Shown here: piece by piece, positions 1-64,000 of the stretch
Layout: every line of letters starts with the position of its first letter
How positions within the stretch are numbered: the first letter of the stretch is position 1
DNA from: Mobula birostris
Lineage: Eukaryota
Direction: 5' to 3'
Assembly: GCF_030028105.1 (NCBI RefSeq)
Contig: NC_092393.1
Location: forward strand, 23,787,825-23,851,824
DNA: 64,000 bases
Made by a program: the position numbers and the translations under genes
The notes under the pieces: model-generated
Seen by the model: the letters and a program-made list of their open reading frames with translations, nothing else
Told to the model about the DNA's origin: nothing
Database searches by the model: none

Positions 1-329
1 TGCTATACAAGCAGGACAGATACAACAGTAAATGAGTAACAAGACTCCAGAATGCAGAATTAATAAAATTATAAAATGCTTTAAAGAAAGTGTAATATGA
101 TTAAGTACAGTTAAAATGATTTTAAGAGGAGGAAATCATATTTAACAAATATAGTCATCTTTTTTCATCAGATGAAACTAACAGGATATATAATGGGAAA
201 CCCATACTGATAAAATGTCTGATTTTCCAAAGGTATCACACTTGTATCACACAGCACAAAACAAAATATTACTACAAATAATTTAACAAAATATAGCTCA
301 AAATGCATGTGAAATGGGCAGCACAGGTA

Positions 330-960
330 AACAGTTCCCTGTCTAAGTGTCGAGAACTTGATGGTGGCAGGGTATTCATTAGTCTCACATCCTGAGGGAA
401 GAAGCTGATACCCAATCAGGCAGTGCTAGTCTCTGACGCTCCTGTACCTCCTGACTGATATTAGTGGGTCAAAGAGATTATTGGTTGGTTGGCAGGGTTC
501 CTCACCAATGCATCAGGCCCTTTGTCTACAATGTTCCTAGCAAATTTCACAAAAGAGGGGGGGGGAGGGAGGGAGACCCTGGTGATCCTCTCAGCAGTTT
601 TTAACCATTCTCTATCAGGATTTGTGATCCGATGCTTTGCAGCTTCTGTACCACAGAATGATGCAGCCAGACAGGACATTCTCAATGGTGCTCCTGTAGA
701 ATGTTGTTGGAATGAGGGCAGGGAACTTTAAATGCCTCGGTCTTTTCAGAAAGTGTAGATGCTGCTGTCCCTACTTGACTAATGAGGAGCTGATGTGCAT
801 CCAGGTCAAATCATCCATTATGTACATACCAAGGAACTTACTGCTTTTTGCTCTCTCCACAGCAAAGCCACTGATGTGCAATGAAGAGTGACCAACCAGA
901 GCCTTCCTGAAGTCCACAATCATCACTTTTGTCTTGCCTACCTTGAAACTCAGGTCAGAG
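330..960 (-). mobile_element. Degenerate Rex1/Babar-like LINE 3' fragment
   Basis: Shares sequence blocks with the Rex-like RT copy at 45620-47095 (gggaagaagctg, cctgtacctcc, cttcctgaagtccacaatcat). Boundaries approximate. Confidence 0.6.
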
Positions 961-1384
961 ATGCCATGCAGAAGATTGTTACAAATATTGACGACTCACA
1001 GGGTTGGAGACACTGTTTACAACTATTCTCAGCCAGAGGCAAGTTTACCAACAGTCTCGTATTATATAGGATACCTGTATCTGAAAGGAACATTGCCTCT
1101 ATTATGATCCACTTAGATACACGGTACCAATTTTCCTGTAAAAGCAAGAGAGATTATGTACGCCTTAGGACAGGAATCTCCAAGACATGCGCAGCTCCTG
1201 GAAAGGAGCAAGCAGTGACATCCATCCCTGATTTTCCCAAACTCCTGTGCCAGGTGGTGACTACAGTCTACCCAAAACCATACCTAGGTTCTTAACAGCC
1301 CACCTGATGCTGGGCTCAGGTTTCATATCAATGTTGGCGCTTTTTTTTTAAAAAAAGCACAGGATATAAGCATGACAAGGTATA

Positions 1385-1453
1385 ATATTTCTAGGTTCCA
1401 TGATCCCTTTGTTTAATGGTATTGATCTGTTATATAAAAAGGTGGGAACCCCT
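1385..1453. mobile_element. Short hAT-like MITE remnant, same family as 53484-53560
   Basis: Ends in aaaaaggtgggaacccctg. Internal gtttaatggta block resembles the second copy. Confidence 0.4.
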
Positions 1454-2458
1454 GTTGTAGACAGTCGCTAGCCATATTGATTGGCTCCATGTAAAATGAA
1501 GGAATGGTCGACTACACTGGATAGAACAGAGTCCAAAAACGTGCAGCTTTGACACTGAACTCGTGCTACAGAACTCATCATATCACTGTACAAATGCTTC
1601 TGAATGGCTGCAACGCCCTACAGTACCTGAATATGAAGAAAATGATTTAAGTTTGTCCTATCTATAAAGAGCAGAAAAAATTCAATTCAGCTTCATCAAC
1701 CTACTTTCAATCACTGCGAAGTGGTTATAGATGTCACTAATGAAGCATCAGTAACCTGCTCAAAGCTCTAATTTGAGTTCTGAAGAACCATTCAGCACCA
1801 TATACAACAGGGCAGCACTGTGATGAGTGAACTTGTTTAACTATTTCACTTTCCAAAGATGCTGGCTGACCTGAATATTTACAGCTCTTTTTTTTTTTTT
1901 GTTTTGTATGAGACTCTACAGTTCTGGTCCACACATGGACATAAGAGATAAATTCCAGAGGTGAGTTGAAAGATACTAATATGGCATCAATGATCCTGAC
2001 TAATATTATATTAATGGGAATCAAGTGATAAAATCCTCAACTCACTCGAGTTACACAACTGAAAGGAAAATGGCTCCTAGTGTCTAATGTCTTCAAGTGC
2101 TTTGCCTGTGACCATCCATCCAACATTAGGTCAGGGGTGAGGATGTAACCTGAGATTATGCAGAACTGAGCTGAACATCATTACTCAGTGAATTAAATAC
2201 AGTCAGGGGTTCATGATAATGATGTTGAATAGATTAATAAATGGCAAGTATAACACACAATGAGTGATAGTCAATAAAAAATCTTGATGTTCAAAGCATT
2301 ATTGCTACTATCCTCATGATAAACAACTAAGAATAAAATATTGAGAAAGTTTGCCTTTGCTTAAGATGCGCCACAAATAACAGGTAAAAATGTCAAGGGA
2401 TCTGGAGAATAATATACAGCAAAGGATGAATACTTCCAGTATTGGAGGCAGTGACCAA

Positions 2459-2772
2459 TAAATAAGGCATCTGTTAGTCTTGCGAGACCATGGATCTGCA
2501 CCTGGAAAGTCTTCACTCTCCAGGGTGCAGGGTGGAGCAAGGTTGTATGGAAGACCGGCAGTTGCCCATGCTGCAAGTCTCCCCTCTCCACGACACCGAT
2601 GTTGTCCAAGGGAAGGGCAAGGGCCGATACAGCTTGGCACTGGCGTCGTCGCAGAGCACTGTGCGGTTAAGTGCCTTGCTCAAGGACACAACACGCTGCC
2701 TCGGCTGGGGCTTGAACTCATGACCTTCAGATCGCTAGTCCAATGCCTTAACCACTTGGCCACGTGCCCAAA
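2459..2772 (-). mobile_element. tRNA-derived SINE with CORE-like central block and 18-bp TSD
   Basis: Minus-strand head GGCACGTGGCCAAGTGGTTAAGG (A box) and GAGTTCAAGCCC (B box), then GTGTCCTTGAGCAAGGCACTTAAC. Flanked by perfect direct repeats attggaggcagtgaccaa at 2441-2458 and 2773-2790. Confidence 0.88.
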
Positions 2773-3162
2773 ATTGGAGGCAGTGACCAACACACCAAAA
2801 TTCATGGTCACTGTTTTTCCACACTGCAAACTGCCTGGTAAATTAACACAACAGACTGCAGACGCTGTCATATGGAACAGCAAATAACCTGCTGAAGGAA
2901 TTCCTGTCCTGATGCAGAGTTTCAATATGAAATGTTAGTAATTCCTTTCTCACCACAGATAATGTTCAACTCTGAGTTCCTCAGAGTTGTTCGTTGATTC
3001 AGATTTGTAAAGAGAATATTTATTATAGTCAACCACCAACAAACCTTGAGGGAACCAATTGTGGAAGCTAACCAAAGATTCAGTGAAATAGGGTCTGGAA
3101 ACACCAAGTCATTTTATTCATTTGGGCATACATGTACTGAAGAAAACAAATAGAATTACTAC

Positions 3163-3640
3163 TGTAATACTCTGGGTCATGTTTTTACTGTTATTTCATT
3201 TAGCAGTTCTGTCAGAGCAGTCTGTTCTGTTATCAGCCTGTCTGGGTTATTGTTGAAGATAACGGATGATGAGGAATGCGTGCCATCCAATTAGAATGGT
3301 AGCATTAGGGAGAGGTTTTCTTGGTGAGGGACAGTAAGATTGGCCTTGGGTTCTTTTCCCCCCTGGTTCGGCGGCAGACGGAGAAAGAACGCTGGGTAGA
3401 ACTGGTTGTAGGATACAACCCAGTGGTAGATCCGTTTGTTCGAGATGGAATGCGAGTGACATTCAGAAGGTGGTGTGTGTTTTCACGCCAACTGAAGGCC
3501 CAGCACATGAGTGACAGTGAAGTTCAAGATGAGCTTCAACTTGTGCACGTTTGACTATTTAATTAAAATGGGCCCCTTTTCTTTTTTTTTTTAAAACTAA
3601 CCCTTTAGTTATATTTATTTCGTGGCACTAATTTGTAACA
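3163..3640 (+). mobile_element. Probable solo LTR-like element (TGT...ACA)
   Basis: Begins tgtaatactctggg and ends gtaaca. Internally similar to the reverse complement of 36016-37091. No clear TSD. Confidence 0.45.
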
Positions 3641-5389
3641 GAGTAGCAAATTACACAGCATACACACAAACCAGCGTTGGGCGGGAGAGCCGTCTCAGTC
3701 TCAAGAGTTCGGTTAGACTGGAGAGCGTTTTCCCTAGACTTACACAGCCAAGGAAACCTGGAGGTTTCACTACCTTCTGTTCTTTTAACTGTACATTGAA
3801 TATGCACATTAGGCTTTGCAATAGCCATGATGTTGACAACAATAACCTCTCACTGATTCCAGAATGCCTTGTCATTTGCTTTTCTTCTGGAGTTGTTAAA
3901 AATCAACAGCGTCTTAAAAAAAGAGATTACTGCTGTGAACACTGCTGATTCCTTGTAAGTCTGGAGAATTTACCCATCACAGTTTGGAGTGTAAATTTGA
4001 AAGTTATGATATTTCACTGTAGAATTGAATCTTGTTTTCCATAGATACCTCTGAATTAAGTTGCAATAGGATTTTCAAGATCACATTTTAGAGACCGTTA
4101 ATTTGAAAGTGCTGTTTACATGGCTAGGTAGCACCTTAGTGTGTACATACTTTCTGGAATTGCAAGAGGTTCAGAAAATACAAATAGAAAATGCCTTTAA
4201 TACTCAGCAGGTCAGGGTGCATTGTAAAGAAGAAAACATGAGTAACATTTCATCAGAACTGGGATACGTTTTAATAAAACAAATCCTAAAGTTGCAGAGA
4301 TTCTGAATCTGATTTATTTACCACATGTATATCAAAATATACAGTGAAATGTATCATTTGCTCAACAACCAAGGATGTGCTTGGGGGTGGCGGGGGGGGG
4401 GGGGGTAGCCCTCTAGCATTGCCACTCATTCCAGTGCCAACATAATGTGGCCACCATGCTCAAAAGAACACAAGAAGGAACAAAACAACCGCAAAACAAG
4501 CTCTTTTCCTCCTTCGTAACCATGCCCAAACGCAGTCCTCCAAACGCAGCAGAAAACCAGGAGAGATGAATGATTTATACAGTGCTACTGGCTGAAAGAT
4601 TAAGAAAAATCTCACTTTTTTTTTTTGGATTTTCAGGGAGAAACCTGAAGACCTATAATTAATAATTCAGAAACAGCTTCTTCCCTTTCGCCATCAACAT
4701 TCTTGAACAGTCCTTGAAGGCCACTTGTTATAGCTTTTCTTTTGCTTTTTTTCCATAATTTATAGTAAATTGTAATGTTGCTGCAGACAACAAATTTCCA
4801 CTTCATTTAAGTTAGTGATGATAAATCTAATTTTGATTATATTTATGCAAGGATTAGTGAAGACTATAGTGTATTGAAAGATCATAGATTAAAAATTTCT
4901 GAATGGTTCAAAACATTAATGCCAAGGAAGTCATATGAACATGTATGTTTTGCATTTTCCAAGTGGAATTCAAATTACTTAGAAGGTTTGCTCAAAGTTT
5001 GAGAATAAAGATTAGCTGTATATCTATCCTGTGAATCAAATGATCCTAACGGTGACATCAAGGGATCTTTTGACATTAATTCTGAATGTTGCAACTTTTT
5101 GCTCTGCTTGATGTGATTAAAATTCTGGTTTGCAGAATGCTCCACCACCTTTAAGGCTATTCTGGTTTATAGAGTTTTACAATGTGACACTATTTGAGGT
5201 CTGGAAGATTTTCTAACTTGTATCCTAAAAATGCTACTTCCTAAAACAGTCACTGTTTCTACAATGTTTGGAAACCTCTTCTTTACACTATGACAGTACA
5301 AGACCGATCAATGAATGTGAGCATTGATTCGCTCACTGATGATAAATGAAACAGTTAGCTTCTGTCCTTCACAGTTAAAAAGCACTTAC

Positions 5390-5450
5390 CAGAGTTGTAA
5401 TTTCACCCGCCGTCCATCTAAGAGAATTGTTGTCGTCTTGTAATCAATGC
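5390..5450 (-). CDS. RAB40B: Rab-40B coding exon 2 (61 bp); later exons not seen and probably lie left of the window
   Basis: tctgacAG acceptor and GTAAGT donor. Continues exon 1 in phase: (G)IDYKTTTILLDGRRVKLQL(W). Confidence 0.95.
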
Positions 5451-6109
5451 CTGTCAGAAAAAGATACAAGTGTTATGAGAAGAACAATTAACCCACATGA
5501 ATTAATCAATAAAGAAACAGGAGTTCTTTGCCACAAACATAGCCATGCTAGAATTTTTTTTTGCCAATCACTGATTTCAGTCAGGGTTGCTTTGTAAGAT
5601 TGGAAATGAGGAGATGGGAAGGTGGCATTGGGAAAGCACACCTGTGTAGCAATCAGTGTGGCTGTTTCTTGAAGGACAGAGGGTTAGGTACGGAGTTCTC
5701 TCTCTTATTCTACTTATAAATGCTTCATAAAAGCTTCTTTGACAATGCATCCAGTTTCCAGAACCAATTTCTTTAGTTGTTTCCATGTTCCCAAAAGCCC
5801 TGTGGAGATTCTCTTTTGGATAAGAAATGTCACATACAGCTACATTATTAAAATGCAGATCTTGTTCTCAATGTACTGCCAGTACTAAGAGCAAAGTGGT
5901 CAATCAAAATCAGTTTTTTTGCACAGCTGATATTTTGGTTCTTCCATATGTAATCTGTGGTTGGAACAGCACTAATGCATCAGATCTCCACAGCATTTTA
6001 ATTGCTGGGCAAGCAATTTTAGGGGACAGCCCCTTTCAAACTCAAATTTCAATGCAATAAGTCCAAATTCACTGACAGCACTATTATTGCTGAATGAATC
6101 ACAAGTGAT

Positions 6110-6950
6110 GAGTCTGCATACAGGAGCAGGATAGGACTTGTTGTTGAGTGGTGCCACAACAACAACCTCTTATTCAAGATCAGTAAAACCAAAGAACTGA
6201 TTGATGACTTCAGGAAGGAGCAGGAGGATGGTGATGCACAGTCTACATTGATGGATCGACAATGGGGAAGGTCAACAGCTTTAATTTCCTGGAAGTTAAC
6301 ATGTCAGAGGATCTGTCCTGGGTGCAGCAGATATATGCAATCACATGGAAGGTGTACCAGAGCTTTACTTATTTTAAGGTTAAAATGGTTCAATTTGTCA
6401 TTGAACACTCTAACAAACTTCTACAGATGTAATATTAAAAGTATCCTGACTATTTATATCATGGTCTGGCAACAGACATTACATCCTTCTCCATAATAAA
6501 AACCATCTACATGAGGCACTGCCTCAAGAAGGGAACATCTATCAAAGATCAATGAAAGACCACACCAACTTGGACATTCAGTGTGCAAAAGGCAACAAAC
6601 TCTGTTCATGGACTTCTGGTCTCCTTCTCTTGAAGTCAATAATCAGCTCCTTGGTCTTTCTGACATTAAGTAACAGGTTGTTGCTATTGCACCACTCAGC
6701 CAGATTTTCAATCTCCCTCCTAAATGCTGATTCATCTCCACCTTTGATACAGCCTACGACAGTGGTGTTGTCAGCAAACTTGAATATGGCATTGGAGATG
6801 GGCTAAGCCACAGAGTCATAGGTGTAAAGCAAGTAGAGTAGTGGGCTAAGCACACAGCCCTGCGGTACACCTATGCTGACGGAGATAGTGGAGAAGATGC
6901 TGTTGCCAATTCAAACTGACTGGGGCCTGCAAGTGAGGAATTTGAAGAAC
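6110..6950. mobile_element. Two adjacent Rex1/Babar LINE fragments in opposite orientation (plus ~6110-6550, minus ~6570-6950)
   Basis: Plus part: WCHNNNL...KTKELIDDFRK-like coding remnant. Minus part: IFKFADNTTVVG RT motif. Confidence 0.7.
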
Positions 6951-7271
6951 CATCATCCAATTTACTAACAAAGTTCAGAAAGAAGAACACGAGTGTTGGA
7001 ATTCAGAAGTTATTAAATCATATGTATATACAAATGAGAACCTGTCTTCAATTCTTAATGTAAATTACAAACAGTTATCAGCTTAAAATTAAAAGAGCTT
7101 TGTAAACAAACAGTGCTGTCTACAGAGTACTGGCCCACAGCAGGTGGTTGTTCAAGAGATGCAGTTTGCAAACTAACATGACCATGACACATTCTTGTAC
7201 ACAGCAACCAAATGTAAAATAATCGAGATATGTTAATTGGCCTACATTAAACCAGACAACACTGGTTAAAA

Positions 7272-7421
7272 GACGAGAAAATCTGCAGGTTCTGGAAATC
7301 CACAAAATGCTGGAGAAACTCAGCAGGCCAGGCAGCATCTATGAAAAAGCGTAAACAGTCAACATTTCAGGAAGAGATTTGAAATGCCAACTGTTTACTC
7401 TTTTCCGTAGATGTTGCCTGG
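7272..7421. mobile_element. Penelope-derived palindromic element, older subfamily, centre deleted
   Basis: gagaaaatctgcag...cagcaggccaggcagcatctatgaaaaag with inverted cttttccgtagatgttgcctggc. Confidence 0.75.
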
Positions 7422-7657
7422 CAACACTGGTTAAGCTGTTATGCTCTGTTGTAACTGAGATCAATGAAGCCTCCAGACCAGACTGATTTTGTCACTTAGT
7501 ACAACAAATATCCCATGGACATACAAACTTGTTTTGTTTATCAATAATTGGTATACTTATGTACCAGCAAGTCAGCCCTCACAACACCAATCTTTTGGCC
7601 TGAGCTCTTTTCTTAAAAGCTTTAGCATATTCATGTGAACTACTTTGTTCTTGTAAA

Positions 7658-7891
7658 CGCAAACACGAGGAAATCTGCAGATGCTGGAATTTCAAGCAAC
7701 ACACATAAAAGTTGCTGGTGAACGCAGCAGGCCAGGCAGCATCTCTAGGAAGAGGTACAGTTGACGTTTCGGGCCGAGACCTTTTGCTAGTTAGTCCTGA
7801 CGAAGGGTCTCGGCCCGAAACGTCAACTGTACCTCTTCCTAGAGATGCTGCCTGGCCTGCTGCGTTCACCAGCAACTTTTACGTGTGTTGC
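7658..7891. mobile_element. Penelope-derived palindromic element with 13-bp TSD
   Basis: Near-perfect inverted arms of about 85 bp. TSD ttgttcttgtaaa at 7645-7657 and 7892-7904. Confidence 0.9.
7792..7829 (+). ncRNA. Minimal type I hammerhead ribozyme motif (one stem I mismatch)
   Basis: TAGTC-CTGACGA-A-GGG-TCTCGG-CCC-GAAA-CGTC-AACTG: both core boxes, stem II and an ACGU palindromic stem III are present. Confidence 0.7.
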
Positions 7892-7938
7892 TTGTTCTTG
7901 TAAAGGTGTTTTAACATTCAGGGGTGTCTTGTCAGTTA

Positions 7939-8453
7939 AGCCTGATTTATACTTCTGCGTCAACTCGACGCCGTAACCTACACAAGTGGCCTACGCACAT
8001 TGTGAGCATTTATACTTGTGCGTTGGTGTATCTGCATCACACTGCAATTCAGGCACGTCGTGCATGCGCACACACCTGTCCGCGCAAGGCTTCAAGGTCA
8101 TGGTAGCCTTTCTTGGGGTAAACAAGTTTAAAGCGAGCATCTTTTTTCGTAAAAGCGAAATGTCCCCTCCATAATTTCGGAGGTCTGTAAAGCTTTATGG
8201 AAAGCATTGCAGCCAGAGTTCCTTCCCTGCCCTTCAGTTGCCCAATGGGAAGCTATTGCAGCGTAGGAGGAAATGCGATGCTACCAAGCAGACCAATCAC
8301 AGTTGTTGCGGTCTGTGTTGCTGCGACGCATAGTTACATTTTGGGAGAGGTGCGTGTCAGGCTCTGGCATAGGGATCCGCGTCAGCTCTGCGTAGGGTTT
8401 GCGGTGACGCAGTACTTACGGCGTCCAGTTGATGCAGAAGTATAAATCAGGCT
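7939..8453. mobile_element. PIF/Harbinger-type MITE
   Basis: About 38-bp TIRs agcctgatttatacttctgcgtcaact / agttgatgcagaagtataaatcaggct, TTA TSD on both sides, CpG-rich interior. Confidence 0.85.
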
Positions 8454-9624
8454 TTACAGTATGCCCTCCACAGTAAAGATGTAACTTACTGGAGCCTTTT
8501 GTCAGATACAAAATATTGAAGTAAACAATTTGGGATATTACAGGAATTGAAATTTTACTGAATCACCTGCTGTTTTCTTATTTCTGAAGAATCCTAGGTT
8601 CTGAAACTCTACTGGGAAGATAAGATCTCCAGGAGAATTCCTGCTCGTCATGATGAATTAAAAACCCTTTATATCAACCGAGTTTAGTGCCTCTCAAGCA
8701 ACTCTGTTCATAGTCACAACTATCATCTTGGGGAACTCCATCATTATTTAGGGATATTTCATGTTCATATTATAAGAATTCATGGAAAATGGGGCTAATT
8801 TTTTGCAATCAGGATATGATTATGTATAATATTAATATTTTGGAATATTTTGTCATACAGTGGCAAGTTTACAATCTTGGTTCCAATAAAAGTTATCTTA
8901 AGCTATTCTGTTGTTTTTATTTGGCAGATGTTTAAGTGCTACACTGGCAGGGATCATCAGTAGACAACCTGTCTAACTTTACAGCAGGAAATACTGCATC
9001 AGCAGGATAACCAGAAAAGGGGAACGTTTGGTATAAAGGCACCGTTGGTGACACATTCCTGTGTTGCTACTTACTTAAAACATAACTTTTAATAATGACA
9101 GATTTAGTTAAGATCAATTACTATGAAAATTAAGGATATAACAGCAAAAAGTAGGGACTTATTTTGCTTGAAAATCCAGAATAGTTTGGCATAGTGCTTA
9201 AGCAGTACAATTAGCATTCAGAATTAAAATAATAATACACATTGAGTTTTAATCTTTCAAAAAATTTAGACATTTAATATTCACAAACTTCTGAAGCTTG
9301 TTCTCTTAATGAAGCATTCCGAAGGGGATGTGGATTTTACTGAAACATTCACTGAAAAGAGGGAATGCAGGCCTTGACAGTTGAATTGATATGTGGTACG
9401 GGTGCTGGTGTAAGGTGCAGGGTGATCGAGTAATTGGTGGGTTGTGGCATTAAACGAGACTCATCATCAGGAAGAAAATTGGCGTGGTGATAAATGAAGT
9501 GATTCATGCGAGACCCTGAGGTGAGCCAAGATGAAATTCAAGGCAACTTACCAGAATTAGCTCTCCAAGCTATAAAAGTACTACTCTCTTAATTTATATA
9601 CCAGCCCACTTGTATTTGTGAGGA

Positions 9625-9960
9625 ACTTACTTACTGCCTGTTACACTGCTGGTGTTAAGGGCAGCAATGAAGGTTCCTCAGTCTCTGACTGTCCTTAGCC
9701 ATTCAAACATAGAAGGATTTGTCATTGTTGTTTCTGTAACAGTTTTGTTTTACCAGTCAGGGTTGTCAGCCCTAAGCTGATCCCCCAAATCTGCAGGACC
9801 AGTGGACCACTTTAGTTTGGCCTCTTCCCTTTGACCTGTTTAGCATAGGTGGCAAGAATCAAAGTATAAAGCCCTAATCCCAGCTAACATTGCCTTCTGC
9901 GTCATTGGGGCATGCAAGCCTCCAAAACATGACAAGTTGTGGTCTTCTTGGAGGATTTGT
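9625..9960 (-). mobile_element. RTE-type non-autonomous retroelement remnant
   Basis: (AAGT)n-like tail (cttacttact on plus) and RTE-like terminal blocks. Family call from recollection only. Confidence 0.45.
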
Positions 9961-11179
9961 GAGGAAAACCTTGCAAAATCAAGGGAATTGACCTCACTGT
10001 TTCTGAATCTGGTGTTTATTCTGAAAAATGAGTGATATGTACTATTTGCTTCTTATTGTGACTCATTATGAAATGCAGACATGTACTTTGTCAAGAAGGA
10101 TGGTGCAAGTCCAGTTGTTAGAAAGGATGTTAGCTCAGCAGGTCATACCACAGAATTACTAACTGTTTGGGTGTAGCACAGAAGCAGCAAGTGCAGAAGC
10201 TTTGGTAGGAGATGTTTACAGGCCCCTGGATAATAGTAGAAATCGTAGAAATGTAGTCTATGGAAAAGATGAAATCAGATTGAAATCTGGGTATTGCAGT
10301 AACTGTGGGAGACTTCAATGTAATCTAATATAGACCTGATAAATCAAAGTCATACTAACAATATGGAGGATGAATCCCTGAAATGCATACAAAATGGATT
10401 TCTAGATCATAATATTCACGAATTAGTACCATGAATGGAAAGTTAATAACATAATTTTAATTATGTTCCAAGGAAAGAGTGACCTTAAACTAATGGAAAT
10501 TTACATTGCTTGTAAACCTTTTCAAAACACAGCCTCAAAAGAAGGTAATAGTTTATAAACCTTCCACAGTATGAATCTGTAAGTGTTGCTCACCACACAG
10601 CATATTTTAGTGACATTCGGTATATATTTTTTACTGATGTGAACAGCATGTTTTTACTTAGCAGTTAATTCCACATATTTTATTTCCCAAATTGCATAAA
10701 TGTTGAATCAGAGTCAAGTGAACACCACCCTCTGTAGCCTCTTACAACAGCGCTGATGATCAGTTTCTAAGTAAATGAGCATTCATCAAATATCCCCCCT
10801 CTGTATTACCTACCTTCGTGCACCTAGGAAAATTTAAGTGCCTCACCATAAGGCTTGATATTTCATAGATCAATGGAATAGAATAATAAAGCTGGACTGA
10901 ACCCTAATTTTGTAATACTTCATAATACTACAAATTACTCATCTCATTCCATGACGTTGTATATGTAAATTGTAATATACACAACTTGTTCTTTTAACCC
11001 TTTACATTGTTACACAAATATTGTTCCTTATATTTTATCATCCAATGGAATTGTTTGCTTTAATGGCTCAGCATGAGTCAACAGCATAGGAAAGGATGCC
11101 TGCTAGTTCAGTAATTATAAGCAGAAACAATATTGGGTAATTCAAAAAATGTAGACAAAATATTTATTTGGAATATATT

Positions 11180-11800
11180 AATTACTCTTTCACAGATACA
11201 AGAGATTTTGCATATGCTGGAAATCTTGAGAAACACGCACAAAATGCTGAAGGAGCTCAGCACAGGTCCGACAGTATTTCTAGAGGGAAGTAAACAGTTG
11301 ATGCTTCCGGCCAAAACCCCTCATCAAGACTGGAAATGGAGCCAGAAGCTAGAATAAGGTGTTGGGGGAAGGGAATGAGTATAGGTGAGACCGGGTGAAG
11401 GGGATGGTAGGTAGGTAAGGGTGGAGGAGAATGATGTGAAAAGTTGGGAGGTGATAGATAGAAGAGGTAAAGTGCTGTAGGAGGAATCAAAGGAGAGGAC
11501 AGTTCGATAAAGGGAAGGAGGTGGGCAACCAAGTCATGAAGACAGGGGAGGAGAAGAAAAGGGACGAGACACCACTAGAATGGGGAGAAAAGAATCAAAA
11601 AGTTGGGGCAGGTGAAGAGTACAGAGGGAAGTGGTGACCAGATGTTAGTGAAGGTGAGTTTTCTCAGTTTGGAAACTACCCAGACAGAATGAGGTGTTGC
11701 TCCTCCGACCAGAATTGAGCCTCATCATGCCAGTAAAGCAGGCCGTGGACAGATGCTTTGTGTGGGAATGGGAGGTTAAATTGGCACAGATGGTCACTCA
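11180..11800 (-). mobile_element. Penelope-like element 3' end (ORF C-terminal remnant plus pseudo-LTR)
   Basis: Minus strand carries an EEQHL(I)...LGSFQ remnant like 60520-60570, then a pyrimidine-rich tract, a decayed hammerhead core (cttgatgaggggttttggccggaagc) and the terminal block shared with the palindromes. Confidence 0.75.
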
Positions 11801-13692
11801 GAGATCTTTTGTAGCAAACAGAACAAAGCTGCACTTTTACCAAATTTTGTCATTGAAATCCTTGACCTTTCAGATGTCAGTAATCTATTTCCCACAATGT
11901 GCCATCCATTCCCAGCATAAATTTCACTATAACTTACCAGCTTTGATTATGAAATTGTTTTCCCCCAAAAGTTCCTAGGTTTCCTTCTACATTGCATATA
12001 AACTGTGTATAAGTACTGAAGTCAGCCTCCTTAACTTTTAAAATAAATTCACCTGAACTATAATAAAACGCATCATCCCATAACATTCTCCTCTCAACAA
12101 ATTTCAGACTTCTGCCAAAAGGTAACTATTGATGTCCTTCAGCTTTTAATTTAAAGAAGCCATATTCTAAAATTATTAAATAAATCTGTGTATTTAAGAA
12201 AAATCAGAAGATACACGTCTTAGTAAAATGCCATTTTCATCCTCAACACCAAATATTCAAGATTTACCACATTTGGATACCCACAAATTAATAGATGACT
12301 AGTTTCTTTCACAGTGCACAGAGTCTAGATGAATATTCTTATAGCTATGTATTCACATTCAGAGATCAAATAAGAGCCTGAGAGAAATGTTAAATCGATA
12401 ATTAACTTTACCCTTTTATAAAGGCAATGAATGACATGTTTAGTCATCTTCCTCCAAAAATTAAACAGAAAGATTCAGGATCAAAATTACACAGAAGAGT
12501 CCTTTTGCAGTCCTTTGATTTGTGCCAATTTATTTTAAATTGCTGGGCATTTACCTTACAAAGACCATCTGAGAGAAACCAAATTGGATTTCTAAATTAC
12601 ATATCTTAAACATTGTTGATTGATATTTACTGCAAAATTAATAATATATAATAGTATATAAAGGATAAATTAATTCTGACAAAGATCATTGACCTGTGGC
12701 ATTAAACACACATTTCTCTGTCTATTGTTTCTGCCTGAACTGCAGACCATTTCAATCACTTTCTGGGTCTCATTCCTAATTTACAGGATCTACTGAACTG
12801 TATCTTTTACTTCAAAGGAGACTGGTCAGGATTCAAATTCCAGAAACAAGGTATAGTAAAAATAAGATTGTGATAATGCTCCTGACATCAAGATGCCAAT
12901 TCCTAATTGTAAACTATTGGTCAAGATTTTTTTTTATACTGTTTAGTACTGTTCAAAGATTAAATTAGTGTACAAGAAATAATGTGACTAAAATCATCAT
13001 TCCAATTTGCAAATGGGATTGTCATATACCCATTGAAGTTTAAAGCATTCTAACAAATAAATTCAGATCATTGTTATTCTAGATACAAAATTAATCCATG
13101 GCAAGCAATTTGAAGACTGCATCCTTTCCAGCACAATAGAATTTTGTTATAGATTAACTTTTATTGTTAAAACTGAAACAATCAAGCTAAACATACACCT
13201 ACTGTAATTTCCCTTCACTCTGCGCTTAAACCTAACTAAAACAATATTGGCAAGTTTTCTATTGCTGCAAACAATATGCCATTTTTAATCAAGCATTAAA
13301 TCTACACTTCAGGTTGTTATTTAATTTGTGATTTGTATAAATTTTGCTAACAAAGCTTTTAAAAATAAATTATCTGTTCACTTACATAATAATTGCACTT
13401 TATAAACTTATGCCTGATGTATTCTTGGTAGGAACTGCTTAGCAAAACCTTTATGCTACAGCAAGAGCTATCCCATATACACACCATGTGCTGCAACTTC
13501 ATTAGGCTGCCACACCCTCTTCAAGCAAACTCTTCATAATAAGTGGATTGTTCACCTGGTTCAATTCACTACAAAAATTATAATTTAAACAAAATTCAGC
13601 TCCATATACCTCATAGTAAAAGAGATCCCCAGATGGTCTGTTGCTTCCTAGGATGTCTCAGATTGGTCCTTTTAAGAGGAAGGGTTTTAAAA

Positions 13693-13910
13693 AATTTATT
13701 TATTTTTAAGTGTGTTGTACCAGACATTCAGCCATTTAACCGGGTCACGTTATGAACACTCCTGACTCGACCCTTGTATTTTTTACAAGGCCAAGTGGCT
13801 AGCTCAACACTCAACCCGGCACGGATGGAAAGGGGGTGGCCTGACCTGGATTTGAACTCGGGAACCTTCGCTCCGGAGTCCGGCACTGATCTCACACTGC
13901 GCCACCAGCC
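13693..13910 (-). mobile_element. tRNA-derived SINE
   Basis: Minus-strand head GGCTGGTGGCGCAGTG (A box) and GAGTTCAAATCC (B box), with an A-rich tail. Confidence 0.8.
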
Positions 13911-15230
13911 ATCATGGTACACATTGTTACCAATAACGTTAGTAAGAAAAGGGATGAGGTCCCAAAGAGCAAATACAAGGAGCTACATAGGAAGCTAAAA
14001 AGCAGATTCAGTACATGGAACCATAATATTTTGGTCATTTATAGAGATACAACTGTCACAATGGCTGCTGGATGTTCCAGGGAATAAATATTTCAGAAGT
14101 AACAGGGAGGGAGGTAAACAAGGTTGGGGAGTGGCATTGCTAATCAGGGATAGTATCACAGCTCTTGGAAGGGAGGACGCCATGGAAGGATCGTCTATGG
14201 ACTTTCAGGGACAGTTACCACAATACCTTGACCTTCAGCACAAACTTGGACGGCGATAGGAGCAGATAGTATGGAAAAATATTTAATCAAGGGAGGGAAA
14301 ATTATGATCTACTAGGCAGGAACCTGGGAGTGTAAATTGGGAAAAGATGCACTCAGAGAAAGGTGGAGGTTGTTTAGGGAGCACTTGCATGGGTCTGGAT
14401 ACGTTTGTGCCATTGAGGCAAGGAAAGGGTGGTAGGGTGAAGAAACCATCTAGTCAGAAGGAAGAAAGCTTACCTAATCTTTAGTTAGGAAGGATCAGAT
14501 AGGGCACTTGAGAGGAGGAGGTTATAAGAAGGGACTTAGCTAGAAGGGGACTTGCCAAGGCCTTGGCAAGTAGGATTAAGGAAAATCCCAAGGTGTTCTA
14601 CATGCACATCAAAAATAGCAGGATGATTAGAGTGAGGGTAGGACCAATCAGGGATAAAAGAGAAAACTTGTGCCTGGAGACAGTAGGGGTAGAGGAGCTC
14701 CTTAATAAATACCTTGTTGCAGTATTTGCCAGTGAAAGGAACCTTGATGAATCAGAGAACAGCATAGAACAGGTTAATATGCTGGAACATGTGGCGCTAA
14801 GCAAGATGTTGTGCTTGGAACTCTTGTAAGAAAGAAATTAGGATAGACAAATCCCCACGGCCAAATGGGATATACTCCAGATTACTATGGGAAGCAAGGG
14901 AAGAAAATGTTGCAGCTTTGGTGATCTTTGTGGCTGACTGGCCTCATGAGTAGTACTAAAAAAACTGGAGGGTGGCAAATGGTAATCCTTTTTTCGAACG
15001 AGGTAACAGGGATAAGTTGGGAATTATAGACTGGCAAGTCTTGTCAGTGGTGGGCAACCCATTGGAGAGGACTCCTAGAGACGGGATTTATAAGCGTTTG
15101 GAGAAGCACAATTTCCTATGTATAGTCAATATGGCTTTGTGAGGGGCAGGTCGTTCCTCATAAACTTAATTGCATTTTTTGAGGAAGTGGCAAAGCAGAT
15201 TAATGAAGGTAGAGCAGTGATTGTGAAGTA

Positions 15231-15774
15231 CACTCAGTGGCCACTTTATTAGCTAAACCTAAATACCTGCTCATTAATGCAAATATCTAATCAACCAATC
15301 CTGTGGCAGCAACTCAATGCATAAAAACATGCTAGCATGGTTAACAGGTTCAATTGTTGTTCAGAACAAACATCAAAATGGGGAAGAAAGAAAATTATGT
15401 GACTTTAACTGTAGAATGATTGTTGGTGCCAGAACGGGGCTGTTTGATTATTGCAAAAACTGATCTCCTGGGATTTTCCACACAGAACAGTCTCTAGAGT
15501 TTACAGAGGATGGTGTGAGAAACAAAAAATATCCAATGAACAGCAGTTTGGTGGATGAAAACACTTTATTAATGAGAGAAGTCAGAGAGGATTCGCCAGA
15601 CTAGTTCAAGTTGACAGGAAGGCAACAGTTACTCAAATAACTACGCATTATGTGCAGAAGAGCATCTCTGAATGCACAACGCCTTGTACTTTGAAATCTA
15701 TCGGCTATAGCCGCAGAAGACCACAAACATGTATTCAGTGGCCACCTTTTAGGTTCAGGAGAGGCTAATGAATG
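15231..15774. mobile_element. Non-autonomous Tc1-like element inserted in CR1
   Basis: Starts TA|cactcagtggccactttattag. Internal copy ttcagtggccacctttt near the right end. CR1 RT resumes at ta-cttggatttcagtaagg. Right TIR eroded. Confidence 0.7.
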
Positions 15775-16251
15775 TACTTGGATTTCAGTAAGGCATTTGA
15801 TCAGGTTTTCCAAGTTAGCCTAATTCAGAAAAGTTGGAAGAAATAGGATCCAGAGAAATTTGGCTGTGTGTATTCGGAACTGGCTTGCCCACAGAAGGCA
15901 GAGGGTGGTAGTAGTTGGAGTGTGTTCTGCCTGGAGTTCGGTGTTCTGCTGGGATCTGTTCTGAGACCCCCGCTCTTTGATTTTTTTTTTTTTTAAAATG
16001 ATTTGGATGAGGAAGTGGAAGTGCAGGTTAGCAAGTTTGCAGATGAAATGAAGGTTGCAGTGTGTAGAAGGTTTTAGTGGGTTACAATGTGACATTGATA
16101 GGAGTAACTGAGAAGTGGCAAATGGAGTTCAATTGGAAAAGTGTGAAGTGATCCACTTTGGAAGGTTAAACTTGGAAGGCAGAGAACAGGGTTAATGGCA
16201 GAATTCTTGTTAGTGAGATGGAACAGAGGGATCTTGGGTTCCATGTCTACA

Positions 16252-16776
16252 CAAGGGGTGATTGATAAGTTCGTGGCCTAAGGTAGCAAGAGGCGATTTT
16301 AGAAAACCTAGCACATTTATTTTTCAACATAGTCCCCTCCAACATTTACACACTTAGTCCAGCGGTCATAGAGCATACAGATCCCTTCTTTGTAGAAGTT
16401 GGCGTCTTGGACCTCCAGAAAGTGGTCCACAACAAGGGTGATTGATAAGTTCGTGGCCTAAGGTAGAAGGAGATGAGGTATACAGCTCCCGTTACATGCA
16501 CGTGCAGTTCAACTCTGAGTGAAAGTGCAGAAAGTTTGAAGTTAATCACTTATCTTCTTCTACCTTAGGCCACGCATTTGTCAATCACCCCTGCTGTGGA
16601 CCACTTTCTGGAGGTCCATGAACGCCGACTTCTACAAAGAAGGGATCCGTATGCTTCACGACCACTGGACTAAGTGTGTAAATGTAGGAGGGGACTATGT
16701 TGAAAAATAAATGTGCTAGGTTTTCTAAAATTGACTCCTTCTACCTTAGACCAACAAACTTATCAATCACCCCTCG
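16252..16776. mobile_element. Mariner-like palindromic MITE inserted in CR1
   Basis: Inverted arms of about 220 bp, caaggggtgattgataagttcgtggcctaagg ... cttatcaatcacccctcg|TA, each with an internal second copy of the terminal motif. Confidence 0.85.
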
Positions 16777-17690
16777 TAGATCCTTCAAAGTTGCTGTGAA
16801 ATTTGAAAGGATGGTTAAGACACATGGTTTAGCTGGTTAGGGGCCTTTCTTTAGTTAGGGGACTGAGTTCAAGAGCTGCAAGGTAAAATTGGTTGCCTCA
16901 ATTTTGGAAGGAAGTTGAAGCTTCAGAGAGGGTACAGAGGAGATTTACCAGGACGCTGCCTGAATTAGACAGCATGTCTCATGAAGGAAGGGTGAGCAAG
17001 CTAGGCCTTTTCTCTTTGGCATGAAGGAGGATGAAAGTTGACTTGATAAAGTTGTATAAAATGATAGGAGACATAGATTGAAGGGGACAGTAGCATCTTT
17101 TCCCAGGGTGCAAATAGCTAAAACAATTTTAAGGTGATTGAAGGAAAGTAATGGGTGGGTGTCAGAGGTAGTTGTTTTTTTAAAAATTTACACACAGAAG
17201 CGGGTGCATGGAATGTGCTACCAAGCATGATTGTACATATGTGTTAAGGATATTTAAGAGACTCTTAGGTAGACATATGGATGAAAGAAAAATGGAGTGT
17301 TATGCGGGAGGGAAGCATTAGTTTGATTTTGCAGTCGGTTAAAAGAAAAGTTGTGGGCTGAAAGGAGTCTACAGTGCTGCACTGTTCTATGTTCTAGTAC
17401 TTCACAGATTTCCAGAGGGTATATCTGTTCCAAATCAACCACTTAGGACAAGTACCAGTACAACCTGATGAAATGTGTCCTTAGCCACCACCATGCCTGA
17501 CAACTCCAGACAACAGTAATGCCAGCTACCCACATTTCATGATGAAATTCCTGCATAATAAGGCATTTTTCTGCAATGGCATAACCACTTAGTGGGAGTC
17601 TGGCATCCTTGATTGACCATTTCCTCTGTGTGGCTCTGAATTGGGTTTTTACAACAATCTTATCAGCACATAGTCATAATTATGATAATA

Positions 17691-17921
17691 AAAACAACAG
17701 GAATTCTGCAGATGCTGGAAATTCAAGCAACACACATGAAAGTTGCTGGTGAACGCAGCAGGCCAGGCAGCATCTGTAGGAAGAGGTACAGTCGACGTTT
17801 CAGGCTGAGACCCTTTGTCAGGACGTCCTGACAAAGGGTCTCGGCCTGAAACGTCGACTGTACCTCTTCCTACAGATGCTGCCTGGCCTGCTGCGTCCAC
17901 CAGCAACTTTCATGTGTGTTG
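17691..17921. mobile_element. Penelope-derived palindromic element with 16-bp TSD; hammerhead cores mutated (CTGACAA) on both arms
   Basis: Arms meet at ggacgtcc with no spacer. TSD cataattatgataata at 17675-17690 and cataactatgataata at 17922-17937. Confidence 0.9.
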
Positions 17922-20454
17922 CATAACTATGATAATATGGTTTCATTGTAGATTTATATTTTCTTAGCAAATGAAATTCCCCAACTCCTCTGGTGGAATT
18001 CTATTTCCTGTCTGTTACTAATCCAGTAGCAAGTTTTACCTTTTGTTACTATTTTAATAAGGACATCAACCCTCTTAATTATATTTATAGTCTCATTTGC
18101 AATTTAACCTCTGTCATCCAAGCTACTCTTACAAAAGAAATGTCATTAATTTTTCATGTAGTTTCTATACCCCAATTTATTGATGTTACAGGATTATGCA
18201 GCTACTAATAAAACAATATTCATGCAGTACCAAAGTACTGGAAGCTCTAGAGCAGCAAAAAAAAAATTATAAATATTTATGACATCACCACGTCAATAAA
18301 AGATATAAATAGAAAAGAATGCTTGACACCCTGGTGCAAAACTCCTTATGTTGTTTACTTCAGAGTCCATATCCAAACTGATAGCCAGAAAGCTTTCATT
18401 ATAAAGTTACCCATTATAAAGTCACTCCATTTCATAAACAATTTTTCTGCCAACCCATTTACAGACATTTCCTGAGCTCCTAATTCAGCTGGGTTTGCTC
18501 AGTTGATATCAGCCATGTGGAGCTGCAATAGAAAATACGCAATTTGGCAGTTTGCTTTCTTTCCAGTACTAGCAGCTGAGAGATCATGTCTAATGAGAAC
18601 ATTTAACCAAAATAGCAGCACTGAAAGTGGAAAAAGAAGCACCGAATCCAAAAACCATTTCTTCCATTTTTTAAAAACTGAACCTTTTAAGTTGATTGGA
18701 TATGCATCAACAATCTGTCATTAACTTGCCCCTGTACCTATTTTAATGCCAATAGTCAGAAGAGAAGTGGACATGATAGTTAAGTCCTTATTGATCATTA
18801 CATCCACGACTGGATATTCAAGACTATTTTAGCTGTATTCAATTAGTTAGCAAACATGGCAATTTAATAATTACAAGCTTAGGATCCAAAAGAATATTAC
18901 AGCAGAATGCAGCCTATTCCACCTGATGCCTGAGCTTTCTGCACTCAGCACTGAGTGCTAGCATTTCCTCTAGGTTGGCAGAATTGTGTTTCAAATATAA
19001 AGGAAAGGTAGTGTACACATCTTGTTGTCACTGAAAGGTTTCTTGTTCCTCACGGAAAGGATTCTGCTCGTTCATAATTGTACACACTCAAAGGATCATT
19101 TTCAAAGTAAACTCAACTTATGTGGAGGGCAGTAGTGGGCCAGCAGCGTATTGATGCAAAGTCCTATAATCTAGTATTTTTTTTTGCTGACTTTTGGAGA
19201 TAAAGAGACTTGAAGTAAATTAGTTCAGGGAGAGCTGAAGATTCAATTCATGGTTCTAGGACCACAAAATGTGTATCTGGTAATGATACTGCATAGAGCA
19301 AAAATATTTCCATTTCAGTAGCAAGTGCTCAATTCAATTTTAGATTGTTAGCATTGATACTGTTCCTTCCTCCCTCTTTCCATGCTTAGTTTCTCTCCCT
19401 CTTCTTTCCTTTATCTGTCACACACCCTCTGTAGTACCTGAGCAGGCATGACCAGCTATTCCAGGAACCTTGACAGAACAAATACTGCTTGCAGAGTTTA
19501 AGCTTATTTTACAGTAATTGGAGAGTCTCAGTTTTCTTTTGATAGCTAACTATTGTTTATGTATTGTTTCTTTCCTGGCTTTGCCCTTCATCAGTTGGAG
19601 ACTGGGATAAAGAAAAATCAAGGAGGAAACAACTTAAAGTTTCTTAAACTTGGAGTTCCTTAAAATAAGGTGCTGATGCCAAAACTGAAATTCTGAGTTT
19701 CCTAGTAATTTTAGTTTAGTGTGCCCTCCAATTTACTCAGGGGTGTGTTCCTAGAAAATTGTCCACAACACAACTTTCTACATGCAAACCCATTTTCCCC
19801 ACATTAAATCTCATATTACAAGTGTGGATACGTTCCCACAAGATTTCCTCTGAATAGTAATACAACATTGGTATACAGTCCACAGGCAACAAATCCGGAT
19901 CATAATGTAGACAAAGGAGTAATGTTGTTTTAATTGATTAGAAATGCACATTATATTTAACAAAGTATTATTGTACAATTGCCTAGACATTTTCTAAGCC
20001 AATATGTCCTCATGCTGACAGCAGGTCTGTGATTGTTATCTTTGGTCAACTAGTTCAATTCTCTGTATATTGTGTTTATTTAATTCTTTTCCCACTCAAA
20101 CAAATCAGCAAGCGCAGATTTTTAATCTGTACCTCAGTTTGTTTTTTTTTTTGCGTTTTCTGTACAGATGAGTGCCTATTGACTGAACTGATGTAACACA
20201 GGGGTGCGTTGGACTTATTTTGTTTGTAAAGTGTTGAGAATTAAATGGAGAAACATAAAGTATTCAAAAGTGACAGGCAGGTTACATTTAAAAATATCAA
20301 TATTTTACTATCAATAGCAAACTTCTTATTGGGCAAATGCAGTCAAAATTGCATTTAGGAGTGCTTAAAAAAACTTAACATTAGTTTACTTAAATTTAAT
20401 GATAAATAAAGCAACTTGAATGGCACCCCAAGAAATAATCACAATGACTCAAGG

Positions 20455-20630
20455 CAAACAAGAGAAAATCTGCAGATGCTAGAAACCCAAGCAACACACA
20501 AAATGCAGGTGGAACGCAGCAGGCCAGGCATCATCGAAAAGAGCCCTGCTGAAGGGTTTCGGCCTGAAACAGCAACTATACTCTTTTCCTAGATGCTGCC
20601 TGGCCTGCTGATTTCCTCCAGCATTTTGTA
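20455..20630. mobile_element. Penelope-derived palindromic element, older subfamily
   Basis: gagaaaatctgcagatgct...cagcaggccaggca, decayed core cctgctgaagggtttcggcctgaaac, inverted gatgctgcctggcctgctg. Confidence 0.8.
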
Positions 20631-20790
20631 ATAACGACTAAATGTTTTGCTTTATATTGTCACTATCTGACAAGTGTACGGGAAGTAGCAATAGAAGAGA
20701 AATAACACACAGCACCACAGAACTAAGGTCAAAATTTACAGCAAAAGGAAATAGTTTCTCAAGCTATCACCTTGTTCAATTGCAGAGATA

Positions 20791-22403
20791 CAGTGGCATG
20801 CAAACGTTTGGGCACCCCAGTCAAAATTTCTGTTACTGTGAATAGTTAAGTCAGTAGAAGATGAACTGATCTCCAAAAGTCAAAGTTAAAGATGAAACAT
20901 TCTTTTCAACATTTAAAGCAAGATTAGTGTATTATTTTTTGTTTTGTACAATTTTAGAGTGAAAAAAGGAAAGCAGCACCATGCAAAAGTTTGGGTACCT
21001 CAAGAGATTTGAGCTCTCGAATAATTTTTACCAAGGTCTCAGACCTTAATTAGCTTGTTAGGGCTATGGCTTGCTCACAGTCATCATTAGGAAAGGCCAA
21101 GTGATGCAAATTTCAAAGCTTTATAAATATCCTGACTCCTCAAACCTTGTCCTGACAATCAGCAGCCATGGGCTCCTCTAAGCAGCTGCTTAGCACTCTG
21201 AAAATTAAAATAAATGATGCCCACAAATCAGGAGAAGGCAATAAGAAGATAGCAAAGCGTTTTCAGGTAGCTGTTTCCTCAGTTCACAATGTAATTAAGA
21301 AATGGCAGTTAACAGGTACAGTGGAGGTCAAATTGAGTTCTGGAAGACCAAGAAAAGTTTCCGAGAGAACTGCTCGTAGGATTGCTAGAAAGACAAATCA
21401 AAACCCCCATTTGACTGCAAAAGATCTTCAGGAAGATTTAGCAGACTCTGGAGTGGTGGTACACTGTTCTACTGTGCAGCGACACCTGCACAAATATGAC
21501 CTCCATGGAAGAGTCATCAGAAAACCTTTCCTGCGTTCTCACCACAAAATTCAGCATCAGAAGTTTGCAAAGGAACATCTAAACAAGCCTGATGCATTTT
21601 GGAAACAAGTCCTGTGGACTGATGACGTTAAAATAGAACTTTTTGGCCACAATGAGCAAAGGTATGTTTGGAGAAAAAGGGTGCAGAATTTCATGAAAAG
21701 AACACCTCTCCAACTGTTAAGCGCGGGGGTGGATTGACCATGCTTTGGGCTTGTATTGCAGCCAGTGGCACAGGGAACATTTCACTGATAGAGGGAAAAA
21801 TGAATTCAATTAAATACCAGCAAATTCTGGAAGTAAACAACACACCCTCTGTAAAAAAGCTGCAGATGAAAAGAGGATGGCTTCTACAACAGGATAATGA
21901 TCCTAAACACACTTCAAAATCCACAATGGACTACCTCAAGAGGCGCAAGCTGAAGGTTTTGCCATGGCCTTCACAGTCCCCTGACCTAAACATCATTGAA
22001 AATCTGCGGATAGACCTCAAAAGAGCAGTGCGTGCAAGATGGCCCAAGAATCTCACAGAATTAGAAGCCTTTTGCAAGGAAAAATGGGTGAAAATCCCCC
22101 AAAGAACTGAAAGACTCTTAGCTGGCTACAGAAAGTGTTTACAGGCTGTGATACTCGCCAAAGGGGGTGTTACTAAGTACTGACCATGCAGGGTGCCCAA
22201 CCTTTTGCATCGGGCCCTTTTCCTTCTTTGTTATTTTGAAACTGTAAAAGATGGAAATAAAAAAGTAATCTTGACTTAAAATATTAAAGAAATATGTCAT
22301 CTTTAACTTTATGCCTTTTGGAAATCAGGTCATCTTTTACTCGCTTAGCTCTTCACAGTAACAGAAATTTTGACCGGGGTGCCCAAACTTTTACATGCGA
22401 CTG
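20791..22403 (+). mobile_element. Full-length Tc1 (DD34E) DNA transposon with IR/DR-type long TIRs
   Basis: TA|cagtggcatgcaaacgtttgggcacccc ... ggggtgcccaaacttttacatgcgactg|TA. TIRs of about 210 bp with inner repeats near 20980-21000 and 22190-22210. Confidence 0.96.
21168..22183 (+). pseudogene. Tc1 transposase broken by one frameshift
   Basis: Paired-like HTH, GRPRK, WTDD, QQDNDPKH and SPDLNIIE motifs with 34 residues between the second D and E. Frameshift in the A-run near 21672-21678. Confidence 0.93.
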
Positions 22404-23194
22404 TACATTTGCAGACCCTGAAGGCACAGTAACCAAGTTTTAACTTAAACCTGGCCCTAATTGAAATATATTAGAGGCCTTCATGCATTAGGAGCAACTT
22501 ATTTACAGCCTGTATGAACTGGCATTTGGGTGACCGGCAGGATGCATTTGTTAACTCCTTGGGCTGCAGGCATTTTCTGCTGCCTGGGAACTTGATATTT
22601 GGCCGCATTTCTGACTTGCAACAGTCTGGGTTAAAAATGGTTTGTAGAAATGGAATCCCACCGTAACTAGGAGAAGACCTGTAAACTGAAATTATTTTGA
22701 AATTTGCAAAAATTTTAACTTGGGAATTTTATTGTTGAATGTAAAATGATCATTTCAATTTTCTAATTTGATATCCTCACAGAATTTCCACAGGAAATTT
22801 AAATTAAATTGTTATACTGAGTATGGAGTATTTCCATTACTTCCATGCACAAACCAAAATACTCAAACTAAAGTGAATTTGATAAGATTTTTGAATTACT
22901 TACTGATTACATTGTTGAATCATATTTAAACAAATGCCAAAAATTCAAAGTAATTCTGTATGAGCATAAATTTTGACATTTCATTTTGTGTATAATATCT
23001 AACAGATTTTTAAAAAGATTGCCAGGAGTTTTGAGAAAATATGATAGTCCTAAATATTTAACAACCTTCATCACAAAACTACACATGATGTGTGAATATT
23101 TCGTTCTACACGACTTGAAATATAAATATTATTCATTGATAATTAAAAAATTAGACCTTGCAATACAAATTTTAGCAGAGATAATGACTTAAAC

Positions 23195-23668
23195 ATACAA
23201 TGGTGCAATGGAGTTTGATGCTGATAGACTTCCCAGGATGCGCTGGGACACATTACCATCTGATGTTTCCAGTCTTTCAACATGAGTTGCTCTCATCCAG
23301 GCGACCCAGCCAGGGTTGATCATGTCCCGGCTTGTGTCTCAGCAGCACTGGTCCATAGGTCACGACTCTTGATCCTCAGCCAACTGGAGGCTCATTCAGC
23401 AGCCACTGTGATGGTCCTGATGGCAATCCCCATAATGCCAAAGAGAGATTAGTTTCTGCACAGCGAGCATCCAACAAGATCTCTACACCCCACCTCTATA
23501 GGCTCGCATCGTGCTTTCCATCCCTGTCTCTGGCAGTGCTCTACCAGCTCTTGCTATCTGGCTATCTTACGTTCAAAGACTCCTCAATTTGGTCTTCTCA
23601 AGGAACTGTCAGTTCTACCATGACCACTTGCTTTGAGATTTCTGACAGAATGACCATGTCAGTTCTAT
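23195..23668 (-). mobile_element. 3' fragment of a restriction-like-endonuclease non-LTR retrotransposon (HERO/NeSL-like)
   Basis: Minus strand translates DMVILSEISKQVVMVELTVP*EDQIE and RQGWKARCEPIEVGCR, a PD-(D/E)xK-type endonuclease remnant. Confidence 0.75.
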
Positions 23669-24469
23669 GATTTTCAGTTTATTAAAAGATTAAATTAACA
23701 GGCAGCATAAGAGTTCAAAGTAAAGGAGGTTGTAATAGTACAAAGATTTTCATGACACGCACAATAGTTTCTCAATTATTCACTGACTTTTACAACTGTT
23801 AATTAATTTATTAACTAAGATGATCTTTTGGCCACCAAGTTCATAGCATTCCTCCTTTCTTTTTGTGGAGACCACCCTACCATGAGTTGCTGAAAGGCAC
23901 ACTTAAAGTTGCAGAAGAGCTCATTAACCAAAGTTTACATTGCTTACTCCAGAGTCTCTATCTATGAATGCAAAAATTACTTGGATGAAGCAGCCAGAAG
24001 CAGGCTCAAAAATAACAACTGGTTCGGAATTTTTTTAAACTCAGTTACGTAATTCCTGCATGGTTGCATCCGTTTTGAAACGTTTGTGCTATTTTTACTA
24101 TTACATTCCGGACAGCATCAACTTCCTCATGGCAAACAGCTTTTTCATTTAAACATATTTGCATCTTTCTATTAACTATGAACACACTTGGAGACGCGGG
24201 AGTCAACTTGCTCAATACAAATGTGGCCAGGTTCAATAGCTGCCGATGTTATGATGTGTCCCTGTTCAACTTGCCTTTCTAAAGCAAAATGGGAAAATGC
24301 TGAATCCTTTCAATTATAATTCTCAATCACCTACAGTGGATTAGTTAATTTCATAGCTTTTCCATTTGACATTGGATTGTTGGTTTTCCTCTTTAGTGCT
24401 GTGGCAAACAGGTTTCCACCTGAAAGCCAGCAATAGAAATATTGTGAGCCAGAGAGTTATGAGACAGGC

Positions 24470-24749
24470 ACTCTGACATATCTAGCCCGTGATGACTATT
24501 AATCTACCTAGTTCCATCAACTTACACCTGGACCATAGGCCTCCATACTACTCCCATCCAAAATTCTCTTAAATGCGACATTGAACCCAAATCCACCACT
24601 TGCACTGGCAACATGTTCCACTCTCTCACGACCCTCTGAGTGAAGATCTCTCTCATGTTCCCCTTAAATATTCCAGCTCTAACCCTTAACCCATAACTGC
24701 TAGCTCTAGTCTCATCCAACCTCAGTGGAAAAAGCCTGTTTACATTTGA
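24470..24749 (-). mobile_element. Old CR1 3' fragment, host of the nested cluster; continues at about 32003-32040
   Basis: FTQRVVREWN motif. Sequence breaks at aaaagcctgtttacatttga and resumes as tatctatactcctcaattttgtatacctctatcaa. Confidence 0.75.
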
Positions 24750-25262
24750 ACAGCAGCCAATCAGCAACTGGGAGCGTCAGAAGATGTAGCTTACTCAGGT
24801 TCACCAATTTAGTGCAGAAGGCATCAATTTGGCAGCTTGGCATTTAAACAGTGGCCAATCAGCGACTGGGATTGATTGGTGACAAAAAAAATAACATAGG
24901 GCAAGTGGAGTGGTCATTGTTTGAGTGGATATGTTAGAGTGGTCATTTGAGGCTCTTTAAGGCTTCAGTGAGAACAGGCTTGAGTGAGAGAAGGTGAAAA
25001 AGCTATAGGTAGATTTTCCCCCCCAAGTTTATTTGTTTCCTTCTTTATATTTGCAGAGTTAGAACAATAGGGATGCTAGGCAGGATAGTCGCATGCACTT
25101 ACTGCAGGATGTGGGAAGGCAGGGAAACCTCGGTGTCCCTGATGACTTCACCTGCAAGAAGCGCATCCAGCTGCACTACGCATTAAGGAATTGGAGCTGG
25201 AACTGGTTGAACTCCAGATCATTTGAAGGCTGAGGGGGTGATAGATAGGACATAGAGAGGTA

Positions 25263-26523
25263 CTGTAAATTCTGGTGTATAAGCTGAGAATTTGGCCCTA
25301 AATTTTGGTACTAAAATTAGGGGGTCGGCTTATACAGAGGGTGCCAACTTTGGGAAAATGAATTCACAGAAAAGAGATTGTATTTATTGGCTGTTTTTGA
25401 GTCAAATTCGTTCCACTGTCGACGCATGAATTCTTTGAATGGTTTGTTTAAACTCACATCTAGTGGCTGGAGCACGGACATCAAACCATCGGGGATGACT
25501 GCATTGTCCGTATTTTCAGCTTTCAATGCTTTTTTTATCTCACCTGACAAGTGCGCTTTGAACATGTCCCATAAAAGTAGCGACTTTTCCTTCCCGAAAC
25601 CTTCGGGATGTCAATGCCACACCTCTTTAACCCACTTCAAGCAACCTGCTTCATGCATCCAGCAGCGTTTTTGGACGTAAACAACAACACCCCGTGGGAA
25701 TTTTCTGAGCAACCTTTGTTTTTTGTCTCAACGCAAGATCACGTCTATTCATAAGTCGAGTGCACCAACTTCGCGTAGCTTTAAAATTTTCTCTGACCTC
25801 ACTGTGTTTTTCGTCCCATTTCAACGCTTGAACTCGAATCATTTCTCTGGTAACAATGTATCCAGACGATCGCTCGTGATTCATCCACTCTAAAATGTTT
25901 TCTTCCAGTTCTGGCCACTGGCATGTTTTTCCACGGTTTGCACATTTCGTCTTTGGCATTTCCCTCAGTGCGTCCTCTGCCTTTCTCCACTCTCTCACTT
26001 GTTTCTCGTTTACACCATACTTCTTAGCAGCTGCAGAATTATTCGTTCCTTCAGCAAAATCAACAACCTTCAGCTTGAAGCCAGCATCACATCACATTTG
26101 TTTTAATCTTTTGTACATGGTGGTCGCAAACTCAATACTGAGTACACGTACTGATCCCACCACTCCGTGTTATGTTTTAACGAGATTACGATGGGCGCTA
26201 AATGGTTTCATGGGGGTTACATTCCAGAGGATTCTTTACCATTGGAGACCTAATCCAAAATTTCCCTCCCTGATTTATTTGTTAAAAATTCGCTTATAAC
26301 GCTCTACAATGTGTAGGCCTGTTTTCTTAGCAGGTACTGGTTCACAAAATTTCCAGGTTCCAGATCCGGCAAAGCTGAGTACCAGCATGTGAGATCTTGT
26401 GATCTTTTCTGGTTAAATCAAAAACCTCTACAAAAGGGGTCGGCTTATACAAAGGTAACATGAAAAAGTCACTTTTTTAACCTTGAAAATGGGGGGGGTC
26501 GGCTTATACTTCGGAATATACGG
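25263..26523 (-). mobile_element. pogo/Tigger-superfamily DNA transposon, internally deleted
   Basis: TA|ctgtaaattctggtgtataagc ... gcttatacttcggaatatacgg|TA. Encodes Brinker/CENP-B-like HTH remnants (VREWRK, WPELE, SWCTRLMNRRDLALRQKT) and the DDE fragment AVIPDGLMSVLQPLDVSLNKPFK. Confidence 0.9.
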
Positions 26524-28284
26524 TATTTATATCTAGGGCATAGGATACAGGAGAATGGAAGGGGAAAGTGCTTAACTAGCCAGTACAGGGTACCCCTGAA
26601 GCCACCCCCCTCAACAACATTTTGAATACTGTTGGTGGGGGCGGGGGGGGAAGAAATAACCTAGCAGAGGTAGATCACAGCAGTCAGGTCTCTGGCACGG
26701 AGTCTGGCTCTGTAACTCAGAAGGGAAGAGGGGTAGAAGAGGCAAGTTGTGGTGATTGGGGATTTATTAGTTAGGGGAGCAAAAGGAAGGTTCTGTAGAC
26801 AGGAGTGAAATTCCTGGTTGGCATGTTACCTCCAGGTGCCAGTGTCCGGGGCATTTTAGATCAAGTACTCGGCATTCATAAGTGGAGGGTGAGCAGCCAG
26901 AATTCGTGGTCCATGTAGGTATCAGTAGCATAGGTAGGAAGAGTGACAAAGTTCTGCAAAGTGAGTTCAGGGAGTTGGTGCTAAGTTAAAGGGCAGGAGC
27001 TCCAGGGTTGTGGTCTCAGCATTGCCACCCATGCCATGTGTTAGTGAGGCCAGAAGTAAGGAGATTATACAGTTTTCATGTGGCTAAGGATTTGGTGTAG
27101 GAGGGAGGGCATCAGAGTTTTGGATCATTGGGCTCTCTTTCAAGGAAGGTACAACCTTGACAGAAGACACCATTTGCACCTGCATGATGGTGGGGCGGGG
27201 GGGGGGGGGGTGGAAAAGGCAGATGAGCTCAGACCATGGATCAAGACGTAGAATTATGATATTGTAGCCATTAGCGACACTTGGACACTTGGTTGTAAGA
27301 GAGGCAGGACTGGAAGCTCAACATTCCAAGGTTCCGTTGTTTTAGACACAATAGAGCAGGAGGGATGGGAGGGAGGGGCGGGATGGTGCCTTTACTAGTC
27401 CAGGAAAAGGTCACAGTAGTGCTCAGTCAGGACAGACTGGAGAACTTGTCTAGTGAGGCTTTACGGGTAGAACTGAAGAAAAAGAAAGGTATGATCACAT
27501 TAATGGGGCTACATTATAGATCACACAATAGTCTGCAGGATTTAGAGGAATACATTTGTACAGAAATCTGAAGACTGTTGTAAGAAACATAAGAATGAGA
27601 TAGTAACTGATTTTAACTTTCCACATTGACTGAGACTCCCATACTATAAAATGACTAGATGGGATACAGTTTGTCAAATGTGTTCAGGCAAGTTTCCTTA
27701 ATCAGTACAGAGGTCCCAATGAGAAAATGTGTGATATCTGATCAGCTATTACGGAATGAGACAGGGCAGGTGACAGAATTTTATGTAGGGGAATACTTTA
27801 CATCTAGTTCCAAAGTAAATATGGAAAAAAGATAGGTGTGGTCTGCAGGTTAAGATTCTAAATTGGAGAAAGGCCAATTTTGATGGTATCAGAAAAGACC
27901 TGGCAAGTATGGACTGGGACAGGATGTTTTCTGGCAAAGGTGTACTTGGTAAGTCGGAGGCCTTCAAATATGACATTTTGAGAGTACAAAGCTCGTATAT
28001 GCGCCTGTCAGAATAAAAGGCAAGGTTAACAGGTTTAGGGGACCTTGGTTTTCAAGAGATATTGAGACCACAGGGTTAAGGAAAAAAAAAACTACATAGC
28101 AGGTATAGTTAGGCAGGAACAAATAAAGTACTTGAAGAACATGTGAACACTTAAGAAAGACATCAGGAGGGCTAAAAGAAGGCATGAGGCTGCCCTAGCA
28201 AACAAGGTGAAGGAAACCAAAGGGATTCTACAGCATGTTAAAAGTAAAAGGATGGCAAGGAACAAAATTAGTCCTCTGGAAGAT

Positions 28285-30865
28285 ACAAGACCATAAGACC
28301 ATAAGACAAAGGAGCAGAAGTCAGCCATTTGGCCCATCAAGTCTGCTCCGCCATTTTATCATGAGCTGATCCATTCTCCCATTTAGTCCCACTCCCCCGC
28401 CTTCTCACCATAACCTTTGATGCCCTGGCTACTAAGATACCCATCAACCCCTGCCTTAAATACACCCAATGACTTGGCCTCCACTGCTGCCCATGGCAAC
28501 AAATTCCACAGATTCACCACCCTCTGACTAAAAAAAAATTTCTTCGCATTTCTGTTCTGAATGAGCGCCCTTCAATCCTCAAGTCATGCCCTCTCGTACT
28601 AGACTCCTCCATCATGGGAAACAACTTTGCCACATCCACTCTGTCCATGCCTTTCAACATTCGAAATGTTTCTATGAGGTCTCCCCTCATTCTTCTAAAC
28701 TCCAAGGAATATAGTCCAAGAGCGGACAAACGTTCCTCATATGTTAACCCTCTCATTCTCGGAATCATTCTAGTGAATCTTCTCTGTACCCTCTCCAACA
28801 TCAGCACATCCTTTCTTAAATAAGAAGACCAAAACTGCCCACAGTACTCCAAGTGAGGTCTCACCAGTGCCTTATAGAGCCTCAACATCACATCCCTGCT
28901 CCTATACTCTATTCCTCTAGAAATGAATGCCAACATTGCATTCGCCTTCTTCACCATCAACTCAACCTGGAGGTTAACCTTAAGGGTATCCTATACGAGG
29001 ACTCCCAAGTCCCGTTGCATCTCTGAATTCTCTCCCCATTTAAATAATAGTCTGCCCATTTATTTCTTCTGCCAAAGTGCATAACCATACACTTTCCAAC
29101 ATTGTATTTCATTTGCCACTTCCTTGCCCATTCTTCCAATCTATCCAAGTCTCTCTGCAGACTGTTTCCTCAGTACTACCGGCCCCTCCACCTATCTTCG
29201 TATCGTCAGCAAACTTAGCCACAAAGCCATCTATTCCATAATCCAAATTGTTGATGTACAATGTAAAAAGAAGCAGCCCCAACACTGATCCCTGTGGAAC
29301 ACCACTGGTAACCGGCAGCCAGCCAGAATAGGATCCCTTTATTCCCACTCTCTGTTTCCTGCCAATCAGCCAACACTCTATCCACGTATGTAACTTTCCT
29401 GTAATTCCATGGGCTCTTATCTTGTTAAGTAGCCTCATGTGTGGCACCTTGTCAAAGGCCTTCTGAAAATCCAAATATACAACATCCACTGCATCTCCCT
29501 TGTCTAGCCTACTGGTAATTTCCTCAAAAAATTGTAATAGGTTTGTCAGGCAGGATTTTCCTTTAAGGAATCCATGTTGAGTTCTGCCTATCTTGTCATA
29601 TGCCTCTAGCTACTCTGTAACCTCATCCTTGACAATCAACTCCAACAACTTCCCAACCACCGATGTCAAGCTAACAGGTCTATAATTTCCTTTTTGCTTC
29701 CTTGCCCCCTTCTTAAATAGCGGAGTAACATTTGCAATCTTCCAGTCCTCTGGAACCATGCCAGAATCTATCGACTTTTGAAAGATCATCACTAATGCCT
29801 CCGCAATCTCCACAGCTACTTCCTTCAGAACATTAGGGTGCATTCCATCTGGTCCGGGAGATTTATCTACCTTTAGACTATTCAGCTTCCGGAGTACTTT
29901 CTCTGTCGTAATTGTGACTGGGCACACTTCTCTTCCCTGCCACCCTTGAGTGTCCGGTATACTGCTGATGTCTTCCTCAGTGAAGACTGATGCAAAATAC
30001 TCATTCAGTTCCTCTGCCATCTCCTTATCTCCCATTACAATTTCTCCAGCATCATTTTCTATCAGTCCTATATCTACCTTCACCTGTCTTTTACTCTTCA
30101 TATACTTGAAAAAGCTTTTAGTATCCTCTTTGATATTATTTGCTAGCTTCCTTTCATAGTTAATCTTTTCCCTCTTAATGACCTTCTTAGTTTCCTTTTG
30201 TAAGCTTTTAAAAACGTCCCAATCCTCTGTCTTCCCACTAATTTTTGCTTCCTTGTATGCCCTCTCCATTGCTTTAACTTTGGCTTTGACTTCTCTTGTC
30301 AACCATGGTTGCATCCTTTTTCCATTCGAAAATTTCTTCTTTTTTGGAATATACCTGTCTTGCACCTTCCTCACTCCTCGCATAAACTCCAGCCACTGCT
30401 GCTCTGCCGTCTTTCCCGCCAGTGTCCCTTTCCAGTCAACTTTGGCCAGTTCCTCTCTCATGTCACTGTAATTTCCTTACTCCACTGAAATACCGACACA
30501 TCAGATTTCGGCTTCTCTTTTTCAAATTTCACAGTGAACTCAATCATGTTATGATCACTGCCTCCTAAGGGTTCCTTCACCTCAATCTCTCTAATCACCT
30601 CTGGTTCATTACACAATACCCAATCCAGTACAGCCGATCCCCTAGCGGGCTCAACAACAAGCTGTTCTAAAAAGCCATCTCACAGACATTCTACAAATTC
30701 TCTCTCTTGAGATCCAGTGCTGACCTGATTTTCCCAATCCACTCGCACGTTAAAATCCTCAATTATCATAACACTGCCCTTCTGACAAGCCTTTTCTATT
30801 TCTTGTTGTAATTTGTAGTCCACATCACTGTAGCTGTTTAGAGGCCTATAAATAACTGCCATCAG
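28285..30865 (-). mobile_element. Young 5'-truncated CR1 LINE inserted in the plus-strand CR1
   Basis: Long ORF2 segments (KSPGPDG, NYRPVSLTS, YLDFQKAFD, GVPQGSVLG, KFADDTK, RPHLEYC) and a (TCTTATGG)n tail. Confidence 0.96.
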
Positions 30866-32040
30866 GCAGTTATTTGGGGGAGATCTTAAATGGATTTTTT
30901 GCATTTGTAGTGCAAAATCTTGGGAGATGGACAGAGTCTATCGAATGAGGCAAAGCAGCAGTGAGGTCAGGAACCCTATACAGATTACAGAAGAGGTGGT
31001 ATTTACTGTCTTGAGGCATATTAGGGTGGGCAAATCCCAAGTCCTTTGTTGTTTGTCATCTATATCAACACTCTGTATGAAAATGTGGTTGAACAGAAAA
31101 GCAAATTTGTGGATGACACCAAGATTGGGAGTGCAGTGGATAGCGAGGAAGGCTATCATGGCTGGCAGCAGGATCTGGACCAGCTGGCAAAATTGCAGAC
31201 GGAATTTAAGGCAGACAGGTGTGAGGTGTTGCACTTTGGTAGGACCAACCAGGGTAGGAGTTACACAGCGAACGGTAGGGCACTGAGAACAAAGGAATCT
31301 GGGAATACAGGTACATAATTAATTTAAAGTGGCAATACAGGTAGATAGGACCGTAAAGAAAGCTTTTAGCACATTGGCCTTCATAAATCAAAGTACTGAG
31401 TACAGGAGCTGGGATGCTTTGGTGAAGTTGTACAAGACTTTGGTTAGGCCCAATTTGGAATATTGTGTGCAGTTTTGGTCACCTACCTACAGGAAAGATG
31501 TAAATACATTTGATAGGGAACAGCGAAAATTTGTAAGGGCGTTGCCAGTACTGGAGGACCTGAGCTATAAGGAAAGATTGAATAGGTTAGGACTTTGTTC
31601 CTTGGAACGTAGAAGACTGAGGGAGATTTGACAGAGATATACAGAATTTTAAGGGGTATAGAAAGAGTATATATAAGCAGGCTTTTGCCATTGAGGTTGG
31701 GTGCGACTACAACTGGAGGTCATGGCTTAAAGATGAAAGGTGAAATGTTTATTGTCAAGTTCCCCTTAAACTTCTTCACCGAGAGGATTCTGAGACTATG
31801 AAATCAGCTGCCAGCACAAGTGGCACAGGTATGCTCAATTTTGATGTTTTCAGAGAAGTTTGGACAGGTACGTGGATGAGAGAGGTATGCAGGGCTATAG
31901 TCTGGGTGTAGGAAGATGGTATTAAGTAATTTAAATGGTTCAGCATGGACTAGATAGGGCAAAGGGCCTGTTCCTGTGCTGTACTTTTCTATGACTCTGT
32001 GACTATCTATACTCCTCAATTTTGTATACCTCTATCAATT

Positions 32041-34915
32041 AGACCATAAGATATACAGAAGAAGTAGGCCTTTTGGCCCTTCAGGTCTTCTCTACTATTT
32101 CATCTTGGCTGATCCATTTCCCTCTCAGCCCCAATCTCCTGCCTTCTCCCCACAACCCTTCATGTCGTGATTAATCAAGAATCAGTCAACCTCTGTCTAA
32201 AATATGCCCAATAACTTGGCCTGTAGCAACGAATTCCACAGATTCACCACTCTTTGGCTAATGAAATTCCTCATCTCCATTCTAAATGGACATCCCTCTA
32301 TTCAAAGGCTGTACCTTCTCCACATAGACTCCTCCACCAAAGCAAACACCCTCCCCACATCCACTCTGTTCAATAGGTTTCAATTATGTTACCCCACATT
32401 TGTCCAAATTCCAGCGAGATGAAGCCAAAGCCATCAAATGCCCCTCATATGATAAGCCTTTCAATTCCAGAACCTCCTTTGAACCCCCTCCAATGTCAGC
32501 ACATCCTTTTTAGATAAAGGGACCAAAATTGCTCACAATACTCCAAATTAGCCTTGCCAATGCCTTATAAAGCCTCAACATTATATTCTTGCTTTTATAT
32601 TCTAGTCCTCTCGAAATGAACGATAACATTGCACTTGCCTTCCTCACTGCAGACTCAACCCTTAGGGAATCTTGCATGAAGACTCCCAAGTCCCTTTGTA
32701 CCTCAGATTTTTGAATTTTCCCTCCAGTTAAAAAAAATCTACTCTTTTAGTTCTTCTGCCAGAGTGCATGTCCATACACTTCCCGACACTGTATTCTGTT
32801 TGTCACTTCTTTGCTAATTCTCTTAAGTCCTTCTGTAGCCTCCCTGCTTCAACACTACATGCCCCTCCACCTATCTTCGTATCGTGCACAAAGCCATCAA
32901 TTCTGTCATCCAAATCATGGACATATAATGTAAAAAGTAGTCCCAACATAGACCCCTGGGGAACACCAACTGGAAAAGGCTCCCTTTCTTCACAGTCTTT
33001 CCCTCCTGCCAATCTGCCATTGCTCTGTCCATGCTGGCATCTCTCCTGTAATACATTGGGTTCTTCACTTGTTAAGCAGTCTCACGTGTGGCACTTCTGA
33101 AAATCCAAGTATATAACATCCATGATTCTCCTTTGTCTGTCCCGCTTGTTATTTCTTCAAATTGCAATAGATTTGTCAGGCAAGACTTTGTCTTCAGGAA
33201 AACATGCTGACTTTGGCCAATTTATCATGTACCTTCAAGTACCCTGAAGCCACAGTCTTAACAATTAACTCCAATGTCTTCCCAACCACTGAGATCAGAC
33301 TAACTGACCTATAATTTTCTTTCTTCTGCCTCTATCCATTCTTGAAGAATGGAGTGATATTTGCAATTTTCCAGTCCTCCAAAACTATGCCAGAATCCAT
33401 TGATTCTTGAAAGATCATTACTAATACCTCCACTATCTCTTCAGCCACCTTTCAGATATCTGGGTTGTTGACCATCTGGTCCAGGTGACTTACCTAACTT
33501 CAGACCTTTCAGTTTCCGAAGCACTTTCTCCCTCATAATGGCAACTTCACTGGCTTCTGCCCCCTGACACTCTCAAATGTCTGGCATACAGATCATGTCT
33601 ACCACAGTGAAGAATGATGCAAAATAGTTATTCAGTTAGTTCACCATTTCCTCGTCCCCCATTACTACCTCTCCAGCACAATTTTGTAGTGATCCTCTGT
33701 TCTCGCCTCACTTTTACACTTGATATAGCTGAAAAAACTTTTAATATTATTGGCTAGCTCACCTTTGTATTCCATTTTTTCCTTCTTTATGACTTTTTAG
33801 TTGTCTTCTGTTGGTTTTCAAAAAGCTTCCCAATCCTCTACCTTCCCACTAATTTTTGCTCTATTACGTTTCCTCTCTTTGGCTTTTATGGTGGCTTTGA
33901 CTTCACTTGTCAGCCACAGTAGTATTATCCTGCTTGGCTATCACCCCTGCTACTGTTCCCTTCCAATCAACTTTGGCCTCGTCCTCTCTCATGCCTTTGT
34001 AATTCCCTTTACTCCACTGTAATACCAATGATACATCTGACTTTAGCTTAGTCTTCTCAAATTGGAGGGTGGAGTCTATATATTATGACCACTGTCTTCT
34101 AAAGGTTCCTCTTCCTTAAGCCCTTTAACCAATTCTGGTTGATTGCACAACGCCCTAACCAGAATCACTGATCCCCAGTGGGCTCAACCATGAGCTGCTC
34201 TAAAAATCCACCTTGTAGACATTCCACAAAATCCCTCTCTTGGTATCCAGCACCAATCTGATTTTCCCAACCTACCTGCATATTGAATTCCCCAATGACT
34301 ACTGTAAAATTGACCTGTTGACACGTACTTTCTATCTCACATTGGAATTTGTGGACCACATATTTGCTACTGTTTGGAAGTTTGTATACAACTCCCATCA
34401 GGGTCTTTTTACTTTTGCAGTTTCTTAGCTCTACTCACAATGATTCAACATTTTCCGATCCTACATCACCTCTTTCTAATGATTTGGTTTCATTTTTTAA
34501 CCAACCCCACCCCACTCCATAGGCCTACCTACAAGTCCTTTCGACACACTGTGTATTCTTGGACATGAAGTCCCAGCTATAATCTTCTTTCAGCCATGGT
34601 TCAGTGATGCCCCCAATGCCATTCATGCTAATCTGTAACAGTGCTACAAGATAATCAATCTTATTCTGTATACTATGTGCATTTAAATACATCACCTTCA
34701 ATCCTGTATTCATCACCTTTTTTAACGCAAACAACAGGAATTCTGCAGATGCTGGAAATTCAAGCAACACACATCAAAGTTGCTGGTGAATGCAGCAGGC
34801 CAGGCAGCATCTCTAGGAAGAGGTACAGTTGACGTTTCAGGCCAAGACCCTTTGTCAGGACTAACTGAAGGAAGAGTTAGTAAGAGATTTGATTTGATTG
34901 CCTTTCTTGCTGTTC
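32041..34915 (-). mobile_element. Older CR1 LINE (ORF2), 5'-truncated
   Basis: MYLNAHSIQNK endonuclease start, GVPQGSMLG, DTKIGG and tcttatggtct tail. Many indels. Confidence 0.9.
34724..34890 (-). mobile_element. Single-arm Penelope pseudo-LTR fragment with mutated hammerhead core
   Basis: Same arm as the palindromes but no inverted copy. Minus strand reads TAGTC-CTGACAA-AGGGTCTTGGCCT-GAAA-CGTC-AACTG. Confidence 0.85.
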
Positions 34916-36015
34916 ACTTGCTTTCATCCACAAATTTGCTAAGCCAGTTTAGAAGTAAGTTATACAAGGAACTTGAGAGCACAACCATACTTTTCAAGGC
35001 TACACTTCAAGGCTGGGATGAATTCAAACTTCAGATTATTTTAGCAGCTGACCAATTCCTGAAAATACCTTGATGATGATATTGTGTTGGAAATAGTGGC
35101 TCAGGAACTATTAATTTCAATTCTTTAGTCCCCATGTATTATTCCTACAGCAAGGCATTTGCGAATGGGGTGTAGTGCAGTTCTGAAATGGATTTTGTTG
35201 ATGATTAAGATAGGAATTATCAAGATTTAGTTACCCATTACTTTTTCATAAAGGACTGAGATTGCTGTAATGCAACTTGATTGATTCATAGGCAAGCACT
35301 GCATAACCAGAAGGCAACCTTTGAAAAATGAACAAAGGGGCAGCTGCAACGAGCAAAATCAGTGTACAAAACTTTACATATCATTTTGCGTGGAGTGAAG
35401 CTTCCACATTCTCTTGCAGTCTAAACAGTTCCTCCCACCAATCCGGGGAATGGTGGAGATGATGTCAGAGTTATTTTCAAAGCTGGAGCACTGCAACTTG
35501 CTAAAATGGAAACAAATATGTTAGCATCCATGCTTCAATGATTTGTGTTGAAAAATCTGAAGATAGTACTTCAGATTACATTAACAACCTGCTGAATAAT
35601 GTATTAGACCAACTCCATCAAGGAGGTGTGCTCACTTGTCTGCACAATTCCTTTTGATCCCATAGAACTTCAGGCTGAAACAAAAAGTGCTGCATTAGCA
35701 AAACAATTGACAAAAATTGGCTTGAAATAATTTCCTTTTGAATAACTTTAATTAAATTATAATCAATGAAAAATAATTATCTGGCTTGAAAACCCTACTT
35801 CTTTCCCCTCAGGAATGATCAATTGTTCTATTACCATTCCACAGTGATGGCACATTGACAACCAGAAGGCAGAGGCCAACCCTATTCGTACAGTGCTGGA
35901 ACCCTCCCACCAGCTCGATAACTAACTCTGGTTCAGCCACATGATTCAGGCCACCTTTCATAAACAATATATGCCTACAGTTGGTATGATTTGGGGTTCA
36001 ACCAAACAGGAGCAT

Positions 36016-37091
36016 TGTGATGTTCTGATTAAAGAAACCTTGATTTGAGCAAATGCCATGCAAATACTGCCCTTACACAATTATTGGTTGGCAAAGAATA
36101 ACAAATTGTACAGCGCATAAAATTATAAAGAAAACATATTTAACAATTTTCAGCTTTATCAGTTAACAGGAAGAAAAGGGCCCATTACAGTTGAACCAGT
36201 CCAATGTGCACATAAACGTTGGAGCTCATACTGTAGTATTCAGGGGTGTAATTCTTACTCACTTGCTGGACCCACCACATTCTAAACTCCCCTCAAGGTC
36301 TCAGTCTCTCACTCTCATATTGGCCCTTCCTCCTTGGAGCCATTCATCTGCACAAAGCACTTCTTGCAACAGGGACTCTCCTTCCAACAGCATTTTGCAG
36401 CATCTTCCCCTCTGTCCCACTCCACAATTCCCACCAAAAGATAACAAACCAGACTACTGTCAGTCACCATTCTCTCCCAAGCCTGCTCTCTCCAGAACCT
36501 TCTCCCACCATCCTGATTGGCTGACACAACATTCCTAAGTTGAAAAGGTGAGTGAATTTGGCCTTTTCTCCTTGGATCGGCGGAGGATGAGAGGTGACCT
36601 GATAGAGGTGTATAAGATGATGAGAGGCATTGATTGTGTGGATAGTCAGAGGCTTTTTCCCAGGGCTGAAATGGCTAACACAAGAGGGCACAATTTTAAG
36701 GTGCTTGGAAGTAGGTACAGAGATATCAGAGGTAAGTTTGTTGTTTTTTCTCCCTCGCAGAGAGTGGTGAGTGCGTGGAATGGGCTGCTGGCAATGTGGT
36801 GGAGAAGATACGATAGGGACTTTTAAGAGACTCCTGGATAGGTACATAGAGCTTAGAAAAATAGAGGGCTATGGGTAACCCTAGGTAATTTCTATAGTAA
36901 GTACATGTTCAGCACAGCATTATGGGCCGAAGGGCCTGTATTGTGCTGCAAGTTTTCTATGTTTCTAACATGGCTTCTTATCTTTAGCCAAAACCAAAAC
37001 ATTCTACCAGCAGGACACACTGCTTTTGCAGAAAAATGCTAAAGTGAAATACCTATAGCATAGCAGTAGAAATCTTAACCAGGGCATTACA
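36016..37091 (-). mobile_element. Probable solo LTR-like element interrupted by a CR1 3' end
   Basis: Imperfect inverted termini tgtgatgttctgattaa / ttaaccagggcattaca. Related to 3163-3640. Confidence 0.5.
36535..36968 (+). mobile_element. CR1 3' fragment
   Basis: GLFSLDRRRMRGDLIEVYK, QRVVSAWN and a ttctatgtttcta tail. Confidence 0.92.
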
Positions 37092-37679
37092 GTGGGTAAA
37101 GTAGATGCTGAAGCTGGATGTCTTCCTAAAAGTTCTTTCCCAGGAAAGACTGCTTTTGAATGCCACATTAACAATGCTGCAGTCTAGAAATTTGCTATGG
37201 ACCCGAGGTGAGAATATTACCTGAGAGCATGTGATGTGGGCAGAAAAGTTCCCGAGGCCAAGACTTTAAACTCTGGGTTACCTCTGGCACTGTCATGTGA
37301 CAAGACAACATTATGCTGACCTTCTTGTGGTAAAAGCATACAGGCCTAAATTAATCGCACCCAATGAATGGCACAAAATAGCTGTCTGTTCCATATGCTT
37401 ACAGCATTGTATGGTGGGGCAAAGCTCTGTTTCCACTGAAGAGCAACATACTTATAATGGAGATTAACCTGCTACTGGCTCATAGGTAATAGAGCTTTGA
37501 TGACATTAATCGAAAACTCCTTGGTGACACAAATCTGAAATGTGATGGTACCAAAGTGTTAATGGTGGATAGCACAGAGATGTTCATCACCTTTATGGTA
37601 GGACTGATAATCTCATGATTCTGCATGGCCTCCGATGAAACACAGGAAATTAGCTCAACAGATGTAGATTAGAAAACAT

Positions 37680-38055
37680 TCTGACTGGCTGCAGAGGATT
37701 GCAAACCCAGCCAAATCCATCACAGGCATGACAGAGGAAGTCCCACAAGACGGCAGCATCCATCATTAAGGACCCTCACCACCTGAGCATATCTCTGGTG
37801 GTGACGGTCTTCTCATTACTACCATTATTGCTGAGGAGTTACCAGAGCCCAAGGACCTATACTCAATGTTTTGAAACAGCTTCTTCCATCAACTGACTTA
37901 TGTATGCCCCACAACACTAGAGTTTTATTTCTCCTGTTCATTATTTAGTTTTGAAACTTGTAATTATTGTTATGCTTGCTTGCACTGTACTGCTACCTCA
38001 AAACACTCCATTTCACAGCACATATCAATGATAATAAATCTGGTTCTGATTCCAA
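37680..38055 (+). mobile_element. Rex1/Babar 3' fragment
   Basis: gcagcatccatcattaaggaccctcaccacc (AASIIKDPHH), aacagcttcttcc, and terminal gataataaatctggttctgatt. Confidence 0.65.
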
Positions 38056-39783
38056 TTCCATCCTCCAGGTCATCTTAGTACGTGACTGGACGGATAACAT
38101 GCCAAGTATTTCACGGAGCCTCTCTACACATTCTTCTGAGTACTTCCCTCACATATGGATGATTTAATAATTCATCTATTAATCAATACTAGTGACTACA
38201 CTTTTTTTGTAAATTTTAATGCTTTATACACAATATTTCTGCACTGACCTCCAACCAATAAAAAAAACCTTTAAAAATGTCCTATTTTTATTTGGAATGG
38301 TTACTACAGCTTTTAAAGAGGTGAAATTTCTTCTATGGTCCTTGATATGCTCTTCCTTTGATTTGCTATACAATAGGTTGCTCACTGTGAGCTTATACAC
38401 ATACTGTATTCTGACTCTACCTCACCAGTTAACAATGTTGCAAATAATATTCTAAATTAAGCACACATTGATATTTCTGTCAACTGGTACTTGACTCCAT
38501 TAAATATTCAGAAACTTTTGCAAGAAAAATAGCCAACTTCCAACTGCTCCCAATGTTTCAAACTTGGCATTCATTCCAACATAGGAAATGATGTATTCTC
38601 CATTTGACTCTCTGTTAAAATGGGCTTTTCCTATCTCAGTGTAAAATCAAATGACTATTTCTCCAAGATTTGAATATCAAAAACAGGTCTCAAATGCACA
38701 GCAAGAACCAATGATATTTACAGTTCATCAAAATACATTGTACTACACGCTTCTGGCACAGTAATACAGATCAATTGTTATAAAATACAAAATATTAAAG
38801 TTTCATAATATAGATTGGCTTTTTATTGACTACCGACATATAATGCTCTAAGTTTCTGATATTTCGAATGAGTTAATGGACTTTCAGGAATTTCAGGCAA
38901 TGAAAGCCTTGTAGTATTTATTGTTTTATCCAGTTTCCCCAAGAGCATTAATAATCAGATTATGACTTAAGGGTATATAATTAATAAGGCACAGAAAGGA
39001 GGCCATTTTGTACATCACAATTACACCAGCACCTAGTAGAGAAATCCCATTTGTCTCATTTCCCTATTCTTTCCATAAATGGAAACAGGCCTAAGGAGAA
39101 AGGTATAAAGAGATAGTTACAGGGAGAGAGGATTTGTTGAGAAGTGATACTGAGAGATGAATAAAGGAGGGGAAAAACCGAAAGAAAGAAAGCAAGCGAT
39201 GGACAGATCTACTGTACAGCTTATGTGGTAGGAATGAATGCTGGTGATGTTATCAGCATTTACTGTTATGAAAGAATATTGTGGATAGTAATTTATAATA
39301 TTTATAAATGTGCACTTAAACATGCAGATCCAAGAAGTTACTGTTCAGGTTGTCCTGCTCCTCCATAATATTTGCCTCATTTTACTACCTAGCAAAAGAC
39401 AAGGAACATATGGCAACATGATCAAGGAAAACAATCCTCAGAAAAAGCTAGGGCTTGTCCATTCCAGTGCTTACATTTCTACTTCAACTTTCTCTCTTAA
39501 TTATTGCCTAATGGCCTCTTTGACAAAGTAATAAACACAATACCTCATTTTTCAAATTTAAACTATTGTTGGAGACAAAGTTCCACAAAAAGTAATGTAT
39601 TTTTACTATCTATGTTCTCTTTATCATCTACTTTTCCCCTTTTGCAAGAATATAAATAAAGTTACAAGGACTGTCAACCTTTTCCAAGGGTGGTCTGCAG
39701 GCTAGCGGAGGGAAGGCACGCCCTATTCTTCCTTTGGTAGAGCTGCATCCCACATTGCTATATACCATATCCAAAAGGAAGCA

Positions 39784-39889
39784 AGTCAACAAAATACCTT
39801 TGAACTACAGTCACTACTATAATGTAGAAAAATGGAGTCAACTAAATACCTTTGAACTACAGTCACTGCTATAATGTAGAAAAATGGAG
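39784..39889 (+). repeat. Tandem duplication of a 52-bp unit (2 copies, 2 mismatches)
   Basis: agtcaacaaaatacctttgaactacagtcactactataatgtagaaaaatgg is repeated from 39836. Confidence 0.92.
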
Positions 39890-41086
39890 GTGCATAACAA
39901 GGTTTCACAAATTCCGATGCAATCCATTAACAGATAATACAGAATGTGATCTGAACTGTTAGTTGGAGAAAGAAAATTGATGGTCACTATTGTTTTTGGA
40001 TTATGCATAACAATCTTATGTACAGCTAAGGCACAGTTCATGCCTAGTGTCTCATCCTTAAGCACCAGCACCAAGAGAATTGCATTCAGCCAAAATCATG
40101 AGTACATCTCTCTCAAAGGAAAATGTTGCCAAAACTGGAACTCTGAATTAAAAGAAACTACAGGAAAGTCAGATGAGGTGGTATGTGCTGGGAGACAAGT
40201 ATTATTTCAAGTGGATAACATTTCTGATCTTCACACAGCAAGGTCATTTAACCTGCAACAAAAGCAATCCAAATTACTGAGCATCTTCTATTTTCAACTC
40301 AAATCCTTATTTGTTCTGGAACTTATTTTCTGATTCAGTGGCAGGAGTGCTATTGATGCTTAATAAGCATCATAATGCCAGAGCAATAAAACTCAGAATT
40401 TACTAACATATATTGCATTGGAAGATATCCTCCAAAATAAAGCTGTTCCAGAAAAGAATTGCACAATAATTCTGTAAGTCAACTGATACTAATTGTAGAC
40501 ACAATACTATTAGATATTTAATACCATATTCCAAATGATACCCCGTTAAAAAAATAACCAGCTCCTTAAAAAGCACTTTAGTCTTACAATACCATTCTAA
40601 AGTTGTTAATGTAGGTTGTCTATTCTATCCTTCCAAAACACAGGTCTAAATATAATACCCTTAGAAAAAGATGAAATATCTTTACATTGTGCTCAATCAA
40701 TGAGACTAATGCAGATGTTTTAGATTAAAATAGAATTTCAAAGCTTGAGTATTCCTTACAACAGTGACATTATGTCCCGTAATTACCTTTCCTATAAAAT
40801 TTAAATGGCGTAAAGAACAAGCTTTCTTTTCGGTGTAATCTTTTACAATAATGTGATCCTAAGACACCTGAGTGATTTTCTGCCCTAATCTTTTACTAGA
40901 ATATTTAATTTTTGAGTTGAAGACAATGTAAATAAAAACAGGGCGTTCTCACAATCATTAAGACATTACGTATTTCGTACACAAGTAAAACGAATTTAAA
41001 AGGAGCCTGCAACCTAAAACAGCAAACATCCTATTTGCTTGCATTCTTATTTGATGTTTGCTTTTTGGTGGGCTGTACCTACTCAC

Positions 41087-41228
41087 CCATGTTGTAACCA
41101 TACGGCGACTCACTGGCTCCATCCTGCAGGCTGGCCAGGATCTCCCCCTTCCCAACATCACTGTCACCCACCAGCAGGAATTTCAGGAGAAAGTCGTAAG
41201 CCTTCACCGGGCTGCCCTTGTTGCTCAT
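41087..41228 (-). CDS. RAB40B: Ras-related protein Rab-40B, coding exon 1 (142 bp)
   Basis: Translates [48 protein letters not shown], the Rab40 N-terminus with the GDSDVGKG P-loop. YDFLL and ILASL match RAB40B rather than RAB40C. Ends at a GTGAGT donor. Head-to-head synteny with FN3KRP matches human 17q25. Confidence 0.95.
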
Positions 41229-41985
41229 CCTCTCACAAACAACGCTCCATACTGGAACGGACTGGCGGCAGTTTATTTCGTTAAGCAAGTAAAAATTCAT
41301 TAAACAAGTTTCAACTCGCCCTACGCCGCCACCATTCACTTTCCAGAGAAAATTCCTCGGGTGGCTCGCGCTGCAACCATTCGCCGTCCAAAACCCACAG
41401 GAAAACCTGTCGTCTCCTCTCCGTCCACACAGATTTACTTCTCACTAACTATTCTAGGCTGCCAAAGGTGCGGTACTCTTCAATGTTTCCCACAGTTCCC
41501 ACTTTAAACCCCTCAGAAGTAGGATGAATACACTCCATCGCTTCTGTACACACACGACTCTCACCCCTCTGCCATCCAGTGTGCTCTGGCGCTTCCATTA
41601 TTGGTTATCATAAAATATAGGCGGTTCCGAGTCCCCAAATTCTATTACACTATTGGTCATCTCGGCTATCAATCATAGACAACACCCGCCCCTCTCCGTT
41701 GTTTACATATCGTATCGCCAGGGGTTTCGGCCACCACTGGGCGCGATGCATTAAGGGAATTGTAGTTCTCTTTGGCAATTAGCCCGCTTTTCGCAAGTCA
41801 GCGAACACGAGTTTAAGTTGCTCCTATTGTAACTAAAAATACCCCCAAATAACTGCAGCTTTAAGTTATGTACATTTAATTCCTCACCGATAGGCATATC
41901 ATTTTTAATATGCATTAAAATCAGGCGATCAATTGACCACTCCTGTTGGAGCTCCGGGAAGGTGATTGGCAGTCGAGAACTGAAG
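41229..41985. promoter_or_regulatory. Bidirectional promoter and 5' UTRs of RAB40B and FN3KRP
   Basis: 757 bp between divergent ATGs, visibly more CpG-rich than the flanks and free of recognisable repeats. Inverted CCAAT boxes (ATTGG at 41600, 41652, 41965) and a GC box CCCGCCCC at 41685-41692. Confidence 0.85.
41748..41766 (-). promoter_or_regulatory. ZNF143 (SBS)/THAP11-type ACTACA motif
   Basis: Minus strand reads ACTACAATTCCCTTAATGC, close to the ACTACAnnTCCCAnnATGC consensus. Confidence 0.75.
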
Positions 41986-42126
41986 ATGGAGAATGTGCTG
42001 AAGAGAGAGCTAAACACAGCTCGCCTGAAGGGATTCGGATATGCAGGGGGTGGGTGTATTAGCCAAGGGCAGAGTTATGAAACGGATTCAGGAAGAGTGT
42101 TTGTCAAAGTCAATCACAAAAGCCAG
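41986..42126 (+). CDS. FN3KRP: Ketosamine-3-kinase / fructosamine-3-kinase-related protein, coding exon 1 (141 bp)
   Basis: AAGATGG Kozak context. MENVLKRELNTARLKGFGYAGGGCISQGQSYETDSGRVFVKVNHKSQ contains the GGGCIS P-loop (C24) and VFVK lysine (K41). CAG|GTTAAT donor. Confidence 0.93.
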
Positions 42127-44508
42127 GTTAATGCATTTACTTTATGGTTTGTATCAATGTTGACATGGCGTATGTGTTTGAGAGAGATGGGGAGGGCCTA
42201 TACTGTTCTCTTAGCATTACAGACGCTGGCAGAAGAACTGAACTCTAAGGAAGAATGGGATATAGTTTGGCGTTCCAGTCCACAAAAAAAGACGCAGGCG
42301 AACGAGTTCACTAAAATAATGGGGGAGGTAAACTTGAATGCAATTTAAGTGAGGTACAGCTTCAAATGAGTGAAATGGATTTCTGACGTATATTGAATCT
42401 TTCATCCAGGAATGATATATGGATGGGTTAAACTTCCAAATAGGAATAGATGAAATTCCGAAAGAGCATTAGTGAATACCACTTTTGAGACTGGCTTAGA
42501 CTTTTAATGAATAGATTAATTTGATAGTATTAATGATATTTCTGAATAGATGTATTTCTGGGAAATTTTTTCGCCACATTTTCTATCTCTGTTGATGTTA
42601 TAGTTAAATAGAAAGGTGAGTGTATTGACAGTTTTACTATAGCTAACAAAAGAACCGATCCAAGAAAATGGAAAAGACCAACTATTGTCAATATGGTTTG
42701 TTTAGTATTTGGATACTTGCTGAAGGGCCTAGACAGCTATACAATTTTTGAGACTCTAAGTTAACACTTGAAGGTCCAGGCAATATTAAATTGCAAAAAG
42801 CACTTTAATCCATAATTCTTTTCATAGGTGCAAAAGGTTTTTTTTTACTACAGTATGTTTAAAATTTAATGTTAAGACAAATATGGTGCCTATTGAAATT
42901 GTTAATGACATTTTTTAAAGATAGTAAAAATAGTCTTGTAAACTGTTAGGGTTTTGAGCCAAAGGCAGGAAGCTAAATTATAATACCGTTACACCATGTT
43001 AAATAGTTTCTCCTTAAAAAGAAAGGTATACCAATTCCATTGAAAACATCATTGATATTCTTGTTTCACTTTTTTTTCTGTGCAGCCAGGAATAACTTTG
43101 ATAAAATTATTTGGTTGGTTTTTATTTGGTCTGGAATCTGAGAGCACATGGAATCCAACTAGTGTATTCAATACAAAATTGTCCTGGTGAAAGGAGGAGA
43201 GTTGTCTTTTGTATTGGGAGGACTCTGACCGGTGGTGTGCCATAGGGATTGTTGTTTCTTATCTGTGTTTATGATTTTAAAGTTCGAAGTACATTCATTA
43301 TCAAAATATGTATACTATATGCAATCTTGTGATTTGTCTCCCTATAGGCAGGCAGGCACAAAACTTAAGAAATCCATTAAAAAAAAAGGCCATTAAACAC
43401 CTGATGTGCAAAAAAAACAGATTATGCAAACAATAAAAGTAAGCAAGTTACATTCAGAACTAAAGCTCATGAAAGTGAGTTCACAGCCACGAAGCCAGTC
43501 ATCACTGCAGCCGGTCCAGGAGCCCGTTAGTTGCAGGCGACAGCCTCAGTTCAGTGCAGAGACGAGTAAACCTTACAGGGCAGCAAGCTGAACACTGGCC
43601 TGTCCATCACGTCCAGCTCCAACACCCTAACCTTTTCAATCTGACCTGGTATGCATGTCAGCCAACCATCGGCTTTTTCCATGCTCTTGGACCTGGGCCC
43701 AATGTCTTGATTTGCCGCATACCTGACCTTTTCCATCTGGCTCGGCTCATTCCTCACTCTCAGGTCTGAGCCCCACTGCGTTGATTCTGCCTGGCCTCCC
43801 CTTGGATCTGTTGTTTTGATTGGCTCCAAGTCTGTTTTATCAATGGCCAAACATTGGCTTATTTCTCGGGCTTGGGACTAGGCCTCGCCATCTCAGTTTG
43901 GCCACAACCATCCTGCACCTTCATGGTTTCAGTTCACACAACAAAAATGCCAGGTTGTACAGGCGGTTCAAAAGTTCAACTCTGAAAAGGAAATTACAGG
44001 CTATTGATTACAGTGATAACTGTCTACGAACAGTGCGATTAATAGTGTAGTTAGTAGTTTTGTTTGCTGCCAGTAAGGCGTTGCTGTGTTAATAAGGTTG
44101 TTAATTTGTTTAGTAGAATCAGCCAAAATGCCAAAGTTGATGGTGTAGAGGTGAAGGGGGTTACAAAGTTTACAAGGGTTCTAGACCAACTTGGGAAATG
44201 AGCCAGAGAACAGCAAATGGAATTTAATTTGGACAGGTGTGAAGTGTTGCACTTTGGTAAGTTAAACCAGGGCAGGACTTGAACAGTAAATGGTAGGGCC
44301 CTAGAAAATGATGTTGAACATTCTTTTCATATGGGTACAAGGAATATGATTTTATTTGCTTAAGCACTGTACCTCTCTGATATGTTAATCTTATTTTTGT
44401 TCTGGAGCTAGTGTCTATTGTTCTGTCACAGTTTCGGGAATACGTATAGTAAGGAAAAATATTTGTATCACTGTAAAGTTAACAGCTTATACAAGATGTG
44501 TCTGCATA

Positions 44509-44563
<55 letters not shown>
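44509..44563 (+). repeat. (TC)6(AC)~21 compound microsatellite
   Basis: Read directly. Confidence 0.97.
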
Positions 44564-44564
<1 letters not shown>

Positions 44565-45619
44565 TTTAGGTTGAAGATGCTTTATTAGAACTGGTGAAGG
44601 GAGAAAACAAATTGGTTTGAAATTGCAGAGGTGGTGAGGGAAGGAGTGGTGGACAAAGGGAATATCTTAGATCGAGTGAAGTCAGTGTTGCCGTGAGGAT
44701 AAGATGGCGGTCATTTATTTGATGGATTAATGAAAATAGTTGTTGAGAAAATGAACAAAATATATGATTTTTTAAGTTTCCAATAACTGCAATTTTTTAC
44801 TTTAATTTAAAACATGATTTACTTTGACACTACAATTTGTTCTTTATATTCCTTTCATATTTTCTTTCATTTTGATATTTTTCAGTTACTGTCAGACCAA
44901 GAGAGTTGCTTAATGGTTCATTGATGAGCTGACCTCAGAACTACCTTTGACCTCTCGGTCAAGGAAGGAAAAAATTCATCATTATTCTTGTTCTTGATTG
45001 CCACACAGCATACCATGCTTGGATTTAAACAGGTCTCATAAGAACTTCTTCTTTACAAACCTACCCTGCACTTAATGCCTGCTTGCTTCTAAGGTGGACA
45101 TTTATAAGGTGCAAAAGTTAATTTCATGAACTGATGTTTGTATACCCATATTAAACCAAAGCATTTCTGTGAGCTATCTAACCCTAACTACCTATGAGCG
45201 ATATAGAGGCTGCACTGATTAAATATGTGTGACTGGTGCACATAACTACCATTATCACTTTGTGTAACTGATCTGTGAATCCATAGCTGTTTAACAACTT
45301 ATTTGCTCATCAAGAAAGATTTTTAAATTGTAATTTCATTTAATTTATTTTTCTACTCAACTCTGTTGTTTTGGAGTTAAGAAAAATGGATCTCATCAGC
45401 AGCTTGATCTGTTATATTTGTGAGTCATTATTTTTGTTGCCCAATTTAAATTTTAAGTTAAAAGAAACTTTTATAAGACCATAAAGTAATGGCAAAAATT
45501 GAATAGGTAATTATAAAACTGCACCTGCATTATCTATTTGTATTTCTGCTATAAGAGTCACTAGGATGCTTGTCTCTACCTTGTTTCTTTATTCACGTCA
45601 GTGGGATGAGCATAAAAGT

Positions 45620-47095
45620 CAACAGGAATCAAAATCAGGTTTAATTTCACTGGATTATGTTGTGAAATCAGTTTTATGGCAGTGGTACAGTGCAGTACAT
45701 TTAAAAAATTATAAATTGCAACAAGAAGTATAAATAAGTGGTGCAAAAAGAGAACAAAAAAATTGTAGGGTAGTTTTCATGGGTTGGTTCATTTTCCATT
45801 CAGAAATCTGATGGTGGAGGGGAAGAAGCTGTTTGTAAAACATTGAATGTATGTCTTCAAGCTCCTGTACCTCCTAACTGATGGTGTCAATGAGAAGAGG
45901 GCATGTCCTGGGAGATGGGGGCCCTTAATGATGGATACCACCTTGTTGAGGCTTAGTCTTTTTACGTCCTTGATGCTGGCGAGCCTAGTGCCATGATGAA
46001 ATTGGCTGAGTTTACAACCTTCTGCAGCTTTTCTGATCCTGTGCAGTGGCCTCTCCATATCAGTTGGATGATACATTTGTAGAAATTTCTGAGAGTCTTT
46101 GGTGATATACCAAGTCTTCTCAAACTCCAAATGAAGTATAGCTGCTATTGTGCTGCCTTTGTAATTGCATTAGCATGTTGGGGCCAGGATAGATTTCAGG
46201 GATGTTGACACCCAAGAACTTGAAACTGCTCACCCTATCCACTGTCGCTCCCTCAATAAGGACTGGTGTATGTTCCCTTGGATTCCCCTTCATGAAGTCC
46301 ACAATCATTCCGTTGATCTTACAGTTATTGAGTACAAGGTTGTTGTTGCGACACCACCCAATCAGCTGGTCTATTACACTATTGTATGACTCCTTGTCAT
46401 CATCTGAGATTCTGCCAACAGCAGTTATGTCATCTGTAAATTTATAGATGGCGTTTGAGCTGTGTCTTGCCACACAGTCGTGGGTCTAGAGAGAGTAGAG
46501 CAGTGGGCTAAGCACATATCCTTGAGGTGCGTCGGTATTGATTGTTAGTGAGGCGGAGATGACGTTTCTGATGTGCACTGATTGTCCAATGAGGAAGTCA
46601 AGGATCCAGTTGCAGAGAGAGGTGGAGAGGCCCTGGATTTGAAGCTCGATTTTTACTGTGAGTATGATGGTGTTGAACACTGATTTGTAATCAATAAACA
46701 GCAGCCTGGTGTACATATTGCTGTTGTTCAGGGGATCCAAGGCTGAGTGGAGAGCCAGGGAGATTGTATCCACTGTACACCCTTTGTGGTGGTAGGCAAA
46801 TTGCAATGGGGTCAGGTCTTTGTTTAGGCAGGAATTGGTTCTGGCTATGACTAACCCCTCAAAGCACTTCATCACAGTAGATAGCAGAACAACTGGGCAA
46901 TGTTCGTTGAGGCAGCTCACCCTGTTCGTCGTGGGAACTAGTATGATTGGTACCCTTTTGAAGCAGGTGGGAATCTTGGATTGCAGTCGTGAGAGATTGA
47001 AGAATCCTTGAACACCCTGCTGGTTGGTTGACACAAGTTTTCATTTCCCTGCCATTGGAGCCTGATGCCTTGCTAGGATTCGCCCTCTTGAAAGA
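45620..47095 (-). mobile_element. Rex1/Babar LINE, RT region and 3' end
   Basis: IPTCFK, VMKCFE, PLQFAY, LFIDYKSVFNTI, PQGYVLSPLLYSL, IYKFTDD, FKFLGV and NSFFP motifs. Confidence 0.92.
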
Positions 47096-47174
47096 GTCTG
47101 AGGAAAATGAATTAAAGGTCAGTTGATAAAGAGATTATGCTGCTAGACATCATAATTGGAGATCCTAAGTTTTT

Positions 47175-48110
47175 GGAACATATAACAGCATAGCACAGGA
47201 ACAAGCCCTTTGGTCCACATTGTTTGTGCTGAACATGATGCCGAAGTAAACTAGTTCTCTTCTGCCTGTATAGTGACAATTAAACGGTACAGCACAGACA
47301 ACAGTCCCTTCAGCCTGTGATGTTGTGCTGAGCTAATTAAACTAATTTATTTTGCCTGCACATTGTTCATGTTTTTTTTCTCTGCATATTCACATGTCTG
47401 AGAGCCTCTTAAATACCTCTATAGTATCTGCCTCCACTACTACCCAGGCACCCACCACTCTTTTTGTTTTTTTAAAGTAAAATAGTTGCCTTGCACATTT
47501 TCATTGAACTCCCCCCCCCCCCCACCACCTTAAGTGTATTCCCTCTAGTATTAGCTATTTCAACGTTGAGAAAAAGATATAGGCTGTCTACTCTAACTAT
47601 GCCTTGCATAATATAAAAACTTCTATGAGGTTTCCCCTCAGTCTCTGCTGCTCCAGAGTAAACAGTCCGAGTTTGTGTAACCTCTCTTGATAGCACATGC
47701 CCTCTAATCCAGACAGCATTCAACATCACTCGAGATGAAGGGCCTCAACTTGAAATGTTGACAATCTATTTCTCTCCAATGATGCAGTCTAACCTACTAT
47801 GTTGCTCCAGATCACAGCATTTGAAGTCTCTTGTGTCAACATTTTTGTAAGCCTCTTCCGCACTCTCTCCAAAGTCTCCACACCCTCCTTGTAATGGTGC
47901 AACCAGAGTTGAATGGAGCTCAGAAAAATAGAGGGCTATGGGTAACCCGAGGTAATTTCTACAGTAAAGACATGTTCGGCACAGCTTTGTGGGCCGGAGG
48001 GCCTGTATTGTGCTGTAGGTTTTGTATGTTTCTATGTTTCTATTGCAAATGTAGCATAACCAGAGTTTTATAAAGTTGCAACATAACCTCTGGATTCTTG
48101 AGCTCAGCAA
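47175..48110. mobile_element. Cluster of CR1 3' ends (minus) with a decayed Penelope end (~47725-47830) and a plus-strand CR1 tail (47914-48042)
   Basis: gaacatataacagcatagcacagg termini, gatgaagggcctcaacttgaaatgttgac, and a tgtatgtttctatgtttcta tail nearly identical to 36845-36968. Confidence 0.7.
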
Positions 48111-48769
48111 AAGACCAGCAAGCAAGTTTCTTTGTATAGCACTTTTCAAACACAAGGCAGTTCATTAAGTGTTCTACATAGAACAAAATATAGAAATCAA
48201 ACATCAAGTTTCAGATGATATATAAGAGACTAAAATCACACAAAAAATAGATATGATAAGTAGAAGTTACAGTGCAGGGGATTCTAGTTAAAAGCTACAG
48301 TGAAAAGAAAAGTTTTAACCCTTGATTTAAAAGACCTTAAAGTTGGGGTAGACTTCAGGTCCTCTGGAAGGTCATTCTGGATACATGGATCAGAATAAGA
48401 AAGCTGCTTCACCATGTTTAGTTTCCTAAGGACAGTAAGTAGACCTGCCCCAGATGGCCTGAGAGCTTGGAAAGGAAGGGTCCTATCATTTCTTCAATGC
48501 TTTTCTCTTACACTAGACCTCCCAAAGTGTAGCTCCTCATACTTGCTCGGATCAAACCCCATTTGCCATTTTCCTGCCATATCTGTACTGATTGTTTGAT
48601 TATATCCTTTAAAAGTCCTCTACACTATCCACAACTCTACATTTGGTTGCTATTCTCTGTTAAAGCTAATTTCACAGGAAGAACAGGATAAGTACCACAA
48701 CTAGTGTTGGTGGCTGCCTTGCTTTCCACTGATGAATCGGTGCTGAGTGAGTGTAAAATTTGATCAAAG

Positions 48770-49440
48770 TCAAACTAAAATTTATTATCAAGGTATGTAT
48801 GTGTTTCCATATTCTACCTTAAGATTAATTTTCTTGCAGGAATTTACAGAAAAAGTAACACAATAAAATTTACCAAAGACTACACATAAACAAAGATTGA
48901 CAAACAACCAATGTTCAAAAGATGACAGATTGTGCAAATAAAAAATGAATACTGAGAACATCGAGTTGTAAAAAGGCCTAGAAAGTGTGTGTGTACAGTA
49001 GGTTGTAGAATCAGTTCAAAGTTGTAAGTGAAATTATCCACACCACTTCCTGAACCTGAAGATTGGAGGGTAACTATTTCTAAACCTGGTGGTGTGGGAC
49101 TTAAAGGCTTTCGTACTTGCTGCCCAGTGGTAGGAGCAGAAAGAGAGCATAGTCTGGATGGTGGGGATCCTCGATGATGGATGCTGTTTTCTTGTGGCAG
49201 TCCTCCTTGTAAGTGCGCACAATGGTAGAGAGGCCTGTGATGGACTGGGTTGTATCCACCACTTTCTGTTTCTTGGCATTGGTATTTACGTATCAGGCTG
49301 TGATGCAACTAGTTAAGATACTCTCCAATGTACAAATGTCGAAGTTTGTCAAAGGTTTTGGTGACATGCCAAATCTACACAAACATCTAAGAAAGTAAAG
49401 GCACTGTGCTTTCTTTGAAATAACATTTTTGTGCTGGTCC
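48770..49440 (-). mobile_element. Rex1/Babar 3' fragment
   Basis: KSHTTRFRNSY motif and a terminal region like the other Rex copies. Confidence 0.7.
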
Positions 49441-49529
49441 CATGACATATCCACTGACATAACAATGATATGATAAGGAATTTACAGCTATTAACCTCAA
49501 ATCCAGAAAAACTCAAAATTTTTAGAGCA

Positions 49530-50190
49530 TGAAACATAGAACAGTACTGCATAGGAACAGATCCATTTGGGCACAATCAAATATCAAATCAATTAAATTA
49601 GTTGTCAAATAGCCAACTAAATTAATCCCTTCTGCCGACGAAATGTCCATATCCTTTCATTTCACTTACATTCTTGTGGCTACCTAAATGTCCCTTAAAA
49701 GTCCTTACTGTATCTGCCTCTTCAACCACTCCGGGCACTGCATTCCAGACGCCCACCACTCCCCGTGTTAAAAAAAACTTGCCCCTTGTATTTTTTTTTA
49801 CCTTGTCCCCTCTCACCTTAAATGCAATGTTAGATAGGCCAACCCTTGGGGGAAAAAAAGATACTGGATGTCTACTCCATCTACACCTTTCATAATATTA
49901 TAAACCTCTGTTAGAATTTCCCCTCAGCCTCCATCACTCCAAATAAATCAACCTGTTTGTCCAGCCTCTCATTATAGCACGTGCCCTCTAATCTAGCCAA
50001 CATCCTGGTAAACCTCTTCTGCACCCTCTCCAAAGCCTCGACATCCTTCCTATAATGGGGTGATCAGATCTGTATACAATACTCCAGATGCAGCCTAACT
50101 TGGAGTTTCATAAAGATGCAACATAACTTCCTGTCTGTTGAACGCAGTGCCTTGACTAATTAAAGCCAAGCATGCCATATGCCTTCTTAA
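49530..50190 (-). mobile_element. CR1 3' fragment
   Basis: TRGVVGVWNAVP motif, with gaaacatagaacagtac at the tail. Confidence 0.8.
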
Positions 50191-53100
50191 AATGTAGTTC
50201 TTAGAATCTTTACTATCAAGAATATAGCTATTTGGGTGCGTAAGACCAATATTTGTGTAGCTTTAGACTTGTAGGAGTCAACACCATAAATATGAGGGAA
50301 AGCATTAAGGGTGATTTGCCTTTCACAGGTGTAACAATCTGTGTGCCTTGACAACCAGTGCACATGGTTGAATCACAGAATTTGTAGGGCAAGAGGAACC
50401 CATTTGACCTACGGAAAATTTCTTATGCAGATTGTACTGCAGGAGCTTTTGATTCTCTTAACAGTCATTTAAATTGTCCTTGCACCAGGTCCTCCCCTGC
50501 GCTAGGACCCAGGCGCCGCTGCAGTGATACACTCAGAGCCTGGATTCCACTGCCATGTTCTGGCCCATACCCAACCTTTCCAAATTGGCCTCACGTTTAG
50601 GTGGATTGAAGCTCACTCTCAGTTTAGGTAGATGGGCTGCAAAACTCCTCCACTCCAACATTCCTCCATTCTGCTCACTCTGACTTTGACTCTGTCTCAG
50701 ACATGCCTCGACCTCACTCCAACCATTTCTACTCGAAGATGCCTCGACTACACTTCAACTTTGCATCGCACCCACATGTCTTGACCCTCGAGTCAGTCTT
50801 TGTTCTCCTCTTCATTGTTTGCAGTGATAGTTTACACAGTTTAGCTGCTAACGGAAATAATATTGTGCTAAACTCTTATTTTCTTATGATTTCATTAGAG
50901 AAGAAAACTAACTTATTTTCTTTGGGCCATGACCTCTTATTTCACATTTAATGAGAGTCAAATTTCATTTCATCTTTTTGAAAATATATTTTAACCAAAG
51001 TCTTCTAATCAAAAAGTCATCTTATCTGACTAGTTTTTATCACTTGTTATTAAGCTAATGTAGCCCTTACCACCATCTGATCTTCCAACATCACCTGCTT
51101 TGAGTTCATCTCCACAATATCAGTATTATGTTTAAATCCACCTTATGATTCATATTAGATATATTTTGTCTGTTTAAATGTTTGTCACAGTGTTAATGCA
51201 ATGATTTTAAAATCTGAAATGGATGACATTTTTTATGTGTAACAGATCTGCAATGTTAATTCGTAATCTTAATTGTTGCTTCAAGATATAAATATGTGTG
51301 GATTTTAAGTCAGCATTTTCATAGTTTTGCCTTCAAACTCAGGAAATAGAGCACTTCTGGAATTTCTATTTCTGTGTCACTGCATGTGGAAATTGTGAAG
51401 TTGCTCTTGGTTATTTAGTGCAGTTGAGCAGCTTCTGCCACCTCTAGCTTTCTCCACCACAATTGAGGGAAATGTTTTGAATGGACATAAACATTTTTGC
51501 AAATTAGTCCCTCTGTAAAATACTTTGACGATTTATTTTATTGCACAAACACTCTGAGTTACTAATGTTATACTAAGGTTAAATTAATATTTAGGAAACT
51601 GCTGCCTCCTTTAATTTTTAAATTTTTTATAGAGTGTAATTCTCTCTCTAATATTTCAAAAGCATAAGGGATTTTATAATGTTCTTTGTAATACTTCAGC
51701 ATTAACCTAGTGTATGTTTATATTTGTTTAAAAATTTGTTTTTACTTCATAGTCTGTGTGGATCATAAAATGTAATCAATTATTCAGCTGGTTTGATGAT
51801 ATCATTCTTTGAAGCCAAGGTTTCCTTTTGAATCATGCCTGACTGTAACAGCTGGCAGAAATGATTAAATTTTGGTCAAAATAATGCAGGAAATTATCTC
51901 TGTTCTATCTGAAAATGAACTAGTTCTGTATTGTTGTGCAATTCTTCTTACGGGATTGGTAGATTTTAAACTAAGAGAATTGGTGTTTATTAATTGCCTC
52001 TTCTTGAAACAACGGGACCTCATTGAAGGAGAGACTATTTCAGGATTAGCAAGCCTATGCTAAGGTGAAAATTGGATTTACAAGTGCTTCACTGAGAACT
52101 TAACAAAACACGTTTTTCACTTTGCCATCGGTGGAAAGTGAACAGAAAAAGTGCTTATGTAAGCTGAGATTTTACATTTATGATGTTTCTCGGTTTAACT
52201 TGTAAATTAATGTTACTTAATTTTAGCTTGTCATTCATCAGAGTTGTAATGTCTTAATGAGTAAACTAAATTTTGCTCTGATCTATTTAGGGTAATTTAT
52301 TTAGGTTCTATCATGCTATGTAAAATACAAAACCAGGTGTTTACTCTCATTAGATAGTATCCTGAAATCAATGATAACTTCCACTCCAGTTCTGAGGTGG
52401 CTGACAAGCCATTATGTGAGTAGAACATTCTGCCTTGGGTTTGGAGGAAGCGCTGGACAGCATGCGTGGCTTAGTTTAGGAGGTGGTGTGCTCCTTCTTC
52501 TGTTTACGCTGGATTTCATTGTGTTCCTGGTTGTACTCCAATTCCTGTTCCTGAGAACTTAATTCTCAGTGCCATCCTTAATTCTTTTCCATCTTGTACA
52601 TCTACGTGCCAGGGATTCCAATATAATGTCACATTATTTTCATGGATGCTGAGAAGCATCTATGATTGTTTTTCACTGTTTTGATAGACGTTTATATGGA
52701 GTCCCCATTTCACAAATCTGGTGAATGATGTGGCCTATCTGTTGAAGCTTGTTGATGGTCATCAGAATTTGGGATGGTGCCCTGGGAGAGCACAGTGAAG
52801 ATGGTTTGTATATGTTGCTCATAGATTAGGGAAAAAAGTTGTGAATGCAACCTTGGCAGAATTTATCCACTGTTTTTGAGGTGCATGGTTAGATCTTGGA
52901 AGTGTACAGGAAGGCAGGGATCCCAGCTTGCCTAGGAGACTAGGAGATGTGGATCTTCAAAGTCTCTTCCTCAAAAGTTGAAAGGCTCTACTAGTACACT
53001 AAAGGTAATAGTGAAGTTCATCGTTGAGTCTGCTTTTGCTGAGAGGCAGCTCCTGAGATATGGGAACTGATTAATTTTTTTTTACAATCTTACTGTGACA

Positions 53101-53483
53101 GTGCCAGTTATTCATAAATATTCACTTGTTTGATTCACTTGTTTGTATATTAGTACTGGAATCAAAGCTTGTATTGTGAATTTAATTTGGCCCTGAGTAG
53201 GTATAAACCGTTACTGTCCAATTTGCAGTTCTATAGAATGGAGAACGGTTGGCAGAAGATTAAATCCCTAAGGCTGCATCCTACTTACAACCAAGGAGGT
53301 GAACTTGCCTCAAGTAAGGAGTCAGTGATCAGCCGTGAGAAGAATAACATCAAAGAACTCATCAGCCTTTACTCTGAGAAAAGACGTGCTTTCTTGACTC
53401 CATTATATAGCACCCCTAAATGATTAATTGGAAATGCCTCAGCCCATTGTGAATCAATATGGCCTGGGATACCCTTTTAGAAT

Positions 53484-53560
53484 TGGGTTCCCAATCTGGG
53501 GTCCACGGACGCCTTGGTTAATGGTAGGGTACATGGCGCAAAAACAGTTGGGAATTCCTT
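53484..53560. mobile_element. Short hAT-like MITE
   Basis: Inverted ends gggttcccaatct ... agttgggaattcc. Confidence 0.5.
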
Positions 53561-53599
53561 GCTTTTGAAGTTTTAAAATTTGATAGAAAAGAAAATTGA

Positions 53600-53975
53600 T
53601 CACAAATTTTCACCCTGGTCTGGGAAGAGGAGGACATGCCAAAGGACCCAAGATATTTTGTAATCATGCGCCTCTTCAAGAAAGGAGACAAATTCATTTC
53701 CGGTAACGACAGAGGAGTCTCCTCCCTGTTTGCTGTAGAAGATGGCAGCCACCATCTTCCACTGCCTGAAAAACTGCTCTCTGAATAACTTTGTGTATTT
53801 TCTAGATCTGACAGCACAATGGACATGACATTCACCTTGATAAGAACGAGACATGTGGGGAAGATAATCACTGCAAAATACTGCCTTTTTAAAAAACTTT
53901 ATAAAAGTCCTTAAGTCTGTTAATTGAGATGGGTTGTAGAATTTTTTTTCTGAAATTTTTCTACCAAATTTATCT
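53600..53975 (+). mobile_element. RTE LINE RT fragment
   Basis: WEEEDMPKD...FKKGDKFISGNDRGVSSL is a decayed form of the RTE KKGD-x-CGNYRGISLL motif. Confidence 0.7.
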
Positions 53976-54588
53976 TCTTGACTTTTGTTGTGCACCTGCT
54001 TCATAAATTGCTGGACAAAAAAGGCCAGTGGTAGAATGAGTGGAACTTTTTTTCTGCAATAAATTATCTGTAATTAAAAGGGAATTCAGAAAATTAGTTA
54101 ATATAAAAGACAGAATTTTTGTACAAAAACAATAAATGAATGTGCAAAAGTGATTTGAATTGTTACTTGGAAAAAGAGCACTAAACATGCCTAGGAGAGT
54201 TAAATTAGGTATCTTGCATTGAGGAGAATAGGCAATTAACCACATTGCACAGTTGACTAATTCCATGTGAATGCGCAATGAAAACAAAATGGCAGGGATC
54301 TCAGATTTATACAATACAATAGAAGAATTATACAATAGAAGAATAATATCATATGAAAAGCATTTATTACAGATTTGTGTTTTTATCCATGCCTGAGCAA
54401 ACAATTGATTCTGCATTTGAGTGGTATATATTTGTCTGACTTTTCAGGAGGTGACACTAAATGTGTGTTGCAAAAATTAGTATATTTGAAATTTTGCAAT
54501 ATTTGAGTTTTGCTTGATTGATAGATCATTTCATGATTCCTGATATTGTTGTTGGCCGTGGTCTCACTTTTGATATTGTTTTAAACAG

Positions 54589-54740
54589 GCCAAAACAATG
54601 TTTGATGGTGAAATGGCAAGTCTGGAGGCCATTTTGAAAACGAACACTGTTAAAGTGCCACAGCCAATTAAAGTGATCAGTCTGTCAGATGGTGGGTCGA
54701 TGTTTGTTATGGAGCATTTGGATATTCACAGCTTAAACAG
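54589..54740 (+). CDS. FN3KRP: FN3KRP coding exon 2 (152 bp)
   Basis: ttaaacAG acceptor. [50 protein letters not shown](R). AG|GTGGGC donor. Confidence 0.95.
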
Positions 54741-55421
54741 GTGGGCTATAAAAATTGAAACTTAGTTGATTTTTTCTTAACATTATTCCAATCTGATTAA
54801 GGCAATCAGAATCAAAAGAACTGTTTCAGAGTAATTTCATTCCCAATTTGTGTTTTTTTAAAGTAAAAAAGCAATTTCAATTATTAATTTTATTGTGTGT
54901 TACTGCATGTTCCCCAGACTTTATCATGGGTTCAGATATTTCTACTTTCCCTTCTTAGCTTATCCGTTGGAACTTTGCTTCTGGTTACTTGTTTAGAAGA
55001 AGCTGAAATACATTTCACTTCTGCTTTTATATTCTCTCACTTTATGTAGCTGTGGAATGCAACTTTATCCACCCATGTCTACACTATTATTCTGAACCAT
55101 TAGATCTACAGAGCTACACAGTATGAGCCCATGATATAATTGAATCTTTTAATAACGTTAATGAACTGTAATACTGCTAAGCGATTTTCTTTCAAATACA
55201 TGGAATTGTGGTTTTTAGAATTTCAGTTCGGGTTTATTTATCGGCTTTCTTCAGTACACGAGTATGAAGAAGAATGAAATGATTGTTACTCTGGATCCAA
55301 TGCAGCATAAAAAAACAAAATAAGCGTATAAATCACAATATATGTGACAATAAAAGCAATGTTATAAAACACAATGTTCAAGTGACTGGTGAGTGTGGTG
55401 ATATATACATGAGGTTAGCTT

Positions 55422-55639
55422 CACAAACAGGAGAAAATCTGCAGATGCTGGAAATCCAAAGCAACACACACAAAATGCTGGAGGTGCTCAGCAGGCCAGG
55501 CAACAGCTATGGAAAAGAGTAAACAGTGGGCATTTTGGGCAGTCTTGATGAAGGGTCTTGGTTCAAAATGTTGACTGTTTACTCTTTTCCATAGATGCTG
55601 CCTGGACTGCTGAGTTCCTCCAGCATTTTGTGTGTGTTG
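55422..55639. mobile_element. Penelope-derived palindromic element, older subfamily, 14-bp degenerate TSD
   Basis: Inverted arms. TSD catgaggttagctt at 55408-55421 and cataagattagctt at 55640-55653. Core decayed (cttgatgaagggtcttggttcaaaatg). Confidence 0.85.
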
Positions 55640-56219
55640 CATAAGATTAGCTTATATACACAGACTGAATGCACGTACATAAAGTGATGCTAGCTGCAGG
55701 AGTATCTAAGTATAAGGTGACTCTGACAAGAAATGATAATGTGACTCTTGGGACAGGGAACTCTTCTAGGTAGTAGGAGGGCATATGAAAATATAGGACA
55801 GTGACTGTCAGTGTAGGTATTAGGCATGGAGAGTAATCGTAAAATGGCAGTGCATGGGGTTTGACGGATGCTGAGGGGCTGTGGAGAAGAGTAGCTGATG
55901 TGGATGGGGTGGTGGTGGGGGTTGCTAATAGTTGGAGGTGTTGATCAGCCTGACATCTTGGGGGAATTAACTATTTTTGAGTGATCAGCTCTTTACAACT
56001 TAATGATCTTTTTTTGTCTAAGTCTTAAATTCCACTGAAGGATTCTTAACCTAAAATGTTTACCATTTTTCTTGCTCCTTAGATGTTGCCTTGATGTGCT
56101 GAATATCTTCAGAATTTTTTGTTTGTATTTTTCTGTATGAGGTTTTAATTTCGTATCAGTCATCATAAAAATGTTCAGAGGAATGGAAAAAATATCTAAA
56201 CTGTACGGTATTATAAACT

Positions 56220-57140
56220 TAGAACACAAGATTATGGGAAAATAGGAGGAATATGTTATTTGGCCCTTCAAACCTGTCCCACCTTTTAAAATGATCATTG
56301 ATGATCTAAACTGGCATCGACTCTCTTTGTGTCATTTTTCCATAAGCTTCTGTTCCTTCATGTATCCAACTCCTCTTTAAATATTTCTGATGTTCCAAAT
56401 TCCACCACCATCTAAGTAAGAGAATTCCAGAAATTTACCATTCTTTATGAAAACAAATATCTATGTGTCTCAGTTTAAAATGACTGGCCCTTTCTTATTA
56501 TGTCTCTTTGTTTGACACTGTCCCACTTCTGAAAAGATTACAACAGCTACCCTGTCAGGTTCCCTTAGGATCTTGTATGTTTAAATAAGATCACCCCTCA
56601 TTCCCCTAAACTTCAAGGAATATGGGCCCAAACTATTTGGTCTTCCTGGCAAATGAGAAAATCTGCAGATGCTGGAATCCAAGCAACACATACAAAATGC
56701 TGGAGGAACTCAGCAGACCAGGCAGCTTCTGTGGAAAAGGTGCTGAGATCCTCTAGCATCTTGTTTGTGTTGCTCGTCTCCCTTGGTTAGGCGACCCTCT
56801 AATTCCAATCTCCTTTGCACTCATTCCAGTGTTATCCTTTCATTCAATAAGGAGATCAAATTGCTACACAGTATTCCAGGTTAGGCCTCTCCAACACCCT
56901 GGACAATTTTTGTAACGCCTCCCCATCTTTAAACTCCAACCCCTTTGCAGTACAGGCCAAAATGCCCTTTGCCTTCAGAACTACTTGCTGGATCTGCACG
57001 CTAGCTTTTTATGACTCATGCACTAGGACAGCTTGATCCTTCCGTTCTTCACTCACAGTCAGTCTCTTTCCATTTTGATCATTTCTCTTTTTGATTTACT
57101 GTGTCCTACCAAAGTGCATGATTCCCACTTTCCCACTTGA
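56220..57140 (-). mobile_element. Old CR1 3' fragment containing a collapsed Penelope palindrome (56650-56773)
   Basis: agatcacccctcatt and cacagtattccagg blocks. The insert reads gagaaaatctgcagatgctgg...tgtgttgc. Confidence 0.7.
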
Positions 57141-57538
57141 AAGTTATTTCCCATGGTAGAGATATGGCAGAGTTATTTCCCATGGTGTGGGAGTCTTGGA
57201 CAAGAGGGCACAACTTCAGGACTGAAGGACATCCATTTAGAACAGAGATGCGGAGAAATTACTTTAGTCAGTGGGTGGTAAATCTATGGAATTTGCTGCC
57301 ACGAGTGGTTGTGGAGGCCAAGTCATTGAATGTATTTAAGACAGAGATAGATTCTTGATTAGCCAGGTCATCAAAGGGTATGGGGAGAAGGCAGGGGAGT
57401 ATGGATGACTGGAAGAATTGGATCAGCCTATGATTGAATGGTGGAGCAGACTGATGGGCCAAATGGCCCACTTCTCCTATATCTTATAAAAGTTGCTGGT
57501 GAACACAGCAGGCCAGGCAGCATCTCTAGGAAGAGGTG

Positions 57539-57576
57539 CAGTCGACGTTTCAGGCCGAGACCCTTCGTCAGGACTA
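57539..57576 (-). ncRNA. Minimal type I hammerhead ribozyme motif, best-preserved copy
   Basis: Minus strand TAGTC-CTGACGA-AGG-GTCTCGG-CCT-GAAA-CGTC^GACTG: intact core, stem I UAGUC/GACUG, stem II AGG/CCU, ACGU stem III, GUC cleavage triplet. Confidence 0.8.
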
Positions 57577-57603
57577 ACTGCAGGAAGAATATCTTCCTTC
57601 AGT

Positions 57604-57641
57604 TAGCCCTGACGAAGGGTCTCGGCCTGAAACGTCGACTG
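57604..57641 (+). ncRNA. Minimal hammerhead motif on the opposite arm (one stem I mismatch)
   Basis: TAGCC-CTGACGA-AGG-GTCTCGG-CCT-GAAA-CGTC-GACTG. Confidence 0.7.
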
Positions 57642-58966
57642 CACCTCTTCCTAGAGATGCTGCCTGGCCTGCTGCGTTCACCAGCAACTTTTATGTGTGT
57701 TGCTTGAATTTCCAGCATCTGCAGAATTCCTGTTGTCTCCTATATCTTATGGTCTTATGGAAACTTCATTTTCCTTTTTTGCCCACTCACTCAGTTTGTC
57801 CTCAGTCAGTTGCAGAATTGTGTTATCTTTACCACACCATGCCCTTCCAGCTATTTTCATATCACCAGCAAATTTTGAAACCTTGCATACTGTTCCTTCC
57901 TCCAGGTCATTAATTTAAATAGTGTACAATTGTGGGCCAAGAGCTGATTCCTGCAATGGTTACACCCTTACATTCTGAAAAGGGCCCATTTATTATAACC
58001 CTTATATTTTCTCTGTGACAAGCAGTTTCCACTCCATTGAAACAGCCGCCTTCTGATTCTTGACTAAGCCTTTTTGAAATCTAAATACATTTTATCTGCA
58101 GATTCTCCTCAAAAGTTAGGAGCAAACTTCACTTACTTTTATAAAACTATGTTGATGAGGTTTAATTATATTCAGCTTTCCTAAAAGATCAAGTTTTTTC
58201 TTATTTGATTATTACTTGATCATTTACAGTTTAAACAAACTGGCCTTTAGGTTTCTGTCCTCTGTCTTTCTCCTCCTTTTGAGCAAGGGAGTCACATTGA
58301 CTATTTTCCAATCTTCTGGTAAAAATTTCAATCAGTGCATTATGGAATTAGTGTATTTGGTCTGTAGTGACTTAATTATACATTGTGGGCAACAATCAAA
58401 TCAGAAAATGCTCAACAGGTCATGCAGATTTATTGTAAGAAAAACAATATTTAATTTTCAGACCAAAGCCTCCTCACCAAAAACTGCCTGAGTATTTTCT
58501 GCTTTTATACAGTGACCTGCATTTCAGACTTCTCAGTTTCTGCAAGTTTTGATTTGATTGTGGAACAGTAGTTTGGTTTGCAATTGGGGATCTGTGGATC
58601 AGGTTGCAGGTCAAGCCTGGAGTTCTGTGTTGGACAAACTGGGAGCTAAAAGCAAAAAAGTTGGTTCATTTTCCTCTTGCCTTGGAATTGGATGCATAGT
58701 TCTTGAGATTATAATTGAAAATCTTAAGTTTATGTGTGGTAGTATAAAGGACACACCATGGTTAATGGAAATTCTAAAATCATTTTAGATATTTTTACAT
58801 GATTTGTCAAGCCATGTAAATAATGCCAAAAAGATAGTCAATGTGGATGACAATTGATTTGCCACATGGAAGGTCCAAGGTGGAATTAAATATTACTCCT
58901 TGGTTTATTTATGTCAAAAGCTGTTGGAAAAGATGCCTGTGTTCAGTTCTGATGTTTCTTCTCTAG

Positions 58967-59058
58967 ATACATGGCTAAACTAGGAGAGCAACTGGCAGAT
59001 CTGCATCTTCATAATGCAAAACTTAACGAGCAGCAACAAAGAGATGCGCAGACTGTTG
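58967..59058 (+). CDS. FN3KRP: FN3KRP coding exon 3 (92 bp); gene continues beyond the window
   Basis: ttcttctctAG acceptor. (R)YMAKLGEQLADLHLHNAKLNEQQQRDAQTV(G) carries the family LGxQLADLH motif. G|GTAAGG donor. Confidence 0.93.
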
Positions 59059-59649
59059 GTAAGGTACCAATGTTTACTCAGAACTTGGTCATTTGTAATT
59101 GGCTTTAGCATGATGAATTTTGCAACTTGGGATTCTAAATCTTCGGAACTTAAGGATTAAATCAGTTAAACTTTGGAGAAGTCTTACTCTTTTTGAATTA
59201 CAATTTTAGTTGTAAAGGATTCAGATGCCCTGAAAAATGCTGATCTCTTTATGAAAAAGTACACACTGTACCTTTAAGCGCATAGGATTTATTGATTCAT
59301 CTGAGGAATTATCTGATAAAATAGTGTAATTGTATTGTACTGTGAAATACTGTAATTTACCATTGAACTGTCAAGGAATTGGTAATGAAGCATTAAGGTA
59401 GATGAAACCTTGTGAATCTTTTGCAGAGCAGACTCAATGGGCCAAACGGCCTACTTCTGCTCCTATATCTTATGGTCTTATATAGGTTACCACTTTTTGC
59501 TACCTTCTGAAACTGAGCAGTACTGAAGATGAGCAGTTTCTAGTTCCTGGGTGTTAGCCTCTCTGAAAATCTATCCCAAGTTCATCATATTGGTGCAATT
59601 ACAAAGAAGGCACGTCAGCGGCTATATTTCACTAAGAATTTGAGGACAC

Positions 59650-60653
59650 ATCTAATATCCCTCTGCCCTTTCTCGATCTCTCAGTCTCCATCTCTGAGAC
59701 AAACAGTCTACTGACATCTTTTATAAACCTACCGATTCCTACAGCTATCTTGACTATACTCTTTCCCACCCTGCTTCCTGTAAAAATGCAGTTTTCTTTT
59801 CTCAGTTCCCTCGTCTCCACCCCACCTGTTCCCACGAAGAGGCTTTCCTTTCCAGGATATCAGAGATGTCCTCCTTCTTCAAAGAATGGGATTTCCCTTC
59901 CTCTACCATTAATACTCCCCTCACTGATATCTCCCCCATTTTTGGACATCCACTGTCACCCCCACCTTCCCACTGCTTGAACGGGGATAGAGTTCCTCTT
60001 GTTCTCACCACTCCATGAGTCAGAGCATCCAGCAGATCATTCTGCAAAACTTTGGCCATCTTCAATGAGATCTTACCACCAAACATATCTTTACTCTTTC
60101 CCTCCCCCCCCACTTTCTGCAGGGATCAATCCCTCCATGATTCCCTTGTCCATTGGTTTCCCCCCCCCCACTCATCTCCCTCCTGGCACATATCCCTGCA
60201 AATGACAGAAATGCTACACCTGTCCATTCGCCTCTTCCCTTAACTCTATTCTGGGCCCCAAAAAGTCCTTCTAGGTGAGGCAGTACTTCACCTGCAAATC
60301 TGTTGGGGTCGTCTACTGTACTGATGCTGCCAGTGCAGCCTCTTTACATTAGTGAGACCCGACGTAAGTTGTGGGACCGCTTTGTTGAGCACCTCCACTC
60401 CATCTGCAAAAAGTGGAATTTCCTAGTGGCCAACTATTTTAATTCTTATCCCAATACCTGTTACACTGTATCTGTCTACAGTCTCCTTATTTGCCACAAT
60501 GAGGCTACTCTCAGGATGGAGGAGCAACACCTCATATTCTGTCTAGGTAGCCTCCAACCTGATGGCATGAACATTGATTTCTCCTGTTTTTTTTTCTATT
60601 CCTCTTCCCTCTTCTTCTTTTCCCTCTCTGGTCTCTTACCTCTTCACTTGCCT
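59650..60653 (+). mobile_element. Penelope-like element ORF remnant (RT C-terminus and GIY-YIG endonuclease)
   Basis: LPFLDLSVSI, YKPTDSYSYLDY, YISETRRKLWDRFVEHL and EEQHLIFCLGSLQPDGMNIDF. Cut at the 3' side by a CR1 insertion. Confidence 0.88.
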
Positions 60654-63600
60654 ATAGTCAATAGACAATAGGTGCAGGAGTAGGTCATTCGGCCCTTTGA
60701 GCCAGCACCACCATTCACTGTGATCATGGCTGATCATCCACTATCAGTATCCAGTTCCTGCCTTATCCCCATAACTTTTGATTCCACTATCTTTAAGAGC
60801 TCTATCCATCTCTTTTTTGAAAGCATCCAGAGACTTGGCCTCCACAGCCTTCTGAGGCAGAGCATTCCATATGTCCACCACGCTCTGGGTGAAAAAGTTT
60901 TTCCTCAACTCCGTTCTAAATGGCTTACCCCTAATTCTTAAACTGTGGCCTCTGGTTCTGGACTCACCCATCAGCGGGAACATGCTTCCTGCCTGCAGCG
61001 TGTCCAATCCCTTAATAATCTTATGTGTTTCAATAAGATCCCCTCTCACCCTTCTAAATTCCAGAGTATACAAGCCCAGTCGCTCCAATCTTTCAATATA
61101 TGGCAGTCCTGCCATCCCGGGAATTAACCTTGTGCACCTACGCTGCACTCCCTCAATAGCAAGAATGTCCTTCTCAAATTTGGAGACCAAAACTGCACAC
61201 AGTACTCCAGGTGTGGTCTCACCAGGGCCCTGTACAGCTGCAGATGGACGTCTTTGCTTTTATACTCCATTCCCCTTGTTATGAAGGCCAACATGCCATT
61301 AGCTTTTTTCACTGCCTGCTGTATTTGCATGCTTGCTTTCAGTGACTGATGTACAAGAACACCTAGATCTCGTTGTGCTTCTCCTTTTCCTAACTTGACT
61401 CCATTTAGATAATAATCTGCCTTCCCATTCTTACCACCAAAGTGGATAACCTCACATTTATCCATGTTAAACTGCATCTGCCATGCATCTGCCCGTTCAC
61501 CCAGCCTGTCCAAGTCACCCTGCATTCTCATAACATCCTCCTCACATTTCACACTGCCTCCCAGCTTTGTGTCATTGGCAAATTTGCTAATGTTACTTTT
61601 AATTCCCTCATCTAAATCATTAATATATATTGTAAACAGCTGCGTCCTAGCACTGAACCCTGCGGTACCCCACTGGTCACCGCCTGCCATTCCGAAAGGG
61701 ACCCGTTAATCACTACTCTTTGTTTTCTGTCAGCCAACCAATTTTCAATCCATGTCAGTATTCTGCCCCCAATACCGTGTGCCCCAATTTTGCCCACTAA
61801 TCTCCTATGTGGGACTTTATCAAAGGCTTTCTGAAAGTCCAGGTACACTGCATCCACTGGCTCTCCCTTGTCCATTTTCATAGTTACATACTCAAAAAAA
61901 ATTCCAGAAGATTAGTCAAGCACGATTTCCCCTTTGTAAATCCATGCTGACTGGGACCAGTCCTGTTACTACTATCCAGATGTGTCGTAATTTCATCTTT
62001 TATAATTGACTCCAGCATCTTTCCCACCACCGACGTCAGGCTAACCAGTCTATAATTCCCTCTTTTCTCTCTTCCTCCCTTCTTGAAGAGAGGGACAACA
62101 TTAGCCACCCTCCAATCCACAGGAACTGATCCTGAAACTATAGAACATTGGAAAATGATTACCAATGCATCCACGATTTCTAAAGCCACCTCCTTAAGTA
62201 CCCTGGGGTGCAGACCATCAGGTCCCGGGGACTTATCAGCCTTCAGACCCAACAGCCTATCCAACACCCTTTCCTGCCTAATATAAATTTCCTTCAATTC
62301 ATCCATTACCCTAGGTCTTTTGGCCACTATTACATCTGGGAGGTTGTTTGTGTCTTCCCTAGTGAAGACAGATCCAAAGTACCTGTTCAACTCGTCTGCC
62401 ATTTCCTTGTTCCCCATAATAAATTCACTCGCTTCTGTCTTCAAGGGCCCAATTTTGGTCTTAACTATTTTTTTCCTTTTCACATACCTAAAGAAGCTTT
62501 TACTATCCTCCTTTATATTCTTGGCTAGTTTACCTTTGTACCTCATTTTTTCTCCATGTATTGCCTTTTTAGTTACCTTCTGTTGCTCTTTTTTCCGGCT
62601 TCCCACTCATATTTGCTATGTTATACTTCTCTTTTATTTTTATACTGTCCATTACTTCCCTTGTCAGCCGCGGCCTCCCTTTATTCCCCTTAGGATCTTT
62701 CTTCCTGTTTGGAACGAACTGATCCTGCACCTTCTGCATTATTCCCAGAAACACTTGCCATTGCTGTTCCACTGTCATCCCTGCTAGGGTATTGTTCCAT
62801 TGAACTGTGGTCAGCTCCTCCCTCATAGCACCATAGTTCCCTTTGTTCAACTGTAATGCTGACACTTCCGAGTTTCCCTTCTCCCTCTCAAATTATAGAT
62901 TAAAACTTCTCATATTATGGTCACTACCTCCTAATGGCTCCTTTACCTCGAGGTCCCTGATCAAATCCGGTTCATTGCACAGCACTAAATTTAGAATTGC
63001 GTTCACTCTGGTAGGCTCCAGTACAAGCTGTTCTAAGAATCCATCTCGGAGGGACTCCACAAACTCCCTTTCTTGGGGTCCAGCACCAACCTGATCCCTC
63101 CAGTCTACCTGCATGTTGAAGTCCCCCATAACAACTGTAACATTACCTTTGCGACATGCCAATTTTAACTCTTGATTCAACTTATACCCTACATCCAGAC
63201 TACTGTTTGGGGGCCTGTCGATAACTCCCATTAGGGTCTTTCTACCCTTAGAATTTAGTTCTATCCATACTGACTCTACGTCTCCTGATTCTATGTCCCC
63301 CCTCGCAAGGGACTGAATATCATTCCTCACCAACAGATATGATGTATACCCTTGAATATTCATTTCCCAGGCCCTGTCCACTTGAAGCCATGTCTCTGTT
63401 ATTCCCACAACATCATACTTACCAATTTCCAACTGTTCCTCAAGCTCATCCAATTTATTTCTTATACTCCGTGCATTCATATACAATATTTTTAATTCAT
63501 TACTCCCCTCACCTCCCATATCAGTTCCTATATCACTTGGCCATACTGTATGATCCCTTCTTGAGCTTTCTGCTCTGTTGATTCTGCTGTCATTCTTAAC

Positions 63601-64000
63601 TTTTCTGATTCTCACTTTCCCTTTATCTCCATCCTTATGTTTCCAGTTCGTCCCCTTCCCCCCCCCCCCCCCCACTACTTAGTTTAAACACACCCGTGTT
63701 GCAGAGGCAAACCTGGCTGCCAGAATGCTGGTGCCCCGCTTATTAAGGTGCAACCCATCCCTTTTGTACAATTCATCCCTACCCCGAAACATACCCCAGT
63801 GGTCCAAGAATGTAAATTCTTGATTCCTGCACCAGTTCTTCAGCCACACATTCAGATCCATTATCTCCCTGTTTTTGACCACTCCAGCCGGGGAACTGGA
63901 AGCAAACCGGAGACAACCACCCTGGAAGTCCTGCTTTTCAGCCTTCTTCTGAGTTCTCTGAAGTCGCGCTGTGGAATGTCTTTCCTCTTCTTCCCCATGT
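60654..64000 (-). mobile_element. Young CR1 LINE: ORF1 esterase C-terminus and nearly complete ORF2 with a few frameshifts; runs off the window
   Basis: RDGLHLN (SGNH esterase), YMNARSIRNK, TETW, MGDFN, SDHN, QHGF, YLDFQKAFD, RPHLEYC and a (TCTATTG)n tail. Confidence 0.96.

What the first reader, a model, noticed from the sequence alone, without database searches (positions are those of the whole stretch)
17675..17937. Copy-specific variants are mirrored on both arms of each palindrome
Seen in sequence: the 17.7-kb copy has tctGtagg/cctaCaga, catGaaag/ctttCatg and cttTgtcagg/cctgacAaag on both arms. The 57.5-kb copy has ggtGcagtc/gactgCacc on both arms. The 7.7-kb copy has cagtTgacg/cgtcAactg on both arms. 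At these sites the arms within a copy agree while the copies differ from each other. Inference: the second arm is synthesised from the first during each insertion (fold-back or template switch in target-primed reverse transcription), or the arms are later homogenised by cruciform gene conversion. The differing centres (no spacer, short spacer, deletion) favour independent fold-back events.
Basis: partly seen in the sequence, partly recalled or inferred. Interest (0 to 1): 0.7.

Follow-up and report, generated by a model that had tools for sequence, protein, structure and literature searches.

The report
Mirrored Penelope stubs inherit template variants
These DNA palindromes are short back-to-back stubs of a very common Penelope-type jumping gene, and the letters mirrored on both halves are variants found at other copies of the family, likely because both halves were copied separately from the same parent RNA at insertion rather than folded back or evened out later.

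Summary
The mirrored letters are real and exceed chance, but they are not copy-specific. The palindromes are head-to-head 3' ends of a Penelope-like element (RT plus GIY-YIG ORF) with 13-15 bp target duplications. In 130 of 131 insertions exactly one arm carries the 35-nt tail. All five mirrored variants recur elsewhere (3-38% of arms); two are in the window's own 34.7-kb copy. Short-palindrome arms agree at family-polymorphic sites (12 of 173 discordant, 65 expected), yet 0 of 28 private changes are mirrored and older palindromes decay independently. So mirroring dates from insertion, and later conversion is at most minor. Simple fold-back fails: in 47 of 130 insertions neither arm is a subset of the other. 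Best reading (inferred): both cut strands prime a separate copy of the same source RNA, one from each of two fixed start sites, and the copies join head to head. Unexplained: long insertions are more discordant, and two pairs of neighbouring insertions share a junction found nowhere else in the genome. The layout is published, and this scan reported the family before, in this genome and others.

The parts
17675..17690 (+). left copy of the 16-bp target-site duplication (1 mismatch to the right copy)
   Evidence: empty site with one copy in organism B
17692..17824 (-). tail-bearing arm: last 133 nt of the Penelope-like unit; 17692-17726 is the 35-nt tail that only this arm has
17825..17922 (+). 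tail-less arm, joined bluntly head to head to the left arm
17825..17859 (+). minimal hammerhead-like motif (CUGAnGA ... GAAA), mirrored at 17790-17824 on the minus strand; core G8 is changed to A on both arms (17833 and 17816)
   Evidence: read by eye; no Rfam hammerhead match; not the minimum-energy fold; core numbering recalled
17738..17911 (.). mirrored variant pairs 17738/17911, 17776/17873, 17816/17833; unmirrored changes at 17806 (CpG) and 17897
17922..17937 (+). right copy of the target-site duplication
7645..7904 (.). second insertion: duplication 7645-7657 / 7892-7904, tailed arm 7661-7784 (-), tail-less arm 7789-7891 (+) reaching about 14 nt further inward; centre unique in the genome
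57473..57750 (.). third insertion: 15-bp duplication 57473-57487 / 57736-57750, tail-less arm 57488-57588 (-), tailed arm 57592-57736 (+); centre unique; tail junction also present in organism B
34729..34892 (-). single-arm tailed copy carrying two of the supposedly copy-specific variants
55425..55648 (.). palindrome of an older subfamily of the same element; arms differ at 11 of 85 sites

Best explanation
The palindromes are single insertions of two head-to-head, front-truncated ends of a Penelope-like retrotransposon, and their mirrored letters are variants shared with other family copies, likely inherited because each of the two cut target strands primed its own reverse transcript on RNA from the same source copy. 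Shown: one target duplication per insertion; one tailed and one tail-less arm; arm lengths that vary independently; arm agreement at family-polymorphic sites; unmirrored private changes. Inferred: staggered nicks about 13-15 bp apart; one cDNA starts at the tail end and the other about 35 nt upstream; both stop (often at the front edge of the hammerhead motif, possibly the RNA 5' end); their 3' ends are joined bluntly, by microhomology or with a few added bases; host repair fills in the rest. After that the arms mutate independently. Least certain: whether both cDNAs use one RNA molecule or two RNAs of one source lineage.
For: One tail and one non-tail arm in 130 of 131 insertions with a duplication (131 kept of 158 candidate pairs). 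Non-tail arm deeper in 47, tail arm deeper in 26, within 5 nt in 57. L034 has a 1069-nt tailed arm and a 1745-nt tail-less arm. L059 and L124 are long tail-less copies with only about 10 nt of tail at the far end. Short class concordance 60/64, 59/65, 50/57, 48/55 against shuffled means 33.5, 35.8, 33.7, 29.9. Private changes mirrored 0, single 28 (short); 3 against 121 (long). Rare mirrored alleles recur mirrored at unlinked loci: one at L004, L186, L228, another at L236, L241. L207 matches the 17.7-kb right arm at all seven sites typed. Arm-to-arm non-CpG difference 2.7% is not below the duplication mismatch rate of 1.7-2.0%. In vitro, the anole Poseidon protein cleaves and extends both strands, starts at two sites that bound the tail, is predicted to be a dimer, and inserts with dead hammerheads (PMC11167929, parts 1-2 of 4).
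Against: Long insertions are discordant at 68 of 395 polymorphic sites (random 163), and at the same three sites 15/66 against 12/173 in short ones, p=0.001; one RNA molecule alone does not explain this. 231 of 366 site pairs fail the four-gamete test, so the family is mosaic or these sites mutate recurrently. Among the catGaaag-selected loci where both arms were typed, only 1 of 5 is mirrored. Perfect-centre palindromes have more mirrored rare and CpG changes than other short ones (9 of 80 against 6 of 145, p=0.052). The duplication mismatch rate is biased low by how duplications were found. Inner ends are BLAST ends, uncertain by a few bases. No RNA or biochemical data for this element.
Confidence: 0.55

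Rival explanations
1. Twin priming as above, but the two cDNAs usually come from two different RNAs of source copies active at the same time; arms agree only because one lineage dominates at a time.
For: Long-class discordance is 42% of random and varies between loci more than a single rate allows (p=0.04). The partner arm is the nearest sequence for only 5 of 42 long arms.
Against: Short-class discordance (12/173) is close to what later mutation at about 2.7% per site would give. L097 mirrors four rare alleles on a 139-nt and a 1075-nt arm. The rank test is confounded by copy age.
Confidence: 0.15
2. Fold-back or self-priming (first reader; also proposed, on an antisense template, in PMC3846280): one cDNA turns round and copies itself to make the second arm.
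For: Highest concordance in short and perfect-centre palindromes (3 of 21 common variants single against 21 of 62, p=0.10). 57 of 130 inner ends lie within 5 nt of each other, though the short set was largely chosen for near-symmetric centres.
Against: 47 of 130 insertions have each arm holding sequence the other lacks. Near-symmetric long centres are not enriched (5 of 25, expected 2.6, p=0.11). No private mirrored change in 69 short palindromes, as copied RT errors would give. It survives only with later flips of the centre or a hybrid with a second priming.
Confidence: 0.15
3. Arms are evened out after insertion by cruciform gene conversion or replication template switching.
For: Same-direction CpG decay on both arms exceeds opposite-direction decay (10 vs 5 short, 19 vs 6 long). 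Weak excess in perfect centres (p=0.052). The 17.7-kb copy is a perfect centre with a mirrored CpG change.
Against: 132 single against 7 mirrored rare or private non-CpG changes in short palindromes. Seven older palindromes differ 13% between arms against 16% to other loci. Arms are no closer than the target duplications. The 17.7-kb copy postdates a split of about 1-2% divergence yet already has 2 unmirrored changes.
Confidence: 0.08
4. Ready-made palindromic masters transpose as units, MITE-like.
For: The blunt 17.7-kb centre occurs at 24 loci on 16 contigs. Two long junctions are each shared by two insertions with different flanks.
Against: The blunt-centre loci carry mixed haplotypes (16 typed) and sit at the general pile-up of inner ends. 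Three other centres tested are unique. 29 of 33 long junctions in the surveyed part of C1 are unshared within the sample. In the shared-junction pairs arms group by locus as often as by side.
Confidence: 0.05

Closest known systems
Insertion unit of endonuclease-bearing Penelope-like elements: pLTR, adjacent inverted 5'-truncated copy, one-sided 30-40 bp tail, target duplication (PMC8557442 passages; PMC3846280 passages and Discussion)
   Same: Head-to-head inverted copy, 35-nt tail at one end, target duplication, partial tandems in which the tail runs into the ORF (13 of 19 loci), RT followed by GIY-YIG.
   Different: The passages read call the tail optional or often one-sided and propose self-priming or endonuclease resolution. 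Here the one-tail rule is 130 of 131, and arm extents contradict simple self-priming. Duplications are 13-15 bp against 8-10 bp in the rotifer examples.
Poseidon element of Anolis (PAc) in vitro (PMC11167929, parts 1-2 of 4)
   Same: Two reverse-transcription starts that bound the tail, activity on both strands, hammerhead not required.
   Different: The parts read do not explain inverted arms or test whether the two starts are paired. This element was not placed in the Poseidon clade by a tree.
Minimal type I hammerheads of metazoan Penelope-like elements (PMC4209133 passages)
   Same: Core CUGAnGA ... GAAA in the terminal repeat, long helix II, palindromic loop 3, high variability between copies.
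   Different: No Rfam match or folding support here; the 17.7-kb copy has lost G8 on both arms.
L1 twin priming (recalled, no call)
   Same: Both target ends prime reverse transcription and the cDNAs are joined, giving an inversion inside one duplication.
   Different: In L1 the second primer starts internally, so the two parts do not overlap. Here both arms cover the same 3' end.

Membership tests
EN+ Penelope-like element | Single ORF with reverse transcriptase followed by C-terminal GIY-YIG endonuclease | tested here: met
   558-aa frame in L088: RVT_1 E=7e-7 (29.5 bits, cut-off 29.6) then GIY-YIG E=0.0075 (17 bits, cut-off 22.6); GIY-YIG E=4e-4 in L034. Right order, all just under the curated cut-offs; sampled copies are broken.
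EN+ Penelope-like element | Partial tandem forming pseudo-LTRs, tail equal to the start of the next unit | tested here: met
   13 of 19 loci holding the ORF front are preceded by a truncated copy ending in the tail and one shared leader of about 180 nt.
EN+ Penelope-like element | Inverted 5'-truncated copy with a 30-40 bp tail at one end | tested here: met
   130 of 131; tail-less ends cluster 33-39 nt short of the tail end.
EN+ Penelope-like element | Target-site duplication around the whole unit | tested here: met
   131 of 158 candidate pairs passed the duplication and identity filters; 93 of 131 are 13-15 bp; empty site in organism B.
EN+ Penelope-like element | Hammerhead motif in the pLTR | tested here: inconclusive
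   Core letters present in the majority sequence; no Rfam hammerhead hit; not the predicted minimum-energy fold; cleavage untested.
Penelope/Poseidon clade | RT phylogeny groups with Poseidon rather than Neptune or Nematis | not tested
   No tree with reference RTs was built.
MITE or palindromic master element | Many copies share one internal centre and form a clade | tested here: not met
   Centres unique for 3 of 6 tested, in two copies for 2, and in 24 copies of mixed haplotype for 1.
Palindrome under arm-to-arm gene conversion | Arms stay more alike than age allows and private mutations are mirrored | tested here: not met
   A weak excess in perfect centres is not excluded (p=0.052).

The most novel reading that the evidence does not exclude
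Penelope integration is an obligately paired reaction: one complex nicks both strands and copies one RNA twice, once from each of two fixed start sites, so nearly every two-armed insertion has exactly one tail. In addition, long palindromic insertions can take over the inversion junction of a neighbouring insertion a few hundred kilobases away while keeping their own ends and target duplication.
Probability: 0.35. Interest if true: 0.62.

Novelty: new member of a known kind. Interest (0 to 1): 0.36.

Why it matters
How Penelope-like elements make their inverted copy is stated as open in PMC8557442 and PMC3846280 (passages read). With at least 4642 short palindromes, this genome turns the question into counts: the one-tail rule, arm extents and arm concordance favour paired priming over self-priming, and predict the result of a two-barcode in vitro test. 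It is also a useful negative: perfect hairpins of about 100 bp are not efficiently evened out in this germ line. The 17.7-kb copy itself is a dead, ordinary insertion.

Tried and rejected
Rfam scan: only chance hairpin matches below gathering scores. RNA folding did not recover a hammerhead. Orthologue test for mirrored species-specific changes: short-read contigs of organism B stop inside the arms, so only presence or absence could be read; no contig piece was listed for the 7.7-kb site. Nearest-neighbour rank of partner arms is confounded by age and was not used as support. No arm tree was built: too few informative sites and 231 of 366 four-gamete failures. Segmental duplication as the cause of shared junctions: rejected, flanks and duplications differ. 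A recent central conversion tract between junction-sharing loci: not seen, divergence is even at about 3% and 4-5%. A gradient of discordance from centre to ends: weak (15/112, 24/120, 28/151). Literature searches found no paper that counts mirrored variants, tail pairing or shared junctions in Penelope palindromes; most subscription papers are not in the library and no supplements were read, so this is not proof of absence. bioRxiv 10.64898/2026.07.22.740005 (two passages) had nothing on the question.

Full report
Observation. The five quoted variants are on both arms of their palindromes, and arms are 97-98% complementary. Each locus also has two unmirrored changes. The variants are not copy-specific. 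Among sampled arms their frequencies are 21% (tctGtagg), 38% (ggtGcagtc), 12% (cttTgtcagg), 9% (cagtTgacg) and 3% (catGaaag). The single-arm copy at 34729-34892 has two of them. The rarest was on the matching arm at all 28 other best-matching loci fetched; three of these share the 17.7-kb three-site haplotype, and L207 matches its right arm at all seven sites typed.

What the element is. The window lies in a 4.0-Gb genome; the repeats look like those of cartilaginous fishes (recalled, not tested). An exact two-arm pattern occurs at 4642 places and the ORF end at 19,306. Longer copies lead upstream into a frame with RVT_1 followed by GIY-YIG, both just under Pfam's cut-offs. In 13 of 19 loci holding the ORF front, a truncated copy ending in the 35-nt tail runs straight into the ORF leader. 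This is the partial tandem, inverted copy and one-sided tail described for Penelope-like elements (PMC8557442 passages; PMC3846280 passages and Discussion). The arms hold a minimal hammerhead-like core as in PMC4209133 (passages), seen by eye only.

Sample. Loci came from pattern and similarity searches, 16 arbitrary 10-kb stretches and stretches around listed hits, mostly on C1. The first set had 97 insertions with a duplication out of 121 candidate pairs; the final set 131 of 158. Short palindromes were chosen by a pattern that fixes 16 bases per arm and a near-symmetric spacer, or by likeness to the 17.7-kb copy; one search removed those sites and separated the groups, and left out the window's copies and the 30 loci chosen for catGaaag.

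Anatomy. Exactly one arm is tailed in 130 of 131 insertions; the exception (L089) is probably two separate copies. Tail-less ends cluster 33-39 nt short of the tail end. Duplications are 13-15 bp in 93 of 131. Junctions in the first set are blunt (27), overlapping (32) or have 1-15 added bases (38) or more (2). The tail-less arm reaches more than 5 nt deeper in 47 insertions, the tailed arm in 26, and 57 are within 5 nt. In those 47 neither arm can be a copy of the other, for example L034 with 1069 and 1745 nt.

Are mirrored letters beyond chance, and when did they arise? Yes. At four polymorphic sites short-palindrome arms agree 60/64, 59/65, 50/57 and 48/55, above the maximum of 2000 shuffles in each case. 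But changes seen at one locus only are not mirrored: 0 against 28 single in 69 short palindromes, 3 against 121 in 27 long ones. Rare mirrored alleles (7 against 0.5 by shuffling) tend to recur mirrored at unlinked loci, as lineage markers would. Arm-to-arm difference at non-CpG, non-polymorphic sites is 2.7% in both classes, against 1.7-2.0% between the two copies of the duplication, a figure biased low. Seven palindromes of an older subfamily differ by 13% between arms and 16% from other loci. In organism B, whose flanks differ by 1.1-2.0%, one contig (runs X5 and X7, one sample) crosses the 17.7-kb site and skips 17681-17927, that is the insert plus one copy of the duplication; the 57.5-kb tail junction is present there. 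So the 17.7-kb copy is likely young, and it already has two unmirrored changes.

Results against this reading. Long insertions are discordant at 68 of 395 polymorphic sites, and more so than short ones at the same three sites (15/66 against 12/173, p=0.001). Two different RNAs, template switching or later conversion by other family copies could each cause this; 231 of 366 site pairs fail the four-gamete test. Of five catGaaag-selected palindromes typed on both arms only one is mirrored. Same-direction CpG decay on both arms outnumbers opposite-direction decay (10 to 5, 19 to 6). Perfect centres show more mirrored rare and CpG changes (9 of 80 against 6 of 145, p=0.052). Some conversion in perfect hairpins, including the 17.7-kb copy, is therefore not excluded.

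Centres. The 7.7-kb, 57.5-kb and L034 centres occur once in the genome. The blunt 17.7-kb centre occurs at 24 loci on 16 contigs with mixed haplotypes, at the place where inner ends pile up anyway, so it is best read as recurrent. Two long junctions each occur exactly twice, 373 and 604 kb apart on C1, with different flanks and duplications. Their arms group by locus at least as often as by side and divergence is even along them. This is unexplained.

Mechanism. Inferred: both nicked strands prime reverse transcription, one at the tail end and one about 35 nt upstream, on RNA of the same source; the cDNAs are joined at their 3' ends and filled in. This fits the anole Poseidon protein, which cleaves and extends both strands, starts at two sites bounding the tail, is predicted to be a dimer and does not need hammerhead cleavage (PMC11167929, parts 1-2 of 4). 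The last point means the mirrored G8 change at 17.7 kb could have come from the source. PMC3846280 proposed self-priming; the arm extents argue against its simple form here. Confidence is about 0.85 that mirroring dates from insertion, about 0.7 for separate priming over fold-back, and 0.55 for the whole reading.

Novelty. The layout is published, and earlier notes of this scan describe the same family and the two-priming idea in this genome and others (unreviewed, not counted as support; my reading was recorded before the look-up). The idea that the pile-up of inner ends is the RNA start comes from those notes and was checked here only as a pile-up. Six literature searches found no count of mirrored variants, tail pairing or shared junctions; subscription papers and supplements were not seen. 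Verdict: real, mostly explained, a new member of a known kind; interest 0.36.

Noticed in passing
L082/L083 (G000:C1 3.107 and 3.480 Mb) and L086/L087 (C1 7.858 and 8.463 Mb): Two pairs of long head-to-head insertions, 373 and 604 kb apart, share an exact inversion junction found only twice in the genome, with different flanks and duplications and, in the first pair, the tail on opposite sides. Arms group by locus at 5 sites in each pair and by side at 3 and 2. They are 4 of 33 long junctions sampled there. Unexplained: repair templated on a neighbour, or two products of one event.
   Followed up: partly
sampled loci: Inner ends of short arms pile up 120-146 nt from the tail end, at the front edge of the hammerhead motif: 21 of 57 short ends outside the targeted palindromes (the window's copies included), 0.78 per nt against 0.07 further upstream.
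   Followed up: partly
L059, L124, L219: Apparently single copies carry a 10-20 nt remnant of the complementary arm type (tail start, or tail-less start) at their far end inside the duplication.
   Followed up: partly
L082, L090, L098, L136: Long palindromes with an internal deletion of about 270-1000 nt in one arm.
   Followed up: no
window 16250-16775: A different nested inverted repeat, arms about 230 nt and 89-91% complementary, with an internal copy of its terminal motif. It looks like a non-autonomous mariner-type element (recalled, not tested).
   Followed up: no
window 7301-7420, 11205-11330, 20456-20623, 56656-56776: Decayed stubs of an older subfamily of the same element.
   Followed up: partly
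window 57180-57760 and 28290-28530: The 57.5-kb palindrome sits inside another abundant repeat (depth; inverted matches I15, I21, I24), probably a SINE or LINE tail (recalled).
   Followed up: no
window 39784-39889 and 44520-44563: A 52-bp tandem duplication (96% match) and a (CA)22 microsatellite.
   Followed up: no

What the first reader, a model, noticed from the sequence alone, without database searches (positions are those of the whole stretch)
57473..57750. Short non-autonomous palindromic retro-elements carrying hammerhead ribozyme motifs on both strands
Seen in sequence: a ~250-bp insertion with a perfect 15-bp TSD, whose two inverted arms each contain CUGAnGA, a stem-loop, GAAA and CGUC. 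In the minus-strand arm stem I pairs fully (UAGUC/GACUG) and stem III is only the ACGU palindrome. At least eight related copies occur in the window (7272, 7658, 17691, 20455, 34724, 55422, 56650, 57488). Established knowledge: Penelope-like elements carry minimal type I hammerheads in their pseudo-LTRs, which are thought to cleave as dimers through a palindromic stem III, and they often leave inverted pLTR copies. Inference: this is a high-copy, ORF-less, ribozyme-bearing fold-back family mobilised by the local Penelope RT/GIY-YIG machinery. It behaves like a retrozyme or SINE and is probably mislabelled or unlabelled in repeat libraries.
Basis: partly seen in the sequence, partly recalled or inferred. 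Interest (0 to 1): 0.85.

Follow-up and report, generated by a model that had tools for sequence, protein, structure and literature searches.

The report
Back-to-back Penelope transposon stubs, one tail
This 250-base mirror-image insert is two cut-short copies of the end of a very abundant protein-coding jumping gene (a Penelope-like element), not a gene-less family of its own; it carries an already known kind of small RNA motif predicted to cut itself, and the two copies were likely written separately from the two cut strands of the target DNA.

Summary
A perfect 15-bp TSD flanks two inverted arms, each with a minimal type I hammerhead motif. The reading as a non-autonomous retrozyme/SINE family fails. 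The arm is the pLTR end of an autonomous Neptune/Nematis-type Penelope-like element (PLE), and full-length copies carry a 1,005-1,042-residue RT plus GIY-YIG frame. The palindromes belong to one series of 5'-truncated insertions: single or head-to-head, from under 100 bp to over 2 kb, TSD median 14 bp, 51 different arm-start pairs in 53 inversions. Hammerheads in pLTRs, inverted truncated copies and one-sided tails are in print. Measured here: of 54 head-to-head insertions with both ends at a mapped 3' site, 53 pair a tail-less arm with a tailed arm, and 23 of 53 are non-nested. This favours two target-primed cDNAs, one per strand and start site, over published self-priming. Short copies tend to start at the ribozyme's front edge, not at its cut site. 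No covariation was found and cleavage is untested. This scan reported the same reading before, in this genome and others.

The parts
57473..57487 (+). Left target-site duplication (15 bp)
   Evidence: Exact repeat; single in the sister host repeat at 59440-59481
57488..57588 (-). Inverted, tail-less arm: PLE pLTR end, arm positions -3 to about 97 (3' end class A)
   Evidence: 97% to the natural pLTR of full-length copy L084; end class
57539..57576 (-). Minimal type I hammerhead motif with intact stems I and II; predicted cut 57544/57543
   Evidence: Core and stems checked; fold; activity untested
57589..57591 (.). Three-base joint between the two 5'-truncated ends
57592..57735 (+). Tailed arm: PLE pLTR end, arm positions -3 to 140 (3' end class B)
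   Evidence: 98% to L084 pLTR; continuous with the coding body in longer copies
57605..57640 (+). Minimal type I hammerhead motif, intact core, C.A mismatch in stem I; predicted cut 57636/57637
   Evidence: alternative fold
57703..57735 (+). One-sided 'tail' between the two preferred 3' ends; in full-length copies it continues towards the ORF start
   Evidence: 3' ends bimodal; tandem junctions in L083 and L084
57736..57750 (+). Right target-site duplication (15 bp)
7658..7894 (.). Sister head-to-head insertion, one tail, one intact core, 15-bp TSD with one mismatch
17690..17922 (.). Sister head-to-head insertion, one tail, both cores broken by the same change, 16-bp TSD with one mismatch
34726..34892 (-). 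Single tailed arm without an inverted partner
55422..55640 (.). Older-subfamily head-to-head insertion with decayed motifs (likewise 7272-7430, 20455-20640, 56650-56775)
59658..60583 (+). Decayed coding fragment (RT end, Cys linker, GIY-YIG region) of an older related PLE
   Evidence: 71% to a full-length copy; frames

Best explanation
The insert is two 5'-truncated copies of the terminal repeat of an autonomous Neptune/Nematis-type Penelope-like retrotransposon, joined head to head, and they were likely made by two separate priming events at one insertion site. Shown: the arm is the element's pLTR end; inversions have individual centres; TSDs are about 14 bp; 3' ends fall at two sites about 35 nt apart; one arm ends at each site. 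Inferred: the element's GIY-YIG nuclease would nick both strands about 14 bp apart. Each DNA end would prime reverse transcription inside the RNA, one at the upstream site (no tail) and one at the downstream site (tail), probably by a protein dimer. The two cDNAs would then be joined at their truncated ends by microhomology or a few untemplated bases. If only one end primes, a single arm of either class results. Inferred more weakly: the many 100-150-nt arms arise because the two start sites lie close to the 5' end of pLTR-initiated RNA, so the RT runs off uncut RNA at the ribozyme's front edge. The hammerhead is a passenger of the pLTR. The two motifs lie on opposite strands, so no single transcript of the insert carries two of them in tandem.
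For: Copies picked by the sense arm continue upstream into one shared sequence for 50 to over 1,500 bp. That sequence encodes PLE RT and GIY-YIG. Of 12 long-frame loci, L083, L084 and L081 show direct pLTR-ORF-pLTR with this arm at both ends. 3' ends of 158 young segments: 72 at arm 90-119, 86 at 129-155, none at 120-128. Of 149 young insertions with both ends in view, 54 had both outer ends at a mapped site: 53 A+B, 1 B+B, 0 A+A (binomial p 6e-15 against 0.5). 84 were single (54 B, 30 A), with TSDs of 9 bp or more in 22 and 16 of them. 48 of the 54 have such TSDs; the shifted control gave 2 of 149; median TSD 14 bp, n=92. 51 distinct arm-start pairs in 53; in 23 of 53 the tail-less arm runs 8 or more nt further 5' than the tailed arm, so neither arm contains the other. 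7 of 53 pairs differ at two or more subfamily-diagnostic sites (read), so two templates were used at least sometimes. In vitro, the anole PLE protein nicks and extends both strands, starts at two internal sites bounding the tail, is predicted to be a dimer and uses uncut RNA (PMC11167929). 5' ends: 45 of 158 at arm 1-15 (3.0 per nt) against 22 in -50..0 (0.43 per nt). In 29 copies picked only by their 3' part, 16 start at -3..51 and none at -133..-4.
Against: All mechanistic steps are read from genomic scars; no activity was measured. 11 further inverted structures had one arm ending elsewhere and are outside the 54. L219 and L230 look like one duplicated insertion. 80 of the loci were picked for an intact core, which depletes 5' ends at arm 16-100. 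29 loci were picked for a tail (11 of the 53 pairs come from them). Arms agree at 81% of diagnostic sites against 50% for shuffled pairs and share rare variants (16 against a mean of 1.1). This fits one RNA, one active source or later conversion, and is also what self-copying predicts. In the anole assay the start site did not differ between strands, so the strict one-of-each rule is not explained by it. The 5' pile-up spreads over about 15-50 nt and borders a pyrimidine tract with a conserved splice-acceptor-like AG, so a transcription start is not proven. A cap-derived extra G was suggestive only: 6 of 7 junctions at position 10, two explained by the partner arm.
Confidence: 0.78

Rival explanations
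1. Same PLE origin, but the inverted arm arises by self-priming or snap-back copying of one template (the published reading of head-to-head PLE structures).
For: PMC3846280 reads palindromic junctions as self-priming on an antisense template (passages). Arms are more alike than random pairs and share rare variants. 23 of 53 junctions show overlaps of 1-10 nt.
Against: A copied arm must lie within its template, yet 23 of 53 pairs are non-nested. Tail-less arms also occur alone with TSDs (16 of 30), so they are primed from the target. 7 of 53 pairs differ at two or more diagnostic sites.
Confidence: 0.1
2. A non-autonomous, ribozyme-bearing hairpin family (retrozyme- or SINE-like) that is copied as a unit by the PLE enzymes.
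For: Short palindromes are abundant: 39 of 53 pairs are 300 bp or less. L248 and L249 share the same junction with different TSDs. Animal retrozymes derive from pLTRs (bioRxiv 10.64898/2026.07.22.740005).
Against: 38 distinct junctions in 39 short pairs; the shared one sits on a 4-nt microhomology. Lengths form a continuum up to 1,378 bp with coding DNA inside, and single arms are more common than pairs (84 against 54). There are no tandem same-strand motifs in the insert. Only 1 of 8 window copies keeps two cores.
Confidence: 0.05
3. Double priming as in the best explanation, but the arms are short because the RT drops off at the pyrimidine tract or splice-acceptor region before the ribozyme, or copies a spliced RNA, not because the RNA starts there.
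For: A pyrimidine tract plus AG directly before stem I is kept in young and old subfamilies. An intron ending at helix I is reported for D. virilis Penelope (PMC4209133). The 5' ends are spread, not sharp.
Against: Loss per base falls to 0.04-0.07 within the rest of the pyrimidine-rich 3' UTR. No shared upstream exon is seen at the junctions.
Confidence: 0.3
4. A MITE or other DNA-transposon derivative with long terminal inverted repeats.
For: Hairpin shape; Rfam returns only weak miRNA-hairpin matches.
Against: Variable 12-16-bp TSDs, asymmetric ends, 5' truncation, and continuity with an RT-coding element.
Confidence: 0.01

Closest known systems
Endonuclease-bearing Penelope-like elements with an inverted 5'-truncated copy and a one-sided 30-40-bp tail (PMC8557442, passages; PMC3846280, passages)
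   Same: pLTR-ORF-pLTR tandems, frequent 5' truncation, head-to-head inversion, tail on one end, variable TSD, and the CX2-5CxxC linker of the Neptune/Nematis type.
   Different: The passages call the tail optional and explain the inversions by self-priming. Here the one-tail rule is nearly strict (53 of 54) and the arms are often non-nested. TSDs are longer (median 14 against 8-10 in the rotifer).
Minimal hammerheads of metazoan PLE pLTRs (PMC4209133, first half read)
   Same: Type I motif, extra base before stem II, palindromic stem III without a loop. Most copies are single and tied to truncated PLEs. Opposite-strand pairs 100-700 bp apart are already reported there.
   Different: Another host and family. 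The main young subfamily has G.U in place of the conserved G10.1-C11.1 pair in 119 of 170 copies. No compensatory changes among the families sampled.
Poseidon of Anolis (PAc) in vitro (PMC11167929, first half read)
   Same: Two internal RT start sites bounding the tail, both strands nicked and extended, AT-rich targets (TSDs 64% AT here), uncut RNA as template.
   Different: Other clade. In PAc the ORF starts inside the ribozyme; here the first ATG lies about 135 nt beyond the ribozyme's end. The text read does not link double extension to head-to-head insertions.
Animal non-LTR retrozymes (PMC7229834, passages; bioRxiv 10.64898/2026.07.22.740005, parts 1-3 of 5)
   Same: Short, ORF-less, hammerhead-bearing, pLTR-related.
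   Different: Retrozymes are head-to-tail repeats with same-strand motifs that release a monomer or circle. This insert is head-to-head, with opposite-strand motifs and an individual centre.

Membership tests
EN+ Penelope-like element | Single ORF with RT and C-terminal GIY-YIG nuclease | tested here: met
   1,042- and 1,005-residue frames in L083 and L084. RVT_1 E 7e-6 to 3e-3, below Pfam's cut-off. GIY-YIG 22.7 bits against a cut-off of 22.6. DKG motif and two cysteines inside GIY-YIG.
EN+ Penelope-like element | Partial tandem giving direct pLTRs, with this arm at their ends | tested here: met
   Direct repeats of 756-1,033 bp ending in the arm in L081, L083 and L084
EN+ Penelope-like element | 5' truncation, inverted copy, 30-40-bp tail, variable TSD | tested here: met
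Neptune/Nematis clades | CX2-5CxxC motif in the RT-EN linker | tested here: met
   C-X4-C-X2-C before the nuclease; definition in PMC8557442
Neptune (against Nematis) | Placement in an RT phylogeny | not tested
   No named reference sequences were held; Neptune is the one of the two reported in vertebrates
Minimal type I hammerhead of PLEs | Conserved core, stems I and II, palindromic stem III, location in the pLTR | tested here: met
   the majority base is the same in young and other subfamilies at 35 of 37 positions (arm 10-46)
Minimal type I hammerhead of PLEs | Compensatory base changes in the stems | tested here: inconclusive
   88 copies: 84.1% of cells paired against 83.3% shuffled (54 of 500 reach it); covariation score reached by 90 of 500; only one-sided G.U/G-C and U.G/U-A changes are common. 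Dead copies decay neutrally, so the test is weak.
Minimal type I hammerhead of PLEs | Self-cleavage as a dimer | not testable with these tools
   Needs a bench assay; the RNA runs available were contigs only
Non-LTR retrozyme | Head-to-tail repeats with two or more same-strand ribozymes | tested here: not met
   Motifs on opposite strands, no tandem units in the insert
Non-LTR retrozyme | Expressed as monomeric linear or circular RNA | not testable with these tools
SINE-like non-autonomous family | A fixed unit with shared internal structure that is copied whole | tested here: not met
   51 distinct arm-start pairs in 53; 38 distinct junctions in 39 short pairs

The most novel reading that the evidence does not exclude
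Penelope-like elements integrate by obligate asymmetric double priming. A dimer nicks both strands about 14 bp apart and assigns one RT start site to each DNA end, sometimes on two different RNAs. The commonest template is the element's own uncut mRNA leader, which begins at the hammerhead. Tens of thousands of short ribozyme palindromes would then be run-off by-products that record both the transcription start and the integration mechanism, replacing the self-priming model.
Probability: 0.45. Interest if true: 0.55.

Novelty: new member of a known kind. Interest (0 to 1): 0.3.

Why it matters
The element and its ribozyme motif are of known kinds. The value lies in the statistics of a very large young family, which bear on an open point: how PLEs form inverted, one-tailed insertions (called undefined in PMC8557442). 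The near-strict one-tail rule and the non-nested arms give a direct prediction for the existing in vitro system. For annotation, such palindromes should be filed as PLE fragments, not as MITEs, miRNA hairpins or retrozymes. In 0.8 Mb of evenly spaced samples the family covers 5.5% of bases.

Tried and rejected
Rfam scan: no hammerhead family, only weak miRNA-hairpin matches below gathering score. Folding of the motifs: not better than shuffles. Covariation: none beyond controls. Cleaved RNA as main template: rejected for my samples. 2 of 158 5' ends lie at arm 41-44 and 1 of 29 at the cut. 51 fold-backs genome-wide are centred on the palindrome around the cut (seven in one cluster that looks duplicated) against 47,289 cores, with no microhomology control, so they are not counted as evidence. 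Cap-derived extra G: inconclusive. A shared upstream exon at the junctions: not seen. An apparent wall at arm -3: partly an artefact of a private change in the reference copy. Expression: no RNA holder listed; the four runs laid were contigs and cannot show starts, ends or strand. A genome-wide count of two-arm variant combinations was not obtained, so arm concordance rests on 53 held pairs. One reference search returned nothing. One gave places but no loci. A Pfam accession was not in the library. Literature: no paper held all of Penelope, Neptune, elasmobranch and genome. Searches for double priming in PLEs returned no paper stating it, but subscription papers are missing from the library. 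The figure supplements of PMC11167929 (text search empty) and the bioRxiv supplements were not seen and may bear on the 5'-end claim. Lunse et al. was seen only as a reference entry.

Full report
1. Observation. The insert spans 57488-57735 between exact 15-bp repeats. It sits in the 3' end of a LINE-like repeat (the label CR1-like is recalled). A sister of that repeat at 59440-59481 shows the duplicated word once. The arms match at 95 of 97 bases and the plus arm is about 40 nt longer. I number the arm from 57596 (position 1). Both arms keep the hammerhead core. The minus arm has a full stem I, the plus arm a C.A mismatch, and stem III is the bare 4-nt palindrome. Folding is not exceptional (z -1.15 and -0.66) and Rfam has no matching family. 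All eight listed copies exist. Seven are head-to-head, but only this one has two intact cores.

2. What the arm belongs to. The genome is 4.0 Gb; that it is a cartilaginous fish is my recall of the repeat, not a call result. The 20 best fold-back matches (one is the window copy) differ in centre and left end. Of 30 loci picked by the sense arm alone, most continue upstream into one shared sequence, for 50 to over 1,500 bp. That sequence encodes an RT and a GIY-YIG nuclease. A 177-residue RT piece had 27,156 first-look candidates, 150 scored, with open frames up to 1,112 residues. Of 12 long-frame loci fetched, L081, L083 and L084 are partial tandems with this arm at the end of both direct pLTRs; L083 and L084 have frames of 1,042 and 1,005 residues. 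The L083 protein has DKG, a C-X4-C-X2-C linker and two cysteines within GIY-YIG, the marks of the Neptune/Nematis type (PMC8557442, passages). Pfam RT scores are below the cut-off. An exact degenerate core pattern matches 47,289 times, control 0. In 80 evenly spaced 10-kb samples the family covers 5.5% of bases and gives 92 terminal hits.

3. Anatomy of insertions. Sample: the 80 evenly spaced loci, 80 loci around the first core matches, 29 of 30 loci picked by the tailed 3' part (the query itself dropped) and the window. Only hits of at least 86% identity were used. The 3' ends fall in two groups about 35 nt apart: 72 and 86 of 158 segments, none between (first two sets plus window). Among 149 insertions with both ends in view, 54 had both outer ends at these sites (53 A+B, 1 B+B, 0 A+A), 84 were single (54 B, 30 A), and 11 inversions had one arm ending elsewhere and were not classed. 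One pair of loci looks duplicated. TSDs of 9 bp or more flank 48 of 54 pairs and 38 of 84 singles, control 2 of 149, median 14 bp. The 53 pairs show 51 different arm-start combinations and lengths of 140-1,378 bp; 39 are 300 bp or less. The tail-less arm is longer upstream in 23, the tailed arm in 20, and 10 are level. In 4 of 21 young insertions from the evenly spaced 0.8 Mb the structure is a short pair, roughly 20,000 genome-wide with wide error. So the palindrome is made anew at each insertion and is not an inherited unit.

4. Mechanism. Shown: two 3' end sites, one per arm, non-nested arms, and TSDs on single arms of both classes. A snap-back copy must lie within its template, and 23 of 53 pairs do not. 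Arms agree at 139 of 172 diagnostic comparisons (81%; shuffles mean 50%, maximum 64%) and share 16 rare variants (shuffles mean 1.1), yet 7 of 53 differ at two or more of four diagnostic sites (the last count read by eye, and one site lies by a T run). Inferred: staggered nicks on both strands, each end priming a cDNA at one of two internal start sites, usually on the same or a sister RNA and sometimes on a different one, then joining of the truncated ends. This matches the anole PLE protein, which nicks and extends both strands, starts at two sites bounding the tail and is modelled as a dimer (PMC11167929, parts 1-2 of 4). That assay saw no strand difference in start site. The published alternative is self-priming (PMC3846280, passages).

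5. Why so short. 45 of 158 segments start at arm 1-15, the front edge of stem I, against 22 in the 51 bases before and 2 at the cut site (the core-picked loci deplete positions 16-100). In the 29 tail-picked copies, 16 start at -3..51, none at -133..-4, and 13 are longer. The simplest reading is run-off from uncut RNA that begins near the ribozyme, while long copies come from read-through tandems. This is inferred. A pyrimidine tract with a splice-acceptor-like AG sits at the same place in all subfamilies, the cap signature is inconclusive, and no usable RNA reads were available.

6. The ribozyme. Young and other subfamilies share the majority base at 35 of 37 motif positions, differing at the free core position and at one pair-keeping stem II position. 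Formal covariation does not exceed controls convincingly. Minimal hammerheads in pLTRs, their palindromic stem III, weak dimer activity, their presence in Neptune elements of fishes, and opposite-strand pairs 100-700 bp apart are all in PMC4209133 (parts 1-2 of 4); see also PMC6765202 and PMC6155905 (passages). Activity of this motif is untested. The insert cannot supply two same-strand motifs in cis.

7. Comparison and novelty. It is a member of the EN+ PLEs by every feature tested. It fails the retrozyme test of same-strand tandem motifs (PMC7229834, passages; bioRxiv 10.64898/2026.07.22.740005, parts 1-3 of 5) and the SINE test of a fixed unit. The inverted copy and one-sided tail are in print. 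I found no paper stating the one-site-per-strand reading, in a library that lacks most subscription papers. A sequence look-up in the scan's notes found nothing. Word look-ups made after my analysis showed 1,184 notes with these words, 176 fitting in this genome, and several with the same double-priming and run-off readings. These are unchecked AI notes and are not counted as support.

8. Verdict. Observation confirmed; interpretation partly supported; new member of a known kind; interest 0.3. The testable residue is the one-tail, non-nested rule.

Noticed in passing
window 41079-41441 (-) and 41833-42348 (+): Two divergent first-exon-like frames: a small GTPase start (RAB40-like, name recalled) and a fructosamine-kinase-like start (Pfam E 0.001). 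The insert may lie in an intron of the second gene.
   Followed up: no
window 21156-22183 (+) and 25651-26091 (-): Broken Tc1/mariner transposase and a pogo-like DNA-binding fragment.
   Followed up: partly
L083:4103-4575 region and equivalents in L081, L084, L087, L089, L092: A tandem repeat of about 210 bp (87-94% identical) inside the N-terminal part of the PLE ORF, present in some full-length copies and not in others.
   Followed up: no
L082 oriented 3556-6758: A 1,047-residue frame that begins in the pLTR arm of an older subfamily (76%) and runs into the young body, possibly a template switch between subfamilies.
   Followed up: no
arm positions -10 to 11, all subfamilies (window 57592-57606 +): Branch-point-like word, pyrimidine tract and AG directly before stem I, as for the 5' UTR intron of D. 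virilis Penelope; no matching donor or spliced copy was identified.
   Followed up: partly
L222:3936-4672 and L269: Insertions holding pieces of the ORF's 5' half between or beside terminal arms, which points to template switching during integration.
   Followed up: no
G000:C17:31.97-32.59 Mb: Seven identical matches to the fold-back centred on the cut-site palindrome, probably one segmentally duplicated insertion.
   Followed up: no
window 57607 (+); L021-L050: A stem I-breaking U-to-C variant shared by most near-identical copies found with the sense arm. A lineage with an impaired ribozyme stem still spread, which fits cleavage not being needed for mobility.
   Followed up: partly
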